This document shows positions 1-64,000 of a DNA stretch of 64,000 nucleotides, one piece after another. Numbering within the stretch: the stretch's first letter is position 1; the number at the start of each line of letters is the position of its first letter. This stretch comes from Candidatus Nomurabacteria bacterium (GTDB lineage: Bacteria > Patescibacteriota > Minisyncoccia > Phycocordibacterales > UBA918), in the NCBI GenBank assembly GCA_020632015.1, contig JACKGI010000001.1:87574-151573 (forward strand). Direction: 5' to 3'. The notes under the pieces are model-generated. The model was not told the origin of the DNA and searched no databases. It saw only the letters and a program-made list of their open reading frames with translations. Both the position numbers and the translations under genes were made by a program.

Positions 1-2
1 TT

Positions 3-998
3 TCAGCCTCAATCCTAAATGGTTATCGAAACGGCTTAGATGACGACCCTCAACTTAGTGCTTTACTTACTAGTGGGGGAGACGGGGTTGATTTAACCTT
101 CGCTTCTTCGATGACACCGTTTATCTTGGCGGCAGTCTTTTTGGTAGCATCGATTGTCATCGCCAACAAGCTTGGCGCTAATGGAGCCGGCGCAGCAATT
201 AGTACTGGTAAAAACCTCTCAGGCAAGCTTCGTCGTGGAGTGACCAGAACTGCAGGAGGAGCAACTGCAGGAGTTGCTGCTTATGGAGGTCGTAAATTTA
301 TTGGTGGCACAGCCAATAGAATAGCTGAAAATGCAGCAATACAAAGACTTGCAAGACGCGGAGGAATGGCTGGTATTGTAGGTAGGGCTGTTGCTAATAC
401 GGCACATTACGGTAGGACAGCTAGCTTTGATGCCAGAAATGTAGGAGGTCTTGGAAAAGCAACGGGACTAGGTGAAGGTAAGAAGGGTGGTTATGCTAAT
501 GATCAAAAGGAGCAAGAGAAGAAGGACAAGGAAAGGTCTGAGCGGTACTCAACTCAAGAAGATGATCAATTCTACAAAGATGCTGGTGAAGGAGTTGAGC
601 AAATTAAAAATCAATACGATCAGATCATTAAGAATATCAATCAAACTGTCTCAGACCTTTCTAAAGAGACTAATCCAGCTAGAAGGCAAGCTTTGTATCA
701 ACAACTAAGAGATCAAGAGGCTGCTAAAACTACCATTGAAAAAGATACCTCGACTCAAGATGCAAAAGAATTCAACTACGTACGAAAAAACAATAAGAAG
801 ATGAGATTAAATACTTACGCAGAGACAGTAGAAAGGAGAGGTGAAGATTTTGGTGGTTGGAGGAAGTTCTTAACTGATCAACAGGCCAATACTAGGTCTG
901 CCGGTGCAATAAGGAAAGAAAAAAGTGATGTTCAAAAACTAGTGGATTTTCTTCAAGACAAGGACAAGGGAGGGGGAAACAGTAAGGATGAAGAATAA
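3..998 (+). CDS. membrane-anchored Gly/Ala-rich protein with charged C-terminal half; possibly 5'-truncated by window edge
   Basis: Track ORF 111-998. The same frame has no stop back to nt 3. TM helix PFILAAVFLVASIVIANKL, then a G/A-rich segment, then a K/E/D/Q-rich region. First gene of the T4SS-like cluster. Confidence 0.5.
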   Translation, partial: SASILNGYRNGLDDDPQLSALLTSGGDGVDLTFASSMTPFILAAVFLVASIVIANKLGANGAGAAISTGKNLSGKLRRGVTRTAGGATAGVAAYGGRKFIGGTANRIAENAAIQRLARRGGMAGIVGRAVANTAHYGRTASFDARNVGGLGKATGLGEGKKGGYANDQKEQEKKDKERSERYSTQEDDQFYKDAGEGVEQIKNQYDQIIKNINQTVSDLSKETNPARRQALYQQLRDQEAAKTTIEKDTSTQDAKEFNYVRKNNKKMRLNTYAETVERRGEDFGGWRKFLTDQQANTRSAGAIRKEKSDVQKLVDFLQDKDKGGGNSKDEE

Positions 999-1007
999 AA
1001 ATTAATT

Positions 1008-1514
1008 ATGCCCATACAAACACAAACCCAACAATTGCTTGAAGAAAGACTTTCTGTTGTTCCAAAAGAAGTAAGGTCAGTAATCTGTGGCGACAAACTC
1101 AATGAGATTGTACGAGCAATTCAAATTGATTTTTCACTAACAGATATACAGTCAAACAGATTATCCGATGAAATTTTGTTAACCTTACTATTCTTTTACC
1201 CAACCATCAATCTAGATAATAGAATATTAGAGTCTTTAGGTATAGATACAGAGGCGTCCGGAAAAATTAGCTCCTACGTACAACAATCGTTGTTTGCTCC
1301 AATGAGTGGTATATACGAACAAACAAACGAAATGTTTGTTACTGATGAAGCAAAATCGTACAAAACTGTACCAGAAGTAACCGCCTCCATAGCAACCCCA
1401 AATATCCGCACCATGCAGGGCGATATCAAAGCTACTTCACAAGAGGATTTGCTTAAAGGAAAGCAAGAAACAAAAATCGACGACGACACACCTCGTTGGG
1501 GTAACCAAACCTAA
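1008..1514 (+). CDS. hypothetical soluble protein in T4SS-like cluster
   Basis: 168-aa ORF starting 9 nt after the upstream stop, co-directional. No TM segment or recognisable motif. Confidence 0.45.
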   Translation: MPIQTQTQQLLEERLSVVPKEVRSVICGDKLNEIVRAIQIDFSLTDIQSNRLSDEILLTLLFFYPTINLDNRILESLGIDTEASGKISSYVQQSLFAPMSGIYEQTNEMFVTDEAKSYKTVPEVTASIATPNIRTMQGDIKATSQEDLLKGKQETKIDDDTPRWGNQT

Positions 1515-1530
1515 CTTAGAGTGATCAATA

Positions 1531-1587
1531 CTCACGCAATGTATTCTGAGTGGTCGCGGGGAGTGTGTGAAGAATACATTGCGTGAG
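1531..1587. promoter_or_regulatory. perfect 17-bp inverted repeat (stem-loop) between cluster genes
   Basis: Arms ctcacgcaatgtattct (1531-1547) and agaatacattgcgtgag (1571-1587) with a 23-nt GC-rich loop and no T-tract. TATAAT at 1636-1641 follows. Confidence 0.5.
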
Positions 1588-1649
1588 CGTTGGGGATTGT
1601 TGGCAGAATTGTTACTTTTCTTAAGTTGCAACATGTATAATGGTGTTGT

Positions 1650-2090
1650 ATGCGTTTTGAAGTTCCTCAGTTTATTGAAGTTGAAGACAAAATTTTTGGC
1701 CCATTGACTTGGCGTCAATTCTTATACGTTGGTGGGGGAGTCGGAATGGCAGTGGTAATGTTTTTTACATTACCTTTCATATTCTTTCTAATACTAGGTT
1801 TGCCTTTAGGTCTACTGTCAGCCGCTCTGGCTTTTTATCCAGTCAACAACCGACCTTTTTCTTTTTTTCTTGAGGCAATAATTAACTACACTAAAGGGCA
1901 ACGCCTTTATTTATGGAAACAAAGCGCGGATGTTGTCTATAAAAGAAATCCTGCAACTCAAACCGACTCCTACCGCGCATCACCGTACTCAACACCGATG
2001 TCTGCAAATCTAAACCGCTCTAAACCAAAACAAAACATTTCCAGTCTTGCTCGAAAGTTAGAATTACAAGCCTTACAAAAATCAGAGTAA
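1650..2090 (+). CDS. PrgI/VirB3-like small T4SS membrane protein
   Basis: N-terminus MRFEVPQFIEVEDKIFGPLTWRQFLY followed by two TM helices, which is the PrgI-family pattern as I recall it. It lies just upstream of a VirB4-type ATPase. Confidence 0.6.
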   Translation: MRFEVPQFIEVEDKIFGPLTWRQFLYVGGGVGMAVVMFFTLPFIFFLILGLPLGLLSAALAFYPVNNRPFSFFLEAIINYTKGQRLYLWKQSADVVYKRNPATQTDSYRASPYSTPMSANLNRSKPKQNISSLARKLELQALQKSE

Positions 2091-2092
2091 AT

Positions 2093-2734
2093 ATGCCAAC
2101 CACTAATGCAGCAACTCAAGATTTTGTCTCAATTAGAGACATAAAAGAAAATGTCGTAATCGGTAAGGATGGGCAGATGTTAATGTTGCTTTTGGCCTCT
2201 TCTATTAACTTTGCTTTAAAATCAATCGATGAACAGCGGGCGGTACTTAGTCAGTTTCAGAATTTTTTGAATACTTTGGATTTTACTTTGCAGATTTATG
2301 TTCAATCTAGAAGACTAAACATCGAACCATACTTGGAGCTTTTGTCTGGCCTCAAAGATAAACAAGACAACGAACTAATGCAGATTCAGCTTCGTGAATA
2401 CGTTGAGTTCATTAAAACTTTTACCACGAATGTAGACGTGATGAGTAAAAACTTTTTTGTTGTCGTCCCGTATACACCCTCAAAAATTAACATCACAAAG
2501 GGTATAACTAATCTTTTCACTCCTGGCCAAAAAAATGCAGCCCTACCAAATGACATGCAATTTGAAGAACATCGTGTTCAACTCGAACAAAGAGTAGGGG
2601 TAGTTACTGAAGGATTAGCTAGGGTTGGGGTACGTACGATTACTTTAGGCAACGACGAACTGGTAGAACTTTTTTATCATATTTATAATCCGGGTGACCA
2701 AACGGGTTCAGCACCTATAGTTGATAACGTATAA
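2093..2734 (+). CDS. T4SS-associated protein of unknown function
   Basis: 213 aa, tightly packed between the prgI-like and virB4-like genes. No TM segment. Confidence 0.45.
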   Translation: MPTTNAATQDFVSIRDIKENVVIGKDGQMLMLLLASSINFALKSIDEQRAVLSQFQNFLNTLDFTLQIYVQSRRLNIEPYLELLSGLKDKQDNELMQIQLREYVEFIKTFTTNVDVMSKNFFVVVPYTPSKINITKGITNLFTPGQKNAALPNDMQFEEHRVQLEQRVGVVTEGLARVGVRTITLGNDELVELFYHIYNPGDQTGSAPIVDNV

Positions 2735-2737
2735 TCT

Positions 2738-4537
2738 ATGGCTCTTTTCGATTTCATACAACCAAAAAAAACTGACTCTGGGATAACAAATCCGCGGGAC
2801 CAACTAATGACTTTGACTGATGTTATCGCTCCTTCAGCGATAAGTGTTACTCCAAGAAGTATCAATATTAGCGGAGTGGTAACCAGAGTTTATTACGCTG
2901 TTTCATACCCAAGATTTTTGAACGATGGATGGATGGAACCAGTCCTAAACTTAACTCGTGAATTAGATGTTTCAATATTTGTACACCCAATCGACACGGC
3001 TGAGACATTGAAAAAATTCCAGAAGAAAGTGGCTGAAGTACAAAGCCAAATCAACATCAAAGCCGAAAAAGGGGAGGTGCGTGACCCACAACTAGAAGCC
3101 GCTTACCGCAATCTCGAAGAGCTTCGCGACAAACTTCAACAAGCTGAAGAAAAGCTCTTTAATGTCGGTTTCTATTTGGCACTTTATGGAAAGGATGAGG
3201 TAGAAATCAATAAAGCAGAAAATGACATCCGTGGAATTTTGGACGCGAGAATGATTGCAATGAAGCCGGCTTTGTTCCAACAAGAGCAAGGTGTAAAAAG
3301 TATTTTCCCTTTGGCCGGAGATGAGCTTTTGGTTCATAGTAAATTCAACTCGGCTCCATTATCTAGTTTCTTTCCTTTTACATCTTTCGACCTTACTTCT
3401 GACAGTGGGATTCTATACGGTATCAACCGACACAACTCTTCTCTTGTCCTGTTCGACCGCTACAGCCTAACCAACTACAACTCAGTGACCTTCGCCACCT
3501 CTGGAGCAGGTAAGTCATACACTTTAAAGCTAGAAATTCTTCGTTCTCTTATGTTTGGTACTGAAGTGATTGTACTTGACCCAGAACGTGAGTACGAATA
3601 CTTGGCTGAAGCAACTGGTGGAAGGTTTTTTAATATCTCTCTTTCATCAAATCACCACGTGAATCCTTTTGACCTTCCACCACCAGGAGAAGATGAGGAT
3701 CCAAAAGACGTACTCCGAACTCACATCATCGAAATGGTGGGACTATTCCGACTCATGCTTGGAGGCTTGTCGGCAGAAGAAGAGACTTTGATTGACCTCG
3801 CGATTCAAGAAACCTACGCCCTAAAAGATATTACCGGCGATGCCGATTTCTCAAACATGGAACCACCGCTACTGACCGACTTTGAAATGGTCTTGGCTGG
3901 AATGGAAGGGAGTGGCTCTTTGATAGCACGCCTACAAAAATACACTTCTGGTACCTGGTCTGGATTTATGAATGCTCCAACCAACGTGGACATAAACCAA
4001 AAATTCGTTGTTTTCTCACTTCGAGACATGGAAGATGAACTTAAGACCATCGCGATGTACATCATCACAAACTTCATCTGGGGCTCTATCCGTCGACGCA
4101 TGGCCAAGCGACTAATGGTTATTGACGAAGCTTGGTGGATGATGAAATCTGAAGACACTGCTTCTTTCTTGTTTAGCCTAGCTAAGCGTGGTCGTAAATA
4201 CTACTTAGGAATCGCAACTATCACTCAAGACGTAGATGACTTCCTTCGCTCACCATACGGCGTGCCGATGATTACCAACTCTTCTATCCAACTTTTGATG
4301 AAACAATCACCAACTGCGATAGATAACATCCAAAAAACTTTCAACCTCACTGATGAAGAAAAGTTGTTACTACTGGAGTCCACGGTTGGGGAGGGGATTT
4401 TCTTTGCTGGACTAAAACACGTCGCTATCAAAATCATCGCGTCATACACTGAAGATCAAATCATCACCTCAGACCCATCACAGCTCTTACAAATCAAAGC
4501 GGCGCGGGCAGAACTTAGAGCAGCAAGAGAAGGATAG
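2738..4537 (+). CDS. virB4: VirB4/TraC/TrbE-type type IV secretion ATPase
   Basis: 599 aa. Walker A is TSGAGKSYT and Walker B is RLMVIDEAWWMM. The C-terminal RGRKYYLGIATITQ motif region is typical of VirB4-family ATPases. Confidence 0.85.
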   Translation: MALFDFIQPKKTDSGITNPRDQLMTLTDVIAPSAISVTPRSINISGVVTRVYYAVSYPRFLNDGWMEPVLNLTRELDVSIFVHPIDTAETLKKFQKKVAEVQSQINIKAEKGEVRDPQLEAAYRNLEELRDKLQQAEEKLFNVGFYLALYGKDEVEINKAENDIRGILDARMIAMKPALFQQEQGVKSIFPLAGDELLVHSKFNSAPLSSFFPFTSFDLTSDSGILYGINRHNSSLVLFDRYSLTNYNSVTFATSGAGKSYTLKLEILRSLMFGTEVIVLDPEREYEYLAEATGGRFFNISLSSNHHVNPFDLPPPGEDEDPKDVLRTHIIEMVGLFRLMLGGLSAEEETLIDLAIQETYALKDITGDADFSNMEPPLLTDFEMVLAGMEGSGSLIARLQKYTSGTWSGFMNAPTNVDINQKFVVFSLRDMEDELKTIAMYIITNFIWGSIRRRMAKRLMVIDEAWWMMKSEDTASFLFSLAKRGRKYYLGIATITQDVDDFLRSPYGVPMITNSSIQLLMKQSPTAIDNIQKTFNLTDEEKLLLLESTVGEGIFFAGLKHVAIKIIASYTEDQIITSDPSQLLQIKAARAELRAAREG

Positions 4538-4599
4538 TGAGACTCAGGCGTAGCACCTCGGCTACACCACCAATCTATTCTGATATAAAAAAACCTGGG

Positions 4600-4650
4600 G
4601 TATACCCCGCCCTAACTTTTTTCAAAAGTTAGGGCGGGGTATACTTTTCT
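4600..4650 (+). terminator. rho-independent terminator after virB4-like gene
   Basis: Perfect ~21-bp stem, gtataccccgccctaactttt / aaaagttagggcggggtatac, followed by ttttct. The right arm also carries TATACT (4640-4645), 7 nt before ATG 4653. Confidence 0.8.
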
Positions 4651-4652
4651 AT

Positions 4653-5702
4653 ATGCCCGCACCACAGCCGCTCAACGAGCAGTTTAACCAAAACGCTAGT
4701 TTACAACCCAACTACAAACAGGTGGGGGTGCGAAATGTATCAGTTGAAAAAAACCGTGGTGGGGCCAGTAACAACCCCAAGACCACTAGCCAAGTGGAAA
4801 CTAAGCGACGGTTTGCTGCTAATGACCCAAGGTATGACAATCATACTAGGAATGTAAATGTGGAAGGGAGACAAGGTCGGCCGACGACGGATGCAAAGTT
4901 TAGACAAAGCTACGCAGAAAAAGGCCTCCAACCACAAGGGATAAATCAGAAAAAGAAAAGTGGTGTCATACATCATTCTGAGAAAAAAATCGACAACCAC
5001 ACATTCAGCAATAATGTTCACCAACTGTACAAAACTCTTGAGGATTTAAAACAGGGTGATATTGATTCTGCCCTCGATGAGGCTTTGGATGCACTTGATG
5101 CTGATGATGAGGCAATGGAAAGAGAGGCTAAAAAAAGAGGTGCTCTTGTAAAAACATTAAAAGCTTATTTGCTATACCGCGCTTATAAAAGAGTCACCGC
5201 ACTTAATATTAAAATATTTTCTGTCGGACTTTATTTGTGGTCACTAGTCCAAATACCAATGGCCCTTTTTAGCTTGGTTGCTTTTGGGCTTACCGCTGCT
5301 GTTTACCAATTGGATGAATTATTGCAGCCCCAGACAAAGGACGGTATGTTAGTTACCGCTACAAAAAGTGTTGCCGGTTTTTTTGTTGAAAAAGCAGTAA
5401 CTGTAGGTAGTTACATAAACGACGTTGTGGAGGGTATGTTCAACATAGATATATCCATATTTCTACCTGATAATATGTTTATGATTACCTGGATTTTTAT
5501 TATTGGCTTTTTTGGGATATTTCAATTATTCTTAATGTGGCTATTATATAAATTAGTACTATTAAAGCCACTAGATGGAAAATCTTCTGGTTTAAAATAC
5601 AGCACTCTTCTATTAGCTATGGTTGGTTATAGCATCCCTCTACTCAACCTATTTCCATGGTTTACTGTTTGGGCAGCGGCTGTGTGGGTGAGGCCAAAAT
5701 AA
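4653..5702 (+). CDS. polytopic membrane protein (VirB6/TrbL-like by topology only)
   Basis: 349 aa. The N-terminal ~170 aa is polar and looks disordered. The C-terminal half has about 5 hydrophobic helices. Position after VirB4 fits a T4SS channel component. Confidence 0.45.
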   Translation: MPAPQPLNEQFNQNASLQPNYKQVGVRNVSVEKNRGGASNNPKTTSQVETKRRFAANDPRYDNHTRNVNVEGRQGRPTTDAKFRQSYAEKGLQPQGINQKKKSGVIHHSEKKIDNHTFSNNVHQLYKTLEDLKQGDIDSALDEALDALDADDEAMEREAKKRGALVKTLKAYLLYRAYKRVTALNIKIFSVGLYLWSLVQIPMALFSLVAFGLTAAVYQLDELLQPQTKDGMLVTATKSVAGFFVEKAVTVGSYINDVVEGMFNIDISIFLPDNMFMITWIFIIGFFGIFQLFLMWLLYKLVLLKPLDGKSSGLKYSTLLLAMVGYSIPLLNLFPWFTVWAAAVWVRPK

Positions 5703-5751
5703 AAAACACCGAACATTCCATTGTTCGGCGCCAATAATCAGAAGTTCAGCA

Positions 5752-6111
5752 CTAATTCCCAGTGCTGGCTATGTCAGGCCTTTGATAAATGTGACATAAA
5801 TATGTCATCCCGACTTGGACCCTTCTATCTTTTGGGCCAACAAGGTTGTTCATGCGCCTGAAATTCTCTTCAGTTCCGCCGCAATGTCGGACAAACTCAG
5901 AAATAAGCTCTGGGCTCTCTGCCCTTAAAAAGCGAGCGTTGTAGTGAACATTTCTACAGTTTGTACAGGCGTATTCAAGTGAATCCATATCTACTTTCTC
6001 CACCTGTATTTTGAAGCCAAAATCGTAGCTGATTGCTGGGGTACTTTCCAACGCCAGCATGAAGGCTGTGATGAGTGCGGCCAACATCGCCGCGAGTTTT
6101 TTGCTAGCCAT
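5752..6111 (-). CDS. small secreted protein, probably acquired (SD-led, GC-richer, antisense to cluster)
   Basis: Start chosen at MASKKLAAMLAALITAFMLAL (signal-like). AGGAGG at 6117-6122 lies 5 nt upstream. The track ORF extends to 6255 without support. Confidence 0.5.
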   Translation of the reverse strand: MASKKLAAMLAALITAFMLALESTPAISYDFGFKIQVEKVDMDSLEYACTNCRNVHYNARFLRAESPELISEFVRHCGGTEENFRRMNNLVGPKDRRVQVGMTYLCHIYQRPDIASTGN

Positions 6112-6306
6112 ATCGGCCTCCTGCGCATAGCGCGTTATTTCTATGAAAATCAACGAACTCATTTCGTGTGCGAAATGCACACCTAATTTATTTATAACAC
6201 GTTGTGGATAACCCGCAAGGGCAGGGAAGGTGCTTTTTTGACACCCTTTCCCCAAATTAACTAATAGTGGGCCTAAGCAATGTTTTAGTCTGATATTATT
6301 ATAAGT

Positions 6307-7281
6307 ATGAGGAAACTAACCCTATTCTGTTTAGCTTTATTTATATTATCTACTTCTCCTGCCTTAGCACAGTTTGAAGATTTACTTGGTGGCGCCAGTT
6401 CTGTTTATGCTGACCCAGAAATTACTCTGAAACCTTCTTCTCCTGAACCAGGCGAAAGAGTAACGGCTTCGGTCAATTCTTATATACCAAGTGTCAACGG
6501 CTCAGCTATTAGTTGGAAACTGGACGGTAAAGAAATCCCTGGGTCAGCCAATAAAAATAGCGTTAGTTTTGTGGCTGGTAAAGACGGAATGGAACAAACC
6601 ATCACCACCACCTTCAACACCCCAAAAGGCCAGACAATTGTTGTTAAGGATGAATTTACACCAAGATACTTAGACATAATAATCGAACCACAAACTCACG
6701 TACCTAGTTTTTATCTTGGACGTGCGATGCCGAGCACTGGGAGTTTAGTAAACGCAACGCTTTTAATTAGTGGTTTGAATTCATACTCTGACTACTTGTT
6801 CACTTGGCGAGTAGGAAGAACAGTTGTTGGTGGGAGTTCACAAAGAGGTAAAAACTTCACTTCCTTCGAAACTACTTTAGATAGATACATGCTTCTCTCG
6901 GTTGAGGTGACTGGGACAGATGGTAGTTTGGTTGCCAAAAAGACTGTTTCTGTTCCTTCTGTTAGTCCTTTCTTAAAATTCTACGAGTATAGTCCTCTAC
7001 TTGGTTTATCAAACCAACCAATCAACAAAAGCCTTTCTCTTATTGGAAATGTCACCACAGTAAGAGCCGAGCCTTATTATTTAGACTCAAGAGTTTACAA
7101 CAACCCAGCCATTGCAGACTGGACACTCAACAAAGCCTCTTACACAGACACGAACTCAAACCCATATGAAGTCACATTAAAAAGAGGTGGCACTTCTGGT
7201 CGTAGCACTTTAAATTTTCATGTTCGTGATACAGCCCAATTATTACAAGGAGCTAGAGGTAGTATTGGCATAAACTTATAG
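6307..7281 (+). CDS. secreted protein of unknown function
   Basis: 324 aa with signal peptide MRKLTLFCLALFILSTSPALAQ and a beta-rich composition. Confidence 0.55.
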   Translation: MRKLTLFCLALFILSTSPALAQFEDLLGGASSVYADPEITLKPSSPEPGERVTASVNSYIPSVNGSAISWKLDGKEIPGSANKNSVSFVAGKDGMEQTITTTFNTPKGQTIVVKDEFTPRYLDIIIEPQTHVPSFYLGRAMPSTGSLVNATLLISGLNSYSDYLFTWRVGRTVVGGSSQRGKNFTSFETTLDRYMLLSVEVTGTDGSLVAKKTVSVPSVSPFLKFYEYSPLLGLSNQPINKSLSLIGNVTTVRAEPYYLDSRVYNNPAIADWTLNKASYTDTNSNPYEVTLKRGGTSGRSTLNFHVRDTAQLLQGARGSIGINL

Positions 7282-7282
7282 T

Positions 7283-8473
7283 ATGAAACGTCCACTCATC
7301 ATAATCATCGGGGTAGTACTAGTCTTTATTTTGATAGGCGCTTGGATGTATGTGCTTTTCTTTATGGAAAGTAGCGACACGAATACTTTTGCTGATTTGA
7401 ATTTTGAAAACTCTACTGAAGAATTTACTGAAGTAGAAAATATGGGTGGAGGAGAACCAATAGTTAATGTCAATGATTTATCGAGATTGAGACAACTGAC
7501 CACCACACCAGTAGTTGGTTTTCAGGAAGTTATGAAAAACTCCAGCTCAACTCCTTTGGTTTATTACATCAGCGCTGGTACTGGACATATTTTCTCTATT
7601 GATTTAGAAACCGGTGAAGAAAAAAGAGTTTCTGGTACTACTATCCCAAGTACCGAGTCTGGAGTAATTACACCAGATGGACAGTACGCACTGATTCAAT
7701 CTGGTTTTGGTTCAACTAAAGAAGCGACTGTTGGTATGATTTCGGCTGACGAAGATCAATTGGTTGGTGAAGTCACTCTAAATAATATTTATTCTTTTAG
7801 TGAAACTGCTAGTGGCACATTTTTAATTGCTAGGAAATCAGACAATAGTGTTTCTGCTTCGCACTACCTACCAGCTAGTGGGGAGGAGGTAAGCTTATTC
7901 TCAGTTCCTTTTGGAGAAGTGGTAATAGATTGGGGTACACAAGCCACAGACAATCACTATCTTTACCCGAAGCCAAACAGTTTGCTTGAAGGGTATTTGT
8001 ACCAAGCCTCCAACAAGGGCATTAAAAGACTGCCAGTCGATGGTTTTGGACTCTCCGCCAAAGGAAGCAATGATTATGTAATCAGTAGCTCGCAGGCTAA
8101 CAAAAAATACAGTACTCAGATTTTAAATATGTCAGAAAATTTTGTTAGTAATTACCGTCTTGATGTAATGCCTGAAAAATGTGTTTCTTTGTCTACTAGA
8201 CTTTCTTTTATTTGTGGAATTTCAGATTCGCCAAGCTACTCTCAACAAACACCTGATGACTGGTATCAAGGTACAGTTTCATATAATGATGATTTACTAG
8301 AAATAAATCTTAAAGATGGAGTAAATTCATACCTCCTAGACATTGAGGAGGAGAGTGGAAGAATTTTGGACATCACTAATTTGGAAACCAACCAAGATGA
8401 TTCTCGACTTTACTTTATTAATAAAAATGACGGCACTCTATGGTCTTATCTATTAACTGAGAATAATAATTAA
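7283..8473 (+). CDS. N-terminally anchored extracytoplasmic protein (possible beta-propeller-like repeats)
   Basis: 396 aa. TM helix LIIIIGVVLVFILIGAWMYVLFF. Starts 2 nt after the upstream stop. Confidence 0.5.
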   Translation: MKRPLIIIIGVVLVFILIGAWMYVLFFMESSDTNTFADLNFENSTEEFTEVENMGGGEPIVNVNDLSRLRQLTTTPVVGFQEVMKNSSSTPLVYYISAGTGHIFSIDLETGEEKRVSGTTIPSTESGVITPDGQYALIQSGFGSTKEATVGMISADEDQLVGEVTLNNIYSFSETASGTFLIARKSDNSVSASHYLPASGEEVSLFSVPFGEVVIDWGTQATDNHYLYPKPNSLLEGYLYQASNKGIKRLPVDGFGLSAKGSNDYVISSSQANKKYSTQILNMSENFVSNYRLDVMPEKCVSLSTRLSFICGISDSPSYSQQTPDDWYQGTVSYNDDLLEINLKDGVNSYLLDIEEESGRILDITNLETNQDDSRLYFINKNDGTLWSYLLTENNN

Positions 8474-8476
8474 TTT

Positions 8477-9910
8477 ATGAAAAGAACACTAATTAAATTC
8501 TTACCCATAATAATCCTCTTTATTATTCCCATCCTTAGTTTCGCTCAAGAAACAGTTGGTTACACTCCGCTTGTTGGACTTCCAGGTGTAGCTGATTCAA
8601 ACGGCTCTGGTGAAGTTGATTTTGAAAAGTTCATCAACACTTTGTATTACATGTCTATTGGGGTAGCAGCTCTTCTGGCGGTAATTAAAATTGTGATTGC
8701 GGGAGTGAAGTACATGCTGAGTGATGTTGTAACCACAAAAGGTGAAGCAAAAAATGATATCAAAGGTGCTCTAATTGGTCTCTTAGTAGTGATGGGGGCG
8801 GTTTTAATCCTTACTATAATAAACCCACAACTTGCAAATATTGACGCTGAGTTTGATAGTACAAAGACTGAGATACCTGAGTATGTTCCTCAAGTAAACA
8901 ACCAGCGTTTTGGTCCACTTGGAACTATGCTTCCAGGAGACGTTCCTTACCCTATACCCTCTACTGTATTAGCCAGTTCTCCTGCACCAGAAGGCCTTAA
9001 TGATTTGGAAAAAGCACAGTGGGTTTGTGAAAACCAAGTACTTGATGAAGAAAATAAGTACTGCCCATTAGGACAAAAGAACTCTCAAGTTGCACCAAAT
9101 CTACCTAGTCAGTCACTAGCTTATTGTTATGTTGGTGAGTGGGATGCTTTTGGTGAAAAATGTGTTGTGAGACAAGCTGATATAAAAAACTTTGAAGAGT
9201 CTGGTGGGGGAGTTGGTGGAACAAAAACCGTAACTGAAAGTGAGTTTAGTAGTGAGATGGGTAGTAAAGAATTAGAACCACCCCCAGAAAGACCAATTGA
9301 TGAAACAGCATCACTTTGTCCGGCTGGAACAACTGAAATACCATCTGCTTATAAATACCCACCAAGAAACGGAGTGGTGAATCCTATAACTGGCGACTAC
9401 ACAGACTGTGAACCAAATCCAGACACTTATGGTACATATGGAACAGGTTCTAACGGCGTCTGCCCAGCTGGCCACGACACCATCTACGATCCAGCCGAAT
9501 TAATAGACCCAGACACAAACACCTATGGCCCAACACCCGCACCAAGATGTGTACTATCTGAAGGAGGGAGTGCAAGTGGAGGTGGTGGTTACAACACCTC
9601 TTGTGTAGCAGCCGCTTGTTGTAATGTTGGAACTATTCAATCTGGAGCAAGACCAGGAGAACCAGCGGTGTGTGTAGACTCTAGTGGTAATGTTGTTGGT
9701 GTTCCTGAAACGTCAAATAATTCTGGAACAGGTGGCGTAGGGACAACTAACCCTTGCCCTCCTGGACAAATACTAGATCCTTCATTGAATGGACTATCCT
9801 TAGGAGGAATTAGTTGTGTTAACGATCCAAGTTTAACTCAAGACGAAATAAATGGAGCACTTTTTTGTGCCGCCCTCGGCAAAAGATATTCAAACGGAAC
9901 TTGTATATAA
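8477..9910 (+). CDS. T4SS pilin-like (VirB2/TrbC-type two-helix N-terminus) fused to a long Cys-rich C-terminal region
   Basis: Signal peptide, then FEKFINTLYYMSIGVAALLAVIKIVIAGVKYM...IKGALIGLLVVMGAVLILTIINP (two TM helices with a charged loop). About 350 aa with more than 20 Cys and G/P/T-rich stretches follow. Confidence 0.5.
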   Translation: MKRTLIKFLPIIILFIIPILSFAQETVGYTPLVGLPGVADSNGSGEVDFEKFINTLYYMSIGVAALLAVIKIVIAGVKYMLSDVVTTKGEAKNDIKGALIGLLVVMGAVLILTIINPQLANIDAEFDSTKTEIPEYVPQVNNQRFGPLGTMLPGDVPYPIPSTVLASSPAPEGLNDLEKAQWVCENQVLDEENKYCPLGQKNSQVAPNLPSQSLAYCYVGEWDAFGEKCVVRQADIKNFEESGGGVGGTKTVTESEFSSEMGSKELEPPPERPIDETASLCPAGTTEIPSAYKYPPRNGVVNPITGDYTDCEPNPDTYGTYGTGSNGVCPAGHDTIYDPAELIDPDTNTYGPTPAPRCVLSEGGSASGGGGYNTSCVAAACCNVGTIQSGARPGEPAVCVDSSGNVVGVPETSNNSGTGGVGTTNPCPPGQILDPSLNGLSLGGISCVNDPSLTQDEINGALFCAALGKRYSNGTCI

Positions 9911-9914
9911 CTAA

Positions 9915-9955
9915 CAAAACAAAAAAGCGCAACCGGCGCTTTTTTGTTTTGTTTT
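9915..9955. terminator. bidirectional terminator between convergent genes
   Basis: aaaaaagcgcaaccggcgctttttt with A/T tracts on both sides. Confidence 0.6.
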
Positions 9956-9976
9956 TAATTTAGTATTCAACAATAC

Positions 9977-10705
9977 TTAACGATGTTTTTTAACGAAGTA
10001 CTCCTGAGAAATCATAGTTAGGTTGCTAACTACAAAATACAAAGCAATTGCTGCTGAAATTGTATAAGCCACTACTGTAATCAATACCGGCATTACAAAC
10101 CTCATTTGTGTTTGCATATTGCGCATAAAATCATCTTTCAAATTAGGTGCTGCCCCCTCTTCTTTTGGAGGTAGTTTTGGCATAGTGAGATTTACATGAA
10201 TAAATTGAGTAACACCAGCAATTAAAGCTAGAAATAAACTCCGTTCACTAATGTCGATAATACTTAGAAAGTTCATGGTCACAACCACTGGTTCGGACAC
10301 GAAGGAATATAGCAGGTCTATATTTATGTCCGGTAAAGGTACACCTCCTCCTTTGTATACTGAGAAATACAAAGCAATCACGATTGGGATTTGAAGGAAG
10401 ATTAAAAAAATACTAGCTAGTGGGTTCATTCCTGCTTCTTGGTAAATTGCCAACATGGCTTGGGACTGAGCTTGTTTGTCGTCTTTGTGTTTTTCTCTAA
10501 CCTCTTTAAGTTTTGGCTCGATTTCCCTCATTACTTTTTGGGTTTTTACCGCCTTAATCGAAACAGGAAGAAGGATTGTTTTCACAAGTAAAACAGTTGC
10601 AATAATTGCTAAACCAACATCTCCACCGGGAATAATATCAATAAAAAAAACCAGTGTGTTATAAACTGGGTCGAAAAATAAATTGTGCCAAATTGAACTA
10701 AACAT
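9977..10705 (-). CDS. yidC: membrane protein insertase YidC (short form)
   Basis: 242 aa polytopic protein in the conserved rpmH-rnpA-yidC order. LLVKTILLPVSIK and MNPLASIFLIFLQIPI are YidC/Oxa1-like segments. Confidence 0.85.
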   Translation of the reverse strand: MFSSIWHNLFFDPVYNTLVFFIDIIPGGDVGLAIIATVLLVKTILLPVSIKAVKTQKVMREIEPKLKEVREKHKDDKQAQSQAMLAIYQEAGMNPLASIFLIFLQIPIVIALYFSVYKGGGVPLPDINIDLLYSFVSEPVVVTMNFLSIIDISERSLFLALIAGVTQFIHVNLTMPKLPPKEEGAAPNLKDDFMRNMQTQMRFVMPVLITVVAYTISAAIALYFVVSNLTMISQEYFVKKHR

Positions 10706-10717
10706 AATTTCCTTATT

Positions 10718-11053
10718 CTACGCACCTTTCACCACTTCAGCAATTGACTCTTGCACAAACTCCTCGGCTGTTTTTCTAGTTAGAGAATTAAAACTTGGTT
10801 TAAGCACCACAATCAAAACACCTAGAGGATTTGTTGGTGTGTCTAATTTCTTTAGCACGGCATAAACCCTTCTCCTTAATGTGTTTCTTCTAACAGCACT
10901 TTTAGCAACTTTTTTACCAACCACTACTGAAACTTTTGTTTTTTCTTCTTCTTTAGAACGAATAATGGTTAGGTGGGGGAAGTGTTTTTTATTGCCAGTC
11001 CTAAAATATTCAGAGAATTCAGATTTTGATAATCTGTTTGATTTTTTAAACAT
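10718..11053 (-). CDS. rnpA: RNase P protein component
   Basis: Basic ~111-aa protein between rpmH and yidC, with an RNR-like motif (VRRNTLRRRVY). ATG at 11053 is preferred over the TTG at 11068 in the track. Confidence 0.8.
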   Translation of the reverse strand: MFKKSNRLSKSEFSEYFRTGNKKHFPHLTIIRSKEEEKTKVSVVVGKKVAKSAVRRNTLRRRVYAVLKKLDTPTNPLGVLIVVLKPSFNSLTRKTAEEFVQESIAEVVKGA

Positions 11054-11096
11054 AATTACTTGAATCAATTGATTATGTCACAAAACAAAAAAAGCT

Positions 11097-11246
11097 CTAT
11101 TGAGCTTTTTTTACTGTAAGTTGTGCACGACCTTTTCGGCGACGAGCTTGGAGTATCTTACGACCAGCAGTGGTTGCTGAACGAACTAAAAACCCGTGGG
11201 TGGTAGCACGCTTTCTCTTACTTGGTTGGTAGGTTCTTTTTGACAT
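11097..11246 (-). CDS. rpmH: 50S ribosomal protein L34
   Basis: Hand translation gives [49 protein letters not shown] (49 aa). It is below the ORF-track length cutoff. Confidence 0.9.
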
Positions 11247-11319
11247 ATCTGTAGAATTAGTACTTGGGAACTATACAGGAATATTTAAAAAATTCAATAG
11301 TGGGGGAGGTTGTTTAGAG

Positions 11320-11423
11320 TTGTTCACAGTTTATACACAGTTGCGTTTTTTGATTCTTAAAAAGGGTTTTTAAAATCTGAAATTTTTGAAAAAGATTTAC
11401 AGTTTTCCACACAGAGGTATAAT
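11320..11423. promoter_or_regulatory. DnaA-box-like sites and dnaA promoter
   Basis: ttgttcaca 11320-11328, ttatacaca 11331-11339 and ttttccaca 11403-11411, compared with the consensus TTATCCACA. TATAAT at 11418-11423. Confidence 0.5.
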
Positions 11424-11452
11424 GCAATTCACTGTTCGAGTTTACATAAGTT

Positions 11453-12838
11453 ATGAATCCAATTTCTCACTCACCATCCAACAATAGTATCGTTCAAACT
11501 GAACAAGTAGATGTTAAGCAATTGTGGGATGATGCTTTAGTTAAGATTGAACTCTCTATTACTACAGCCAACTTTAAGACTTGGTTTCGTGACACACACA
11601 TCGTCTCTCTTGAGGATGGCACAGCAACTGTTGGTGTACCAAGTGTTTTTGTTAAAGACTGGTTGCAAGATAAATTCCATAACATGGTTCTTAAAACGCT
11701 TCGTGACCTTACTCCACACGTAAGAAGTGTTGAATATACCGTTGCTCAACGAAATGAAAGAAAGCGAGAATCAAACAAAAATCAAACAGTAAACGCTTCT
11801 CTTCCTTTGGAAGACTATTATATAAACAAAAGTGACAACCTAAATCCAAAGTATTCTTTTGAAAATTTTGTAGTTGGACCATATAACGCCTTGGCTCATG
11901 CGGCAGCAAAAACAGTTAGTGAGAAGCCAGGTATCACATATAATCCACTGTTTATTTATGGTAAGACTGGCCATGGTAAGACCCACCTTATCCAAGCAGT
12001 AGGGAACCAAATAAAGAAAACTGGTAAGAAGGTATTTTATGTTACCAGTGAACGGTTTGCAGTTGATTACTTCAACTCACTCCAAAACGGAACGGCTAAT
12101 AATTTCAAAGATCGTTATCGTCAATATGATGTTTTGATTATGGACGATGTTCAGTTCTTGGCAACTAAAGAAAAGACTCAGGAAGAACTTTTCCATCTTT
12201 TTAATGCACTACACGACACAAACAAACAAATCGTTTTCTCTAGCGATCAACACCCAGCTCTTTTGAATGGGATGGAAGAAAGACTTCAGTCTCGATTTGC
12301 TCAAGGTATGATTGTTGACTTACCGGCTCCAGATTTGGAATCTAGAGCAGCTATTCTTAGGGCAAAATCTGCTCAAAACAACATAACCCTTCAAGATGAC
12401 GTGGTTGATCACTTAGCGCAGAGTATTGAGGGTAATGTGAGGGAGTTGGAAGGGGCTCTTAATACCATCATGTGCCAATCCCAGCTCCTTGGACGAACTT
12501 TATCAATTGATGAGGTTAGAACTATTATCAAAAATAGTTCTCGACCAAGAAAAACTCTAGCTATTGCTGATGTAGTTGACAAAGTTGCTCGATACTACGA
12601 TATAGACCAGGCAAGTATCTATGAAAAAACTAGACGGAAAGAGGTTGTTAAACCGAGGCAGATAATTATGTATATTTTGAGGGAAGATTTTCAGGTTTCT
12701 TACCCTGCTATCGGAAAGAAGTTGGGAGGTAGGGACCACACAACAGTAATTCACTCCTGTGAGAAAATTAAAGCTGAATTAAAAGGCAACTCTGAACTTG
12801 AAGAGGAGATAACTCAAGTCAGACTTCTCTTGAAATAA
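11453..12838 (+). CDS. dnaA: chromosomal replication initiator DnaA
   Basis: Walker A GKTGHGKTHL, Walker B IMDDVQFL, and C-terminal DNA-binding helix region GGRDHTTVIHSCEKI. Confidence 0.95.
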   Translation: MNPISHSPSNNSIVQTEQVDVKQLWDDALVKIELSITTANFKTWFRDTHIVSLEDGTATVGVPSVFVKDWLQDKFHNMVLKTLRDLTPHVRSVEYTVAQRNERKRESNKNQTVNASLPLEDYYINKSDNLNPKYSFENFVVGPYNALAHAAAKTVSEKPGITYNPLFIYGKTGHGKTHLIQAVGNQIKKTGKKVFYVTSERFAVDYFNSLQNGTANNFKDRYRQYDVLIMDDVQFLATKEKTQEELFHLFNALHDTNKQIVFSSDQHPALLNGMEERLQSRFAQGMIVDLPAPDLESRAAILRAKSAQNNITLQDDVVDHLAQSIEGNVRELEGALNTIMCQSQLLGRTLSIDEVRTIIKNSSRPRKTLAIADVVDKVARYYDIDQASIYEKTRRKEVVKPRQIIMYILREDFQVSYPAIGKKLGGRDHTTVIHSCEKIKAELKGNSELEEEITQVRLLLK

Positions 12839-12842
12839 TTTT

Positions 12843-12874
12843 AAAAACCGCTTCCTAATTAGGAAGCGGTTTTT
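12843..12874 (+). terminator. terminator after dnaA
   Basis: aaaaaccgcttcctaattaggaagcggttttt. Confidence 0.7.
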
Positions 12875-12879
12875 AAAAT

Positions 12880-13163
12880 TATTTCAAGAGTTGGTAGTCT
12901 GTGTAAAACAAACTATAATAGTGGGGAGAAAGACTTAAAAGGGTGTGGTCAAGGTTAGTATTTTTAAAAAGTTATACACAAAATATTAATAATCTTAGGT
13001 GATACAAATAACTATCCACAACTGTTTTAACAGCTACTAAGTTTATACCAACAGTTTAATCTCAAAAGGTGTCTTTAGATAGCAATAAAACACACCACAA
13101 TTTATACTTTTGCACACTTCCACACCCCTAATAATAGAGAGTAAAATAGATTAAATAAAAAAT
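12880..13163. other. candidate oriC segment in the dnaA-dnaN intergenic region
   Basis: ttatacaca 12972-12980 and ctatccaca 13012-13020, with very AT-rich flanks. The dnaA-dnaN spacer is the classical oriC position. Confidence 0.5.
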
Positions 13164-14258
13164 ATGGAGATAACTATTCCACACACTAAACTTCTTGAAG
13201 CATTAGAGCTTGTAGGTAGGATAAGCACTAAACATGTAACCTTACCAATTCTCCAATGTGTTTTATTGGAAGCAAAAAAGGATAGTATAACCATCCAAGC
13301 AACTAATTTAGAGATAAGTATAGAACTACCAATAGAGGGTAAGGTCGTTGAAGAAGGGGTAGTTGCTGTTCCTGCTCAAACCTTTTTACAAAGTATTCAA
13401 TTTATAAACCAACCAGAAATAACGTTAAGGACAGAAGATCAAGTTCTACAACTAGAAACAAAAAGTAGTAACACCTCAATTAAGATTTTTCCGACAGATG
13501 AATTTCCGACCCTACATCGATTAGAAGGGGAGGAGTCTAAATTACAAGGACAAACATTTTCATTCGGTATTAAAAGTGTAGCCTTCGCTGCTTCTCAAAC
13601 TTCGATTAAACCAGAACTTGGTAGTGTGTTTGTCCAACAAAAAAAAGAACACACCCTAACCTTTGTTGCCACAGACTCATTTAGACTGATGGAAAAAACA
13701 GTCTCCCAAAAAGGCCTTGCTTTTGATCAGTCAATAATGATTCCACAAAAAAATGCGATTGAGCTTGCTAGAGTGTGTGAAATTATTAGCGAGGATCCTG
13801 TAATAATTACTAACGATAATTTATGTGCCTTAAAGTTCCCAAGTGGGGTTTATGTGTCATCAAGGTTGGTAACTGGTAGTTTTCCTGATTACGCCCAAAT
13901 AATACCTAAAGAGTTTGTTTCTCATGTGACAGTATTAAAAGATGACCTCCTTAGGTCTTTTAAGAAGACGAGTATATTCTTAAATAAATTTCGACAAGTG
14001 TCGTTAATGGTTACAGACACTAACTTAACCATTTCCTCTCAAAACAACGAAGTGGGGCATACTACAGACACAATAAAGGCCTCTGTGGAAGGGGAGGAGC
14101 TCTCGTTGAACTTCAATCAACAATACATAATGGACCCATTAAGTCATATTTCAGACGATTCTATTATTTTAAGTTTTGCTGGTGTTGGAAGGGCTGTGAT
14201 TATTCAAGGTGTTAATGATAAAAATTTAAGATACTTAGTGATGCCGATGAATAAGTAA
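13164..14258 (+). CDS. dnaN: DNA polymerase III beta sliding clamp
   Basis: 364 aa directly after dnaA. N-terminal pattern L..AL..V.R..S......PIL..VLLEA and C-terminal MPM. Confidence 0.9.
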   Translation: MEITIPHTKLLEALELVGRISTKHVTLPILQCVLLEAKKDSITIQATNLEISIELPIEGKVVEEGVVAVPAQTFLQSIQFINQPEITLRTEDQVLQLETKSSNTSIKIFPTDEFPTLHRLEGEESKLQGQTFSFGIKSVAFAASQTSIKPELGSVFVQQKKEHTLTFVATDSFRLMEKTVSQKGLAFDQSIMIPQKNAIELARVCEIISEDPVIITNDNLCALKFPSGVYVSSRLVTGSFPDYAQIIPKEFVSHVTVLKDDLLRSFKKTSIFLNKFRQVSLMVTDTNLTISSQNNEVGHTTDTIKASVEGEELSLNFNQQYIMDPLSHISDDSIILSFAGVGRAVIIQGVNDKNLRYLVMPMNK

Positions 14259-14262
14259 TTTT

Positions 14263-14559
14263 ATGGAAAAATACTCCACACCCAAAAAAATGAAACAGGT
14301 TGGAGATTTGTTCAGTAAATACAAAACACTTCTTAAACCCCCTCAATCATCTGTTGAAAAAGCGTGTTCCGAGGCCATTCTAAAGGTTACTGGACACTGT
14401 ATTGATAAGGAGAAAATTTCCTACACCGTTAGCACAAAAACAATCCATTTAATGGTACCAAGCGTTCTTAAAACAGAGTTACGGTTTAAGAATAATGAAA
14501 TCTTAAAAGAACTTGAAGGGGTTTTAGGTAAGGATTCGGTACCTAAAATAATATTTTAA
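14263..14559 (+). CDS. DUF721-like small protein
   Basis: 98 aa right after dnaN. C-terminal pattern KTIHLMVPSVLKTELRFKNNEILKELEGVLG resembles DUF721. Confidence 0.4.
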   Translation: MEKYSTPKKMKQVGDLFSKYKTLLKPPQSSVEKACSEAILKVTGHCIDKEKISYTVSTKTIHLMVPSVLKTELRFKNNEILKELEGVLGKDSVPKIIF

Positions 14560-16781
14560 TCTTCCTCTGTATTAGTCTCAGTATCCTCTTTGTCTTTATT
14601 TCCAAGGAGTAGACCGAAGGTATCTTGGTTCCACTTCTGAACACCATATTCCCAGTTTTCATATTGGGGGTCTGAAGCAGGGTTTGCTGGGTACCCACCC
14701 GTAGGGTCACTTCTGTCTACATAATGAAGTATAGAATGGATGTTGTTGTAAACAGTGGCCACATCTATTTTAACTTCTTTATCATCAGGGTCTTTTTCTT
14801 CCATAGCTTTTAGGAGTAGAGAGGTGTCGATATACTCTCCTCGTAAAATTGGTTTTACACCACTAGTGTTTATTTGTGGTTGAGGGAATGTTTCGGCTGG
14901 TATTTTTTCCAAAGCAACATCCATAAATGCTCGCCACATTGGTGTTGTAATAAGTCCTGATAAACCTCCCCCCATTGCTTGGTTGTCATTATTACCAACC
15001 CAGGCTCCTACTGCTAAGTTTGGTGTATATCCCATTATCCAAGCATCACGAAGGTTGTTGGTGCTACCAGACTTAGCCGCCACATCTCGACTTGGGAAGT
15101 TGATAAGTGAGTTTGCTCCCCAAAGCGGTGTTCTTGCAACATTATCTGATAAAACATCACTTACCATATAAGCAACATTCTCCTCTAGAACTCGATTGGT
15201 TTTTACTTCTGGTTCTTCAATTATATTTCCTCGACTATCTTCAATACGAAGCACACTCCTTGGTTCTGCTTTAACTCCTCCATTTGCAAAAACACTATAT
15301 CCATAAGTCATATCAATTAAACGAACCTCTCCACCACCAAGAACCAAAGTTAGTCCATAACGGTCTGGGTCATTTAAGGTAGTTAGACCCATATCAGCCA
15401 TGAATTTTAATGTGTCTTTAAGTCCAGCTAAATATAATGTTTTTACCGCTGGAATATTTAATGATTGCGCTAAAGCATTCCGCATACTAATTGGCCCAAC
15501 AAACTTGTGGTTGTAGTTTTGTGGTGCATAACAAGGTGATTCAGAACTCAAGCTGGTAGGTTCACATTGTGGTGAAAATTGAGTCGCTACATCAAACAAA
15601 ACCGTAGCAGGTAAATATCCCTTACGAAACGCATTAGCGTATACAAAAGGTTTGATAGACGAACCTGGTTGTCTAGATGAAAGGGCGACGTTAAAGTTTC
15701 CATCTATATCTTCACTAAAATAGTCTCTAGAACCAACCATAACCAACAAGTCTCCAGTTTTTGGGTCGGTGGCCACCAAACCTGCATTTGAAGCGTTGAA
15801 TTTAGTTTGGTTTATCTCAGCTTTTTCCGCTACTATCCTTTCAGCTTCTTTTTGTAGTTCCCAGTCTAGGGTGGTTATAACTCGCAAACCTTGTTCTGCC
15901 ATAGCTTCCTCGCCAAATTTTTCAGCTAACTGTTCAATCACAAACATAACGAAATGAGGAGCTCTAATACCAGTCACTGATTGTGGCTCAAATTCAACCA
16001 CTTCATTTTTAGCCTCTTCATATTCATCAACAGTAATAAAACCATTTAAACGCATTCGGTCTAGAACTAATTGTTGTCTTCTGTCTAAAGCGTCTCGATT
16101 ACTACCATATGGAGAGAAGTAAGTCGGAGCTTGTGGTATGGCCGCTAAATACGCCGCCTCACCTAAGGTAAGTTCAGAGGCTCCTTTTCCAAAAAAAGAA
16201 CGAGAAGCTTCCTCAACACCATAAATAGTTCCTCCGTAAGGGGATTCGTTTAAATAGATTTCTAAAATCTGCTCCTTTGTTAGTATCCTCTCAATTTTAA
16301 TAGACAAGATTGCTTCCTTAACTTTACGGCTTAGTTTTTTATCCCTATCAAGAATAGAGTTCTTGATAACTTGTTGGGTGATAGTAGAACCACCTTGTCC
16401 TCCTAATAAGTCTCCAGAGGTGAAGTTTGATATTGCGGCACGAATAATAGCTCTAATATCAATACCAAAATGGTTGTAAAACTGATCATCCTCAATAGCA
16501 ACGGTTGCATTTTTTACATGCCGAGACATTTCTTCAAAAGGGATACTAGTTCTTTTCACGTCTTGGTGGAGGTCGTACAAAAGAACTTCACCGGTTCGGT
16601 CATAAATTTTAGTAGACTGAAGGACCCTTCTTTCTTCAAAGGTTGATAAGTCAGGTATTTCTAGTGTGGAAATCCAAACCAATAAGCTTCCAGTAATCAC
16701 TAAAAAGATAACAAAACCAAATAAAATAAGGTCGATTATTATTTCCTTCCAATTTTTCTTAAACCACTTTTTAATCTTCAT
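14556..16781 (-). CDS. bifunctional class A penicillin-binding protein (PBP1A-type)
   Basis: GT51 motifs EDDQFYNHFGID and GGSTITQQ. Transpeptidase motifs SSIKP (SxxK), SLN and KSGST. N-terminal TM anchor. Confidence 0.9.
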   Translation of the reverse strand: MKIKKWFKKNWKEIIIDLILFGFVIFLVITGSLLVWISTLEIPDLSTFEERRVLQSTKIYDRTGEVLLYDLHQDVKRTSIPFEEMSRHVKNATVAIEDDQFYNHFGIDIRAIIRAAISNFTSGDLLGGQGGSTITQQVIKNSILDRDKKLSRKVKEAILSIKIERILTKEQILEIYLNESPYGGTIYGVEEASRSFFGKGASELTLGEAAYLAAIPQAPTYFSPYGSNRDALDRRQQLVLDRMRLNGFITVDEYEEAKNEVVEFEPQSVTGIRAPHFVMFVIEQLAEKFGEEAMAEQGLRVITTLDWELQKEAERIVAEKAEINQTKFNASNAGLVATDPKTGDLLVMVGSRDYFSEDIDGNFNVALSSRQPGSSIKPFVYANAFRKGYLPATVLFDVATQFSPQCEPTSLSSESPCYAPQNYNHKFVGPISMRNALAQSLNIPAVKTLYLAGLKDTLKFMADMGLTTLNDPDRYGLTLVLGGGEVRLIDMTYGYSVFANGGVKAEPRSVLRIEDSRGNIIEEPEVKTNRVLEENVAYMVSDVLSDNVARTPLWGANSLINFPSRDVAAKSGSTNNLRDAWIMGYTPNLAVGAWVGNNDNQAMGGGLSGLITTPMWRAFMDVALEKIPAETFPQPQINTSGVKPILRGEYIDTSLLLKAMEEKDPDDKEVKIDVATVYNNIHSILHYVDRSDPTGGYPANPASDPQYENWEYGVQKWNQDTFGLLLGNKDKEDTETNTEED

Positions 16782-16857
16782 AAAACAGTTATATAGCCAA
16801 TATTAGCATGAGTTGTCTAGACAATTTACTACGAATGTGTGATAGAGTTGTTTCAAT

Positions 16858-18099
16858 ATGAGTCTAACTAAAGAACTAAACGAAAGAGGGTTTATCCACC
16901 AATTTTCAGCCAGTAATCTAGAGGATATTATTGACGGTGAGAAGCGTACCATATATCACGGAATTGACCCAACTGCAGATTCTGCCCATGTGGGAAATAT
17001 GGTTGTCTGGATGCTGCTTAAACACCTCGCAGACGCCGGACATAAAATCATCTTCTTAGTTGGTGGTGGAACAGGAATGATTGGTGATCCAAAACCAGAC
17101 ACAGAAAGACAACTACAAGACACTAGTCTTGTTTTAGAAAATGTAGAAAGTATAAAAAAACAAGCAGAGAATTTTTTTACAGGAAATCAAATTGAGTTTG
17201 TTAATAATTTTGATTGGTTGGGGTCTTTAAAGTTAATAGATTTTTTACGCGATGTTGGTAAACACTACACAGTAAACGAGCTAATTAAAAAAGATGCTAT
17301 AGCCACAAGACTTCAAAGTGATAATGGGCTTTCTTACACAGAATTTGCTTATCCTTTATTACAAGGATACGACTACTTACAATTATTTGAATCAAAAAAC
17401 TGTACGGTGCAAGTTGGAGGCTCTGATCAATGGGGGAATATTATTTCAGGAGTCGAATTAGTTCGAAGAAAAACCCAAAACGAAGTATTTGCCATTACTG
17501 TACCTCTAGTTGTAGATAAGGGGACGGGGAAGAAGTTTGGTAAGAGTGAAGGAAATGCTGTTTGGTTGAGTTCTGAAAAAACATCACCTTATAAGTTTTA
17601 TCAATTTTGGTTGAACACTAGTGATGAAAGTGTGGTTGATTATTTAAAACTTTTTACAACCCTATCTCTAGATGAAATAGAAAACATAAGACAAAAGTTT
17701 GAGTTAAACCCCGGAAGTCGACTGGCTCAAAAGCAACTTGCTTTTTCGGTGACAAGTTTAGTTCATGATTTAACCTCAGCAGAGGCGGCACAAAACGTTT
17801 CTGAAATCCTTTTTGGAGGAAAAGATTTTAATTCTCTTTCTGAGGCAGAAAAAAATATGTTATTGGAGACAGCGCCGAGTAGTACCTTAAATGAACCAAG
17901 AGCTTTGGTGGAAGTCTTGGTGGAGACAGGATTATCTGCTAGTAAAAGAGAGGCTAAGATGTTTGTTGAGAGTGGTGCGGTAGAGATAAATGGAAGAAAA
18001 ATAGAGTCAGTCGAAACAGAAATGTCCGGTGCCGATGCGGTTTCAGGACTCATTCTTCTAAAAAGAGGAAAGAAACAACTACACATTATAAAAGTATAA
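16858..18099 (+). CDS. tyrS: tyrosyl-tRNA synthetase
   Basis: HIGH-type motif HVGN, KMSKS-type motif KFGKS, and a C-terminal S4-like domain. Confidence 0.92.
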   Translation: MSLTKELNERGFIHQFSASNLEDIIDGEKRTIYHGIDPTADSAHVGNMVVWMLLKHLADAGHKIIFLVGGGTGMIGDPKPDTERQLQDTSLVLENVESIKKQAENFFTGNQIEFVNNFDWLGSLKLIDFLRDVGKHYTVNELIKKDAIATRLQSDNGLSYTEFAYPLLQGYDYLQLFESKNCTVQVGGSDQWGNIISGVELVRRKTQNEVFAITVPLVVDKGTGKKFGKSEGNAVWLSSEKTSPYKFYQFWLNTSDESVVDYLKLFTTLSLDEIENIRQKFELNPGSRLAQKQLAFSVTSLVHDLTSAEAAQNVSEILFGGKDFNSLSEAEKNMLLETAPSSTLNEPRALVEVLVETGLSASKREAKMFVESGAVEINGRKIESVETEMSGADAVSGLILLKRGKKQLHIIKV

Positions 18100-18127
18100 A
18101 AAATGCCCCTATGGGGCATTTTTTTTA
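18098..18127. terminator. bidirectional terminator between tyrS and the acidic ORF
   Basis: aaaaaatgcccctatggggcatttttttt. Confidence 0.8.
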
Positions 18128-18391
18128 CATTTCATCAATGTCGTCAAAAGTGTCGTAGTCGACATCTTCAGCGTCTTCTTCCAGTTCTGCCTCCTCTTCG
18201 TCATCATCCTCGTCCTCCTCTTCATCATCATCCTCGTCATCATCGATATGACCAAACCCTTCAGTATCATCTTCCTCCTCATCGTCGGTGTCGCCTGTTA
18301 CTTCATCAAGCAAATCATCATCGAGAGAGGATTCTTCATCATCGATCTCTTCAACCTCCTCGTCTTCGTTTCGAAAGTAAATCATAACCAT
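18125..18391 (-). CDS. hyper-acidic small protein (D/E-rich)
   Basis: MVMIYFRNEDEEVEEIDDEE...DEDDDEEEAELEEDAEDVDYDTFDDIDEM. Last ORF downstream of ruvC, ending at the terminator. The longer track start at 18487 overlaps ruvC and is unlikely. Confidence 0.5.
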   Translation of the reverse strand: MVMIYFRNEDEEVEEIDDEESSLDDDLLDEVTGDTDDEEEDDTEGFGHIDDDEDDDEEEDEDDDEEEAELEEDAEDVDYDTFDDIDEM

Positions 18392-18461
18392 GTCTTTTAC
18401 TAGAGTTTGTATCAAAATAGCGCACTGATAAGGATAATTCAAGAGTGCATTGCCGCAGATT

Positions 18462-18941
18462 TTACTTGTTTCGTCCATAATGTGCAAGACAGGTTATGCC
18501 AACAGCAATCGCATCGTACTCATCGTCAAGGGCATCTTTTGGGGTCTCTGGCAAGAGGCGGGCAACCATGTCAAAAACCGCCTTTTTATCACTTTTTCCA
18601 TAACCAGTAACCGCCACCTTTATTTCTTGAGGTCCAAACTCAAACACTTGGCAATTATTTGTTTGCGCTAGATACAAAATAATACCCCTAGCTTGAGCAA
18701 CACCAATAGCGGTTTTAATATTTTTGTTAAAAAATATTGTCTCTATTCCTAAAGTGTCGGGGGAGTATTTTTTTAAGATTTTTGCAAACTCCTCACCCAA
18801 GAAAACCAACCTTTCGTTTAAGGTTTTTTCTTTATTTGTTTCTATACAACCAGAATAGAGTAGTTTTTCCTTTCCTTCAGAGTATTCTAAAACAGCAATT
18901 CCGAGTCGGTCATATCCAGGGTCGACACTAATAACACGCAT
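18462..18941 (-). CDS. ruvC: Holliday junction endonuclease RuvC
   Basis: MRVISVDPGYDRLGIAVLE carries the catalytic Asp in a RuvC-type N-terminus. 159 aa. Confidence 0.9.
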   Translation of the reverse strand: MRVISVDPGYDRLGIAVLEYSEGKEKLLYSGCIETNKEKTLNERLVFLGEEFAKILKKYSPDTLGIETIFFNKNIKTAIGVAQARGIILYLAQTNNCQVFEFGPQEIKVAVTGYGKSDKKAVFDMVARLLPETPKDALDDEYDAIAVGITCLAHYGRNK

Positions 18942-18945
18942 GATT

Positions 18946-19485
18946 TTATTCAGGTGTGTCTGCTGTTGAGTAGACGTTGGTTACATCATCTTGGTCTTCT
19001 AGTTTTTCAATAAAGTCAGCTAATTTTTCTCCTGTTTCATCATCTAGCTCCATCGGATTGTTTGGTATATATCCTTCTGATGTTTTGGTAAATGCCCAAG
19101 CTGCAGATCCGGGTACACCCAACTCTAAACCAGCTTTTGAAAAGACGTGTCTAATTTCTGGAGCAGTTCGGTTGTTGTTGTCTGTCACCGCTTCGATAAT
19201 TAAAGCAACTCCTCCCGGACCATAACCCTCAAAAGTAACTTCTTCTAATGAGGCGCCACCAGCTCCACTTCCTTTAGCTAGAGCTCTCTCGATAACATCT
19301 TTAGGCATAGAGTCTTTTTTGGCACGCTCAATTAAAGCCAAAACACTTGCGGAATTTGTATCACCGCCCGATTTTTTCACTTCCATAGTTATCAAAGAAG
19401 AGTGTTTAGAAAAGATCTTACTTCTTTGTGCGTCAGTCGCTCCTTTTTTGTGCTTAATTTTTGACCACTTATTATGTCCAGACAT
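18946..19485 (-). CDS. yebC: YebC/PmpR-family protein (short form)
   Basis: MSGHNKWSKIKHKKGATDAQRSKIFSK and EGYGPGGVALIIEAVTDNNNRT. At 179 aa it is shorter than the usual ~240. Confidence 0.85.
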   Translation of the reverse strand: MSGHNKWSKIKHKKGATDAQRSKIFSKHSSLITMEVKKSGGDTNSASVLALIERAKKDSMPKDVIERALAKGSGAGGASLEEVTFEGYGPGGVALIIEAVTDNNNRTAPEIRHVFSKAGLELGVPGSAAWAFTKTSEGYIPNNPMELDDETGEKLADFIEKLEDQDDVTNVYSTADTPE

Positions 19486-19515
19486 ATCAATTATTATCTA
19501 TAGTTAGTAAATACT

Positions 19516-20514
19516 TTATAACAAATTTTCTTCAATGTGTTTATAGGCTTCGGCGCTAGCTACTCGACCACGTGGAGTCCGTTCTAGTAGCCCATGTCTA
19601 ATTAAATAGGGCTCAATAACATCTTCTATTGTTGAAGGTTCTTCACCAGTGGCTGCAGCGATGGTGTTTAGGCCAACAGGACCACCTTTGAATTTCTGAA
19701 TAATTACTTCTAACACAGCACGATCTGGCTTACCAAGACCAATGTCATCAATCTCAAGTAAATTAAAGGTTTGGTCTATGATTTCATTATTTAGTTCACC
19801 GCCTTCAAGTTGGGCAAGGTCACGACATCTTTTTAGTAGGTAGTTGGCGGTTCTTGGGGTGGCACGACAACGTTTGGCAATACTATCCAAAATCTCATCA
19901 GTGGTTTTTACACCAAGTAAAATTGCTGAACGTTTTAATATTGTAGCTATTTCCTCATCACTATAGAAATCGAGTCTAAAAGTTCCACCTGAAAAACGAG
20001 ACCGAAGTGGAGAGGAGAGGAGAGAAATACGGGTGGTGGCAGCCACCATAGTGAAGGGAGGGAGTTCCAGTTGAACAGTTCTAGCTGACGGTCCTTTGCC
20101 GATAATAATATCTAATACTCCGGATTCCATAGCGGGGTAGAGTACTTCCTCAATACTCTTTGAAAGCCGATGAATTTCATCAATAAAAAGCACGTCACCA
20201 GGAGACAGGTTGGTAAGAATAGCCGCTAGGTCACCAACTCTTTCTATGGCTGGGCCAGAGGTTATTTTCATATTAGTACCAAGAGTTTTTGATACTAAGT
20301 TAGCCAAAGTAGTCTTCCCAAGCCCTGGTGGTCCATACAAAAGAATATGTTCCGCAGCGTGTCCACGTTCTCGTGCTGCGGTTAGTAAAATACGTAGGTT
20401 TTCTTTGGTTTTTGCCTGTCCAATATACTCTTCCCAAGTCTGGGGGCGAAGGGTTTTATCTAGACCATTGGCCTCATCGCGAGTGATTTCTTTTTTTTCT
20501 TCAGAAGCTGACAT
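19516..20514 (-). CDS. ruvB: Holliday junction helicase RuvB
   Basis: Walker A GPPGLGKTT and Walker B LFIDEIHR. ATG at 20514 (MSASEE) is preferred over the TTG at 20532. TGtTATACT (-10 at 20523-20528) lies 8 nt upstream. Confidence 0.93.
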   Translation of the reverse strand: MSASEEKKEITRDEANGLDKTLRPQTWEEYIGQAKTKENLRILLTAARERGHAAEHILLYGPPGLGKTTLANLVSKTLGTNMKITSGPAIERVGDLAAILTNLSPGDVLFIDEIHRLSKSIEEVLYPAMESGVLDIIIGKGPSARTVQLELPPFTMVAATTRISLLSSPLRSRFSGGTFRLDFYSDEEIATILKRSAILLGVKTTDEILDSIAKRCRATPRTANYLLKRCRDLAQLEGGELNNEIIDQTFNLLEIDDIGLGKPDRAVLEVIIQKFKGGPVGLNTIAAATGEEPSTIEDVIEPYLIRHGLLERTPRGRVASAEAYKHIEENLL

Positions 20515-20530
20515 AGATAAGTAGTATAAC

Positions 20531-20559
20531 AAAAAACACCCAAATAAGATGTAGGTGTT
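20531..20559 (-). terminator. terminator-like hairpin just upstream of the ruvB promoter
   Basis: Minus-strand aacacctacatcttatttgggtgtttttt: a 6-bp stem and a T6 tract. Confidence 0.4.
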
Positions 20560-20639
20560 GACAAATTTTTAATCTATGCTAGTATATCCAGTAATAGATT
20601 GTTCTCCAGTGCTCCCGCAAGGGAAGCTAATTTTTTTGA

Positions 20640-20792
20640 AATCAATTCCAGACGATAACTCTCTAAGCAACTTGGGTACGTTGCGAGGTGTTTTTGGCGC
20701 TCACCCTAGAGTGAGAATGCTGAAAACTTTCTTAGCGCGGTATCCACTTTCAATGCGGAAGCCTTGCTTAGAGAGTTATATTCTGGAATGAA
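20640..20792. ncRNA. candidate structured RNA (rod-like, strand unresolved)
   Basis: attccagacgataactctctaagcaa (20645-20670) pairs with ttgcttagagagttatattctggaat (20765-20790), giving about 24 bp. Internal helices are gggtac/gtatcc and ctcac/gtgag. TTGACA-16 nt-TAGTAT sits on the plus strand at 20558-20585. Confidence 0.35.
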
Positions 20793-20869
20793 CCCCTCAA
20801 CAAACTGACAGTATCACAGTTTTCTAAAAAACAGTCTTGACCAAAAATCATTTAGCTACCGGAATGTGA

Positions 20870-22597
20870 TTAAACAATGTGAGATTCAAAATCTGCACTC
20901 CCACCACTATTGATAACAGTGTCTTGTTCGATTTTGTGGGGAAACTCAATCACTCTCTCGAGTTCTGGTATGGAAGTTATGCCACTCAATACTTTATCAA
21001 GCCCATCCTGTAACAAGGTTGGGATTTTTTGTGCTTTAGCAACTTCTTCGATGGCGGTTTCTCTCGGGTCTCTAACTACTACCTCTTCTACAGCTTCATC
21101 CATAACAACACCTTCGTATACCCCAACTCGTCCCTTAAAACCAGTGCCAGCACAAACAGGACAACCAACAGCCCTAAAGAGGGTAGTTGGGGTAGAGATT
21201 GTTTTTGGATAGGGGTGCTCAGACATAACCTCCTTAATAAAATTAAGTTCATTTTCACTGGCCTGATAAGGAGACTTACATTTGTTGCAAAGAACTCTAA
21301 CCAACCTCTGTCCAATAATTATATTTATAGAAGCACCCATAACTTGTGGGTTAACACCAAGGTCTATTAGTCTAGTGAACCCAGCAATCGCGCTATTGGT
21401 GTGCAGGGTACTAAAAACCAAGTGTCCTGTTTGGGCGGCGTGTAAAGCAGTTTCAGCCACTTCCTTGTCGCGGATTTCACCCACCATAATTACATCGGGG
21501 TCTTGGCGAAGAATAGCGCGAAGACCTTGGGCAAATGTGTAACCATCATCTGTTTGGGTGTGAATAATTCCATCAAGTTTATACTCCACCGGATTTTCAA
21601 TAGTGATTATCTTTTTACCTTCATCATTTATTTCACGCAAAAAAGAGTATAGGGCGGTTGTTTTACCAGATCCAGTAGGTCCAGTTGTGATGATGAGTCC
21701 ATTAGGTCTTTTAAGTTGTTCTCGTAGGACCGCTTCTATGTGGGGATTTAAGTCAATCGAGGCCATGTCAAAACTAGCCACTGACGGGTCAAGAAGACGC
21801 ATCACAATTGATTCTCCAACAGCACCAGGAATTACAGAAGAACGAATCTCCACATCTCTGTCTCCAACTTGAAAGGTAAATCTGCCATCTTGGGCTTCGG
21901 CTTTTACATTTAAAATCATTCCAGACAAGAGCTTTAATCGAGACATTAACCTTTTGTGTATATTGGAATCAAGATCAGCAATGTCCTGTAGCACACCGTC
22001 TAATCTATATCGAAGACGAACAGCTTGTTCTTCTGGCTCAATGTGGATGTCTGATGCGTTTAATGAAAGGGCTCCAGCAAAAATGAGTGATATTGTTTCG
22101 GAAATTCGCCCAGAGTTATTATTGGTCACAATTGAACCCAGTCGCTTACTAACGTCTGATTTTTGTTTAATCTCAGCCATTAGTGCAAGGGTTTTTTCTG
22201 TGTCTACAGAAAGAACCCCTTTGGTTTCTGCCGAGGTGCCCACAATATCTTGATATCTTTTCCATCCATGCTCTAGACTAGCAGATGAGCACATGTAGAG
22301 AACTACAATGTATTTTTGTTTTTGTAACCTTTCAAATAATTGTTGAGTGGCGGGTAGATTAGGGTTTTGTACGGCTACAGAAAGAGTCTGCTTGTTTAGT
22401 TGGAAGCCAACAGCATGTGCTCCTCGAGAATCTGATTCAGATATGGCGGCAACAGCATCTGGGTCAATAGTAGTATTTTTTAAATTGATATAAGGAAAAC
22501 CAAGTTGAGGAGCGGTTGATTGTATCAACCGCTCTTCTTCCGCCGCGTGTAACTCTTCCACTCTAGCGTTTGAAAAACTATCATCAAACTTAACCAT
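20870..22597 (-). CDS. pilB: type IV pilus/type II secretion assembly ATPase (PilB/GspE family)
   Basis: Walker A TGPTGSGKTT, a T2SSE N-terminal domain, and the tetracysteine motif CNKC...CPVCAGTGFKGR. Start at MVKFDD (22597); the track extension overlaps tsaE. Confidence 0.9.
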   Translation of the reverse strand: MVKFDDSFSNARVEELHAAEEERLIQSTAPQLGFPYINLKNTTIDPDAVAAISESDSRGAHAVGFQLNKQTLSVAVQNPNLPATQQLFERLQKQKYIVVLYMCSSASLEHGWKRYQDIVGTSAETKGVLSVDTEKTLALMAEIKQKSDVSKRLGSIVTNNNSGRISETISLIFAGALSLNASDIHIEPEEQAVRLRYRLDGVLQDIADLDSNIHKRLMSRLKLLSGMILNVKAEAQDGRFTFQVGDRDVEIRSSVIPGAVGESIVMRLLDPSVASFDMASIDLNPHIEAVLREQLKRPNGLIITTGPTGSGKTTALYSFLREINDEGKKIITIENPVEYKLDGIIHTQTDDGYTFAQGLRAILRQDPDVIMVGEIRDKEVAETALHAAQTGHLVFSTLHTNSAIAGFTRLIDLGVNPQVMGASINIIIGQRLVRVLCNKCKSPYQASENELNFIKEVMSEHPYPKTISTPTTLFRAVGCPVCAGTGFKGRVGVYEGVVMDEAVEEVVVRDPRETAIEEVAKAQKIPTLLQDGLDKVLSGITSIPELERVIEFPHKIEQDTVINSGGSADFESHIV

Positions 22598-22678
22598 AAT
22601 TATTATCATAATAATAACATGTGTGTTTGAGGACGATGGTCTATTTACGGACTCAGATACGATTGCTATAGTGCAAAA

Positions 22679-23122
22679 ATGAATAAAACGTACGTAGTCT
22701 CTCAACCAACAGACTTCAGTGAAGTAATTGATGATATTTTGTTTTCATCTAAAACAGATGACAAGCCATTAATTATTACTCTCGAAGGTGACCTTGGAGC
22801 AGGTAAAACAACTTTTACTCAAGAGTTGGGAAAGAAATTAGGGGTTGCAGAACCTATCACAAGTCCGACTTTTACAATTATGAAGCAATATCCACTTTCT
22901 AGTGACTTGGCTGATTCGTTGGTACATATAGATGCTTATAGAATTGAATCTGAAGAAGAGATTGCACCACTTCATCTCGAAGGTCTGTTTGTGAAAGCCA
23001 AAACTATAATTTGTATTGAATGGCCCAACCACATAGCGTCTATTATTCCTCATGATGCAGTAAAAGTTTCGATTTCTATAAAGGAAAAAGAAGAGAGATT
23101 GGTTGAACTTTCCCAACCTTAA
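22679..23122 (+). CDS. tsaE: tRNA t6A biosynthesis ATPase TsaE
   Basis: GDLGAGKTTFTQ P-loop, 147 aa. TATAGT at 22667-22672 lies 6 nt before the ATG. Confidence 0.85.
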   Translation: MNKTYVVSQPTDFSEVIDDILFSSKTDDKPLIITLEGDLGAGKTTFTQELGKKLGVAEPITSPTFTIMKQYPLSSDLADSLVHIDAYRIESEEEIAPLHLEGLFVKAKTIICIEWPNHIASIIPHDAVKVSISIKEKEERLVELSQP

Positions 23123-23168
23123 GGACAAGGTAGTATCCGTACGTGAAAAAACGTATACTACATAAATT

Positions 23169-25550
23169 ATGGCAAAAACTACCGAATCAACCCTGGTGCT
23201 CTTGGATGCTCATGCCATCTTACACCGCGCATACCATGCGTTGCCTGACTTTTCTTCGCCAACCGGAGAGCCAACCGGAGCGTTGTATGGGGTGACCACA
23301 ATGCTGTTAAAGATAATCGAAGATTTTAAGCCCCAGTACATGGTGGCTTGTTTTGATTTGCCAGAACCAACCTATAGACATGAAGCATACGAAGCATATA
23401 AATCTGGACGGAAAAAAACCGATGAATCATTGATACAACAAATCATTAGATCAAGAGATATTTTTCATGCATTCGGAATTCCTATTATTGAGAAAGCGGG
23501 ATTTGAGGCGGACGATATATTGGGTACAATTGCCCACTTAACCACTGATGAAAAAAACTTAAAAGTAATTATTGCCTCAGGCGATATGGATACTCTACAG
23601 TGTGTCGACAAAAAAAGAGTTCAGGTTTTTACGCTAAAGAAAGGTATCAAAGACACAATTATATATGATGAACAGACTGTTAAAGAACGATATGGATTTG
23701 GTCCTAAACTAGTTCCTGACTATAAAGGTTTGCGAGGAGATCCGTCAGATAATATTCCTGGCATAGCCGGAATCGGTGAGAAAACCGCTACTACTCTAAT
23801 AACCACTTTTGGTTCGTTAGAAAAGATGTATAAAAAACTTGAGAAAGGAGACGAAGCTTTTTTGGAGGTTGGTATAAAACCACGAATAATTAATTTACTT
23901 AAAGAAGGAAAAGAAGATGCCGAGTTTTCTAAAATGTTGGCCACCATTAGGACAGATGCTCTCGATAGTTTTGATGTAAAAGATACGGAATGGAAAGAAC
24001 GGTCAAATTCAGAAGACATAATTAAGTTGTTTACTGAACTCGGTTTCCGTACTGTTACCGATAGAGTTAAAAAATTATTTAATATTACTTTGGTGGATGA
24101 TTCTGCCCTAGCTGCCGAGGTTGATAAAAATGAACTACAAGAAGGTGCAATACTCCTTTGGCTTCTTGAAAGTGAGAGAACGAATGCTGATTATGATGAT
24201 GTGATTGAGTATGGAAGGTCATTTTTAAATACATTTACTTGGGAGGAGACACTAAGTGCGCTAAAAGAAAAAGTAAAAAAAGACGGATTGTGGGATATTT
24301 TTGAAAATATTGAACAACCCTTGATTGAAGTGTTGGTAGAAATGAAAAATAAAGGAATTAGTCTAGACGTTTCATACTTAAAAAAACTATCCAAGAAGTT
24401 ACATATTGAATTAACCAAGCTAGAAAAAAGTATCTACAAACAAGCTGGGGTTGAATTTAATCTAAATTCACCAAAACAACTTGGAGAAGTTTTGTTTGAC
24501 ACACTTGGTCTTAAGCCAAAAAACGCCAAAAAAACTGCGGGTGGACAACGTTCAACCAAAGAATCAGAACTTGAAAAATTGCGAGATGAACACCCAATCA
24601 TTGTTGAGATTTTGCGCTATAGAGAATTACAAAAACTTGTCTCTACATACATAGATAGTTTGCCGGAAACAGTGGGTAAAGATGGTCGGGTACATTCGAC
24701 ACTTTTGCAGACAGGTGCGGCAACTGGGCGCATGGCAAGCAAGGATCCAAACCTACAAAATATTCCTATCCGTACTGAAGAAGGGCGACAAGTTCGAGGA
24801 GCCTTTATTGCGGATGAGGGTTACCAATTGGTTGCTATAGATTATTCTCAAATCGAGTTGCGAATTGCAGCCATTATGTCAGAAGACCCAAAGATGATGG
24901 AAATCTTTAAAAGGGGGGAAGACGTTCACACTGGAGTAGCAGTACGTGTTTTTGGTGTGAAGCCAGAAGAGGTGACAGCAGACATGAGAAGAAAGGCAAA
25001 GGTGATTAATTTTGGAATACTATATGGAATGGGAGTGAACGCTCTTAGGCAAAACTTGGGCGACGACACGCCACGACAAGAAGCTCAAGAATTCTTAAAT
25101 GCTTACTTTCAAACCTTCACTCGACTAGCTGAGTACCTTGAAGAGACGAAAAGTTCTGCTCGGCAAACTGGTTATACAGAAACTCTTATTGGACGAAGGA
25201 GACATTTCCCAGGAATTACCTCAAGTGTGCCATTCATTCGTGCTCAGGCAGAAAGAATGGCTATCAATGCTCCAATTCAAGGAACAGCAGCAGATTGTAT
25301 GCGTATAGCGATGATTCGTACTCATAAGTATATTGAATCACTAAAAAAACCAGATGACGTTCGTATGATAATGCAAGTACACGATGAATTACTTTTTGAG
25401 ATTAAGGACAGTGAAGTTAAAAAGACCGTTCCTGAGCTAGTAAATATTATGGAAAATGTTTTAACAGAAAAAGAAAGTAAGGGAGTGCCACTAGTGGCCG
25501 ACGTAAAAATTGGTAAAAATTGGAACTCAATGGAAGAAACTAAAACATAA
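23169..25550 (+). CDS. polA: DNA polymerase I
   Basis: 5' nuclease N-terminus. Pol motifs DYSQIELRIAA (A), RRKAKVINFGILYGM (B) and QVHDELLFE (C). Confidence 0.93.
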   Translation: MAKTTESTLVLLDAHAILHRAYHALPDFSSPTGEPTGALYGVTTMLLKIIEDFKPQYMVACFDLPEPTYRHEAYEAYKSGRKKTDESLIQQIIRSRDIFHAFGIPIIEKAGFEADDILGTIAHLTTDEKNLKVIIASGDMDTLQCVDKKRVQVFTLKKGIKDTIIYDEQTVKERYGFGPKLVPDYKGLRGDPSDNIPGIAGIGEKTATTLITTFGSLEKMYKKLEKGDEAFLEVGIKPRIINLLKEGKEDAEFSKMLATIRTDALDSFDVKDTEWKERSNSEDIIKLFTELGFRTVTDRVKKLFNITLVDDSALAAEVDKNELQEGAILLWLLESERTNADYDDVIEYGRSFLNTFTWEETLSALKEKVKKDGLWDIFENIEQPLIEVLVEMKNKGISLDVSYLKKLSKKLHIELTKLEKSIYKQAGVEFNLNSPKQLGEVLFDTLGLKPKNAKKTAGGQRSTKESELEKLRDEHPIIVEILRYRELQKLVSTYIDSLPETVGKDGRVHSTLLQTGAATGRMASKDPNLQNIPIRTEEGRQVRGAFIADEGYQLVAIDYSQIELRIAAIMSEDPKMMEIFKRGEDVHTGVAVRVFGVKPEEVTADMRRKAKVINFGILYGMGVNALRQNLGDDTPRQEAQEFLNAYFQTFTRLAEYLEETKSSARQTGYTETLIGRRRHFPGITSSVPFIRAQAERMAINAPIQGTAADCMRIAMIRTHKYIESLKKPDDVRMIMQVHDELLFEIKDSEVKKTVPELVNIMENVLTEKESKGVPLVADVKIGKNWNSMEETKT

Positions 25551-25553
25551 TTT

Positions 25554-26255
25554 ATGTACGTTGTTTTTTATGGCTCAAACAGGGGTGGGGTACGAGATTC
25601 TGCAACCAAATATATAGATAAAAATATACCTAAAGACGCAACCCTTACCACAATAGAAGCTGGGGAATATGCTACAGGAAGGGTGTCAGATTCTCTTGGA
25701 GCAACCTCACTTTTTGGAGGTAGTGAATGGTTTGTTTTTGATAGTCCGTCAGAAAATGCTGACTTTTTTGAGGAGGTAAAAAGTTCATTAAAAGAGATGT
25801 CGGAATCTACAAACACATTTATTATTTTAGAAAACTCTCTACTTGCAGAACCAAAGAAAAAGTTTGGTAAATATGCAACTGAAATGAATGAGTTTTCAGC
25901 AGAGAAATCTGAGCGATTTAATTCATTTGGGTTGGCCGAAGCTCTGGCTGATAAAGATAAACGGAAGCTTTGGGTCTTGCTTCAAGAAGCTAGACTAAAT
26001 GGTCTTCGTGATGAAGAAATTATTGGTATGTTGTGGTGGCAACTAAAGGCTATTAGGTTGGCCTCAAAAACAAGTTCAGCATCAGAAGCCGGAATGAAAG
26101 ATTTTCCTTATAACAAGGCAAAAAAATCTCTAAGTAAATTTTCCGAAGGTGAACCAGAAAAACTCGCCCAATCAATTCTAGAGCTTTATCATGCTGGGCA
26201 TGGTGGAATAAGAGATATGGATATGGCATTGGAGGAGTGGGTGTTGGGGGTGTAA
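25554..26255 (+). CDS. possible DNA polymerase III delta subunit (HolA-like)
   Basis: 233 aa. General HolA-like pattern: YVVFYG, SLFGG..WFVF, WWQLKAIRLA. This is weak, pattern-only evidence. Confidence 0.4.
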   Translation: MYVVFYGSNRGGVRDSATKYIDKNIPKDATLTTIEAGEYATGRVSDSLGATSLFGGSEWFVFDSPSENADFFEEVKSSLKEMSESTNTFIILENSLLAEPKKKFGKYATEMNEFSAEKSERFNSFGLAEALADKDKRKLWVLLQEARLNGLRDEEIIGMLWWQLKAIRLASKTSSASEAGMKDFPYNKAKKSLSKFSEGEPEKLAQSILELYHAGHGGIRDMDMALEEWVLGV

Positions 26256-26462
26256 TAATCATTACTTTGTCGTCACGAGTTACTAACCAGAATCATTCGC
26301 TACGCTCTGATTCTGCTAAGTACTCTCGACCCCGGCTCGCTGTTCGCCGCCTTAGGAAAGGGCGACTCACAACGCTCCGCCTCGGACAGACGCCGCGAGT
26401 GACATTGGTCACTCGCTAAATGAAAACACCAGTCATGTGACTGGTGTTTTCATTTGCGTCTG
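26256..26462 (-). repeat. GC-rich tRNA-3'-flank module E1 (downstream of tRNA-Lys)
   Basis: Hairpin 26421-26455. tcactcgctaaat (26409-26421) is shared with E3. The 36-mer at 26283-26318 is 34/36 identical to E2 (40194-40229) in the same orientation relative to the tRNA. Confidence 0.5.
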
Positions 26463-26535
26463 TCCGCCCTCAAGGGCTCGAACCTTGGACCATCTCCTTA
26501 AAAGGGAGCCGCTCTACCAACTGAGCTAAGGGCGG
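26463..26535 (-). tRNA. tRNA-Lys (anticodon UUU)
   Basis: Hand-folded cloverleaf: acceptor CCGCCCT/AGGGCGG, D arm GCTC..GAGC, anticodon loop CTTTTAA, T arm CAAGG-TTCGAGC-CCTTG. No encoded CCA. Confidence 0.9.
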
Positions 26536-26700
26536 GAATATTTATTATATCCACCATCTTCTTAATTAAGGGGTAGATAGTGCGGGGCACTGTCTACGCT
26601 ACTGAACTAAGACTAAGGGCGGGAATATTTATTATATCCACCATCTTCTTAATTAAGGGGTAGATAGTGCGGGGCACTGTCTACGCTACTGAACTAAGAC
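26526..26700. repeat. 2 x 87-bp perfect tandem repeat covering the tRNA-Lys 5' end and upstream region
   Basis: 26526-26612 equals 26613-26699. Each unit carries the first 10 nt of the tRNA plus TATAAT-containing upstream sequence and a degenerate D-arm-like tail, actgaactaag. Confidence 0.9.
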
Positions 26701-26803
26701 CAGCGGATATCTTTGCGAAGCAAAGTGGGGAAACTATAACATGATGGTTGCTAAAATCAACACTATTGGTTGCAACTCCACCTGCTTCTGCTACTCTTCT
26801 GGC

Positions 26804-27265
26804 ATGAAGTTTTTGATATTAGAAAACATTCGTAGCGCATATAACGTAGGCGCTATTTTTAGAACCGCAGACGCAACGGGAGTAAAAAAGATTTTTTTGG
26901 TTGGCTATACTCCAACACCCATAGATAGGTTTGGTCGGATGCAAAAAGAAATCAGTAAAACGTCATTGGGGGCTAGTGAAGAAATTGAGTGGGAACATTC
27001 AAATGATGTTGGTGAAGTAATAGAAAAACTAAAAACTGAAAAAATCACGGTCGTTGCTATTGAGCAAACAAAACAATCAGTTTCTCTCGCCACGTTTAAA
27101 GTTCCGGAATCTGTAGCCTACATCATGGGTAATGAAGTGGGCGGAGTTAGTGATGAGGCTTTGGCCCTATCTGATGTTGTAGTTGATTTGCCCATGCTTG
27201 GGCAAAAGGAATCACTAAACGTATCTGTTACAGCGGGAGTAGTTTTGTACCATGGTCTAGTGTAG
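26804..27265 (+). CDS. SpoU/TrmH-family RNA 2'-O-methyltransferase
   Basis: NVGAIFRTADA, GNEVGGVS and SLNVSVTAGVVLY motifs. Start at MKFLILEN (26804). Confidence 0.8.
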   Translation: MKFLILENIRSAYNVGAIFRTADATGVKKIFLVGYTPTPIDRFGRMQKEISKTSLGASEEIEWEHSNDVGEVIEKLKTEKITVVAIEQTKQSVSLATFKVPESVAYIMGNEVGGVSDEALALSDVVVDLPMLGQKESLNVSVTAGVVLYHGLV

Positions 27266-28531
27266 TTCAGACAAAAGTTCTTTTACTACGTCTGCGTCGC
27301 TCCATGTTTCCTTGCTACCATTAGGTCCCATAATATAAGGGTCAGTTCCTTTTCCAGACACAATCACATAACCATTGTTTGGAGCAATAGCAATGGCTGT
27401 TCTGATTGCCTCGCGTCTATTCATAATAATTTGTACTGCGGCATTCTCACTCATTCCTTTCTTCATTTCCTCCACAATCTTCATTGGGTTTTCATCGTAA
27501 GGATCCTCATTGGTGAGAATTATTTGCTCACAGTATTCTTCCGCAATCGCCCCCATTTCTGGACGTTTCCAAGTGTCTCTTCCTCCACCAGTATTGCCCA
27601 AGACACAAATTTTGGGTTTGTCTGGAAACGCTTCATATAGTTGTTTAAGTGAGTCAGGTGTGTGGGCGTAGTCTACTACAGCAGTTACGTGCTTATTGGC
27701 TTCTGGTGCAGATTCAAATCTCTCTACTCGACCACGCAAGGTTGGTAAGTCGCGCAAAGCCTTTTGGATTTTTTCCAAAGAAACACCCAATGCTTTAGCT
27801 AGGGTAATTGCGCCCAAGGCGTTGTAGACATTGAATAAACCAACCAACGGCATTCGAATTGTGGTGTTAGAAAAAACCAGACTAATACTATCTTTCTGTA
27901 GAGAATATAAAGTTAGGTCTTTTAGCGAGTAGGGAAGTTTGTTTTCAACATTAAAGTTTAAGAAATCCTTGCCATGCTCATCGTCAACATTGGCCACCAA
28001 AAAACGTGGTCTCTTAGGAGAATCTTCCACCGCTTTTGCCAATGAAAGCTTTGCTTCTTTGTATTTAGCAAAAGAACCATGAGACTCTATGTGTTCAGGA
28101 GTTAGGTTTGTAAACACCAAAGCATCGATATCTATAAATTTGTGTCTAAACTGCTTGGCCCCTTCAGAGGTCATTTCGATTACCGCGTGAGTACAGCCGG
28201 CATTAACAGCGTCACGAAGGAATTTGTGCACAAAAAAACGCCCAGGCATAGTCATTTTGAACATGTTGCGCTCCTGCTTGCCGTCTATAGTGAATTGGAT
28301 AGTAGATAAAGACGCCACCTTTTTACCGTCAGAACTTAACAAATGAGTAAGGATTTCGGTAGTAGATGATTTTCCTTTGGTGCCAGTTATACCAATCACG
28401 GTAATTTTTTTGGATGGAAAATTATATTTAAGAGCTCCAAGAAAGGCTAGGGTGTAGTGATAATAGGGTTGTAGGAAAGTAAAAACACGCTTAGGTATCA
28501 GTCTTTTTAGTAGCAATCGGGCGGAATCCAT
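27257..28531 (-). CDS. Mur ligase family protein (MurE-like UDP-MurNAc-tripeptide synthetase)
   Basis: GITGTKGKSSTTE ATP-binding motif, with Mur ligase middle and C-terminal domain patterns. ATG at 28531, with TATACT (28540-28545) 8 nt upstream. Confidence 0.75.
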   Translation of the reverse strand: MDSARLLLKRLIPKRVFTFLQPYYHYTLAFLGALKYNFPSKKITVIGITGTKGKSSTTEILTHLLSSDGKKVASLSTIQFTIDGKQERNMFKMTMPGRFFVHKFLRDAVNAGCTHAVIEMTSEGAKQFRHKFIDIDALVFTNLTPEHIESHGSFAKYKEAKLSLAKAVEDSPKRPRFLVANVDDEHGKDFLNFNVENKLPYSLKDLTLYSLQKDSISLVFSNTTIRMPLVGLFNVYNALGAITLAKALGVSLEKIQKALRDLPTLRGRVERFESAPEANKHVTAVVDYAHTPDSLKQLYEAFPDKPKICVLGNTGGGRDTWKRPEMGAIAEEYCEQIILTNEDPYDENPMKIVEEMKKGMSENAAVQIIMNRREAIRTAIAIAPNNGYVIVSGKGTDPYIMGPNGSKETWSDADVVKELLSELH

Positions 28532-28566
28532 ATATGGTAAGTATATGATGTATTCCGCCCGATTGC
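28513..28566. promoter_or_regulatory. 15-bp perfect inverted repeat bracketing the Mur-ligase start and -10
   Basis: Arms gcaatcgggcggaat (28513-28527) and attccgcccgattgc (28552-28566), with a 24-nt spacer. Confidence 0.45.
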
Positions 28567-28597
28567 ACGCAAGCAATAATCTGGTGGTGTATTATTC

Positions 28598-30142
28598 ATG
28601 GTGAGTATGTCCATCCCGAAGCTAAAAAAAGTGTTTGTTGGTATATTGCAGAACAACACCGTGTTGATTTCTTTAAGTGGTTTTTTGTTGGGCCTTAGTC
28701 ACCTTCACGAGAATGTTTGGTTCCTCTCATTATTTGGCTTGGTTCCTTTTCTATATGTTGTAAATAGTAAAAATTTTCAACAACAATCAGTCGGGAAAAT
28801 TTTTTTAAACGGATGGTTATTTGGTCTAATATTTATTGGGATTGCCATAGTTTGGTTTTGGGGAGCTTATCCATTGAATTGGATTTTAGACAGTAAACAA
28901 ACCGCAGTATTTGTGGTTTTTGTTGTATGGATGGTAACGGTCGCAGCGCTGTCTGTGATTTTTGGTTACCTGACTATCTTTGCTTCGTGGTGCGCCAGGT
29001 TTAATCTTTGGCAATTGTTAGTAATACCCGCGGTTTGGGTTTTGTCTGAGTACCTTCGAATGTGGCTTTTTGCCATACTTACCATTGCTGAACCATCGCT
29101 CTTTGGACCACATTTTTCGTTTGGATTTCTTGGCTATACACTAGCGTCAAATAATTTTCTTTTACAGTTTGCTGATTTTGGCGGTGTCTATACCCTTAGT
29201 TTCATTGCTGTTTATATCAATGTGGCTATTTATCTCTTGTTCAAAAAAACCAAACAAAAAAAGAAAAGAAACTCATTTGGTATCGGTATTTTCTGTGTAT
29301 TCTTGATGGTCGCCCACTTAGCAAGTGAACAAATATTTACTGCAATAGAAAAAAGAAGTGAAAGTTCTGAGATTAAAGTAGCGCTTTTAAATACTTACTT
29401 TCTAAGGAAGGGCGAGGAGGGAGCTTTGGGTGTTAGAGAAAAATATGAAGTTTATAAGAACCTTCTACAAGAAAACCAATCTCGTATATCCGATGTAGAT
29501 ATAATCGTCTTTCCTGAGTCAGCTAATTTTATCGAAAAGGCACTTGTGTCGGGACAGTTAGAAAATCTTGGCCTAGCAACCACAACCATTGTAGTAGACT
29601 CAAAGGTCAGATTTTCTTCAGAAGGCAAAGATAGATCAACTGAATCAGTTTACTACTACACAAAAGAAGGGGGAATGGATTTTGTTTATGACAAACAGTT
29701 CTTGACTCCGGTAGGAGAATATAATCCAAATATACTAGACAAATTCTTGAGTTTGGTAGAGGAGAATAATGAAAAACCCCCACGGTTTTTGTATCAAAAG
29801 GGGCCTATCGCAAAACCGATAGTTCGCGACGATAGAATTCGTACGGTTTCGCTTTTGTGTTCAGAAATTGCTTCACCATATTTCTACAAAAATGCTGTGA
29901 AAGAAAATGAGGTTGATTTATTGATAAACCTCTCTTCGCACGCTTATACTGGTCGTTCACCAATTTTGTTTAGTCAGGTAATTAATATGGCTAAGGTCCA
30001 CGCTGTTCAAAACCGCAAGCCATTTATTCAAGCCACAAACGCAGCTCCTTCCTTTGTGGTCAATAAGTATGGAATATTGGTGGCCGAATCTGCTCGTGGG
30101 GAAGAGTCAATGCTGATTTCATATATAAAAATAGGAATATAA
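28598..30142 (+). CDS. lnt: apolipoprotein N-acyltransferase-like (Lnt)
   Basis: N-terminal polytopic membrane domain plus a C-terminal carbon-nitrogen hydrolase-like domain (VFPESA Glu, LLCSEIA Cys). Confidence 0.65.
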   Translation: MVSMSIPKLKKVFVGILQNNTVLISLSGFLLGLSHLHENVWFLSLFGLVPFLYVVNSKNFQQQSVGKIFLNGWLFGLIFIGIAIVWFWGAYPLNWILDSKQTAVFVVFVVWMVTVAALSVIFGYLTIFASWCARFNLWQLLVIPAVWVLSEYLRMWLFAILTIAEPSLFGPHFSFGFLGYTLASNNFLLQFADFGGVYTLSFIAVYINVAIYLLFKKTKQKKKRNSFGIGIFCVFLMVAHLASEQIFTAIEKRSESSEIKVALLNTYFLRKGEEGALGVREKYEVYKNLLQENQSRISDVDIIVFPESANFIEKALVSGQLENLGLATTTIVVDSKVRFSSEGKDRSTESVYYYTKEGGMDFVYDKQFLTPVGEYNPNILDKFLSLVEENNEKPPRFLYQKGPIAKPIVRDDRIRTVSLLCSEIASPYFYKNAVKENEVDLLINLSSHAYTGRSPILFSQVINMAKVHAVQNRKPFIQATNAAPSFVVNKYGILVAESARGEESMLISYIKIGI

Positions 30143-30308
30143 GCTTTATTTGCACCAAACCAGCCTCGCCTTCTTTTGCACATATTCTGGTTAAAACAGC
30201 TTCGCCAAACAAAACAAGTTGTATAATGATAAGTAATACAAATTATTGATAGTTAAGACCTTCATATATTATTAGGTGACTATTTTTACTAGAATTAATA
30301 CAAAAAAC

Positions 30309-30926
30309 ATGGATGAGCAAGAAAAAGAAGTGTTCGACCAAGGGCAAGCAGATGGTTTGGATGGAGGAGTTACTGTAGATAATTCCACACCCACAAAAAA
30401 TCCCTTCTCACTAACATCGATTGTTCTGATTTTCGTTGTTGTTGGTTTAATTCTGTTTACTTACATCAAGTTGTCTACAGACAAAACAAATCAAGTAGAT
30501 GTCTTGCCACAGACAGAGGATGCTGAGGTTGAAGAAATTATAAACTACCAACTTAGTGAAGAGGAAAACGAAGTATATTCCAGGGTAAAAAACTTAGATC
30601 AAACCGTTCTATCAATTATGGACTTTGACCACAATGGCGTTTATTTCGTCGATGGTGCAAATTTCTTAACTTTATATATGGAGACGGAAGAGGGTGCTTG
30701 CATAGATGAGTGTCTTGTCGGAATGATTCCTTACACAACAAAAAATGAATATGTGGCACCACAAGAAGTAGGTGATAATAACATCGGAACTGTTTTGGAC
30801 GAGCAGACAGGTTTATATCAATACACATGGAGCGGAAAGAAGCTTTATCACTATGAAGGTGATAAAGAAGCTGGTTCTTTATTGGGAGATGGTCACAATA
30901 TGGCCTTTACTTTAGCAAGACCGTAA
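30309..30926 (+). CDS. membrane-anchored protein with COG4315-like secreted repeat (Lipoprotein_15-type)
   Basis: TM helix IVLIFVVVGLILFTYI. C-terminus LYQYTWSGKKLYHYEGDKEAGSLLGDG fits the repeat pattern. ATG at 30309 is preferred to the GTG at 30276. Confidence 0.5.
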   Translation: MDEQEKEVFDQGQADGLDGGVTVDNSTPTKNPFSLTSIVLIFVVVGLILFTYIKLSTDKTNQVDVLPQTEDAEVEEIINYQLSEEENEVYSRVKNLDQTVLSIMDFDHNGVYFVDGANFLTLYMETEEGACIDECLVGMIPYTTKNEYVAPQEVGDNNIGTVLDEQTGLYQYTWSGKKLYHYEGDKEAGSLLGDGHNMAFTLARP

Positions 30927-30936
30927 ATACAAATAT

Positions 30937-33900
30937 ATGAAAAAAATTCTAAACCCTGTTAAATATTTTTTAAGTTTTGCTCTAGTTTTACTTACTGTCT
31001 TTTGTGTCTCTTCACTTGTTGCGTTTGCTGGTGAACCAGAGCCTGAACCAGAGCCTGGAAAAGGGGGTGGAGGTACGCCACCTGTGCCAACTGTTACGAG
31101 CTCATGGAGTCCTCAGACAGTAGAGCTTGGAACCCCACAAACCTATTCTTGGTCATCAACCGATGCTGACAGTTGTGTCAGTGGTAATGGTACTCCTCGG
31201 TCTACATCTGGTTCGATTAATCAGACTAAGGCTACTGTTGGTTCTGAAACATCAACCATCACCTGTACTGGGCCAGGAGGCTCTAAGACTAGTAGCGCTT
31301 CACGTAATGTTACTCCAACTACCAACCCTGCCATTGCTACCAGTCCGTCAACTCTTACTTTTGGTGATGTCGAACAAGGTAAGTCAAAGTCTTTGAATTT
31401 CTCTGTTAGGAATACAGGTACTGGTTCTGTAACCGGTCGAATTGGATCACCCGGACAATTTCAATGTTCTGGTGGAGCGTGCGGTGGCTTTAATATCCCA
31501 GAAGGGGGTTCAGTCTCAGCGACTATTGTATTTACTCCCGACCGAGTTGACGACTTCCTTCAAAACGTAACTGTGGTTTGTAATGAATGTTCGAACGCCT
31601 CAGTGCAGGTGACAGGAAGGGGGGTTGTTGCTCTTGGTAATCCGATGTTGGTATTGATGTCTAGAGGAGGCTTTTGGGATTTTGGAGCCACTACTAGAAT
31701 CTACCAAGCAATCATAAGAAACGGTGGAGACACAGAAGTTGATTATAGTACTTCAGGTAACGGTGACTTCCAGTGTCACAGCAATTGTTCTGGTACTTTA
31801 GCTATTGGGCAAGAGAGAACTGTTTATATAGAAAGAAATCCTTTTTCGTGTATCTTTGGGAATACGGGTTCTATCTCAGGCACAATCACTATTACCGGTA
31901 GTTACTTGGCCGTAAGTCCGGCCTACAACAACCCGATCACCTTTGGTGTTTCTGGTGCGTGTGGTGGCGGTGGTGGCGGTGGAGGCGGAGGAACAAACGG
32001 AGTTTGTGGTTCTTCAGATGGAGGGACATTCGCTTCAATGCCAGCTTCAAACCGATGTACTACTGGTACTTACTCCGGAACAGACACTAGCGGTGCCGAC
32101 GGAGCGTTCAATTGGAACTGTGCTGGTTCAGGGGGAGGAACCACAGCTTATTGTTCGGCTACAAACAGTTCAGTACCACCCCCTCCGCCAAGCGCCACTA
32201 TCCCAACAGTTATTAATCCAACCAATACTAATGTGACGGAGACCACCGCTACTCTAGGAGCTAGAATTAGTTCAAACGGAGGCTCTACTATCACTGCTCG
32301 TGGTACTTGTTGGTCAACTACCAATACCACACCAAGTCTAGGACAAAACTGTAGTACCGGTGGAACCGCTACTGGAGTCTTTACTCACAACAGAACTGGA
32401 TTGCCAGCCGGAACCACTATCTACTATCGAGGATATGCAACCAATGGTGTTGGTACTGGTTACTCCGCTGGAGCTAGTTTTACTACTTCAGTTTCTGTAC
32501 CAAACACCGCTCCATCAGCAAACGCTGGAAGTGATAGGAATATAGTTACACCAACAAACTCTGCTACTCCAAATGGAGCTAGCGCCAATGACTCTGACGG
32601 AACAATCGCATCGACAGTCTGGAGTAAGGTCAGCGGACCGTCGGGGGGCAACATAACTAATGGAACAACCTTAAATCCAACATTCAACGGAATGAATACA
32701 GTTGGTACATATGTGTTTAGACTGACTGTGACAGATAATGACGGAGCAACAGATACTGATGATATGCGAGTTGTGGTTTCTGCTTCTGCTATCAACACCG
32801 CTCCATCAGCAAACGCTGGAAGTGATAGGAATATAGTTACACCAACAAACTCTGCTACTCCAAATGGAGCTAGCGCCAATGACTCTGACGGAACAATCGC
32901 ATCGACAGTCTGGAGTAAGGTCAGCGGACCGTCGGGGGGCAACATAACTAATGGAACAACCTTAAATCCAACATTCAACGGAATGAATACAGTTGGTACA
33001 TATGTGTTTAGACTGACTGTGACAGATAATGACGGAGCAACAGATACTGATGATATGCGAGTTGTGGTTTCTGCTTCTGCTCCAGTTTCTGTTCCAACAG
33101 TTATCAATCCAACTAATACAAGCGTTACTGATACTACTGCTACTCTGGGAGCGACTGTTAGTTCAGATGGGGGTTCGGCTGTCACAGCTAGAGGGACTTG
33201 CTGGGCGACCTCACCAAACCCAACTACTAATTGTAGTAGTGCTGGAGGTACCGGAGTAGGTTCTCCATTCACACATAATCGAACTGGACTACCAGCCGGA
33301 ACAACCGTTTATTACAGGGGTTATGCAGACAATGCTAATGGAAGGGGATATTCTGTCGATGGAAGTTTTGTTACATCGGCTGCTCCTCAACCTAACCTAA
33401 CTTCTCAAAATCTCAGTTACACAGGAACTGTTCAAGAAGGGCAGACAATAAACCTAACAGCCAGAGCTAGAAATAATGGTGCGGCAGGTACTGGGTCAGG
33501 ATTTAGCGACAGATTTGAGTATCGTTACGGTGGTGCAGCAGGAGATTACTCAGGATTTGCTGGTAATACAATTAAAACTGAAGCGAATGGTGCACTTGGC
33601 GCAAGTAGCAACAACTCTGACTCGGCCTCATACACCATTCCAGTCGGAACAGCAGGACAAGAGCTTTTTATCCTCCACTGTGTTGACGTTAATAACAATG
33701 TGCCTGAGGCAGACGAATCAGTCTCGGACAACTGTTCTCTACCAATGAGCCTTAACTCTGTGGCAGTAGCTCCAGTTGATTTGGAAATTAGTAAACCACC
33801 ACTTGTGGTGAATGAAACAACCGCTTCCATCGTTAATAATGGAATTGATGGGACATACAACAATGTTCCAGTACGATTCACCATTAATAATCTTGGGACA

Positions 33901-34479
33901 GGTCCGTTGCCAGCCAATAGTTCTGTGCCGTATAAGGCAATTGTAGACGGAACCAAAGAATCAGCGCTCGATCTCTTTAATGATGCTCTAGCAGCAGCAC
34001 CGGTACCAGCAAGTAAGTCTGGCACCAAAACATTAAGAGTAGATAATATAATGTTTGGTGACCATAATGCGTGTGCCAGAGTTAACTTAGATGGTTCTAC
34101 TTATCCAGAAAGCCCAACGAATCTCGCAAACAATGAGAAATGTACAGATTTCACCTTACCAGTTCCAGAGCCGCCGATGGATATTTCTGCTGATGACCAA
34201 TTCCTTCGTTCTGGTGAGGCAACAGTAGTTAGGTGGAATGTACATACTGCCTATAACTTAAGTTGTAACGTCAGTGGACCAGGAATAAACTCAAACTTCG
34301 ATGCCTCAGCGAACCATCCTTCAGCAGTATCAACACAATCAAACACACCAGTGTTAAGTAGTACAAGTGAGTATGTGCTCACCTGTACAGCACCTGCAGG
34401 AGAGACCTTCCCTGATGGCTCTACAACTATTAGACGAACACAAACTATTGAAGTAATACCAGATTACGAAGAACAGTAG
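30937..34479 (+). CDS. giant secreted/surface protein (Ig-like, PKD x2, FN3-like x2, CARDB-like domains)
   Basis: 1180 aa. N-terminal signal/anchor, Gly9 tract, GVCGSS...W.W.C motif, duplicated PKD-like unit. The C-terminal ~350 aa is paralogous to 35804-38185. Ends in IEVIPDYEEQ. Confidence 0.7.
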   Translation: MKKILNPVKYFLSFALVLLTVFCVSSLVAFAGEPEPEPEPGKGGGGTPPVPTVTSSWSPQTVELGTPQTYSWSSTDADSCVSGNGTPRSTSGSINQTKATVGSETSTITCTGPGGSKTSSASRNVTPTTNPAIATSPSTLTFGDVEQGKSKSLNFSVRNTGTGSVTGRIGSPGQFQCSGGACGGFNIPEGGSVSATIVFTPDRVDDFLQNVTVVCNECSNASVQVTGRGVVALGNPMLVLMSRGGFWDFGATTRIYQAIIRNGGDTEVDYSTSGNGDFQCHSNCSGTLAIGQERTVYIERNPFSCIFGNTGSISGTITITGSYLAVSPAYNNPITFGVSGACGGGGGGGGGGTNGVCGSSDGGTFASMPASNRCTTGTYSGTDTSGADGAFNWNCAGSGGGTTAYCSATNSSVPPPPPSATIPTVINPTNTNVTETTATLGARISSNGGSTITARGTCWSTTNTTPSLGQNCSTGGTATGVFTHNRTGLPAGTTIYYRGYATNGVGTGYSAGASFTTSVSVPNTAPSANAGSDRNIVTPTNSATPNGASANDSDGTIASTVWSKVSGPSGGNITNGTTLNPTFNGMNTVGTYVFRLTVTDNDGATDTDDMRVVVSASAINTAPSANAGSDRNIVTPTNSATPNGASANDSDGTIASTVWSKVSGPSGGNITNGTTLNPTFNGMNTVGTYVFRLTVTDNDGATDTDDMRVVVSASAPVSVPTVINPTNTSVTDTTATLGATVSSDGGSAVTARGTCWATSPNPTTNCSSAGGTGVGSPFTHNRTGLPAGTTVYYRGYADNANGRGYSVDGSFVTSAAPQPNLTSQNLSYTGTVQEGQTINLTARARNNGAAGTGSGFSDRFEYRYGGAAGDYSGFAGNTIKTEANGALGASSNNSDSASYTIPVGTAGQELFILHCVDVNNNVPEADESVSDNCSLPMSLNSVAVAPVDLEISKPPLVVNETTASIVNNGIDGTYNNVPVRFTINNLGTGPLPANSSVPYKAIVDGTKESALDLFNDALAAAPVPASKSGTKTLRVDNIMFGDHNACARVNLDGSTYPESPTNLANNEKCTDFTLPVPEPPMDISADDQFLRSGEATVVRWNVHTAYNLSCNVSGPGINSNFDASANHPSAVSTQSNTPVLSSTSEYVLTCTAPAGETFPDGSTTIRRTQTIEVIPDYEEQ
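32503..33081 (+). repeat. perfect tandem duplication, period 291 bp (one PKD-like domain)
   Basis: 32503-32790 matches 32794-33081 by eye with no mismatch. It encodes NTAPSANAGSDRNIV...DDMRVVVSASA twice. Confidence 0.9.
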
Positions 34480-34488
34480 AAAGATATT

Positions 34489-34520
34489 AAAAAGGCCGGC
34501 GCCAAGGCGCCGGCCTTTTT
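34489..34520 (+). terminator. rho-independent terminator
   Basis: aaaaaggccggcgccaaggcgccggccttttt. Confidence 0.8.
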
Positions 34521-34602
34521 AATATCAACAAAAGAAAAGAATTATCTAAATATTTTCTTCCTCAAGGGTGTACTATTATAAATAAGAAATAATTATTTAA
34601 GT

Positions 34603-35136
34603 ATGGACGAAGAAGTAAATATAAATCAAGAAGCATTTCAACCTTCAAACAGACATGGGTATTTACAACCAGTTGTGGTCATTTCCACAGTTGTGTTTCT
34701 TGTCGCCACTACATTTATAGTGTGGAAAACAAACGGTCTCCTTAACTGGCAATTAAATATTGATGACGAGAAGACTGTTTCTTTGGCAGAACAGTTCTTT
34801 ATTGAAAATTATGAGGGACAGTTTGATGATGAAACAAAAGCAGAAGTGATGGCGATATTAGAAAAGCGAGTTGCTGAGAACGGCGATCCTTCTATTCCAA
34901 CCATAGAAGAGCAGGCTAGATTTGAAGAATTTGCAAAAAAGGATATTCGTGAAATGGACATAGCGAGTGACCCAGAGGTGCAAGAAATGATTGAAAAGCG
35001 AGTTGCTGAGAATGGCGACCCTTCTATTCCAACCATAGAAGAGAACGCCGAATGGGAAAGGTTGGTTGAAGAGTTAAAATTAGAAACTGGGATTGAATTT
35101 AGTGTCGCAACCGAGACCGAGGAAGAAGTAGAGTAA
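34603..35136 (+). CDS. membrane-anchored acidic protein with internal 44-aa repeat
   Basis: TM helix VVVISTVVFLVATTFIVW. EKRVAENGDPSIPTIEE occurs twice, with the DNA repeat at 34861 and 34993. Confidence 0.5.
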   Translation: MDEEVNINQEAFQPSNRHGYLQPVVVISTVVFLVATTFIVWKTNGLLNWQLNIDDEKTVSLAEQFFIENYEGQFDDETKAEVMAILEKRVAENGDPSIPTIEEQARFEEFAKKDIREMDIASDPEVQEMIEKRVAENGDPSIPTIEENAEWERLVEELKLETGIEFSVATETEEEVE

Positions 35137-35160
35137 TTTATTGTTTATAATTTTATAAAT

Positions 35161-35748
35161 ATGAAAAAAAGTATCAACAAATCAATATTAGATAGCCTAA
35201 AAGTTTTTGCGATGGCTAGTATTTTATCCATCAGTACCATGTATGCTTACGCGGCTTGGACTAATCCACCAGCTAGCCCACCAAGCGGTAATACTCCAAC
35301 TCCCTTAAATGTGGGAGCAGTAGACCAAACCAAAGCCGGATCTATTCGCAGTACCAGTGGTCTAATTACGGATGGTGGTCTGTGGGTTACTGGTGGAGCT
35401 TTAATTGGCGGAAATACTGGCATAGGTGGAGAGCTTACTGTGACTAATGGAAAGGGGATTACTCTTGGTGGCGTAAGAAGAACTACTTGGCCGGACGGAG
35501 GTGGGGCAACTGATGTAGTTACTGTTCAGGGTAATTTAGTGACTAACGATAATCCTGGAGAGGTGGCGGCATCAACTGCAACTTGTCCAGCAGGTAAGCA
35601 GGTTGTTGGCGGTGGTTATGCTTTTGGGGGTAATGCTTGTGGTGATTCGCAAAGAAGGTTCCAGAGGGCTAGTCAACCAGTAGGAGATACCCAGTGGATG
35701 GTAATTGTGGAGTGTTCTACTGTTAGAGCGATTGCAAGGTGTATATAA
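35161..35748 (+). CDS. secreted Gly-rich protein
   Basis: Signal/anchor, then AWTNPPASPPSGNTPTPLNVGAVDQTKAGSI. I recall this N-terminal motif from many CPR hypotheticals. TATAAT lies 9 nt before the ATG. Confidence 0.55.
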   Translation: MKKSINKSILDSLKVFAMASILSISTMYAYAAWTNPPASPPSGNTPTPLNVGAVDQTKAGSIRSTSGLITDGGLWVTGGALIGGNTGIGGELTVTNGKGITLGGVRRTTWPDGGGATDVVTVQGNLVTNDNPGEVAASTATCPAGKQVVGGGYAFGGNACGDSQRRFQRASQPVGDTQWMVIVECSTVRAIARCI

Positions 35749-35803
35749 TCACCCACAATGTTAAGTGGAAGATAATGAATTATAAAAGTAAATAATCAAC
35801 AAT

Positions 35804-38185
35804 ATGTTACGTAAACTTTCGTCATACCTAATTCAAACAGTCTTTTTGTCTCTGGTGGTGGCGATTGTTTTTGTTTTTCAGGTTGCTAGCGCAAACGCTG
35901 CTCCAGTAACAGGCTACGCCTGGTCTTCCAATATAGGTTGGATTTGTTTTGATTGTGGTACAGCCAACGTACAGATTGATGGTCTAGGGTTCTTTTCTGG
36001 CTACGCCTGGTCTTCCAATATAGGTTGGATTGATTTTGGTCCATCTTCAGGGTATCCAAGTGCCCCCAGCACAAGAGCTCAACTTAGCGGCGGAACTGTT
36101 ATTGGTTGGGCGAGAGCGTTGTCTTACGGTGATGGTTGGGATGGGTGGATTAAAATGTCGGGCTCGTGGGCTAATGGGGTAACTCACTCTGGAACAAGCT
36201 TCAATGGCTATGCTTGGGGCGATGATGTGGTTGGTTGGGTGGACTTTAGCGGAGTCAGTTATGTTCCACCGGTAGCAGGTTTCTCTTGTACGGGTAGTAT
36301 TCCAGCATTTGCCTCCGCCTACGACGCCGAGGAATCAACTGGCCTTGGTGCAAATACTTCTTGGACGCAATCTGGCTCAGATACCGCTGTTAAATGTCAG
36401 TACACTTGTAACGCTGGTTACTCTTGGGACGGTTCGTCTTGTCAGGTCAGTGCTGGTTTCTCTTGTACGGGTAGCATTCCAGCATTTGCCTCCGCCTACG
36501 ACGCCGAGGAATCAACTGGCCTTGGTGCTAACACGCCATGGACGCAGTCGAGCTCCGACACCGCTGTTAAATGTCAGTACACTTGTAACGCTGGTTACTC
36601 TTGGGATAGTGTCGCATCCTCTTGTCAGGTAGCTGCGGTAACAGCCGATATAATAATTGACACCATTGAATGTGATAGTGAAACTGATTTGCCGAATTGG
36701 AACGGAAATAATGTTAATGTAAACTCAGCCAATAATTTCCTTGCTCAGCCTGGGAAAGGTGCAGTATGTCGGAGAACTGACGGGTGGTCGTACGAATGGC
36801 ATAGTGGTGCAGTGGGAGCAGGGGGTTACTATGGTGGTGTTGGTTCTGCTGGTGCTGGATGGACAAGTACTCTACCAACAGGCTCTATTTCGCTCGGGCG
36901 AACAAAACTGTCCTTAACACCCGCTGACCTCTTACCAGATCCGGATATCGGAATAAGACAGATTCATAAAACAGGCTATCTACCATTTGGTCCTTATAGT
37001 TCTGATAACAATGTCTCAGCCGAATTTTGGTGCTACAACGATGCCAATAAATATGATAATTATGAAGGATTTACAGCGTTTAATTCCAGTCAAGTAAGTG
37101 TCGGAAACACTTATTATTGTGTCGCATTTAACGTGCGATCCGTAGTGCCTCAAGCAGATCTAATCAGCAAAAACATTACGCTATCAGCTGGTCCGTATAC
37201 GTCAGGTACCGCGATATCGTTGTCCGCTGGAGTGGAAAATGATAGTACGGTCGCGGTGTCAGATGGCTTTAGTGACAATTTTAGTTATAGCTGGACAAGT
37301 GCCACTGGCCCATGGACAGATATCGTGCCTTTTGTGTCACATGGTACGGGTATTTCAGCTGGGGCAACACTTCCAGATTCTGGCTCATTTACCCCAAATC
37401 AATCAGGTACTCTATATATCCAACACTGCGTTGATTCAAATAGAGAAATCGATGAGGGGCCAAATGAAAATCCCAACTGTTCCGTTCATTCTGGGGTTGC
37501 GGTGGGATCTGCTCCTTTAGATCTTGAGCCTGTAAATCCTTCAATTCAAAGTCAAACAGACAACGGTGATGGTACTTATGATTTAAGCATAAGAGTGGGA
37601 ATTAGAAACTTGGGACCAGGGACCTTACCAGCACTGAGCAACATACCTTACAGGACCAACATACTTCTAGGAGGTGGAGGTACTATTGTTGGGCCCACAG
37701 ATAACTTTAATGGGTCAATCAGCCCAGTAAGTTCAGCAGGACCATTCTTCCACACCCTCAACAATATTCCGTTTGGTAGTCACCAAGTTTGTTCTAGGGT
37801 AAACCTTGACCCTGTTCGATTTACGGAAACCCCACCAGCAAACAATGCTTCAAACCAAAACTGTCAACCTCTTACTTTAGACGTGCCACCTCCGAATGTT
37901 TTAGAAATCACATCAGACAAGGAATTCATTAGAGCAGGGGAGACGGCTACTATTATTTGGGATATTCTTGCTCCTTATGCAATGACTTGTACGGTGAAAG
38001 GTCCAGGAGGGGTAAACGAAGGACCGTTTAACGTATCAGCAAATGTATTAACACATAGCGATACTCCAACCACTGCGCTTAATAGTACTGGTGAGTATAA
38101 GCTGAATTGTGCTGAAACAACTACAGGTACTGTGTTTACGGATGTTACAGTAGTTGAAATAATTCCAGATTACGAGGAGCGGTAG
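35804..38185 (+). CDS. large secreted/surface protein with GYAWSSNIGWI repeats and CARDB-like C-terminus
   Basis: 793 aa. Signal peptide, GYAWSSNIGWI x2-3, a 59-aa Cys-containing unit x2. The C-terminal region is paralogous to 30937-34479 and ends in VEIIPDYEER. Confidence 0.7.
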   Translation: MLRKLSSYLIQTVFLSLVVAIVFVFQVASANAAPVTGYAWSSNIGWICFDCGTANVQIDGLGFFSGYAWSSNIGWIDFGPSSGYPSAPSTRAQLSGGTVIGWARALSYGDGWDGWIKMSGSWANGVTHSGTSFNGYAWGDDVVGWVDFSGVSYVPPVAGFSCTGSIPAFASAYDAEESTGLGANTSWTQSGSDTAVKCQYTCNAGYSWDGSSCQVSAGFSCTGSIPAFASAYDAEESTGLGANTPWTQSSSDTAVKCQYTCNAGYSWDSVASSCQVAAVTADIIIDTIECDSETDLPNWNGNNVNVNSANNFLAQPGKGAVCRRTDGWSYEWHSGAVGAGGYYGGVGSAGAGWTSTLPTGSISLGRTKLSLTPADLLPDPDIGIRQIHKTGYLPFGPYSSDNNVSAEFWCYNDANKYDNYEGFTAFNSSQVSVGNTYYCVAFNVRSVVPQADLISKNITLSAGPYTSGTAISLSAGVENDSTVAVSDGFSDNFSYSWTSATGPWTDIVPFVSHGTGISAGATLPDSGSFTPNQSGTLYIQHCVDSNREIDEGPNENPNCSVHSGVAVGSAPLDLEPVNPSIQSQTDNGDGTYDLSIRVGIRNLGPGTLPALSNIPYRTNILLGGGGTIVGPTDNFNGSISPVSSAGPFFHTLNNIPFGSHQVCSRVNLDPVRFTETPPANNASNQNCQPLTLDVPPPNVLEITSDKEFIRAGETATIIWDILAPYAMTCTVKGPGGVNEGPFNVSANVLTHSDTPTTALNSTGEYKLNCAETTTGTVFTDVTVVEIIPDYEER
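36278..36631 (+). repeat. near-identical tandem repeat, period 177 bp
   Basis: GFSCTGSIPAFASAYDAEESTGLGANT.WTQS.SDTAVKCQYTCNAGYSWD x2. Differences between copies are mostly third-codon-position. Confidence 0.85.
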
Positions 38186-38190
38186 AAATT

Positions 38191-38224
38191 AAAAAAGCCC
38201 GGAGCTTCGCTCCGGGCTTTTTTA
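38191..38224. terminator. bidirectional terminator between the surface-protein gene and ruvA
   Basis: aaaaaagcccggagcttcgctccgggctttttt. Confidence 0.8.
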
Positions 38225-38803
38225 ATTAATCTGCTTGAGTGCTTGGGTTACAAGTGAGTTTACCGTGGCCCCTTCTTCCGACATGCTCTTAATTGTTTCT
38301 CGAGATGTATTCAGATCGTAACCAAGAGATACTAATGCGTCGATAGCGTCAGTTTGGGTTTGGTTGAGCCCGTCCGTTGGTGTGTCTCCTGAGGCAGACA
38401 ATGGCAAGCTGTCGAGTTTACTATTTAGATACCTCACTACATTTTCACAAGTCTTCTTACCAATACCTGAAAGTTTGTGCAGATAAATAGCATCATTTTT
38501 GTGAGCCGACTCGCTTAGTAAAGTAGGGGTGGCCTGGGTCATAATCGCCAGTGCGGATTTTGGTCCTACTTTGGGTACTCCCAACAAAAGTTCAAACATT
38601 TCCAATTCTGCTTTATCAGTAAAACCATATAAATCCAGAGCTGTTTCTCTTACGGCTAAGTAAGTTTGTAAGGTCACTTTCTGTTCCAGAGAATAGTTGC
38701 TTGTTAGAGTAGGGCTAGCTACCAAATAGCCAACGTTATTTACTTCTACCACTAACCAATTCTCGCCAAGGTCTTTTATTGTTCCAGTGAGGGTTCTGAT
38801 CAT
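38222..38803 (-). CDS. ruvA: Holliday junction DNA helicase subunit RuvA
   Basis: MIRTLTGTIKDLGENWLVVEVNNVGY, HhH region LLGVPKVGPKSALAI / LSGIGKKTCENV. ATG at 38803, with TACAAT 6 nt upstream. Confidence 0.85.
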   Translation of the reverse strand: MIRTLTGTIKDLGENWLVVEVNNVGYLVASPTLTSNYSLEQKVTLQTYLAVRETALDLYGFTDKAELEMFELLLGVPKVGPKSALAIMTQATPTLLSESAHKNDAIYLHKLSGIGKKTCENVVRYLNSKLDSLPLSASGDTPTDGLNQTQTDAIDALVSLGYDLNTSRETIKSMSEEGATVNSLVTQALKQIN

Positions 38804-38894
38804 GTTTATATTGTACTGCAATAGTCGCATTAACCAAAAGGCTTGCCTTTTTAACATTCTTACGTTACAGTGTTCGCACTTTATATTATTTTAT

Positions 38895-39167
38895 ATGCCA
38901 ATCACAAAAGGAGCAGAAAAAGCCCACCGGCAATCAGAACGCAAGAAGGTGTTCAACATTCGTCGCAAGGGTGCAATGAAAGATGCTGAAAAAGCTATCC
39001 AAAAGGCAGTTGCTGGAGGAGATGCAAAGAAAGCACAAGAACTTTTACCAACTGCATACAAAGCAATTGATAAAGCAGCTAAACGAGGAGTTATTAAAGA
39101 GAACACAGCGTCTCGAAAGAAGTCTCGACTATCTGCAAACGTAAAAAGCGCAAGCGTAAAGAAATAA
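38895..39167 (+). CDS. rpsT: 30S ribosomal protein S20
   Basis: MPITKGAEKAHRQSERKKVFNIRRKGAMK... is basic, 90 aa. The track ORF start at 38787 is an unsupported extension. Confidence 0.9.
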   Translation: MPITKGAEKAHRQSERKKVFNIRRKGAMKDAEKAIQKAVAGGDAKKAQELLPTAYKAIDKAAKRGVIKENTASRKKSRLSANVKSASVKK

Positions 39168-39168
39168 C

Positions 39169-39196
39169 AAAAAACCGCCGGAAGGCGGTTTTTTGT
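39169..39196 (+). terminator. terminator after rpsT
   Basis: aaaaaaccgccggaaggcggtttttt. Confidence 0.8.
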
Positions 39197-39236
39197 TTGG
39201 TAAGTAATACCATTTAAATAAAAATAAAAACTAGTG

Positions 39237-39323
39237 CGGAGGGAGAGGGATTCGAACCCTCGAAGAGCTTTCACCCTTAACAGTTTTCAAGACTGCCGCC
39301 TTCAACCACTCAGCCATCCCTCC
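39237..39323 (-). tRNA. tRNA-Ser (anticodon UGA), long variable arm
   Basis: GGAGGGA acceptor, anticodon loop CTTGAAA, long variable arm, T arm GAGGG-TTCGAAT-CCCTC. 87 nt. Confidence 0.9.
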
Positions 39324-39415
39324 GCACTAGTTTCTATTTATTTGTGGCTCAGATAATAACAGAATACTATCAAAATGTACACTAATGACTAGCAATACAT
39401 GGTACAATTTTTCAA

Positions 39416-39886
39416 ATGGAACCATCACTGAGAAGTATTGCTTGGGAAGCTCCGGAACACCATCATGTTGAGAAAGGCAATGATTGGTTTTTTGCTTTGA
39501 TAATTATTGTCTTGGCTCTAGTTGTTGTGGCTATACTTTTTAATAATACTTTGTTTGCGCTTCTGATTGGCCTAGCTGGTGGTGCGCTTTTTGTTTCTGC
39601 TGCCAAAAGACCATCAATTATTCCGTATGCAGTCACTCTTCGCGGAATAAAAATAGACGACCGAATTTATCCATTTTCTACTCTGGATAGCTATCGAATA
39701 GATGAAGAGGACCCCAAGGGGCCACAGCTACTCATCAAGTCATCAAAAAAACTAATGCCACTCATGGTGATGCCAATTCCTGTTGACCACGTAGATGACA
39801 TCGACGATATTCTCAAAGAGAAATTAATCGAGGAAGACCTAGAGGAGCCGTTGTTAGTGAAAATTCTTGAATTGTTTGGTTTTTAA
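39416..39886 (+). CDS. two-TM membrane protein of unknown function
   Basis: 156 aa. WEAPEHHHVEKGNDWFF followed by two TM helices. TGgTACAAT (39401-39408) lies 7 nt before the ATG. Confidence 0.5.
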   Translation: MEPSLRSIAWEAPEHHHVEKGNDWFFALIIIVLALVVVAILFNNTLFALLIGLAGGALFVSAAKRPSIIPYAVTLRGIKIDDRIYPFSTLDSYRIDEEDPKGPQLLIKSSKKLMPLMVMPIPVDHVDDIDDILKEKLIEEDLEEPLLVKILELFGF

Positions 39887-39927
39887 GATGACACTAAATT
39901 ATCTTTGTGATAATATCGCTGGCACTT

Positions 39928-40002
39928 GCTCCCGTAGTTTAATGGATAAAATATTGGTTTGCGGTACCAGTGCTCCAGGTTCGATTCCTGGCGGGAGCAC
40001 CA
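39928..40002 (+). tRNA. tRNA-Arg (anticodon GCG), CCA encoded
   Basis: Acceptor GCTCCCG/CGGGAGC, anticodon stem TTGGT/ACCAG, loop TTGCGGT, T arm CCAGG-TTCGATT-CCTGG, ACCA end. Confidence 0.85.
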
Positions 40003-40264
40003 ACAGCCGACCCCGATGCGCATGCATCGGGGTCTTTGCTGATGGTAGCTACTGACAGAAATCGAACCGAGTCGCGACGAAGTCCACAGGCGAAGCCGAG
40101 GACCGCGACGAGTGGAGGTCAATGGAGTGAGATATTTTGTGACGACAGGAAACAAAATATCCACGAGAGTGACCGATTCCTGGCGGGAGCACGTAGCAGA
40201 ATCAGAGCGAAGCGAATGATTATGGTTAGATAAAATTTTCTGGGAGAAAGTTTTATCTAACCAT
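40003..40264 (+). mobile_element. GC-rich tRNA-3'-flank module E2, bounded by a 19-nt direct repeat of the tRNA-Arg 3' end
   Basis: cgattcctggcgggagcac occurs at 39982-40000 and again at 40174-40192. There is an 11-bp hairpin at ~40009-40034, a 36-mer (40194-40229) shared with E1, and a 14-bp hairpin at 40222-40264. Confidence 0.45.
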
Positions 40265-40351
40265 CAATAAACCAGCCTTGTGATCTTCAGGACGATTTGA
40301 CCACCGAGACACGGCTTTATTTGATTACTATATCCATGCTATCCTAAACTT

Positions 40352-40732
40352 ATGAAAAGAATCGGAATTGACTTTGGAACAAAAAAAATCGGTATCGCTG
40401 TATCAGATGAATCTGGTCAAATGGCTTTCCCGCACGAAGTTGTGCCAAACAATAAAGATTTCATGTCATACATAGAAAAACTTATTCAGTCCCGCCAAGT
40501 TGAGGAAATAGTTATTGGCCACTCATTAAACAATGATGGTGAGCCAAATAAAGTGCATGCAGAAGTAGAAAATTTTATTACTGATATAACACTATCACTT
40601 GGTATCCCAGTACATCTTGAGCCAGAACAATATTCTACAAAGGAAGCCTCACATATTCAGGGTAAGGACAAAATGACAGACGCATCTGCCGCCGCCCTAA
40701 TTTTGAATAGTTATATTTTAAAAAATAAGTAA
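40352..40732 (+). CDS. ruvX: YqgF/RuvX-family nuclease
   Basis: MKRIGIDFGTKKIGIAVSD N-terminus, 126 aa. Confidence 0.85.
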   Translation: MKRIGIDFGTKKIGIAVSDESGQMAFPHEVVPNNKDFMSYIEKLIQSRQVEEIVIGHSLNNDGEPNKVHAEVENFITDITLSLGIPVHLEPEQYSTKEASHIQGKDKMTDASAAALILNSYILKNK

Positions 40733-40738
40733 GTTATC

Positions 40739-41065
40739 ATGTCTATTACATACGAAGATTTTGCAAAGTTAGATATTAAAATCGGTACTATAAAATCAGT
40801 CGAGGTGGTTGATGGGGCAGATAGGTTGCTCAAATTAGAGGTTGATATTGGTGACGAGACCCGACAGATAGTGTCAGGTATTCGAGAATACTTCGAGGAC
40901 ATCCAATCTTTGGTGGGGAAGCAGTGTCCTTTTTTAGTTAACCTCGAGCCAAGGACAATCAAGGGACTAGAGAGTCAGGGTATGATTTTGGCTGTTGGCG
41001 GAGAAGATGTTTTTGCGTTACTCCATCCGAGTGGAGAAGTTCCAGCCGGATCATTGATACAATAA
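40739..41065 (+). CDS. tRNA-binding domain protein (CsaA/EMAP-II-like OB fold)
   Basis: FAKLDIKIGTIKSVEVVDGADRLLKLEVDIGDETRQIVSGI and GMILA are typical of the family. Confidence 0.75.
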   Translation: MSITYEDFAKLDIKIGTIKSVEVVDGADRLLKLEVDIGDETRQIVSGIREYFEDIQSLVGKQCPFLVNLEPRTIKGLESQGMILAVGGEDVFALLHPSGEVPAGSLIQ

Positions 41066-41069
41066 TCTC

Positions 41070-41681
41070 ATGTCACTAGAAGAAAAGATAGAGACGGGAG
41101 TTAAACAGGTCTTGGACACAAACACAGTTGGTAAAGCTCGTGAGGTTTTGCAGGCGCGTTCTGGTGTGAGGGTACTTTCTCTAATTTCTTTTTTTGAATC
41201 AGCCTTACCATTGCCGATACTGACTGACCCATTTTTAATTGCTGCCATCATGGCCGATAGGCAAAACGCCTTCAGATTAGTTGTGGCCACGACGGCCACC
41301 TCGGTTTTAGGTGGTGTATGTGCGTATTTTGGTGCTCTTTTCTTTTTTGAAACTTTATCAAGCTGGATGTCGCCAGAGGTTATGCAACAGTTTAATGAGC
41401 TAGTAGACACTAATACTTCCAGCACCTTTGTTCTCACTATTGTCGGCGCAGTAACACCAATTCCATACACAATAGTAGCTTGGGTAGTGGCAGTTCTTAA
41501 GGGTAGCCCGCTGGCCTTCATTATTGCTTCTGTTGTGGGGCGGGGAGGCCGGTATGCCATTGTTGGTTATTGCGTTTATCGTTTTGGTCCTTTGGCAATT
41601 ACTTATGCTAAGCGCTACATCGGGCTGACTTCAGTCATTGTCTTAATTCTTGCTGGTTTATTCTTTTGGCTAAAGATGTGA
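41070..41681 (+). CDS. YqaA/DedA-type membrane protein
   Basis: FFESALPLPILTDPFLIAAIMA motif and 4-5 TM helices. The antisense ORF 41051-41560 is rejected. Confidence 0.6.
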   Translation: MSLEEKIETGVKQVLDTNTVGKAREVLQARSGVRVLSLISFFESALPLPILTDPFLIAAIMADRQNAFRLVVATTATSVLGGVCAYFGALFFFETLSSWMSPEVMQQFNELVDTNTSSTFVLTIVGAVTPIPYTIVAWVVAVLKGSPLAFIIASVVGRGGRYAIVGYCVYRFGPLAITYAKRYIGLTSVIVLILAGLFFWLKM

Positions 41682-41732
41682 GTTGTCGTCTCGAAACGAA
41701 CGCCTTAACAGCGTATACTAGAGTAATAATCT

Positions 41733-42821
41733 ATGTCGGTTCTTTCTAACATTTTGCCACCGCCAATATTTTTAACCATGCCTTGTGTTGGGGTGGATAT
41801 TTCTGATACTTCACTTAAGTATGTATCTTTCCATACTGCCACCAGATCTAGCACACAAAGGAAGATTAAGCAGTGGGGAGACATTTCGATACCAAACGGT
41901 ATCGTGCAACGAGGACAAGTAATGGATGTTCAGAAGTTAGTTTCTGTCCTAAAAGAATTTAAAGCTGCCACCAAAGCGGAATTCATAAGAGTCTCACTTC
42001 CAGAAGAAAAAGCTTATTTGTTCGAGACGACAATCAAGCCAAACACACCACTAAAAGAAATTCGCGGATTGCTAGAGTTTCGTTTAGAGGAGAATGTACC
42101 AATTCCGTCTAAGGATGTTTATTTTGATTATCTACTTTTATCAGACGGGTCAGACAAAAAAAGTGTCGAGGTGGCAGTTGCTGCTTATCCAAAAGAAACT
42201 ATCCAAAAATATTATGACGCATGTGTGGAGGCCGATTTAAAACCAGTTTCTTTTGAGGTTGAGGCTCAAGCAGTAGCTAGAGCAGTTGTGCCAGAAGATG
42301 TGAAAGGGGCGACCATGTTGGTTGATTTTGGCAAGACTAGAACAGGAATTGGTATCGTCTACAAAAATGTCCTACTGTATACCTCAACTATTGATATCGG
42401 TGGCGATGCTCTGTCTCAGGCGCTTCGCAAGGTTTTGGGGTCGGATGTAGCAGAAGAGGAATTAACGAACCTAAAAAATACCCAAGGTTTAGTAAGAGGA
42501 AAGGACTCTGCAGAAGTGCATGACACGCTAATCAGCACAATTTCTGTCATAAAAGATGAGCTGGCAACAAGAATGCAGTATTGGCACTTACGTAACGGCA
42601 GTAGCGCTGAGAGACGTATCAGTTCAGTTTTGTTGTCGGGCGGGAGCTCAAACTTAAAAGGTTTGCCAGCTTATCTAACAGAATCTCTGAATGTACCTTG
42701 CGTACAGGCCAACGTTTGGGAGAATACTTTTTCTCTTGAGACAACAGTTCCACCAATTAGTCTTAGAAAGTCGTTTGGTTATGCGACGGCGGTTGGTCTA
42801 GCGTTAAAACAAGACACGTAA
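41733..42821 (+). CDS. pilM: type IV pilus assembly protein PilM
   Basis: 362 aa actin-like ATPase-fold pattern (GVDISDTSLKYV, LVDFGKTRTGI, LLSGGSSNLKGL), followed by pilN/O-like genes. Confidence 0.8.
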   Translation: MSVLSNILPPPIFLTMPCVGVDISDTSLKYVSFHTATRSSTQRKIKQWGDISIPNGIVQRGQVMDVQKLVSVLKEFKAATKAEFIRVSLPEEKAYLFETTIKPNTPLKEIRGLLEFRLEENVPIPSKDVYFDYLLLSDGSDKKSVEVAVAAYPKETIQKYYDACVEADLKPVSFEVEAQAVARAVVPEDVKGATMLVDFGKTRTGIGIVYKNVLLYTSTIDIGGDALSQALRKVLGSDVAEEELTNLKNTQGLVRGKDSAEVHDTLISTISVIKDELATRMQYWHLRNGSSAERRISSVLLSGGSSNLKGLPAYLTESLNVPCVQANVWENTFSLETTVPPISLRKSFGYATAVGLALKQDT

Positions 42822-42825
42822 TTCT

Positions 42826-43371
42826 ATGATTAACTTAATCCCACCAAGTGCAAAAAAAGACCTAAAGAGAGAATATTGGGTCAGGGTCATTGCTGTGTGG
42901 TTATTGCTCTGGTCGGTGTTTCTTGTGGTGGGTGCCTGCTTACTTTTTCCAGTTTATGTCTTGATTGGTTCTCAAGTTGCTGTGTATAAAGACTCGGCTG
43001 AAGAGGCCTCACAAAGAGTGACTAGCTATGAGAACGTTACAACAACATTAGTTCAAGCAAGTCTGCAAGCAAAATTCGTTCTAGATGAAATTGCCGTACC
43101 AGTATTCTCAGAACAAATTGAATTATTTGAAACCTTAGAGGGTTCTGAAATTAAAATTAATAAAATTTATATCGGAAGAGGAGCGGACGGTATTGCCCCG
43201 ATATCACTTTCTGGCATAGCTAGTGGTCGACAAGCATTAGCTAGTTTCCGTGACAGAATATTAAATCTCGAAAATGTCGAGGATGTAGATTTGCCGATTT
43301 CAAATCTAGCTCAAGATAAAAATATACCATTTACCATTAAGGTTACTTTAATTAATCAAAAAGAGGTATGA
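42826..43371 (+). CDS. pilN: PilN-like pilus assembly protein
   Basis: MINLIPP start, a single TM, 181 aa. Position is after pilM. Confidence 0.6.
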   Translation: MINLIPPSAKKDLKREYWVRVIAVWLLLWSVFLVVGACLLFPVYVLIGSQVAVYKDSAEEASQRVTSYENVTTTLVQASLQAKFVLDEIAVPVFSEQIELFETLEGSEIKINKIYIGRGADGIAPISLSGIASGRQALASFRDRILNLENVEDVDLPISNLAQDKNIPFTIKVTLINQKEV

Positions 43372-43895
43372 GCAAGAGCACCAAAAATATAGTATTAATA
43401 TCAATCATCATTTTTGTTGCTTCGGCGGTTAGTTTGGGTGTAATGGCGTATCAGGTAAAAGAGCAGGGTAATCAACTGTCTAGTCATGTAGCTACTTTAC
43501 AGGCCGAAAGCGCTCAAGTTGAGTCCTATAATAAGCTCAAAAAAATATCAGAAGAAACCACAGAAGACCGAGATCTGTTACAAAGTTATTTCCTAGAGAA
43601 GGAAAGTAATAGTATTGATTTCCTTAATTTGGTCGAATCATTGGCTCCTCAGGCAGGAGTGCAGTTAGATACAGAAGGTTTGGATGTGCTAGAAACTGGA
43701 GAAAATGGTGCAAAATGGATAGAGGTTTCTTTTGTCTTTTCAGCTTCTAGAGAAAGAGTTCAAAATTTCATTAAGGTTTTAGAAACCCTACCTTACGTGC
43801 TTAGACTGACTTCAGTCGAGATGGATGGTATGAGTGCTTCAGAGTGGGAGGCCAGAGTAACAATGCAGGTACAAATATTGGATTATGATAAATAA
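43368..43895 (+). CDS. PilO-like pilus assembly protein
   Basis: 175 aa, single N-terminal TM, coiled-coil segment. ATGA overlap with pilN. Confidence 0.5.
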   Translation: MSKSTKNIVLISIIIFVASAVSLGVMAYQVKEQGNQLSSHVATLQAESAQVESYNKLKKISEETTEDRDLLQSYFLEKESNSIDFLNLVESLAPQAGVQLDTEGLDVLETGENGAKWIEVSFVFSASRERVQNFIKVLETLPYVLRLTSVEMDGMSASEWEARVTMQVQILDYDK

Positions 43896-44391
43896 AAAAG
43901 AATTTTCAAAAATTGCAAAAAGGATTTTTCACGCCAAGAGTAGTTTGCAAAATCCAAGAATAATGAATCCATCCCGCGAGTGGGGGATTGGTTTATTGAT
44001 TGGCTTCGCTTTCTTTATTGCCACGGCTGGTTGGAGTGCTCAGACTTATTTGTCTAATAAAAATGTTGGAGACATAACAAGTGACTCCTCTCAAGATGAG
44101 GTAATCGTTTATAGGGCGTCCATGGTAGAGGCCGCACTTAAGGCTTATGAACAACGCAATCAAAAACATCAACAGTTACTGAATAAAACATATGTTGCTC
44201 CTCCTGTTATTGAGGAAATAGTCGAGGAAGACACAGTTGATGAAACTTCAACTTCTAGCGAAAACGCAGAAGCAGTTTTGCCGGAGCAAAGTCTAGAAGT
44301 GAATGCAGAAGAAGTTTCAGGGGCGGAAGAAGAACCGTCAGAACCGACAGAGCCGGTAGAAGTGGCTCCTGATGTATTGTTATCGGAATAA
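43885..44391 (+). CDS. membrane-anchored protein with acidic tail (pilMNO operon member)
   Basis: 168 aa. TM helix WGIGLLIGFAFFIATAGW. Overlaps the pilO-like stop by 11 nt. Confidence 0.45.
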   Translation: MINKKEFSKIAKRIFHAKSSLQNPRIMNPSREWGIGLLIGFAFFIATAGWSAQTYLSNKNVGDITSDSSQDEVIVYRASMVEAALKAYEQRNQKHQQLLNKTYVAPPVIEEIVEEDTVDETSTSSENAEAVLPEQSLEVNAEEVSGAEEEPSEPTEPVEVAPDVLLSE

Positions 44392-44404
44392 GGATTTGAG
44401 TCAA

Positions 44405-44448
44405 AAAATAAAACGATTGCTCTGGTCGAGCAATCGTTTTATTTTTTT
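44405..44448. terminator. bidirectional terminator
   Basis: aaaataaaacgattgctctggtcgagcaatcgttttattttttt. Confidence 0.8.
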
Positions 44449-44453
44449 CGCGG

Positions 44454-44525
44454 TGCCCCCAGTAGGAATCGAACCCACATCAAAAGGATAGAAGCCTCTC
44501 GTTTTATCCATTAAACTATAGGGGC
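44454..44525 (-). tRNA. tRNA-Arg (anticodon UCU)
   Basis: Acceptor GCCCCTA/TGGGGGC, anticodon loop CTTCTAT, T arm GTGGG-TTCGATT-CCTAC. 72 nt. Confidence 0.9.
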
Positions 44526-44593
44526 GGCAGGGGTAACCATAGCAAATTTTTTGAACTAAGAAAACACCTGCAAAGAGTATTTCTTGCAGGTGT

Positions 44594-44965
44594 TCAGTCT
44601 TCCAGAGTAAAACGAAAATCGTTCGTTTCGTTATTGGTTCTTTGAAAACCATTTTGACTCCAAAAACACTCACTATTATTGGATACTTGCACGGCCTGAA
44701 TGTGTGCAAATTTACTCTCTCTTGCCCATGTAAGTATAGTGTGAAGAACGATGCTTCCGTAGCCCTTACCTCTTTCCGGCTCGGGCATGGTGGTAATATC
44801 TGTAATAACCAGACCCTCCTTGCCCGTGTCGTTGTTAAAAACTAGTCGAACTGTGATGATTGCATCATGTTTATGAAACGTGCAAACAACAGCTTTTTCT
44901 TCAGGGTGCCAATTGCATTCCTTAACAAAGCAAATTTTAACTAAACTCAAGATGTGTTTATCCAT
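44594..44965 (-). CDS. GNAT-family N-acetyltransferase-like protein
   Basis: RGKGYGSIVLHTILTWARE...FWSQNGFQ. Start at MDKHIL, with GGAGG (44974-44978) 8 nt upstream. Terminator hairpin at ~44558-44590. Confidence 0.55.
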   Translation of the reverse strand: MDKHILSLVKICFVKECNWHPEEKAVVCTFHKHDAIITVRLVFNNDTGKEGLVITDITTMPEPERGKGYGSIVLHTILTWARESKFAHIQAVQVSNNSECFWSQNGFQRTNNETNDFRFTLED

Positions 44966-45024
44966 CGCCAGTTCCTCCAAGAGTATGTCTGCCCTAAGGA
45001 TACTGATTGTGGTTTTTGGTGCAA

Positions 45025-45057
45025 GTGCGCGATGAGGGACGACGTTAGAACGGTTTT
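45025..45057. repeat. degenerate copy (B) of the tRNA-Val 3' end plus shared extension
   Basis: gtgcgcgatgagggac versus tRNA gtgcgcgatgagagac (15/16). The extension gacgttagaacggtttt is shared with copy C. Confidence 0.6.
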
Positions 45058-45116
45058 GCAAGAGAAAAGCCCTGTATATTAAATACAGGGCTGATTCAGA
45101 GAGTGTCTATCAGTAG

Positions 45117-45443
45117 TTAGAAGTTAAGCCGAAACTCTGTTCCGTAATCATTGAAACCTAGTCGGATATACCATTCGTGAACTGTAGAGCGTGTTCCGTC
45201 GTTACGACTTGTCGCAATGAGCTTATAGCAGTTTTCCTCTGCCTTTTTCAATACAGCTTCAAGCAATTCTTTGGCGATACCTTCACCTCGATAGCTTGAA
45301 TCCACAAACACGTCTTCCAGTAAACCAAATGGTCTATTATGTAAATCATTGTTGAGCATATAAAGATATGCTCGACCAACTTCTTTGCCGTCTCTTAATA
45401 CTGAAAACCGTATACCTTTTGTATAAACCGCAGCTTCTTTCAT
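45117..45443 (-). CDS. GNAT-family N-acetyltransferase
   Basis: VDSSYRGEGIAKELLEAVLKKAEE (acetyl-CoA-binding motif A). AAGGAGA (45449-45455) lies 5 nt upstream. Terminator hairpin at ~45070-45095. Confidence 0.75.
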   Translation of the reverse strand: MKEAAVYTKGIRFSVLRDGKEVGRAYLYMLNNDLHNRPFGLLEDVFVDSSYRGEGIAKELLEAVLKKAEENCYKLIATSRNDGTRSTVHEWYIRLGFNDYGTEFRLNF

Positions 45444-45564
45444 GGGTATCTCCTTTGAGTACTTCTAAGATGTAAAACTTGGCGACATAAACAAAAGTTC
45501 TAAAGTATTCACTTTTTCAATTCAGTATATAAAAATGAGCCTTGCAAAACAGACTCATTTTATT

Positions 45565-45597
45565 TGCACGCGATGTGGGGCGATGTTAGAACGGTTT
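45565..45597. repeat. degenerate copy (C) of the tRNA-Val 3' end-derived repeat
   Basis: gcgatgtggggcgatgttagaacggttt versus copy B gcgatgagggacgacgttagaacggttt (25/28). Confidence 0.55.
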
Positions 45598-45626
45598 GAC
45601 TGATGAGGTTGAGGTATAATTTTTAC

Positions 45627-47081
45627 ATGGAACCAGAAACTGTCACTCAAGAGCAAGAAAAATTTGGGAGTATAAAAAAAGAAACCTCCGCAGCAAAATA
45701 CTTAGCAATGGCACTTTTTATTACCTTGCCGTTTATTGGTGGATGGATTGGGTATCAGTATGGAAAAAATGAAAGCAAAGGGGACAGTCTTGCGAGGTTA
45801 GCAGTAGAAGAGAGGGTTGATGTCTCCGACAACCCTGAAGTAAATTATGAAGAGAAAACATATTATTCCAATAAGTTAAATCTGTCTTTTTATATTCCAG
45901 ACGGGTGGGAGATTGTTCCTGGGGCAGACGTGAAAGCGCCAGCTGCAATTTCTGATATAAAATTATCTCTTCGTGAACCAGGTTCCGGGTGTGTGATTGC
46001 TTTTGCTGATTTAGATTTGGATAATCATGATTACGTGCAAACTTCTTTTGGGGCAAGGGTGAGCAGTAATGTGTCTCAATATGGTGGTAATTGGTATACC
46101 AACCAAGCTTTCTATGAAAGTAAAATTTCTTTTTCTGGAGATGATAGACAGTATCTAGCACACGAAGTTTTAAGTGATTACTTAGGGGGGCATAGCAGTT
46201 TGCTATGGCAAGAGGACAATGATCCAGTTTCAGCTAATTGTGTTAAAGCTTACGAAGGTCTGGTTGCAAGTTCTAACTATCATTATATGGAATACAGCCA
46301 TACTGGTTATATTGATGGTTTAATTTCAGTCAGCAGGTCGTATGCAGGTAGAGATTCTGGGCTTGAAGATACTTTAAGACTAATTTTTTCTGTAGAGGAC
46401 AGCGCCACCCGGAACAACGGAAACATTTATGAAATTATTGAAATGCCTTGGAGTGTGAACGGATCTAGGATTTTTGTTGATGGTCTAGCTTTTAATTTCT
46501 ATTCTTCTGATGAGGATGGCGGTATAGTTTTTAATAAGTATGATTTAGAGAAAGGATACGTAGAGGAGATATTTGAACACCCTGAAGGAGGAGATTCTTA
46601 TGTAGTGGACTATATTTTTACTAGTAATGGAGAAGTTTACTATCTAGCTGGTTCAGATGGAAATTATGCTTGTATGGATGGTTACAAATCAGTATGTAGT
46701 TTAACCCTTTATAAATTCTCTCCGTCTGAGAGCGGCAAACCCGTTCCTCTGGTTTCGAGTGTTAAAGCTACTAAAATATTCGGTGTAGCTGAAGACGGAA
46801 CCATACATATGGCCAGAGGTTATGGAGATGCTGGTTGTGTTAGTGCCACATTCTCCAGTTATAAAGATGGAGAATATCAAGAGGGAGAGGGGTTGGGAGG
46901 CTGTGTAGGTCTTAATGGTCCTGATGAAGGGTATGTGGAATACCATAAAAGGCTAGATTTGATAAAAGACAGTATAACGAGTGACTATACTAAAATGCTT
47001 TTCTACCAAAACTCCAAGCTCACCGCCACCACCTCAGAGTCTCACAACAATATCTCATCTAGCTTTGTGATTCTAGATTAA
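45627..47081 (+). CDS. membrane-anchored extracytoplasmic protein of unknown function
   Basis: Start at MEPETV, with TATAAT (45615-45620) 6 nt upstream. TM helix YLAMALFITLPFIGGWIGY. Terminator at ~47140-47160. Confidence 0.55.
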   Translation: MEPETVTQEQEKFGSIKKETSAAKYLAMALFITLPFIGGWIGYQYGKNESKGDSLARLAVEERVDVSDNPEVNYEEKTYYSNKLNLSFYIPDGWEIVPGADVKAPAAISDIKLSLREPGSGCVIAFADLDLDNHDYVQTSFGARVSSNVSQYGGNWYTNQAFYESKISFSGDDRQYLAHEVLSDYLGGHSSLLWQEDNDPVSANCVKAYEGLVASSNYHYMEYSHTGYIDGLISVSRSYAGRDSGLEDTLRLIFSVEDSATRNNGNIYEIIEMPWSVNGSRIFVDGLAFNFYSSDEDGGIVFNKYDLEKGYVEEIFEHPEGGDSYVVDYIFTSNGEVYYLAGSDGNYACMDGYKSVCSLTLYKFSPSESGKPVPLVSSVKATKIFGVAEDGTIHMARGYGDAGCVSATFSSYKDGEYQEGEGLGGCVGLNGPDEGYVEYHKRLDLIKDSITSDYTKMLFYQNSKLTATTSESHNNISSSFVILD

Positions 47082-47165
47082 AGTATTTTGGAAAATAAAA
47101 TCCATTTCTAACAACCTTACTGCTTATGAAACAAGAAAAAATGCCCGCAAAGCGGGCTAACTAAT

Positions 47166-47356
47166 GTGCGCGATGAGAGACTTGGCGCCAGTTCTAAACT
47201 CGTCATTCTTCCTTGTTAAGAACTCGCTGCCCCGGCGCTCAAATCGTCCTCACTTCGTTCCGGGCGATAAATTCGCTTTCTTCAAGTCTCCCCTCACTCG
47301 CTAAATCTGAGACACAATAGACCCCAGACTATACAGTCTGGGGTCTATTGGTCTAG
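47166..47356 (-). mobile_element. GC-rich tRNA-3'-flank module E3, bounded by a 19-nt direct repeat of the tRNA-Val 3' end
   Basis: gtgcgcgatgagagacttg occurs at 47356-47374 (tRNA) and at 47166-47184. A 15-bp hairpin sits at ~47317-47349. tcactcgctaaat (47294-47306) is shared with E1. Confidence 0.45.
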
Positions 47357-47429
47357 TGCGCGATGAGAGACTTGAACTCCCGACCTTCTCGGTGTAAACG
47401 AGCTGCTCTACCAACTGAGCTAATCGCGC
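47357..47429 (-). tRNA. tRNA-Val (anticodon UAC)
   Basis: Acceptor GCGCGAT/ATCGCGC, D arm GCTC..GAGC, anticodon loop TTTACAC, T arm GGGAG-TTCAAGT-CTCTC. 73 nt, no CCA. Confidence 0.9.
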
Positions 47430-47519
47430 ATGTAAATATTTATTTGTAGGCATTATCCTACTCAATTTTCAGAAAAAAACAATAGGGCTGGCTTTACAGG
47501 TAAAGCCAGCCCCTTTCGT

Positions 47520-47696
47520 TTAACGACGTATGCACGATGTCGGTGGTCTGCGGGATAGTCCGCGATTAACCTCATCTCGTCTCGGAGTTGGTATTTTTGC
47601 TTCCGTCTTTTCCTTCTTTTCTGGCGGAAGACAACCGTGCTCGTTGAGATATGAACGATTCTTCATAATAGCGTCGTATACGGGTGTGTCAGTCAT
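47520..47696 (-). CDS. small basic protein (58 aa), below track cutoff
   Basis: Hand translation gives MTDTPVYDAIMKNRSYLNEHGCLPPEKKEKTEAKIPTPRRDEVNRGLSRRPPTSCIRR. GAAGGAG (47703-47709) lies 6 nt upstream, and TTGCAA-17-TATAAA is further upstream. Terminator hairpin plus T-tract at ~47478-47515. Confidence 0.35.
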   Translation of the reverse strand: MTDTPVYDAIMKNRSYLNEHGCLPPEKKEKTEAKIPTPRRDEVNRGLSRRPPTSCIRR

Positions 47697-47778
47697 CAAT
47701 GACTCCTTCTATTGTTTTGGTACGGCCAGTTTCTTTTATAATTCGAAATTGTTATTTTTGCAAGGTATACTGTCACTT

Positions 47779-48051
47779 ATGATTGAAATTCATTGTGTTG
47801 TTACCGGACACGTACAGGGCGTGGCCTACAGAACATATGTCCAAGAGTCAGCAATGGAACTTGAGCTGGTAGGTTATGTGAAAAATTTATCTGATGGTTC
47901 AGTGAAGGTAGTAGCTCAGGGGGCACCAGATACTCTCAAGGATTTTGTTGAATATCTTCACGAAGGTTCTTTAATGTCTGTTGTGGAAGGAGTGGCGGTT
48001 GAATGGAGGAGTGCTGATAAAACTTACACAGAATTTTCTTTGTTACACTAA
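47779..48051 (+). CDS. acyP: acylphosphatase
   Basis: VTGHVQGVAYRTYV and GYVKNLSDGSVKVVAQG motifs. ATG at 47779, with TATACT 7 nt upstream. The track N-terminal extension is rejected. Confidence 0.8.
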   Translation: MIEIHCVVTGHVQGVAYRTYVQESAMELELVGYVKNLSDGSVKVVAQGAPDTLKDFVEYLHEGSLMSVVEGVAVEWRSADKTYTEFSLLH

Positions 48052-48056
48052 TTAAC

Positions 48057-48752
48057 ATGCAAAAAACTAATATACAGTGCCTCGGCTTTATTATGGACGG
48101 CAATCGACGCTGGGCAAAAGAACGGAGACTAGAAACAGTCGAAGGTCATCGTAAGGGGTCAGAGGTGTTTACTGAAGTCGTAGAATTTATCCGAGACAAA
48201 AGCATTCCGCACGCAATTTTTTATAGTTTCTCTAGTGAAAATTGGCAACGAGACGATGAGGAGGTTACTTATTTGCTCAACTTATTTGCTGAAAAAATAT
48301 CCGAGCTTAGTGAAAAGCTAAACAAGGAAGAGGCTTTAGATAAAAAAGTTCGCATACGTTTTGTGGGGGACATAGGAAGGTTCCCTGATTTTTTGCAAAA
48401 ACAAATTTTTCAACTAGAAAAAGAAACTAGTGAGTTTACGAATTCTACTATTTGGATTGCTTTGTCATATGGGGGAAGAGATGAAATAGTCCACGCAGTT
48501 AATAGAGCGATTGAGATGGGGGAATCGGTTGACGAAAAAACCTTTGAAAGACTACTTTGGACAGCAGGTATGCCAGATCCAGATTTAATTATTCGTACAG
48601 GTGGACAACAAAGACTCTCTAACTTTCTTCCTTGGCAGTCGACCTACAGTGAACTCAAATTCGTTGATGCTTACTGGCCGGAGGTTACTTCAGAAATGTT
48701 GGACGAGCTATTAAAAGAGTTTGCTGAAAGACAAAGAAATTTTGGAAAGTAA
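48057..48752 (+). CDS. uppS: undecaprenyl diphosphate synthase
   Basis: GFIMDGNRRWA and RTGGQQRLSNFLPWQSTYSEL motifs. Confidence 0.9.
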   Translation: MQKTNIQCLGFIMDGNRRWAKERRLETVEGHRKGSEVFTEVVEFIRDKSIPHAIFYSFSSENWQRDDEEVTYLLNLFAEKISELSEKLNKEEALDKKVRIRFVGDIGRFPDFLQKQIFQLEKETSEFTNSTIWIALSYGGRDEIVHAVNRAIEMGESVDEKTFERLLWTAGMPDPDLIIRTGGQQRLSNFLPWQSTYSELKFVDAYWPEVTSEMLDELLKEFAERQRNFGK

Positions 48753-48754
48753 AT

Positions 48755-49807
48755 ATGACTGATAAAAAAGAGGTTCAAGTGAAACTTTCTGATTATGGAA
48801 AAATAGTCGATGATGAAGTTGAGAAAATTTTTCAAGCAGTTCCAGATTATGAAATGTATGACCATTTGGCTTACTTCATGGGGCTTAAGAACCAAAAGTT
48901 AGAACCAGAAAGAATAAACGCAGGAAAGAGATTTCGTTCGGGAATGGCGATGTTGCTGGCAGAGTTTTACGGGAATCAAGAGGAGGTTTTGCCTTCAGCA
49001 GTTTCAATAGAATTGTTTCATAATTTCACCCTAGTACACGATGACATTGTCGATGGCGATACTCTGCGTCGAGGACGGCCTACAGTTTGGAAATTATTTG
49101 GCACTGACCACGCCATTAATGATGGCGATGCCCAGCTTCTTTTGTCTTTAGAGACAATTCTTGAAAGCAGGCTATTGTCGGCAGAACAAAAAATTTCAAT
49201 CCAAAGCTTTTTAATTAAACAATATAGAAGAGTAGTGGAGGGGCAGTATTTAGATTTCAGTATGGCGGACAGTAGTTTAGGAGATAAGAATTTGTCCGAG
49301 TCGCTTTATTTGGAAATGATTGGACGTAAGACCTCAGACTTGATTGTTGCCTCCACGGTCGTGGCGGGATTAACCGCCGGTGTGGCTAAGGAAGAGCTAA
49401 AGGCTTTGCATGAGTATGGACACCAACTAGGTCTTATTTACCAAATATGTGATGACAATATTTCTATTTGGGGAACCTCTGCTCAGACAGGCAAGAGAGA
49501 TTGTGGCGACATACTTGAGCGAAAGAAAACCCTGCCAATCTTGTGGTGGTACGAAAATGCTTCCGAAGCAGATCGGTCGAAAATGAGAACTCTATACAAT
49601 GGTAAGGGCGAGATGTCAGAGGCAGAACTGGGAGAGGTTTTAAAAATGCTTGATTCCTCTGATACATACCAAGTAATGATGGATAGAGCTAGTGAAGAAG
49701 CAAACAAAGCAAAAAAGGCAGCAGAGAAACTTTCTTTTACAAACGAGCAGAAACAAATCCTTCTCGATATTGTAGACGTGTTGCACGTTGATATAAAAGC
49801 CGTATAG
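48755..49807 (+). CDS. trans-polyprenyl diphosphate synthase family protein
   Basis: First Asp-rich motif LVHDDIVDGDTLRRGRPT. The second motif reads QICDDNIS (DDxxS instead of DDxxD). Confidence 0.8.
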   Translation: MTDKKEVQVKLSDYGKIVDDEVEKIFQAVPDYEMYDHLAYFMGLKNQKLEPERINAGKRFRSGMAMLLAEFYGNQEEVLPSAVSIELFHNFTLVHDDIVDGDTLRRGRPTVWKLFGTDHAINDGDAQLLLSLETILESRLLSAEQKISIQSFLIKQYRRVVEGQYLDFSMADSSLGDKNLSESLYLEMIGRKTSDLIVASTVVAGLTAGVAKEELKALHEYGHQLGLIYQICDDNISIWGTSAQTGKRDCGDILERKKTLPILWWYENASEADRSKMRTLYNGKGEMSEAELGEVLKMLDSSDTYQVMMDRASEEANKAKKAAEKLSFTNEQKQILLDIVDVLHVDIKAV

Positions 49808-49815
49808 TCATAGGT

Positions 49816-50571
49816 ATGAATGATGTCAAAGAATTAGAGCCGGTTGTTTTGTATGAAGATGATGATGTGCTTATCATAAACAAGCCTCACGGCTGGTTGG
49901 TACATGAGGATGGAAACACAACTGCACCAACAGTGGTTGAGTGGTTTTGTGCACGAGTACCAAAAGCAAGAGGGGTAGGTGAGCCCGGCCATTCTTCAAA
50001 GGGTGAGATTCTAGAAAGGTCGGGAGTTGTGCATCGGCTGGATAGGGAAACCTCAGGCGTTTTAATTTTGGCAAAAAACCAAATAGCCCATCAGCATCTG
50101 AAGCAACAGTTTAAAGATAGATTGGTCAAGAAGGAGTATAGAGCTTTCGTTTATGGTCGTATTAACGATAGGTGGGGAACCATCAATCGTCCGATTGGTC
50201 GAAGTTCAAAAGACCATCGTCGGCGTTCAGCTGAACGAGGGGCACGAGGAGTATTGCGTGAAGCCATTACAGATTTTGAAAGAATTGGAATGGGTGAGTA
50301 TGAAGACGAATCATTTTCGTATGTTAAGTTGATGCCAAAGACTGGACGAACTCATCAATTACGAGCACATCTCCGAGCCCTAGATAGACCAATTGTGGGA
50401 GATGAATTGTATGGTGAACACCGGATTAACAAATCAAACAACCTTGGGCTTCAGCGATTAGCCTTGCATGCTCACGTATTAGAGATATTGTTACCTAATG
50501 GCACTACTGAGCGGGTCATCGCTCCAGTTCCACAAGACTTCGAAGAGGCGGCCGAACGCATTGCAGAATAG
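49816..50571 (+). CDS. RluA-family pseudouridine synthase
   Basis: HRLDRETSGVLILAK catalytic motif. 251 aa, with no obvious S4 domain. Confidence 0.85.
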   Translation: MNDVKELEPVVLYEDDDVLIINKPHGWLVHEDGNTTAPTVVEWFCARVPKARGVGEPGHSSKGEILERSGVVHRLDRETSGVLILAKNQIAHQHLKQQFKDRLVKKEYRAFVYGRINDRWGTINRPIGRSSKDHRRRSAERGARGVLREAITDFERIGMGEYEDESFSYVKLMPKTGRTHQLRAHLRALDRPIVGDELYGEHRINKSNNLGLQRLALHAHVLEILLPNGTTERVIAPVPQDFEEAAERIAE

Positions 50572-50641
50572 GGTTTATTATGTTAGATTGTGGCACGTTT
50601 AAACGGCTCATTCGTTTAATTTATTCAAAATACTTATTATT

Positions 50642-51274
50642 ATGAAAGCAGCAATGGCAGGGGTCCAAGTGTCCCCAGTAAATATGGAAGAACGAAAGTC
50701 TCTTGGTATCCGTGCCGGAGATACAGTTCGTGTCCACCAAAAAATTCAAGATAAAGGAAAGACCCGTATTCAGATTTTTGAAGGTCTAGTACTTGCACGA
50801 AAGCACGGAAATGAACCAGGAGCTACATTTACAGTACGTAAGGTAGCAAGTGGAGTTGGAGTAGAAAAGATTTTCCCACTTTACTCACCACTTATCGATA
50901 AGTTAGAGATTGTGAAACGAGCTAAGGTTCGACAATCAAAACTTTACTACATCCGAGAAAAAGTAAATCGTGAAATCAAGCGACAAATGCGTCGAATGAG
51001 CCTAATGTCTCTAGCTACCGAATCTGGTGCAGAAGCATCAGCTCGTGAAGCAGAAGAAGCAAAGGTTGCAGAAGCAGAGGCTGCGAAAGTAGCAGAAGCA
51101 GAAGCGGCGGCAAAGGCGGAGGAAGTTGTGGTTGCAGAAGAAGCGCCAGTAGAAGAGGAGGTGTCTGAAACTCCAGCAGAAGAGAAGAAAGAAGAAGCTC
51201 CTGCCGAGGTCGTTGAGGAAACTCCAGCAGCAGAAGTCTCAACAGAAGCTGAAACTGAAGAAAAGAAAGACTAA
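50642..51274 (+). CDS. rplS: 50S ribosomal protein L19 with ~90-aa Ala/Glu-rich C-terminal extension
   Basis: L19 core GDTVRVHQKIQDKGKTRIQIFEGLVLARKHG...RRAKLYY-like, followed by the tail AEAEAAKVAEAEAAAKAEE... Confidence 0.9.
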   Translation: MKAAMAGVQVSPVNMEERKSLGIRAGDTVRVHQKIQDKGKTRIQIFEGLVLARKHGNEPGATFTVRKVASGVGVEKIFPLYSPLIDKLEIVKRAKVRQSKLYYIREKVNREIKRQMRRMSLMSLATESGAEASAREAEEAKVAEAEAAKVAEAEAAAKAEEVVVAEEAPVEEEVSETPAEEKKEEAPAEVVEETPAAEVSTEAETEEKKD

Positions 51275-51369
51275 CTTTTAAATAAAAGAGCCGGCCCTTT
51301 GGGGCCGGCTCTTTTATTAACTTGAATTAGCTAGACCTTTCGGGCATAATGGCTCGCACCAATGACCTA

Positions 51370-51453
51370 TGTCCACGTGGCGGAATTGGTAGACGCGCTA
51401 CCTTGAGGGGGTAGTGGGCGCATGCCCGTGCTGGTTCAACTCCAGTCGTGGAC
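51370..51453 (+). tRNA. tRNA-Leu (anticodon GAG)
   Basis: Acceptor GTCCACG/CGTGGAC, anticodon stem CTACC/GGTAG, loop TTGAGGG, long variable arm. TTGAAT-17-CATAAT promoter upstream, and a terminator at 51469-51505. Confidence 0.9.
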
Positions 51454-51516
51454 ACAAAGTGACGATATAACAAAAGACGGACAGCTTCGCTGTCCGTCTT
51501 TTGTTATACTAAAAAT

Positions 51517-51960
51517 ATGCAGATAAAAAATGACATATCTTATGGCGTTATTCCCATAAAGCGCGTGAATGATAGCTGGGAAGTTTTTTTAATTAATCAG
51601 TTTAGTAAAATTGGTAAAAATACATATTGGATTTTGCCCAAAGGTCACCCAGAAAATAACGAAACTCCGAAGCAAACAGCAATAAGAGAATTAAAGGAAG
51701 AGACAAACATGTCACCCTCGATTTTATTAGATGAGCCGACCTTCAAACTCCAGTATGATTTTGTTTTTGATCAAGTAAAAATTAATAAAACAGTGGTATT
51801 TTTTATTGGTGTTATTGAAGGTGGGGAATATGAGGTGGACGGAGAAGAGGTTAAGGAGGCAGGCTGGTATTCTTTGTCAGCAGCGACCGAAAGATTGGAT
51901 TATCGAGACACAAAGGAAATGTTCTCGCAAGCAAGGGAGTTTATTGAAAATTATCAATAA
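51517..51960 (+). CDS. Nudix hydrolase
   Basis: Nudix box GHPENNETPKQTAIRELKEETNM. TGtTATACT lies 6 nt before the ATG. Confidence 0.8.
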   Translation: MQIKNDISYGVIPIKRVNDSWEVFLINQFSKIGKNTYWILPKGHPENNETPKQTAIRELKEETNMSPSILLDEPTFKLQYDFVFDQVKINKTVVFFIGVIEGGEYEVDGEEVKEAGWYSLSAATERLDYRDTKEMFSQAREFIENYQ

Positions 51961-52058
51961 GTAAAGAAACTTGTATTAATAATTTTTTATTGTATAGTGT
52001 GAAAGTTCGATCTTTCAGATCTTTTTCATCATAACTCACCCAGGTGAAGGAGGGCGCT

Positions 52059-52556
52059 ATGCGTCTTTTAACTTGTATTGCACTTCTGTTGATTTGTTCA
52101 GTTTCGTGGTCGGGAGAATCTCCTGGACCGCCCATAAGTTGTTTTGAGAAAAAGGACCTCCTCAAAGTTCTTGAGTTGGTGCCAGACAAAGACCATTTTT
52201 TGCGGTACGAAACTAACCGTAAACTCGACAATGAGGTCGGAAAGCGTGGTTGTAGTTGGTTCAGTGTTCCGGCAGGCTCTAGCTATACAGTTGTTGAGTT
52301 TTTCGAGACTGACCAAGAGGAGGGACGTGGTTTTGTCTTTCCAATTGCTCAGGTTGTTTATAGCAACGGGTTGATAATGTACTCAGCACTTGGTATCTAC
52401 CCTCGTAAAGATTGGCAATTAGTACGACATACCGGAAAGTGGCGGACGAGAGAATTTATTGAACCAAAGAGTTGCGATCCGGTATATGAACGCGTGGACT
52501 TCCCTTGGTATGTCAGAGTTGCTGAGAACTGTATGACTAGAAGAATATTCAACTAG
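52059..52556 (+). CDS. secreted protein of unknown function (SD-led)
   Basis: ATG at 52059 is preceded by GAAGGAGGG (52046-52054). Signal peptide MRLLTCIALLLICSVSWSG. Terminator at ~52575-52601. Confidence 0.5.
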   Translation: MRLLTCIALLLICSVSWSGESPGPPISCFEKKDLLKVLELVPDKDHFLRYETNRKLDNEVGKRGCSWFSVPAGSSYTVVEFFETDQEEGRGFVFPIAQVVYSNGLIMYSALGIYPRKDWQLVRHTGKWRTREFIEPKSCDPVYERVDFPWYVRVAENCMTRRIFN

Positions 52557-52610
52557 TCATTTGAGTGCTACTCAAACCGCCGACAATGTCGGTGGTTTTT
52601 TATATGTAAT

Positions 52611-53222
52611 TTAAAGTTCGCAGGTTAGACCACAACTTTCTGGTGGAGCGGTCCCTCGTTCAGGACAAGTGCCACTGTAGTAACAGGAATCATTTGGGAC
52701 ATTGTCTAAATATTCTTGTAGTTTAGGGTTGTCTGGGTTTCCGTAGTATAGAAGTATTCTGTCGTCATCGACTGGAATATATTCAGTCTTTTTATCAACT
52801 GTATTACCATTTACAAATAACCTTAAGACGTTTGATTCATTAGCGCAGTATTCATTACCGTCGGTTGTGGTGAGACAGTCTTCGGATAGGTTTATAGTAA
52901 TTGAATTCAGGAATGATGTAAAAGTAACATCTTCAGCATGGATGTGCTCAACCTCTCCATTGTTGTCGTGGAGGTGCACCTCCTCACTGTGTTTTTTCTG
53001 ACTAGTTGTCATAAATTCATCGCTAGATAAATCAAGTAATTCATCCTGTATATAAATATGAAAATCTGCATGAACGTGATACTCGCTATCAAAAGGGTCG
53101 GCGATTGGATGAGTGGAGTAGTGTTCTGGGGAGGTGGTGGAGATTACAGAAAAGGCCATTGCTCCACCAACAAATGCTCCTACAACACAGGCAAGTAATT
53201 CAGATTTAGAAATATTCGGCAT
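52611..53222 (-). CDS. membrane-anchored His-rich extracytoplasmic protein
   Basis: TM helix LLACVVGAFVGGAMAFSVI. YHVHADFHIYI and HSEEVHLHDNNGEVEHIHAED clusters. C-terminal Cys pairs. Confidence 0.5.
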   Translation of the reverse strand: MPNISKSELLACVVGAFVGGAMAFSVISTTSPEHYSTHPIADPFDSEYHVHADFHIYIQDELLDLSSDEFMTTSQKKHSEEVHLHDNNGEVEHIHAEDVTFTSFLNSITINLSEDCLTTTDGNEYCANESNVLRLFVNGNTVDKKTEYIPVDDDRILLYYGNPDNPKLQEYLDNVPNDSCYYSGTCPERGTAPPESCGLTCEL

Positions 53223-53226
53223 GAAA

Positions 53227-53598
53227 CTAGCTGTAAATAGAAACTCTGATTTTATTAATTATTTCGTCCAAACTACTATGAGCTTTTATTACATAATCAG
53301 TAATAGATCCAGTATGAGCCTCGGCAATATTCTTCACATCATCCATTGAGGTAAGCATTATCACTTTTGCGTTTTGTCCCCAGACATCCTGTCTTAGTTT
53401 TTTTAAAACCTCATGCCCGTCCATAATTGGCATAACAATATCAAGTAATATCAAATCTGGTTTTTCAGCCAGCGCTTTTTTTAACCCCTCTTCGCCATTT
53501 GAGGCAGTTGAAACAATAAAATTCTCTTGAGCAACCGCTTCAGCCATCGCTTCTCTGATATCTGGTTCGTCTTCAACTATTAGTATGCGTTTTTCCAT
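53227..53598 (-). CDS. stand-alone response regulator receiver protein
   Basis: ILIVEDEPDI, DLILLDIVMPIMDG (phospho-acceptor Asp) and VIMLTS. 123 aa with no output domain. Confidence 0.85.
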   Translation of the reverse strand: MEKRILIVEDEPDIREAMAEAVAQENFIVSTASNGEEGLKKALAEKPDLILLDIVMPIMDGHEVLKKLRQDVWGQNAKVIMLTSMDDVKNIAEAHTGSITDYVIKAHSSLDEIINKIRVSIYS

Positions 53599-53678
53599 AG
53601 TAAATATATCTTACACGATATTTTATTATTGGTCTAAATCCTCTATCGCGATAGACCACTACTTGTTACTATACTCAT

Positions 53679-54956
53679 ATGCCTTCGACACGAAAAGTGC
53701 GAGTATATCGGTTCATTGAAAAAACAGCCTTGGCGGTTTTTGTTGTCTGGAGTGGGGGATTGGCCGTACTATTTGCTCTCGACCGAATCGCTGGTCACGA
53801 ACTACTGGCTGGAATTGGTGTAGATATTTTTATCCTCCTTTTAATTCTAGTTATCCAGCAAACGATTGATTCTTGGCTGGTGATGTCTTTTTCACAATCT
53901 GATTTAACCCAGAAAGATGTGTTTGAGTCTCTGTACGAGAGAAGTCCTGTTGGTTATCTGACCTTGGACACCAAAGGAAGGGTGGTTAATGTTAATCCGT
54001 CTGCAGTAAATCTACTACAAGGTAGTATGGATTCTTTCGCTGGAGTGAATTTTTATAATTTTATTAAAGATGAGGGTGAAGTGGATTTGGAAGTCTTGGA
54101 AAGAAAGGTTGAGGCGGGACTTACTGTAAATGATATGGAAGTACCTATGGAAACAATCGCAGGGAACTATATCTGGGTAATGGTGTCGGTGTCACCTTAC
54201 CGTAACTCGGGTGAGCGATTAGTTTCATTGATTGATATAACCGAAAAGAAAAATATTGATACGGCTAAGTCAGAATTTGTTGCTTTGGCTACTCATCAAC
54301 TCCGTACACCTATTGCTGCCATCAGATGGAATGTAGAACTTCTAGAAAGAAGTCTGAAAACAATAAAAACGGAATCACAAACAAGGTACTTGGCCAAGAT
54401 AGAACGAAATGTTTTACGAATGATAAATCTAATCAATGATTTCTTGAGCGTTTCAAAACTAGAGATGGGCACATACGCAGCGGAGGCTGTGAGTCTGGAC
54501 CTGAGTGAATTTTTTGAAAGTGTGGTTGATGAATTCGTGGAAAAAATAAACGAGAAACAGATCGCCTTGGATAGACACGAAGTGCCGGCCCATGCGGTCA
54601 TCAATACTGACAGCAGATTGATACACATTATTGTTAGTAATTTAATGTCTAACGCGGTTAAGTATTCCAAAACAAACGGCCAGCTAACCTTTTCTTATCA
54701 GCTAAGCGGAAGCTCCTTGCAGATAGTCGTGGCCGACGATGGTATCGGTATCCCAGAAGGAGAGTTGGACAAACTGTTCACTAAATTTTATCGAGCTAGC
54801 AATGCCCAGTCTCACCAGACAGAGGGTACAGGTCTAGGTCTGTATATAGTTAAGCAATCTGTAGAACAATTGGGCGGAGGAATTACTGTTCAGTCGGGAG
54901 AAGATAAGGGAGCAAGGTTTGTTGTGACTTTACCGGTTTCGGTGGTATCTGCGTAG
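53679..54956 (+). CDS. sensor histidine kinase (TM - PAS-like - HisKA - HATPase_c)
   Basis: H-box LATHQLRTPIAAI, N-box NLMSNAVKYS, G1 DDGIGI, G2 GTGLGLYIV. Confidence 0.85.
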   Translation: MPSTRKVRVYRFIEKTALAVFVVWSGGLAVLFALDRIAGHELLAGIGVDIFILLLILVIQQTIDSWLVMSFSQSDLTQKDVFESLYERSPVGYLTLDTKGRVVNVNPSAVNLLQGSMDSFAGVNFYNFIKDEGEVDLEVLERKVEAGLTVNDMEVPMETIAGNYIWVMVSVSPYRNSGERLVSLIDITEKKNIDTAKSEFVALATHQLRTPIAAIRWNVELLERSLKTIKTESQTRYLAKIERNVLRMINLINDFLSVSKLEMGTYAAEAVSLDLSEFFESVVDEFVEKINEKQIALDRHEVPAHAVINTDSRLIHIIVSNLMSNAVKYSKTNGQLTFSYQLSGSSLQIVVADDGIGIPEGELDKLFTKFYRASNAQSHQTEGTGLGLYIVKQSVEQLGGGITVQSGEDKGARFVVTLPVSVVSA

Positions 54957-54977
54957 TAAATAATATAAGATGCCAAT

Positions 54978-55874
54978 ATGAAAAAACTCATATTATCACT
55001 GTTTTTCACTGTCGGAATAATACTGCTACCTAGTCCGGCTTTTTCTGCATACACCACTTCAGAAGAGCAATATAGGGAAGTTTTGCTTGAGTTGATAGAA
55101 ACTCTGCAACAACAAATTTTGTATTTGCAGGGCTTAAGTTCAGTCCAAACAAATGTTCAAGAAATTGGCTCAAGCTCATACTTGATTGGGGATTCCGTAG
55201 ATGTCACCAATCTGTATTCTTTAGATAGTCCCTCTGATGTTGGATTAGTCTTAAATTCCACTCATAAGAAATATTTCACAAGAGTATTTGAATTATTTCC
55301 AGAAAAGTATGATGAAAAACTTAGGCAGTTGGCTGTTTTTGCTGATGATGAATATGGATATGACGCATACGTTGAGACAATCCCGCCAAATCATAAATAC
55401 TGGCTTTATGCCGTAAATGAGGATGTGGTTGATGATGTGACTTCAAATTCTAGTACTGAATTAATCGTGCACGAGCTGGCACATCTAGTGGAGTACGAGG
55501 AAATTATTGGCGTACCGAAACCAGCCAACCAAACTTGTAATTCTTATTTTAGGCACAGCGGTTGTCCGGTTGAAAATTCTTACCTGAAACAATTTGTAAA
55601 TAAATTTTGGACAGAGGAAGACTTATCTAGAGCAGGAAGCTTTTTTAATAGTAATGATAGTTACGAATTAGCCTATGACTATTACCAAATAAATCAGGAT
55701 AAATATGTTTCTGGTTATTCGGCGATTAATCCCGAAGAAGATTTTGCGGAAACGTTCATGTTTTATATATTAGACTTTCCAACAAAAAGAGGGGAGGTAA
55801 GGCAAAAAATTGATTTTATGGATTCATACCCTGAACTTCGCTTGCTAAAGGCAGAAATTTTAAAGAATAAATAA
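54978..55874 (+). CDS. secreted protein with HExxH motif (putative metallopeptidase-like)
   Basis: Signal peptide and LIVHELAHLVEY. No further family assignment is possible by eye. Confidence 0.45.
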   Translation: MKKLILSLFFTVGIILLPSPAFSAYTTSEEQYREVLLELIETLQQQILYLQGLSSVQTNVQEIGSSSYLIGDSVDVTNLYSLDSPSDVGLVLNSTHKKYFTRVFELFPEKYDEKLRQLAVFADDEYGYDAYVETIPPNHKYWLYAVNEDVVDDVTSNSSTELIVHELAHLVEYEEIIGVPKPANQTCNSYFRHSGCPVENSYLKQFVNKFWTEEDLSRAGSFFNSNDSYELAYDYYQINQDKYVSGYSAINPEEDFAETFMFYILDFPTKRGEVRQKIDFMDSYPELRLLKAEILKNK

Positions 55875-55905
55875 TCTTTAATATGTGTCTAATCTTGTCT
55901 TCCTA

Positions 55906-56394
55906 TCAACCTAGTAAGCTTTTACGCTCTCGATATATAAGTAAAGCAATAATTGCATCAATCACAATTACACCGAGTAGTACAATTGAATGAGTGTGCG
56001 TAAATCTATATACTTCATATACTACAAACCCACTAATCAAAACTATAGTTAAGGGGAATGCCCACATCTTGTGCTTTAGTAGCAAAATCGAAAGAGTGAT
56101 ATCTAATATCCCCCAGAATAAAAAATAAATAGCCACGAAGTATGTGATGGTTATAGGAAAATTGTTCACTATTGGGGTCAGTGTTTGTATTAGTATGTCA
56201 TTGGGATCTTGTGAAAGTTCGTGACTTGCTATTTTATAAAAAATGTCAGAGATAGGGGTACCAACCACATTAAGGAGAATAAAACCAAATATAAGTCGAA
56301 AGAAGCCATATCCAATCCGCCACCACATAGCGATACGGAATAGAAACGTTTGAGTACCGCTTGATTCTTTATATGAACTTTCGTAGTTAGTCAT
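55906..56394 (-). CDS. four-TM membrane protein (DUF2127-like)
   Basis: 162 aa, four hydrophobic helices. TGGTATACT (-10 at 56402-56407) lies 7 nt before the ATG. Confidence 0.55.
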   Translation of the reverse strand: MTNYESSYKESSGTQTFLFRIAMWWRIGYGFFRLIFGFILLNVVGTPISDIFYKIASHELSQDPNDILIQTLTPIVNNFPITITYFVAIYFLFWGILDITLSILLLKHKMWAFPLTIVLISGFVVYEVYRFTHTHSIVLLGVIVIDAIIALLIYRERKSLLG

Positions 56395-56472
56395 TTCAAT
56401 GAGTATACCAGTTCAAGCCTCTCATTAGGGTATCTAGAAAAGCCTTATAAAACTTACTTAAAAATGCGGGGC

Positions 56473-56676
56473 GGCTACCGGTAATCGTCCTGACGGTCAC
56501 CAAGTTATTTTATTTCGTACCTCATAAAATAACTGGTGCCGCGGGACACGGCTCCTTTGTTTGCAAGCTCACATCAGTCCACCGTTCGATTCCGGACGAA
56601 AGTGACGCAGGTCACTTTCTTAGCACTTTCACCAAAAAGAAACCTCTTCCAAAAGGGAAGAGGTTTCTTTTTGCCG
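56473..56676 (+). ncRNA. ~200-nt structured, partly GC-rich insertion ending in a strong terminator
   Basis: Absent from the paralogous segment at 57283-57384. 15-bp hairpin at 56498-56538. GAAAGTGAC/GTCACTTTC hairpin at 56598-56619. T-loop-like GTTCGATTCC. Terminator aaagaaacctcttccaaaagggaagaggtttcttttt at 56636-56672. Confidence 0.35.
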
Positions 56677-56760
56677 ATGGGCGACGTCGTAGAGGATGTT
56701 CGAACTGTGTTTGAACGATTGCAAGATGAAACGATTTGCATTCCAGTATTCAAGTTCTAG
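56677..56760 (+). CDS. mini-ORF (27 aa), paralog of 57344-57451
   Basis: MGDVVEDVRTVFERLQDETICIPVFKF. The first 36 nt are identical to the paralog, and the remainder is conserved at the protein level (D.T..IP.F). Confidence 0.3.
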   Translation: MGDVVEDVRTVFERLQDETICIPVFKF

Positions 56761-56780
56761 AAAATAAAAAATATTTCAAT

Positions 56781-57272
56781 CTATTCAGGTAAATCTATTA
56801 TGTCAGACAGGTATTGACCAGTTTGTAGAAACACCACATTTGAACCTTCAAATCTATCCGTCTGCTCTTTGTTACTAGCGAAAGAAGCATCAATAAATCT
56901 TTCTACCATCTCTGGTTTATTTCCTCTTGAAATATATCGTTTTCTATATTCATCTTGGAGATTTTCGTCAGCACAAACAACTGTCACTTCGTATCCTCGG
57001 GCAGTTAGTTCTTTTACTATTTCAGGGTATGAGCTTATCAGTAGCAAATTATTTTGCCTCATTTCTTCTTCAATCTTTTTAAGATAATTGTCTGGCCAGG
57101 TTTGGTCTTTACGGTAAGGGCTTGAATCTAAATCAAGCACACTTATGTCGCTAGTCGAAAAATTATCTATCAAAGTAGTTTTTCCGATACCAGGAGTTCC
57201 AGCAATAATTCCTTGTGGTTTTATTTTCTCGATACTCTCGTTCTTCTCAATTCTAAATTTTTCTCCTTCCAT
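56781..57272 (-). CDS. P-loop NTPase/kinase-like protein
   Basis: GIIAGTPGIGKTTL Walker A, ~163 aa from MEGEKF. TGGTATACT (-10 at 57282-57287) lies 9 nt before the ATG. Confidence 0.6.
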   Translation of the reverse strand: MEGEKFRIEKNESIEKIKPQGIIAGTPGIGKTTLIDNFSTSDISVLDLDSSPYRKDQTWPDNYLKKIEEEMRQNNLLLISSYPEIVKELTARGYEVTVVCADENLQDEYRKRYISRGNKPEMVERFIDASFASNKEQTDRFEGSNVVFLQTGQYLSDIIDLPE

Positions 57273-57343
57273 ATTAAAAATAGTATACCAGTTCAGACCT
57301 CCCATTAGGGTGTCTGAAATATCCTTATATTACCTGCTTCAAA

Positions 57344-57451
57344 ATGTTGGGCGACGTCGTAGAGGATGTTCGAACTGTGTTTGAGGATAGGAATGATGTG
57401 ACGTTGTATATTCCTATGTTTAATTGTGTAAGTGTTGCTACAATAAGTTAA
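57344..57451 (+). CDS. mini-ORF (35 aa) translationally coupled to the nuclease gene
   Basis: MLGDVVEDVRTVFEDRNDVTLYIPMFNCVSVATIS. The stop overlaps the next start (TAATG at 57449-57453). Confidence 0.4.
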   Translation: MLGDVVEDVRTVFEDRNDVTLYIPMFNCVSVATIS

Positions 57452-57924
57452 TGAAAACAATGGAAATAACTTTTGCTCGAAACTTAGTAAAAGGAAAAAT
57501 AGCAGAAACAGTCTTTGCACAGATGCTTCGCTCAACTGGGCAATTTACTGTATTAGAGTTTGGTTACGAAAAAATCATTCCAGAGCTAGTAGGAAGAGGG
57601 AAGTCTGAAAATGATGAAATGGTGGAAGCACTTCGTACCGCTCCAGATTTTGCTGTAATCAATAATAAAACCAAAGAAGTACATTTGATTGAGGTAAAGT
57701 ATAGACACAATTTTTCTAATAGTGCGGTACTGAGTATTGCTAAAAGAATGAGTGCAAGTTGGAATCCCTCGTATTTATTTGTTGCAACAGTTGAAGGATT
57801 TTATTTTGGAGAAGTTAGAGACATTATCAAACGGAAAGGAAAAATTGATTTACTTAACCATCCTCAAATCTCTAAAAAGACTCAGGAAAATTTTTTGAAG
57901 ATATTAAATGACTTTGAGTCTTAG
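57451..57924 (+). CDS. PD-(D/E)xK nuclease-fold protein (Hjc/YraN-like pattern)
   Basis: GKIAETVFAQML...APDFAVINNKTKEVHLIEVKYR gives a D...ExK arrangement. Start at MKTMEITF is preferred over the upstream non-ATG start in the track. Confidence 0.5.
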   Translation: MKTMEITFARNLVKGKIAETVFAQMLRSTGQFTVLEFGYEKIIPELVGRGKSENDEMVEALRTAPDFAVINNKTKEVHLIEVKYRHNFSNSAVLSIAKRMSASWNPSYLFVATVEGFYFGEVRDIIKRKGKIDLLNHPQISKKTQENFLKILNDFES

Positions 57925-57965
57925 AACACTTCATTGTACTAATAACCCACCCCGAATACACTACT

Positions 57966-58601
57966 TTACTGATACTCATCAGTGTATGACATCTCTGTGG
58001 TCGTAACACACACTAATCTTGCGTCACCTTGTTCTATTTCAAAAGTAACATTGTACTTTGCATATGATATGAACTTACGCGTACCTTCAGCATTTACACT
58101 GGTGTTACTTGGTTTCCCAAGCTTATTAACAATTCTCTCTTCGCTATCATATTTACCTAACCCCATCACTTCTCTATAGCTATTTTCAGAGCAAATTCGA
58201 CGAACCTTATCATTCTCATCGAATACTATAATGTAGTCTATACCACTGTATCCATTGTAAATATAGCCTTTTTCTCCCTCGTCATTAATCCTTTCATCGT
58301 TAGGTTTTCCTAACTCGAGAGTAACGTCAACTGGCTTCATACCAAGAGATATTGAACCAAGAGTATCCATCTCTCTAGGTAAATCTTTGTACCACTGATA
58401 AGCAAAACCAATGATACTAATACCAACAATGAGCAAGATAAAACCAAGGACTACCTTCAATAGTCTACGCCAAATACTAGACTTCTTTTTTGTTGCTGGG
58501 GCTGTCTCTGATTTTGTTGGAGTAGAACCAACTTTGTGGCCACATTCTATGCAAAAAACTGCATCTTCTTTATTTTTGGCACCACAGTTCGAACAAAACA
58601 T
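57966..58601 (-). CDS. zinc-ribbon / single-TM / extracytoplasmic-domain protein (operon gene 7)
   Basis: MFCSNCGAKNKEDAVFCIECGHK. TM helix LLKVVLGFILLIVGISIIGFAY. Confidence 0.6.
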   Translation of the reverse strand: MFCSNCGAKNKEDAVFCIECGHKVGSTPTKSETAPATKKKSSIWRRLLKVVLGFILLIVGISIIGFAYQWYKDLPREMDTLGSISLGMKPVDVTLELGKPNDERINDEGEKGYIYNGYSGIDYIIVFDENDKVRRICSENSYREVMGLGKYDSEERIVNKLGKPSNTSVNAEGTRKFISYAKYNVTFEIEQGDARLVCVTTTEMSYTDEYQ

Positions 58602-58618
58602 ACATTCAATTTCTTACA

Positions 58619-59833
58619 TTAAAACAAGCTTTTAATAAAACTAAAGAACTTACTAATCAGACCTTCCTTGAAGCGAGGGACTTCTGCTGGCTCGTTATCT
58701 TCTTGGGGTGAGGTTAATTCCTCTGAAGGTTGTTGCTCAATAGTCTCTTCTTCCTCTGTATTGTTCACGTCATTCACAATATCCTCACTTATTGTTTCTG
58801 GTTCACTGTAAGTTTTAGTAACAGAGGTCGGTTCAGGAGTGTAGGTTGGGGTTGGTGTAGGCACATATTCCTGAACAGGTGGCGTATAGGTGTATGCTTC
58901 TAACTCTTCAGGAAAACTATCGTCAGAGGTCCATTCTACGCTCATTATGGAGCAATTTTGGTCGTGGTTAGGTAAAACCAAAGTATCAAACATATCAACT
59001 GAAAAATCAGTTCCCATATTGATTACCAAACTCAACCCCTCATATGTCTCAATGGCATAATCCCAACAACCGATACCATACTCAATGATGTAATTCTGGT
59101 AGTCGTGCTGGCTTTGGACCAGTAATTCGTCGCCATCATCACTTATGTCGAGGAGTGTGAAATAGGCACTATTATGCTTCTTGACGCAGTGTAAATCGTC
59201 ATCAAAAGTATATCCATCGTCACACTCGCATTTGTTCGACAAGCTATTGTATGAAGCATAGATACCGTGGTCATTGCTACATACCGTATCTCCGTACGTA
59301 CATTTGCCATTATCTATAATGTATCCAGCCGAACATTGGCACTGGTCACCATATGTTGCTCTTGAATGAATACCTAATTGGTCCTTACACGCTTGGTCGT
59401 CTGTTATACATTGACCATTGTCACCCCAGACATATCCATAGCTACATTCACAGGAACCTGACAAATTGTCGTATTCCGAACCGTAACCATATTTATCGTG
59501 ACAAACTGTGTCTCCGTCTACACACTGCTTATCTCCAAAGATACTTGTGCCGAATACATATCCATAGCGACATTCACATCCTCCTGAATAATTTGATTTT
59601 GCATTGTATCCATAATCATCTTTACAAGCTTGGTCCTCAGTAATGCAATATGCGTCACCCATGAAATTTGTACCCATTACGTAACCAGCCATACATTTAC
59701 AGTAGCTCCCACTTTCATACGCCATTCCATACTCACTGCATGAACCATACTGAGCACTCACTGTGCCAGTTGTTGTATATAGACCTCCCGCAAAAGAGAT
59801 TAGTGCTATTAAGATGATGAGTATATTTTTCAT
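58619..59833 (-). CDS. secreted protein with ~6 EGF-like Cys-rich repeats (operon gene 6)
   Basis: Signal peptide. Repeating C.C..GY......C......C....G units. P/T/E-rich linker and amphipathic C-terminus KFFSFIKSLF. Confidence 0.6.
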   Translation of the reverse strand: MKNILIILIALISFAGGLYTTTGTVSAQYGSCSEYGMAYESGSYCKCMAGYVMGTNFMGDAYCITEDQACKDDYGYNAKSNYSGGCECRYGYVFGTSIFGDKQCVDGDTVCHDKYGYGSEYDNLSGSCECSYGYVWGDNGQCITDDQACKDQLGIHSRATYGDQCQCSAGYIIDNGKCTYGDTVCSNDHGIYASYNSLSNKCECDDGYTFDDDLHCVKKHNSAYFTLLDISDDGDELLVQSQHDYQNYIIEYGIGCWDYAIETYEGLSLVINMGTDFSVDMFDTLVLPNHDQNCSIMSVEWTSDDSFPEELEAYTYTPPVQEYVPTPTPTYTPEPTSVTKTYSEPETISEDIVNDVNNTEEEETIEQQPSEELTSPQEDNEPAEVPRFKEGLISKFFSFIKSLF

Positions 59834-59835
59834 AA

Positions 59836-61551
59836 TTAATATGCTTCAAAAGTATCATAAATCTGTTCAATTTGAACGTCATCAGATAAATCAAAGTTAA
59901 AGTCACCATTTTCGGTGAAAATAACTATTGCGTATTCTTCACCTGCGTTAGTTTGTCTTTGTAAGAGTATCTCAGAAGGAACTAGTCCTTGGGACTCACT
60001 AAAACGTACAGCTCCCAGTAAATATCTAAGCTCACCATCTACATATTCTCTTACGGCTAGCCACCCCTCACTAATAGGGTAGGTGGCGTTGTCTATCTTT
60101 ATGGTCGTACCTGCGGGCTGGTCTGAGACTATTATTTCACCATCACCAATTTCTATTTCTGATGTAGTCTTATCATTTGTTACAGTTTCCGGTTCAGTAT
60201 CCTTTTCAAAAATTGATTGATGAATATATCCATTGACTAAGGACCCGTAGTCATCTCGTGCTTGCACCTTATACCAAGAACCAGACTGCCCAATAAGCTC
60301 AACACTTGCACCTTCAGCATAGTATCTAATCACTTCGCAGTCGGTAGAAGCACAACTACGCAATGCCCCCGGGACCTCCAAGACAATCGTCTTTGTTGGT
60401 ACAGTATCAGCTCTACCATCGTCTATATTCTCAGACACAAGGTTAGGAGTTTCTACGATGTCATTTTTTTCATAGTATTCCTGCAAATCATCCTCTACAG
60501 CTAAGTCAAAATCAAAGACAAACTCTGCATCAATAATTTCACCAAACAACTCCTGATTTACATCTTCATCATCGTAGTAGACAGCTGTTGGCACGCCCAC
60601 ATAGCAACCATTACTATCTACCGCCAAACCACCAGAATTACCGCTCACAATTTTTGCTGAAGTGACTATGTATCCATCTTGGGAATACAAACTACTCACT
60701 AAACCGTTTGTGATAGTTAGTGAGCCACCGCTTAATGGTGGGTAGCCCAAAATAAGCAATTCACCACCAAGCTGTGTTTCTGTACTTAAACATTCATCAG
60801 TGTGTTCAAAATAAGGGAAAGTGCCATTTGCAACTTTATCATAATATCCATATAAGTTACCTTCTTCATCGAAAATTGGTCTTTCTATAGCCAAATACGC
60901 AAGGTCGTGACCAGTTTCATCAGCTTTGTCAGTGATAATTGTGGTCCAGTATGCTTCACGTATCAGACCAGATTTAGGGTCAGGAAAGCCGACCATACAA
61001 GCATCTTCAGGTAGCCCTTCAACAACGTGGTAGTTAGTAAGTACGTATCCAGCAGAGTCTAAGTTTGTCCCTGAACCATAGTAAATATAGTCATCGTCTT
61101 CACACACAATTTTAACCACAGAAGCATATGTTCTGTTTTCGTCAGTTACAGGTGTCTGTTCAACATCGAGGTACTTTATGTGTGAAAACCACTCGTCTGC
61201 ATTAATGTCGGCATTCATTAGACTAACGTCATCAAAGTATCCAATTGGCTCCATCAGGGGACCAAGTTCATTGAGGGCAGTAACATACTCTTCTTCATCT
61301 GAACTAGAGCCATCTGACGATGTGTCGTATGAGCCATTATTCAACAACATATATCCGACAAAGCTAATCATTCCTATGGCAAAGACAGCCAAAAGATACT
61401 TTGCTACTGGAAATGGAGCGGTAGGAGAAGATGTTGTTTGTATAGGGGCATTCGTAAGAGGAATACTTTCATTTTCAGACACTGTCTCACCACAGTGTAT
61501 GCAAAACTTATCTTCTTCATTTAATTTTTCTCCGCATTTTTCACAGAACAT
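59836..61551 (-). CDS. zinc-ribbon / TM / trypsin-like serine protease / SH3b-like protein (operon gene 5)
   Basis: MFCEKCGEKLNEEDKFCIHCGET. TM helix. LTNYHVVEG (His) and SGNSGGLAVD (Ser). SWYKVQARDDYGSLVNGYIH is SH3-like. Confidence 0.7.
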   Translation of the reverse strand: MFCEKCGEKLNEEDKFCIHCGETVSENESIPLTNAPIQTTSSPTAPFPVAKYLLAVFAIGMISFVGYMLLNNGSYDTSSDGSSSDEEEYVTALNELGPLMEPIGYFDDVSLMNADINADEWFSHIKYLDVEQTPVTDENRTYASVVKIVCEDDDYIYYGSGTNLDSAGYVLTNYHVVEGLPEDACMVGFPDPKSGLIREAYWTTIITDKADETGHDLAYLAIERPIFDEEGNLYGYYDKVANGTFPYFEHTDECLSTETQLGGELLILGYPPLSGGSLTITNGLVSSLYSQDGYIVTSAKIVSGNSGGLAVDSNGCYVGVPTAVYYDDEDVNQELFGEIIDAEFVFDFDLAVEDDLQEYYEKNDIVETPNLVSENIDDGRADTVPTKTIVLEVPGALRSCASTDCEVIRYYAEGASVELIGQSGSWYKVQARDDYGSLVNGYIHQSIFEKDTEPETVTNDKTTSEIEIGDGEIIVSDQPAGTTIKIDNATYPISEGWLAVREYVDGELRYLLGAVRFSESQGLVPSEILLQRQTNAGEEYAIVIFTENGDFNFDLSDDVQIEQIYDTFEAY

Positions 61552-61555
61552 ACAC

Positions 61556-62263
61556 TTAATATTTATTAAACTCTGATGGACTAATTGTGTTGGTTTCTGC
61601 ATTACCGCCAACTCTTTCTCTTAGGGATACTTCCCAAATTGTTGTTTGGGAAGAAGTTGTTTCAAAGTCGAATGTGTCCTCGAAGGTTTCGTAACTTTGG
61701 TTTTTGTTAAAGCTTTTTGTATTAGAGTTCCAGTCTGAACCTTGAGTAAATATGAGTTCATAATTGCCGTCGGAAATGCCAGTAATGGTATACGTACTTT
61801 TTGCTTTAATGTATACAGAATATATAGCAGTGTTACCTCGAATGAGCTTTGCAACAGCGTCGTATTGGGTCCCATTGTCTATCTCTAGGTCACCTTGACC
61901 AGATAGGTAATAGTCACTTTTTTTAAAAACAGTACCATTTGCTAAAGATACATCAAAAGCGCTAGTATCTATAGTGCTTTTAGGGGGAGGGGTGTATGTG
62001 TTGTTGTACGAGTTATTACTTGAAGTAGAACTTCCGCTATCTGAAAATAGCCAGAAAAGAAAAAATATGAATATTATTGCCCATACCCAACGACCCCAAT
62101 TGGATTTGTTTTTTTGTGAGAGTTTTGAGTAATCGTACGAGCTTTGAAGTGGTGTTGAATAAGTATTTTCAGTAGAACCATTTGGTTTATTGTGTGGTGA
62201 GCCGCAGTATTTGCAGAACTTAACTGAATCACTTATCTCTTTTCCGCAATTCTTACAAAACAT
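61556..62263 (-). CDS. zinc-ribbon / single-TM / beta-rich ectodomain protein (operon gene 4)
   Basis: MFCKNCGKEISDSVKFCKYCGSP. TM helix WVWAIIFIFFLFWLF. S/N-rich linker. Confidence 0.6.
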   Translation of the reverse strand: MFCKNCGKEISDSVKFCKYCGSPHNKPNGSTENTYSTPLQSSYDYSKLSQKNKSNWGRWVWAIIFIFFLFWLFSDSGSSTSSNNSYNNTYTPPPKSTIDTSAFDVSLANGTVFKKSDYYLSGQGDLEIDNGTQYDAVAKLIRGNTAIYSVYIKAKSTYTITGISDGNYELIFTQGSDWNSNTKSFNKNQSYETFEDTFDFETTSSQTTIWEVSLRERVGGNAETNTISPSEFNKY

Positions 62264-62265
62264 AA

Positions 62266-62742
62266 TTATTTTTCAGTGCTAGAGCCACAAGAGCCACAAA
62301 ATTTTGCTTTAGTGGTTACTTCCTTACCGCATTCGCTACAGAATCGCTTGCTTGAATCAGGAGTGTCAATTCTCACTGTCTCAGGTTCAACATCATGAAC
62401 TTTAACTGCTTCTGTGGGGGCAGTATTCCCGTCTAGAGACAGAACTCTTCTCTGGTATTCTTCTTTTGTTATCTGGCCTTCCACTAGCTGCTGATTCAAC
62501 TCAGCTAAAGGTTTAATGCTAGATATTTGTTCCGAATTCAATGTGATTCCATATTCACAAATTGGACAAGCTAGATGGTATTTATTTTCGTAAGGGAAAA
62601 TGGGTATAAAAAATAAAGTGAACCATACTCTGATTCTGGTAAGAATCCAATATTCCTCATTGTTGCAGTGAGAACAATGTTGTTTAAAAGCAGGTCCAAA
62701 TACCTTTCTTGTTGTGTGACCCCATCCGAAAAAAATTGGCAT
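62266..62742 (-). CDS. membrane-hairpin Cys4 protein with SHOCT-like helix and C-terminal zinc ribbon (operon gene 3)
   Basis: CSHC...CPIC flanks WFTLFFIPIFP. QITKEEYQRRVLSL is SHOCT-like. RFCSECGKEVTTKAKFCGSCGS. Confidence 0.55.
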   Translation of the reverse strand: MPIFFGWGHTTRKVFGPAFKQHCSHCNNEEYWILTRIRVWFTLFFIPIFPYENKYHLACPICEYGITLNSEQISSIKPLAELNQQLVEGQITKEEYQRRVLSLDGNTAPTEAVKVHDVEPETVRIDTPDSSKRFCSECGKEVTTKAKFCGSCGSSTEK

Positions 62743-62745
62743 ATA

Positions 62746-63204
62746 TTATTCTTTAATTAACCACTTATCCTTGTTGTCACCATAGGCAACGAAATAAATC
62801 ACTCTTTGAATGATGCCAAAATAAATTGGAAATAGTAGGAAATAGGTTGGTATAGAAACGACCCATCCGACAACCATCACAACTCGGTGCCATGCTTTGT
62901 CATACTTTACTTTGGGGTAGATTAGTCTCCATAGCTTATAAAAGCCATTCATTTCTTGTCGGGCAAGATACTCAGTGTGGCTTGGGGCACTGGAGGGTGC
63001 GTCATTTTCGCCATTGGCTGGAGTACCACACTCGGTACAAAACTGACACCCGTCATCAATTTTTTGACCGCAGTTTGTACAAAATTCACTCCTCTCATTA
63101 GTTTCTGTGCTGGTGGTAGAAGTTTCTATATCATGCTTTTCACCGCAGTTGGTGCAGAAATTTTGATTTTTATTTAACTCGTTACCGCAATTAGTGCAAA
63201 ACAT
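62746..63204 (-). CDS. double zinc-ribbon protein with C-terminal membrane segment(s) (operon gene 2)
   Basis: FCTNCGNELNKNQNFCTNCGEK and FCTNCGQKIDDGCQFCTECGTP. The segment VVMVVGWVVSIPTYFLLFPIYFGII is hydrophobic. Confidence 0.55.
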   Translation of the reverse strand: MFCTNCGNELNKNQNFCTNCGEKHDIETSTTSTETNERSEFCTNCGQKIDDGCQFCTECGTPANGENDAPSSAPSHTEYLARQEMNGFYKLWRLIYPKVKYDKAWHRVVMVVGWVVSIPTYFLLFPIYFGIIQRVIYFVAYGDNKDKWLIKE

Positions 63205-63207
63205 ATA

Positions 63208-63945
63208 TTAAAAATTAAGTTCATCTGGTAAAGGGCATCGTTCCAGTGTACATTGTTGCATATACACGTCCCATTCTTGCGATATTAGAAATGTAGCGTT
63301 TTCGTCACGCTTATCTGCTGCAAAGGAATTATAGTCACATTTCGGGTCTGAATCAGCAGGGTCCCAGCGACAGAAACCATAAGTTCTCCAATTAACAGTT
63401 CCAACTGAATTGCGCAAGACCTCACACTCCTTTTCGTTTTGTTGACTAATTTGGCGACAATAAGCCGCATCTTCTTGTTGCACATACTCATTAACCCATA
63501 CTTCTTTTTTCTCTAGCTCATCTGCCCGTTTCCAATACACACAATCCTCAATACCTTTTTGGCTATTATAATTCGGATACTTATTCAAGTAACAAAGCCT
63601 TTGCTCTTCAATAGCTTCTGCAATAGTCTGTGCCTCAGCTTCATTCATGAGAGATAAAATAGAATTACTGCTCTCTAGCATCTCGGCTCGTATAATAGCC
63701 TCTTCATATTGTCCACTAATTACAAGATTTTTAACTGCCTCCAGGTCCTCTTGGTGTTGGCGGTCAACAAAGTAATAACCACCTAAAACTACTAAGCCGA
63801 ACATTAAGAGTGCCATAAACACATATTTAGCGCGACTTATAATAGACGAGTTCTTAGACTTGAATTGCTTTAAGGTTTCGCCACACTTAGAACAGAAGCT
63901 TGCTTCTGCTTTATTTTTCTCTCCACATTTATTGCAAATATTCAT
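63208..63945 (-). CDS. zinc-ribbon / single-TM / Cys-containing ectodomain protein (operon gene 1 within window)
   Basis: MNICNKCGEKNKAEASFCSKCGET. TM helix YVFMALLMFGLVVLGGYYF. There are 8 or more Cys in the ectodomain. Confidence 0.55.
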   Translation of the reverse strand: MNICNKCGEKNKAEASFCSKCGETLKQFKSKNSSIISRAKYVFMALLMFGLVVLGGYYFVDRQHQEDLEAVKNLVISGQYEEAIIRAEMLESSNSILSLMNEAEAQTIAEAIEEQRLCYLNKYPNYNSQKGIEDCVYWKRADELEKKEVWVNEYVQQEDAAYCRQISQQNEKECEVLRNSVGTVNWRTYGFCRWDPADSDPKCDYNSFAADKRDENATFLISQEWDVYMQQCTLERCPLPDELNF

Positions 63946-64000
63946 AAATTAATTTGTGAAAGTTCCAGCTACGCGTTTTGATTTCTTCATATAAGCAATC

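Follow-up and report, generated by a model that had tools for sequence, protein, structure and literature searches.

The window analysed here, 64,000 nucleotides of a single contig, carries a tRNA-Val(UAC) gene on its minus strand at 47356-47429, called by ARAGORN and matched by the Rfam family RF00005 with 67 bits. The Rfam match ends at 47357, which is A73, so that C74 lies at 47356 and C56 at 47374; CCA is not encoded, and nt 74 is the C at 47356. The sequence of this tRNA is identical in the relatives L005 and L007 and in most of the loci retrieved by the scan described below. The neighbouring genes have housekeeping functions (acylphosphatase, UppS, polyprenyl synthase, RluA, and L19), and the closest UppS homologues as well as the contigs of the same species are labelled Paceibacteria or Kaiserbacteria (Patescibacteria/CPR). 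Upstream of the tRNA, the window has a G+C-rich stretch (47455-47730) with a 58-aa ORF on the minus strand (47520-47699) that is also called in L005 and L007-L009; in L002, a separately assembled ENA scaffold, a run of N occupies this place (~3480-3600), ~20 bp upstream of tRNA-Val.

The 3' end of the tRNA-Val gene, nt 56-74 (CAAGTCTCTCATCGCGCAC), occurs in exactly two copies, 190 nt apart. Read on the plus strand, the 19-mer GTGCGCGATGAGAGACTTG matches exactly at 47356-47374 and at 47166-47184, without a third site in the window at up to 3 mismatches, and the number of matches expected by chance from dinucleotide shuffles is 0.00. The repeat had been reported in a first-pass annotation of the window, and both its coordinates and its extent were reproduced exactly. 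Absence of the repeat from other data would have refuted that report; in L002, the tRNA, the module (designated E3), and the distal repeat are all identical to the window.

The interior of the repeat measures 171 nt and holds only a spurious ORF overlapping the tRNA, and the E3 interval has ~50% G+C compared with 40% for the window. The parts of E3, all on the minus strand, follow the order found across the family described below: tRNA, hairpin, inverted copy, core, and a direct copy ending at C74. The proximal 19-mer (47356-47374), an exact match, is the putative recombination target. Straight after C74, the left end of the insertion is formed by the trailer TAGACC (47350-47355), which is conserved in relatives and is kept as TAGACC or TAGCAC ahead of the hairpin both in E3-type modules (L036, L014, and L058) and in older layers (L016 and L019). 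The hairpin, hp1 (47316-47349), is supported by sequence and fold and consists of a 15-bp stem (47335-47349 with 47316-47330) closed by a 4-nt loop (47331-47334), as the first-pass annotation had described it. The stem sequences are wholly different among homologues, yet a hairpin is retained between the conserved TAGACC and GTGTCTCAGATT. Across the family, hp1 is usually a terminator with a T-run. The suggestion that the proximal hairpin terminates the tRNA transcript was not borne out for E3, where hp1 has no T-run behind it and is not called by the terminator scan; the sole intrinsic terminator on this strand lies beyond the distal tag (ATTAGTTAGCCCGCTTTGCGGGC and a T-run).

Behind hp1, the conserved spacer GTGTCTCAGATTT (47303-47315), common to L036, L014, L016, and L019, leads into an imperfect inverted copy of tRNA nt 54-70 (47281-47301; GCGAGTGAGGGGAGACTTGAA on the minus strand, TTCAAGTCTCCCCTCACTCGC on the plus strand), which had gone unmentioned before. 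The 13-mer ATTTAGCGAGTGA, correctly noted as exact at 47294-47306 and in the tRNA-Lys module at 26409-26421 (both on the minus strand), overlaps the 5' part of this inverted copy. The segment is able to pair with either copy of the 19-mer, and folds pair it with the T-arm of the tRNA. The equivalent copy is perfect in younger members of the family, as in L012, where GTGCGCGATGA and GTGAGACTTGAA stand on either side of a hairpin. The E3 copy is imperfect and has no counterpart of this second hairpin, hp2; given its degenerate inverted copy, E3 may be an immobile, fixed, inactive copy.

The stretch from 47185 to 47280 is a folded core of the E3 type, supported by a covariance model and by covariation; it includes a helix ATCGCNC/GN'ACGAT, a mini-hairpin C(GAA)G, and, next to the tag, a basal helix. 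The first-pass annotation had seen here a GC-rich stretch of GCGA/ACGA words; GC-rich it is, but the words belong to a core whose fold is conserved. The distal 19-mer, or tag (47166-47184), again an exact copy of tRNA nt 56-74, makes up the right end of the insertion. It is followed, at 47133-47165, by a displaced old trailer (ATTAGTTA) and the intrinsic terminator found by the scan (GCCCGCTTTGCGGGC, then ATTTTTTCTT). This trailer and terminator are homologous to ATTAGATGGCCCGCTTTGCGGGC, which stands directly 3' of tRNA-Val in L054, as would be expected of a displaced original trailer. Because the only terminator follows the tag, it can be inferred that E3 is probably co-transcribed with tRNA-Val.

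The covariance model, R1, was built from six E3-type cores (from L014, L036, L037, L053, with two copies, and L058) and includes neither window sequence nor the tag. It has a single match in the window, at 47179-47288 on the minus strand (74.4 bits, E 2.5e-17), and 10 matches over all loci; the E3 core groups with copies in L014, L036, L037, L053, L058, L070, and L073. Among 10 E3-type cores, 95% of cells pair and double changes are found at 7 of 16 pairs. The covariation score of 0.31, against 0.12 in shuffles, was reached by none of 500 shuffles, slid controls collapse, and an independent MAFFT alignment of the cores gives the same picture. One G.U pair on the tRNA-sense strand is conserved in 9 of 9 cores, and in 21 of 24 Val modules the fold of this strand is more stable than that of its complement, which together mark the tRNA-sense strand as the folding strand, whether as RNA or as single-stranded DNA. 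Covarying, strongly conserved cores are also what a host-beneficial RNA would show. The C(GAA)G mini-hairpin appears as GCGAAGC in L053 (1010-1025) and in the tail of E2, the module behind tRNA-Arg(GCG), and as ACGAAGT in E3 (~47245-47255), with covarying flanking bases. GCGAAGC forms an unusually stable mini-hairpin in DNA, and its presence may hint at a single-stranded DNA stage.

A scan for the 19-mer in one genome per species (species representatives) identified 48 loci, nearly all in Patescibacteria. Seven of them have a second exact copy 172-259 nt downstream, and in one the second copy is 4.8 kb off; a metagenome scan for copies of the 19-mer without a preceding T yielded more modules, together with five chance matches in GC-rich coding DNA. 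When 85 tRNAs from related Patescibacteria loci with adequate flanks were considered, 30 had a copy of their own 3' end, direct and/or inverted, within 400 nt downstream, and the upstream control for the same 85 gave no direct and one inverted match. For tRNA-Val alone, 19 of 38 genes carry modules. Dozens of modules stand behind tRNA-Val, Leu(GAG), Leu(CAG), Arg(UCU), Arg(GCG), and His, their sense and antisense segments matching the respective tRNA, so that a lack of further family members, which would have refuted the first-pass annotation, is not what is observed.

The family architecture comprises the tRNA, a trailer with hp1, an inverted copy of nt 54-74, a GC/purine-rich core, and the direct tail copy, and in the best-preserved modules the inverted copy is split at nt 63/64 by hp2. 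The tag is a direct copy, 19-22 nt long, of tRNA nt 53/54/56-74; it ends at C74 in all family members and starts at C56 in E2, E3, and most members of types A and C. Module size is ~170-260 nt, and dozens of modules are without coding remnants. The same core types recur behind different tRNAs, with tag and inverted copy fitted to the local tRNA each time. The earlier proposal of one recombination mechanism acting on different tRNAs is upheld as far as a recurrent module with shared boundaries behind many tRNAs is concerned, while the recombination mechanism itself remains inferred. The idea that the tag decays faster than the inverted copy found no support: in about a dozen curated modules, mismatches per nucleotide came to roughly ~9% in the tag and ~8% and ~3% in the left and right halves of the inverted copy.

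Searches against Rfam 15 returned only tRNA matches (the window at the gathering score, 39800-47800 at E ≤10, and nine module loci at E ≤0.1). A scan of IMG/VR with two 19-mers and three core motifs gave a single chance match, in a GC-rich phage, and thus no support for a phage or provirus origin. A tandem or inverted tRNA pseudogene was likewise rejected, the sequence upstream of the distal tag and past the inverted copy being unlike the remainder of either tRNA-Val or tRNA-Arg. Full-text literature searches yielded no account of such modules, and the family, a large one, is apparently undescribed.

Further modules occur within the window. Behind tRNA-Arg(GCG), E2 has its 19-mer, CGATTCCTGGCGGGAGCAC, at 39982-40000 and 40174-40192; the boundaries are again nt 56-74, as the first-pass annotation had recognized, at a spacing of 192 vs. 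190. Past the distal tag of E2, at 40193-40300, there is a hairpin (CAGAATCA..TGATTATG), an AT-rich hairpin, and GTGATCTTCAGGACGATT, which is common to E4, and this suggests a second, older module layer behind tRNA-Arg(GCG). E1, a 190-nt module behind tRNA-Lys (26272-26461, minus), lacks a Lys tag and ends in ...GTTAGTAACTCGTGAC. The inverted segment of E1, GCGTCTGTCCG, pairs with the trailer together with the final 5 nt of the tRNA, and a degenerate Arg-like end, CGAGAGTAC, lies inside E1. E1 and E2 have a significant common block of ~50 nt, and apart from the exact 13-mer the similarity of either to E3 is within the shuffle range; the hp1 sequences differ among E1-E4, all copies in one genome. 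A perfect 87-bp tandem duplication (26526-26699) takes in the first 10 nt of tRNA-Lys(UUU) and the region upstream, and the 5' end of this tRNA is thus repeated 87 bp upstream.

Three things indicate insertion, namely the stacking of modules, a mismatched tag in L058, and the module E4 with its empty paralogous site. In L016, L019, L064, and L070, another module, truncated but recognizable by its trailer and hairpin, comes after the distal tag. The E3-type arrangement TAGACC-hairpin-GTGTCTCAGATT takes the proximal place in the window and in L014 and L036, but the distal one in L016 and L019; in such stacks, newer modules precede older ones. In L058, the tag departs from the resident tRNA-Val allele at 2 positions, upstream of a common 8-nt end. 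E4 (~56469-56677, minus), the fourth module, occupies a non-tRNA site and possesses hp1, hp2, an inverted T-loop copy, a core, and a 19-nt tag corresponding to C56-C74 of a His-like tRNA. It sits in one copy of a tandemly duplicated segment (56393-56473/57273-57353 and 56678-56753/57348-57423), and the paralogous site 880 bp away (57260-57440) is uninterrupted, which provides an empty site of the kind whose complete absence would have spoken against the first-pass annotation. The first base of E4 and its flank create a new ATG for a short ORF (MGDVVEDVRTVFE...).

The two E4 junctions have only G(T/C)CGCCC, a ~7-nt repeat, in common. Together with the empty paralogue, they define a unit that spans from just after the last nucleotide of the target to the end of its own tag, so that the tag travels along. 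L058 and E4 suggest that the element brings the distal repeat with it, and that this repeat is not simply a displaced native tRNA end. The presence/absence of E4 could alternatively reflect a precise deletion and not an insertion. For E3, an all-against-all BLAST of the loci revealed no close pair differing in module content, and hence no strain-level filled/empty polymorphism; its empty state is only inferred, from the homologous trailer in another species (L054).

tRNA-Val is also used by larger elements. In L005, L007, L020, L039, and L042, large serine recombinase genes are convergent on tRNA-Val, and their ORFs run into the tRNA 3' end; the cargo differs per species and in L005 includes Schlafen/AlbA_2, GIY-YIG, HTH, and DnaA_C-like proteins. 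In L042, a 5.5-kb island with a confirmed recombinase separates the tRNA from a complete older module, and a 27-nt pseudo-3' end forms the end of the island. The C56-C74 segment that recurs in this locus with 18/19 matches is the tag of the module and lies outside the island's own attR. The window has a degenerate 27-nt copy of the tRNA-Val 3' end of its own (GTTCTAACGTCGTCCCTCATCGCGCAC; 45025-45051, minus), a third copy that had not been mentioned before, and the same variant is present at the far end of the L042 island, ahead of modules in L053 and L070 (where the retrieved locus has no tRNA gene), and ahead of the second module in L036. The copy at 45025-45051 looks like the attR of a former serine-recombinase island. 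Between it and E3 lie a 484-aa gene without a Pfam match and a GNAT acetyltransferase gene, and the ~2.1 kb at 45025-47165 are probably the remains of such an island, its recombinase lost. Islands, pseudo-3' ends, and modules at one tRNA make tRNA-Val a layered integration hotspot, in which the modules lie outside the serine-recombinase islands and do not have the attP arm in common with them.

The reading that we favor, with somewhat more confidence than doubt, is that E3 (47166-47355, minus) is a 190-bp non-coding, non-autonomous insertion element, one of a family widespread among Patescibacteria that lands directly 3' of tRNA nt 74 by recombination between its tag and the tRNA end. The unit would comprise, in order, the trailer with its own hairpin, the inverted copy of nt 54-74 (decayed in E3), the core, and the 19-nt tag at its right end. 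The tag of the element would recombine with the identical tRNA gene end, as attP does with attB, and the direct repeat would then consist of the target and the element tag. Such an insertion would leave the tRNA intact and move the former trailer and terminator 190 bp downstream. In the free form, an inferred intermediate that is possibly circular or hairpin-folded, the tag would be contiguous with the trailer, hp1, and the inverted copy, allowing a long hairpin that mimics the target duplex. The predicted junctions are tRNA-Val C74 joined directly to ATTAGTTAGCCCGC at the empty site and ...CTGGCGC-CAAGTCTCTCATCGCGCAC joined to TAGACCAATAG in a free circle, though no free or circular form of the module was seen.

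As no protein is encoded in E3, the inferred enzyme must act in trans. No recombinase is found within ~9 kb of E3, the Pfam annotation of the surrounding 20 kb contains no recombinase, transposase, or reverse transcriptase (RT), and none of the three is among the best 25 Pfam families of the 64 window ORFs. For 98 ORFs downstream of tRNA-Val elsewhere, the best 25 Pfam families likewise include no recombinase, transposase, or RT except serine recombinases. A serine recombinase was rejected as the direct agent in view of its different P arm, its 27-nt pseudo-3' end, and the whole modules lying outside the islands, although its action in trans is not excluded. Insertion through tag recombination leaves unexplained how a core type, on moving to another tRNA, comes to have a tag and an inverted copy that match it.

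An unlikely alternative, which we nonetheless keep in view, is that the module is a mobile element programmed by base pairing, in which the ~21-nt antisense segment would serve as guide for a trans-acting enzyme on single-stranded DNA, or in which the unit would be excised as RNA and copied back into DNA. As a guide, the antisense segment, which hp2 interrupts in younger copies, would base-pair initially with the 3' end of the tRNA and subsequently with the tag of the element itself, thereby presenting both cleavage/joining sites, each exactly after nt 74. Such a mechanism would resemble that of IS200/IS605 or of folded attC/CTX sites, except that its guide would be long and open to retargeting. 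In the RNA version, the tRNA 3'-processing machinery would excise the unit at both C74 boundaries before it is copied back. Either version would account for tRNA-specific segments interleaved with conserved scaffold, for one scaffold recurring behind six isoacceptors, and for both boundaries falling after nt 74.

The modules might also not be mobile at all. They could be host-encoded, vertically inherited, cis-acting trailer RNAs (processing or folding regulators, or precursors of small RNAs derived from the 3'-ETS) whose antisense segment pairs with the 3' half of the tRNA, the repeat having arisen by local duplication. Modules always lie downstream of the tRNA on the same strand, the position of the sole terminator after the tag makes co-transcription likely, the sense-strand structure is conserved with G.U pairs, and the inverted copy complements the cognate tRNA whatever the isoacceptor, all of which speaks for such RNAs. 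We nevertheless judge this joint reading improbable, since an identical tRNA-Val with an orthologous promoter is followed by other module types or by none (19 of 38 with a module), truncated older modules stand behind newer ones, E4 occupies a non-tRNA site with a foreign tag, the L058 tag does not match the local tRNA, and several lineages show decayed tags and inverted copies. Transcription and an RNA-level role of the modules are likely and would be compatible with mobility.

It is harder still to regard E3 as the deletion remnant (attL-attR scar) of an integrase-bearing island or prophage in tRNA-Val, with the repeat as an ordinary att duplication. Separate deletions would not converge on a single architecture, and dozens of equally small modules (~170-260 nt) lack coding remnants and have covarying cores common to several species and different tRNAs. 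The serine recombinase genes abutting tRNA-Val in L005, L007, L020, L039, and L042 do lend this explanation some weight, as does the degenerate tRNA-Val end 2.1 kb downstream (45025-45051), which shows that an island was once at this site. However, islands leave a different, 27-nt pseudo-3' end, beyond which complete modules are found, and the 18/19 copy of the C56-C74 segment that, with the tRNA, flanks the 5.5-kb island in L042 belongs to a module and not to the island attR. A chance repeat or an assembly or scaffolding artefact can be set aside for practical purposes: only the generic risk in metagenome-assembled genomes and the scaffold gap ~20 bp upstream of the tRNA in the other assembly speak for it, against 0.00 expected shuffle matches, an identical second assembly, and the same architecture in >30 loci from unrelated studies.

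Integrative islands and prophages inserting at tRNA genes, as Reiter in 1989 and Williams in 2002 are said to have described, reportedly duplicate an att segment covering the 3' part of the tRNA, the T-loop being a known crossover sublocation. E3 resembles them in that its repeat is the 3' part of a tRNA from the T-loop to the gene end and the tRNA is intact. The tRNA gene fragments left by integration, and the duplication of tRNA 3' fragments by integrating elements, are well known (PMC9897764, which cites both works as refs 52-53). Successive insertions stack at one tRNA here as well, and serine-recombinase islands use the same tRNA-Val in relatives. Unlike these islands, E3 measures 190 bp, encodes neither an integrase nor any other gene, and contains a folded core and an internal inverted copy of its target; moreover, the same cores occur behind at least 6 isoacceptors with matched tags, and the ectopic E4 needed only ~7 nt of identity.

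Cis-mobilizable elements (CIMEs) have att sites without recombination genes (ICEberg 2.0, PMC6323972). Like CIMEs and bacterial MITEs, the modules are non-coding, present in several copies per genome, and presumably mobilized in trans. CIMEs, however, are kb-sized and derive from a recognizable parent ICE, whereas no parent was found for the modules, and MITEs are bounded by terminal inverted repeats and duplicate a short target (2-10 bp), neither of which applies to E3. The left end of E3 (TAGACC with its hairpin) and its right end (the tag) do not form an inverted pair; the inverted copy lies inside the element, and the direct repeat has 19 nt.

Folded single-strand recombination sites include the integron attC site and the attP(+) hairpin of CTX phage, which mimics dif (IMEX elements). 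In the ends of IS200/IS605 elements, internal 'guide' bases, 4-5 nt in length, pair with the cleavage site. The modules recall all three, as their internal inverted copy and target copy may form a target-like duplex, with strand-specific folding. Branch or bulge features are represented by hp2 at nt 63/64 in younger members, and the lack of an encoded recombinase is shared with IMEX. In contrast to integrons and CTX phage, the target of the modules is a tRNA end and not dif or attI, with no link to IntI, Xer, or TnpA shown, and their pairing segment, at ~21 nt, greatly exceeds the 4-5 nt of the IS200/IS605 guides. The T-loop sequences of the modules, GTTCAAG and GTTCGAT, misfit the integron R' core GTTRRRY (R'' RYYYAAC); no integrase appears among the best 25 Pfam families of the 64 window ORFs, and there is no cassette array. 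A PATE or omega-RNA end derived from IS200/IS605 would call for conserved subterminal hairpins recognized by TnpA and for tnpA or tnpB in the genome. Neither tnpA nor tnpB is among the best Pfam families of the window and of the 98 ORFs downstream of tRNA-Val, whole genomes being outside this comparison, and the variation of hp1 within one genome (E1-E4) argues against a sequence-specific hairpin. RNAs from tRNA 3' external transcribed spacers, such as 3'ETS-leuZ of E. coli, are structured RNAs that lie downstream of a tRNA in one transcription unit with it, as is likely for E3 too; unlike E3, these spacers are not known to be repeated, to contain a copy of the tRNA end, or to be inserted units.

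Patescibacteria, or Candidate Phyla Radiation, have very small, gene-dense genomes, yet ~1/3 of the sampled tRNA genes have at least one such unit. If mobile, the modules would be among the smallest site-specific insertion elements known, with tRNA ends as their safe landing sites, and the modules would serve to trace horizontal exchange and to mark hotspots of integration in uncultured bacteria. Retrotransposons in compact eukaryotic genomes use tRNA ends as safe landing sites (PMC5006619). The alternation of scaffold with target-matched sense and antisense segments raises the possibility of target recognition by base pairing. In addition, the modules shift the terminator of the tRNA to a new position and probably extend the tRNA transcript by a structured RNA, and the tRNA fragments downstream will confuse island finders and tRNA annotation.

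Elsewhere in the window, ~1-10000 holds a type IV secretion-like cluster (TrbL, PrgI, TraC-like, VirB4/TraG P-loop, and T4SS pilin) adjoining yidC-rnpA-rpmH-dnaA, the origin region. A perfect 64-bp palindrome with 32-nt arms and no spacer lies at 12827-12890, and a 291-bp tandem repeat of 98% identity (32487-33068) is located inside a 1180-aa ORF (30937-34476).

Follow-up and report, generated by a model that had tools for sequence, protein, structure and literature searches.

Two promoter-bearing segments of a Candidatus Nomurabacteria genome are probably attachment-site junctions of a serine recombinase family targeting tRNA-His

We analyzed a 64,000-nucleotide stretch of a Candidatus Nomurabacteria contig (the window), in which two segments each place a promoter-like module upstream of a minus-strand gene and a small open reading frame (mini-ORF) on the other side. 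Both segments are probably attR-type junctions in an array of small cassettes, left by a serine recombinase (LSR) family that targets the 3′ end of tRNA-His in Paceibacteria-type Patescibacteria. On this reading they are an uncommon instance of a familiar type of mobile-DNA scar and not a new regulatory device.

Homology and gene content of the two segments

A repeat search of the window returned two aligned pairs, D1 (56393–56473 versus 57273–57353; 81 nt, 77% identity, spacing 880) and D2 (56678–56753 versus 57348–57423; 76 nt, 76%, spacing 670), and the difference in spacing shows that the left copy is longer by 210 nt. The homology proposed in an earlier, sequence-only reading was thus confirmed, each segment comprising about 150 nt, with 205–210 extra structured nucleotides in the left copy. 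The block shared by the two mini-ORFs is 100% identical in BLAST over the 37 nt that follow the ATG (56678–56714 and 57348–57384) and stops exactly at an LSR stop codon (see below). The element TGGTATACT (the reverse complement of 56402–56410 and of 57282–57290) indeed lies upstream of both minus-strand ATGs, at 7 nt in the DUF2127 gene and 9 nt in the NTPase gene. Scans with promoter and terminator consensus sequences scored neither this putative extended −10 nor the A/T-flanked hairpin of the left copy. The duplication is not an artifact of assembly, since independent assemblies (L004, L009, L045 and L046) hold both copies. The features of the region are:

55906–56394, minus strand: DUF2127 gene (PF09900), predicted to be leaderless and driven by promoter module P1
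56402–56467, no strand assigned: promoter module P1, a tRNA-His trailer-type, putatively bidirectional promoter segment with the extended −10 TGGTATACT, 77% identical to P2
56468–56633, minus strand: M module copy 1 (the earlier "insert"), whose minus-strand end GATTACCGGTAGCCGCCCC is a copy of the tRNA-His 3′ end
56633–56678, no strand assigned: bidirectional terminator-like hairpin with 18-bp arms (56633–56650/56656–56673) and flanking A and T runs
56679–56714, plus strand: A-box 1, consisting of the core GGGCGAC (56679–56685) and an LSR remnant, the last 11 codons plus stop (GRRRRGCSNCV-stop)
56677–56760, plus strand: mini-ORF 1 (MGDVVEDVRTVFERLQDETICIPVFKF), with the C-box at 56701–56744
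56781–57272, minus strand: cassette cargo gene for a 163-aa P-loop NTPase, predicted to be leaderless from P2
57282–57348, no strand assigned: P2 module, the plain trailer type without an M module, homologous to the P1 module
57349–57384, plus strand: A-box 2, consisting of the core GGGCGAC (57349–57355) and an LSR tail remnant
57344–57451, plus strand: mini-ORF 2 (35 aa), with the C-box at 57371–57414 and a stop codon overlapping the ATG of the next gene (TAATG)
57451–57924, plus strand: uncharacterized cargo gene of 157 aa, downstream of mini-ORF 2

The assignment of the left minus-strand gene as DUF2127-like was borne out by the PF09900 match; no related loci were found in JGI metagenomes. 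This gene and the genes to its left are constant across strain variants and the sequence to its right varies; the DUF2127 gene is the chromosomal (B′) flank of the cassette array. For the second minus-strand gene, the P-loop NTPase assignment drew weak AAA_18/AAA_24 matches and nothing stronger, and short contigs break on either side of it. No Pfam match was obtained for the 157-aa cargo gene.

The shared block is the 3′ end of serine recombinase genes

In related Patescibacteria, the identical block GGGCGACGTCGTAGAGGATGTTCGAACTGTGTTTGA forms the 3′ end of LSR genes and encodes GRRRRGCSNCV-stop. Intact LSR genes of 566–574 aa, with Resolvase, Recombinase and Zn-ribbon domains, end exactly in this A-box at L133, L136, L141 and L147, as do C-terminal LSR remnants at L094 and L099. 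Window positions 56679–56714 and 57349–57384 equal the last 36 nt of the intact genes at L136, L141 and L147; the LSR of L133 ends differently, in GPGSRGCSNCV-stop. The exact GRRRRGCSNCV-stop is encoded by 59 of 108 repeat copies, and in the window the ORF at 57145–57384 terminates in VGRRRRGCSNCV followed by the stop.

GGGCGACGTCGTAGAGGATGTTCGAACTGTGTTTGA opens with 7 nt that are reverse-complementary to the tRNA-His 3′ end. Among close LSR homologues (120 homologues in all), most end in GRLPGIEPE..PVPQTG..TVI, which is translated antisense tRNA-His, and a few in GRRRRGCSNCV. In L174 and L175, the LSR gene (10001–11749) and the tRNA-His gene, c[11680,11753], overlap at the LSR 3′ end, and in L175 junctions of P and of a ..CAGTAG trailer with the A-box lie 10.5 kb upstream of this tRNA-His/LSR end. 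More distant homologues end in antisense T-arm-like peptides (..GIEP..), suggesting that targeting of tRNA genes is a habit of the family. An intact LSR adjoins a junction in just 4 of 120 metagenome loci, most arrays being without an LSR.

The repeats are anchored downstream of tRNA-His

The segments had been taken for a private two-copy duplication; they are instead members of a dispersed family of co-oriented repeats, anchored at tRNA-His and present in hundreds of copies. A tRNA-His gene is found in 10 of 32 genome loci and makes up 32 of the 50 tRNAs in 120 metagenome loci, and every repeat copy that shares a locus with it lies downstream and antisense (48/48; 10 + 38). Where a contig or locus holds more than one copy, the copies are co-oriented without exception (7/7 genome contigs and 20/20 metagenome loci). 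The tRNA-His genes in L013, L026, L028 and L033 end in GTCGCCC, to which the core GGGCGAC is reverse-complementary; the end in L031 differs (GCCGCCC).

The sequence on the other side of the core is also tied to tRNA-His. In reverse complement, the P module directly follows a genuine tRNA-His or its M module at L033, L028, L026, L137, L142, L054 and L173. Moreover, each sequence type found to the left of GGGCGAC in junctions (P, P′, terminator-M, a ..CAGTAG hairpin and a ..TTAG hairpin) is likewise seen behind genuine tRNA-His genes as their native trailer, and these five trailer types join the A-box at one and the same nucleotide.

Strains with an identical DUF2127 gene or an identical P2 hold different cargo, the breakpoints falling at the core or within the A-box, which is indirect evidence for recombination at these junctions. 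In strain variants L047, L049 and L050, P2 is identical and divergence begins only past GTTCGAACT; the 157-aa cargo gene is swapped there for another gene, and the sequence diverges from the window after 57414. Among the cargo, toxin-antitoxin, acetyltransferase, nucleotidyltransferase and Fic-type genes are abundant.

The two partners expected at the locus of an attR junction, target gene and recombinase, were not found here: the window and L001 hold no tRNA-His gene, and tblastn detected no LSR homologue in the window. Either the array has become detached from its tRNA-His anchor, or this gene is situated in another part of the genome.

A model for the formation of the junctions

As expected for attR, the element-side sequence is an LSR gene end, a short core is common to the element site and the tRNA-His target, and the chromosome-side sequence is a native tRNA-His flank of one of the types listed above (P, P′, terminator-M or the two hairpin-type trailers); the reciprocal attL, an LSR ORF running into antisense tRNA-His, is seen in relatives only. 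We suggest that in the free element the LSR gene would end GGG CGA CGT CGT AGA GGA TGT TCG AAC TGT GTT TGA (the A-box), with the C-box following. Crossover would probably take place in or beside GGGCGAC, the 7-nt core that doubles as the reverse complement of the final tRNA-His bases, and the LSR itself presumably catalyzes these events. Upon integration, the LSR body would run into antisense tRNA-His on the attL side, and the A-box and C-box would be joined to the former tRNA trailer on the attR side.

Each window copy would accordingly be read as a tRNA-His trailer followed by A-box and C-box. The trailer of the right copy would be the plain promoter module P, and that of the left copy a longer natural variant made up of terminator hairpin, M module and P, which would explain why this copy appeared to be interrupted by an insert. 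Between the junctions lies a cassette (A-box/C-box 1, NTPase, P2) that carries no recombinase and would need an LSR acting in trans, unless it is a fixed relic. The P module may serve as a portable divergent promoter, its putative extended −10 giving rise to leaderless cargo mRNA on one side and the module supplying, on the other side, the ATG that would open the junction-spanning mini-ORF. Internal junctions also hold P-type trailers on cassettes, and the model does not explain how these trailers were acquired.

The junction-spanning mini-ORF

The mini-ORF peptide (MLGDVVEDVRTVFE...) is conserved elsewhere: other genomes and metagenomes contain 154 unique copies. Of 108 copies, 105 have I, V or L at codon 19, in the C-box, and 102 have Y, F or H at codon 20; across the 26 genome-set copies the I/L/V codon never departs from T in its second position, and third positions are 2–3 times more variable. 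The distant copies L016 and L039 keep the peptide and have lost the DNA palindromes. Coding in the antisense frame was rejected, as the invariant second-position T would there become a variable first/second-position pattern. The idea that the mini-ORFs are truly coding stands in part: conservation is at the peptide level and codon-position specific, but there is no conserved start codon. The codon before GGC is ATG in 15, CTG in 38, TTG in 21, GTG in 6 and TAG/TGA in 14 of 108 copies, and LSR-linked copies have no start codon ahead of GDVVED. The mini-ORF overlaps the LSR tail in another frame. Its peptide matches no Pfam family and appears as only 2 called proteins in a set of 5.8 billion. 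The mini-ORF is presumably translated. The C-box lies 30–75 nt from the core, beyond a typical LSR att site of about 50 bp, and its peptide-type conservation is not accounted for by the att-site model alone.

A more far-reaching proposal would make the system an integron-like cassette platform on tRNA-His. The C terminus of the serine recombinase would be rewritten, being a Cys-rich tail in the free state and an antisense-tRNA-coded tail in the integrated state, and integration would bring host promoter, ATG, A-box (read in its +1 frame) and C-box together into a new junction-spanning small ORF that reports or controls the integrated state; the M module would be a second, non-essential landing pad or a processed tRNA-like RNA. 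We consider this proposal unlikely.

Site-specific exchange versus homologous recombination

The repeats might also do without a dedicated recombinase. As copies of the region downstream of tRNA-His, they would then multiply, and exchange their cargo, through homologous recombination and unequal crossing-over, and the LSR link would be a historical accident, the end of one element having been copied along. The breakpoints do lie inside the longest identical block, and homologous recombination would put them in the most conserved block just as readily; direct orientation is also a product of unequal crossing-over, and LSR genes are absent from most arrays. However, the LSR ORF of dozens of independent homologues leads from the core with precision into antisense tRNA-His, and that of others leads into the A-box; site-specific exchange at a single point should yield these two products. 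The junction of the five trailer types with the A-box at an identical nucleotide, and the tRNA-gene-targeting habit apparent from the ..GIEP.. tails of distant homologues, likewise speak against homologous recombination as the sole process, which we regard as quite improbable.

The M module in the left copy

The extra ~200 nt of the left copy had been described as highly structured and as related to modules flanking tRNA genes, and both descriptions hold. The minimum free energy is −89.5 kcal/mol (z = −7.05 on the plus and −6.70 on the minus strand), and the tRNA-Lys flank elsewhere in the window (26272–26417, minus strand) is related by nhmmer (E = 5.7e-9). In addition, 56467–56624 (minus strand) matches an nhmmer profile made solely from other genomes (E = 2.3e-17), which places it in a family of modules that follow tRNA genes on their own strand. 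The insert contains a perfect 18-bp hairpin (56633–56673; arms 100% complementary). A second M copy in the same genome (L001:368-588) is 85.6% identical, with fully compensatory hairpin changes; such changes are found in its terminator-like hairpin, which has a counterpart at the same position after tRNA-His in L028, L026, L018 and L031. Helices P1, H1, P2 and H3 were identified in M modules. Among 13 sequences, H1 shows double-sided compensatory changes in 7 of 9 pairs, and helices P1 and P2 show few; MAFFT and RNAalifold over the 13 modules recovered just helices P1 and H1, the central region aligning poorly. M modules occur at several tRNAs (His, Val, Arg and Lys) within one genome.

On its minus strand, the M module is a putative mimic of a tRNA-His minihelix, with a 9-bp acceptor-like helix P1, the hairpin H1 and a helix P2 pairing the T-stem/T-loop 3′ strand. 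The supposedly T-loop-like GTTCGATTCC is actually the complement of the strand that pairs with the tRNA-His 3′-end copy, the module being oriented on the minus strand. The module, a conserved element in its own right, may be an RtT-like RNA processed from upstream transcripts or, about equally likely, a decayed, gene-less mini-integrative element that brought its own tRNA 3′ end.

Match to a known RNA family had been raised as a way in which the insert might turn out to be familiar. In 56468–56677, cmscan found no Rfam family at the gathering threshold or at E ≤ 10, terminator-hairpin noise aside, and searches of the window, L001 and L011, run at the gathering threshold and more permissively, gave nothing for the insert or related modules; ARAGORN reported neither a tRNA nor a tmRNA. 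A tmRNA or two-piece tmRNA, considered for the GGGGCGG start and the T-loop-like motif, was rejected given several copies, no tag ORF and a motif on the wrong strand, as was a retroviral-type primer-binding site (suggested by 19 nt complementary to the tRNA 3′ end), for want of a reverse transcriptase. T-box, 6S or SRP RNA, IS200/605 omega-RNA or PATE, IS110 bridge RNA, and folded single-stranded attC or CTX-like sites were also dropped.

The sequence-only reading had seen in this copy the result of a local duplication of a divergent-promoter/mini-ORF unit, one copy of which was then hit by a mobile ~200-nt element that would terminate, re-drive or regulate the mini-ORF; spelled out, the element would act as a plus-strand small RNA or riboswitch-like leader transcribed from P. 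This scenario draws on the promoter-like P upstream and the strong hairpin with T-run downstream of the 200 nt on the plus strand, the fold z-score of −7, GGGCG at both junctions, and the strain variants L005 and L008, which lack the 200 nt here. However, no ancestral unit was split: promoter, module and terminator form the native flank of genuine tRNA-His genes (L018, L026, L028, L031, L073, L143 and others), and together with the mini-ORF the same order recurs in at least 12 other loci, in a repeat family that numbers in the hundreds rather than two. The "atg..gggcg" repeats at the junctions do not mark an insertion, being the recombination core common to tRNA-His and the integrase gene end, and in L005 and L008 the whole downstream region is replaced, leaving no clean empty site. 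Moreover, the M module lies opposite in strand to the mini-ORF in 35 of 36 pairings, its minus-strand fold is the better one in 10 of 13 cases, and the lack of an Rfam match offers no help; nothing supports a riboswitch-like regulator of the mini-ORF. We judge such an insertion to be very improbable.

Hardly any credence can be given to a miniature transposable element (a MITE or BOX-like mosaic repeat carrying a promoter and a small ORF to many insertion sites), for which the modular make-up (a 54-nt B unit that is absent, single or double, along with structured inserts of 85–170 nt), the copy number (at least 13 in one MAG) and the breaking of assemblies at the repeats could be cited, in view of the strict co-orientation within contigs, the placement downstream of one tRNA gene, the lack of terminal inverted repeats or target-site duplications around the unit and of a transposase consistently nearby, and the absence of copies from viral contigs (zero IMG/VR matches for two patterns). 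On the same IMG/VR result, a viral origin was rejected.

Comparison with known systems

Read as LSR junctions, the repeats resemble several known systems in part. In the composite SCC and pseudo-SCC islands of staphylococci, CcrAB integrates at the 3′ end of rlmH/orfX. Common to both are an LSR with Resolvase, Recombinase and Zn-ribbon domains, one constant integration target on the chromosome (the 3′ end of a conserved gene), tandem co-oriented accretion with short core-containing repeats between elements, and many units that have assorted accessory genes and no recombinase. In contrast to SCC, the target here is a tRNA gene (tRNA-His), the recombinase ORF spans the site, with its last 10–22 codons exchanged (GRRRRGCSNCV versus antisense-tRNA-coded GRLPGIEPE...), units are often single genes of 0.7–2 kb, and each junction carries a predicted bidirectional promoter and a junction-spanning small ORF; the recombination activity of the present system is a prediction.

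In SSV-type archaeal integrases, attP lies inside the int gene, and integration into a tRNA gene partitions int. There too, recombinase ORF and attachment site overlap, the att core has exactly the sequence of a tRNA gene's 3′ part, and integrated copies leave gene fragments beside tRNA genes. The SSV enzyme, however, belongs to the tyrosine recombinases and is divided into large N and C parts, whereas the serine recombinase here swaps a short C-terminal tail and remains intact.

Integron arrays share with the present repeats the co-oriented, mostly single-gene cassettes, a conserved structured site between them, a single platform anchor and cargo rich in the same gene classes. Unlike in integrons, there is neither an IntI-type tyrosine recombinase nor attC architecture here, and the cassettes have their own putative promoter and genes in both orientations. 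A tyrosine integrase was also rejected as a candidate: Phage_integrase is absent among the 25 most-matched Pfam families listed (136 + 144 ORFs) and among tRNA-His neighbours, and no tyrosine-recombinase box I/II motif was found in ORFs of at least 120 aa from the genome-set loci and the window or in 846 metagenome-locus ORFs. A literature search on tRNA-His integration or cassette arrays in Patescibacteria returned nothing relevant.

The M module, but not the rest of the repeat, recalls tyrT-rttR-tpr (rtT) of E. coli, where units of about 180–190 nt lie downstream of a tRNA gene, end in a copy of its last 18–19 nt and are associated with a tiny ORF; in E. coli, 178-bp repeats overlap the tyrV 3′ end, and rttR and the 29-aa tpr are annotated. 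M modules differ in having no sequence or Rfam similarity to rtT, in being single rather than tandem, in occurring at several tRNAs in one genome, and in holding an inverted copy of the tRNA 3′ end, which lets them fold into an acceptor/T-arm mimic. A part played by rtT RNA in the stress response is mentioned in 10.1101/2024.07.17.603846.

Implications

The LSR-junction reading accounts for a conspicuous, previously unannotated repeat of Paceibacteria-type genomes that breaks assemblies and marks their main strain-level hot spot of gene content, the region downstream of tRNA-His. It points to a serine integrase family with a defined, short natural target (the tRNA-His 3′ end plus trailer) and a predicted attP, and such tRNA-His-targeting integrases could serve genome engineering in organisms that at present lack genetic tools. 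The tRNA-mimic flank modules beside several tRNA genes form a puzzling class of conserved structured elements. Both the C-terminal swap of the recombinase and the small ORF assembled at the junction are unusual and could act as built-in sensors of state.

Two homologous segments in the window

A repeat search of the window returned two matching blocks whose spacings differ by 210 nt, so that the left copy must hold extra DNA:

56393-56473 and 57273-57353: first block, left and right copy, 81 nt, 77% identity
56678-56753 and 57348-57423: second block, 76 nt, 76% identity
56678-56714 and 57348-57384: opening of the second block, 37 identical nt (BLAST)
Left-copy flank, minus strand: DUF2127 gene (PF09900)
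Right-copy flank, minus strand: P-loop protein of 163 aa, weak AAA matches

Both segments had been described in a sequence-only reading, together with a promoter motif they share, and we found TGGTATACT 7 or 9 nt ahead of the ATG of the minus-strand gene in each copy. The PF09900 match bears out the DUF2127-like neighbor; the other neighbor is a P-loop protein with weak AAA matches. The window was traced to contig JACKGD010000003.1 of assembly GCA_020632115.1. Because both copies are present in independent assemblies, they are not an assembly artefact. The right mini-ORF ends in a stop codon that shares bases with the ATG of the 157-aa gene behind it (TAATG, 57449-57453), an arrangement typical of translational coupling. 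The extra DNA is strongly structured, as proposed, with fold z-scores of -7.05 (plus strand) and -6.70 (minus strand) and a perfect 18-bp hairpin, and it matched no Rfam family, tRNA or tmRNA.

The mini-ORF repeat is dispersed and modular

A codon-degenerate pattern covering the mini-ORF peptide's C-terminal half matched 32 loci in species-representative genomes and more than 120 in metagenomes, with at least 154 unique copies in total. The peptide therefore occurs elsewhere, and a private local duplication is contradicted by its dispersal over many Patescibacteria MAGs and metagenomes. The genome loci lie in Patescibacteria MAGs labelled Kaiser-, Adler- or Nomurabacteria, Paceibacterota or "Saccharibacteria"; the lone exception, a Puniceicoccales-labelled MAG (L035), was handled as a chance match. 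Following a mini-ORF homologue into another MAG uncovered a 17.7-kb region that has eight or more copies of the promoter/mini-ORF modules.

Parts of the repeat unit
A-box: GGCGACGTCGTAGAGGATGTT
C-box: CGAACTGTGTTTGAG..GAY..ACN..ATHCC
B unit: 54 nt, in frame, present 0, 1 or 2 times
Structured inserts: 85-170 nt, beginning with a stop codon

Optional inserts, either the B unit or structured inserts, enter the unit at a single fixed point, exactly between GAGGATG and CGAACTG (L011:11800-11935, L008:1650-1745, L011:790-880 and others). The 54-nt unit, DLIFNDRREYKNGNTLVV, occurs singly or as a tandem pair and always in frame, and the 85-170-nt inserts open with TGAGAAAGTG and have hairpins showing compensatory changes. 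A further motif, (C)CCCACCCC(T)GAATACACTA, recurs at 57938-57960 in the window and at L001:686-705, L008:175-194, L032 and L041; in some relatives it follows the C-box directly and in frame (..YPTPEHTI), and in others, as in the window, a cargo gene separates the two.

The repeat is linked to tRNA-His and to a large serine recombinase

A tRNA-His gene lies inside the 8-kb locus in 10 of the 32 genome matches and accounts for 32 of the 50 tRNAs among the 120 metagenome loci listed. Wherever repeat copies and tRNA-His fall within one locus (10 and 38 copies in the genome and metagenome loci listed), the copies always lie downstream of the gene and on the opposite strand, and copies were co-oriented in 7/7 multi-copy genome contigs and 20/20 multi-copy metagenome loci among those listed. 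The first 7 nt of the A-box, GGGCGAC, correspond in reverse complement to GTCGCCC at the 3' end of tRNA-His. On the complementary strand, promoter module P is the sequence found behind genuine tRNA-His genes, either as their immediate neighbor (L033, L137, L142, L054, L173) or with a terminator hairpin and a structured module in between (L028, L026). Five kinds of sequence stand left of GGGCGAC, namely P, a second promoter type (P'), terminator plus module, and hairpins ending in ..CAGTAG or ..TTAG, and all five are also native trailers of genuine tRNA-His genes.

A Resolvase domain was detected by Pfam in 3 of 144 ORFs of the metagenome loci listed. These large serine recombinases are 566-574 aa long and combine Resolvase, Recombinase and Zn-ribbon domains. 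In L136, L141 and L147 the gene ends in ...GGG CGA CGT CGT AGA GGA TGT TCG AAC TGT GTT TGA (GRRRRGCSNCV-stop), which is the A-box read one base off the mini-ORF frame, the C-box coming after the stop codon; the L133 end differs (GPGSRGCSNCV-stop). Most close relatives among 120 recombinase homologues end instead in GRLPGIEPE(L/F)(P/S)VPQTG(A/V)(L/I)TVI.., which is antisense tRNA-His in translation, begun at the same GGG CGA codons. The recombinase gene of L174 and L175 (10001-11749) runs with its final 23 codons into tRNA-His (complement 11680-11753), and L175 has a P-to-A-box junction ~10.5 kb and a second A-box junction ~11.3 kb upstream of this overlap.

Site types at GGGCGAC
attP-like: recombinase on the left, A-box on the right
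attB: trailer on the left, tRNA-His on the right
attL: recombinase on the left, tRNA-His on the right
attR: trailer on the left, A-box on the right

These four are the set expected of site-specific exchange at or next to GGGCGAC. More distant recombinase homologues end in peptides typical of an antisense T-arm (..GIEP..), and the family as a whole thus probably targets tRNA genes. Tails in the distant homologues P0049-P0106 (such as ..PRGIEPRFPG, ..GFEPATPSLQMRCSTK and ..RLERGTFTLRGCCSTN) look as if they translate the antisense T-arm or acceptor region of tRNAs other than tRNA-His; these recombinases may generally run on into the tRNA gene that they target.

The window read as a probable array of junctions

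On the plus strand, the order is DUF2127 (minus), P1, M module (the extra DNA), terminator, A-box/C-box 1, NTPase (minus), P2, A-box/C-box 2 and the 157-aa gene, with boundaries between P1 and M, between terminator and A-box 1, and between P2 and A-box 2. The right copy would represent a plain P-type trailer joined to an element end, and the left copy a longer trailer variant (terminator, M and P) joined to the same kind of end. Read on the minus strand, the window has mini-ORF 1, reverse-complemented, at the very position that tRNA-His occupies in L028 or L026, and the same hairpin, module and promoter come next. The extra DNA had been read as ~200 nt inserted into an ancestral unit; this is not supported, as terminator, M and P in this order form the trailer of genuine tRNA-His genes in those loci. 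The repeat atg..gggcg seen at its ends stands, and would have two sources: the module start, a reverse-complement copy of the tRNA-His 3' end (GGGGCGGCTACCGGTAATCG), and the att core. The order promoter-module-terminator-A-box recurs in L014, L017, L026, L028 and L036 and in at least seven further cases in the metagenome set.

The 37-nt identical block stops exactly at the recombinase-frame stop codon, and the ORF at 57145-57384 ends in VGRRRRGCSNCV, so the recombinase reading is kept in the window copies. L005 and L008 have DUF2127 and P1 as in the window, behind which come a mini-ORF of 51 aa that includes a B unit and then a gene for 468 aa; L047, L049 and L050 have the NTPase, P2 and A-box in common with the window, and after GTTCGAACT continue into another C-box allele (VRTIFEQINDTTLYIPTFHYLN) and another gene. 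These strain variants support cassette-type replacement. Neither a recombinase homologue nor tRNA-His was found in the window, and the local cassettes are thus non-autonomous or relics. Related arrays carry toxin-antitoxin pairs, aminoglycoside nucleotidyl-/phosphotransferase-like proteins, Fic, GNAT, methyltransferases and transporters, which is typical accessory material. The cassette beside tRNA-His in L136 (L136:8984-9463, minus) has a gene for a P-loop protein of 159 aa, a distant relative of the window NTPase (34% across 67 aa, E=6e-6); small kinase-like P-loop genes may recur as cargo.

The M module resembles tRNA-flank modules

A profile built from other genomes' modules only matched the window at 56467-56624 (minus; E=2.3e-17) and at 26272-26417, downstream of tRNA-Lys on its strand (E=5.7e-9), confirming the suspected kinship with tRNA-flank modules.

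Parts of the His-type module, in tRNA sense
Helix P1: GGGCGRCUA / UAGYCGCCC, the tRNA-His acceptor stem including G-1:C73
H1: 9-bp hairpin, compensatory changes on both sides in 7/9 pairs
Helix P2: CCGGGAAUCG / CGAUUCCCGG, in which the T-stem 3' strand is paired together with part of the T-loop
Inner hairpins: GAGCGNAGCGAA loop conserved in one of them

Folding was more stable for the tRNA-sense strand in 10/13 modules, this strand also having the larger number of G-U pairs (36 vs 24), and the module lay on the strand opposite the mini-ORF in 35/36 pairings among the loci listed. The two arms of the L026 and L018 modules are closer to each other than to the resident tRNA-His; conservation thus appears to concern either the helix as such or the whole unit as something transferable. 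A second copy (L001:368-588, 85.6% identical) lies on the same contig outside the window, about 9.4 kb past window position 56395; one hairpin is wholly swapped by compensatory changes (GAAAGTGAC-GCAG-GTCACTTTC vs GCGAGCAAA-GCAG-TTTGCTCGC), and the terminator stem shows such changes too. This copy is preceded by another trailer type, P', with hairpin ATCTTCATAAAATGAAGAT, and its terminator is followed by GGGCACGTACTGTCTCTCGGGTGGAACC..., a further structured module also present at L011:15870-15995.

The tRNA-Val and tRNA-Arg(GCG) flanks in the window share the module plan, in which the tRNA end recurs ahead of the downstream repeat as an imperfect inverted copy and the segment between folds; the tRNA-Lys surroundings are listed with them:

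47356-47429, minus: tRNA-Val; last 18 nt (AAGTCTCTCATCGCGCAC) again 190 nt downstream (47356/47166)
47166-47355, minus: terminator hairpin, imperfect inverted copy of the tRNA-Val 3' end, folded core
39928-40002, plus: tRNA-Arg-GCG; last 18 nt (GATTCCTGGCGGGAGCAC) again 192 nt downstream (39983/40175), with a hairpin bearing a GAGCGAAGCGAA loop motif behind the downstream repeat
40003-40192, plus: tRNA-Arg flank; in the structured segment between the repeats, the T-arm/acceptor 3' strand recurs inverted
26272-26417, minus: tRNA-Lys flank, His-type homologue without a direct repeat of the tRNA end
26536-26685: upstream of tRNA-Lys, 63-nt promoter-region segment doubled around a 24-nt fragment resembling the tRNA-Lys 5' end

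Coding potential of the mini-ORF

At C-box codon 19, 105/108 copies have I/V/L and the second-position T is invariant; at codon 20, 102/108 have Y/F/H; Thr and Pro are each written with several synonymous codons. Judged by these codons, peptide-level conservation of the C-box is real. In the distant L016 and L039 (GKVVQEVRTVFE) the peptide is kept and both 8-bp palindromes, CGACGTCG and GTTCGAAC, are lost. The start codon is not conserved, a stop codon standing directly ahead of GGC in 14/108 copies, and recombinase-linked copies have no available mini-ORF start. Real coding, as originally claimed, is thus backed for the C-box peptide but not for the start. A-box variation is mixed, recombinase-frame wobble sites (CGA>CGG, GGA>GGY; in the mini-ORF these turn D into G or A) and mini-ORF wobble sites both being among the most variable, as a dual-coding stretch would show. 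Two candidate readings remain: an ORF assembled only at trailer-to-A-box junctions, with promoter and ATG from the trailer, or a C-box that would extend the recombinase at its C-terminus, a +1 shift at GUU UGA giving exactly the frame of the C-box.

Comparison with known systems

Compared on defining features in the loci searched, the window system is neither an integron or MITE nor a riboswitch or known sRNA. SCC and pseudo-SCC elements are serine-integrase islands; they pile up in tandem at the end of one gene, many units lacking a recombinase, and in SSV-type integrases the recombinase ORF spans the att site. Similarly, window-type arrays would accrete in tandem at a single gene end, many without a recombinase, and the tRNA-His-linked recombinase ORF spans the att site. 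What sets the present system apart is tRNA-His as target, a swapped C-terminal tail, a promoter at each junction, a junction-spanning ORF and associated tRNA-mimic modules. The closest known architecture to the M module is the E. coli tyrT-rttR-tpr region, where 178-bp repeats overlap the tyrV 3' end and rttR RNA and a 29-aa tpr ORF are annotated; a stress-response role of rtT RNA is cited in 10.1101/2024.07.17.603846. The two share no sequence or Rfam similarity.

Taken together, the observation of the sequence-only reading is confirmed and its interpretation partly supported. Many public assemblies of the window population break exactly at the M module or the junction repeats (L002, L003, L006, L007, L010, L048-L050). 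The M module and junction repeats limit assembly contiguity and mark strain-variable DNA.
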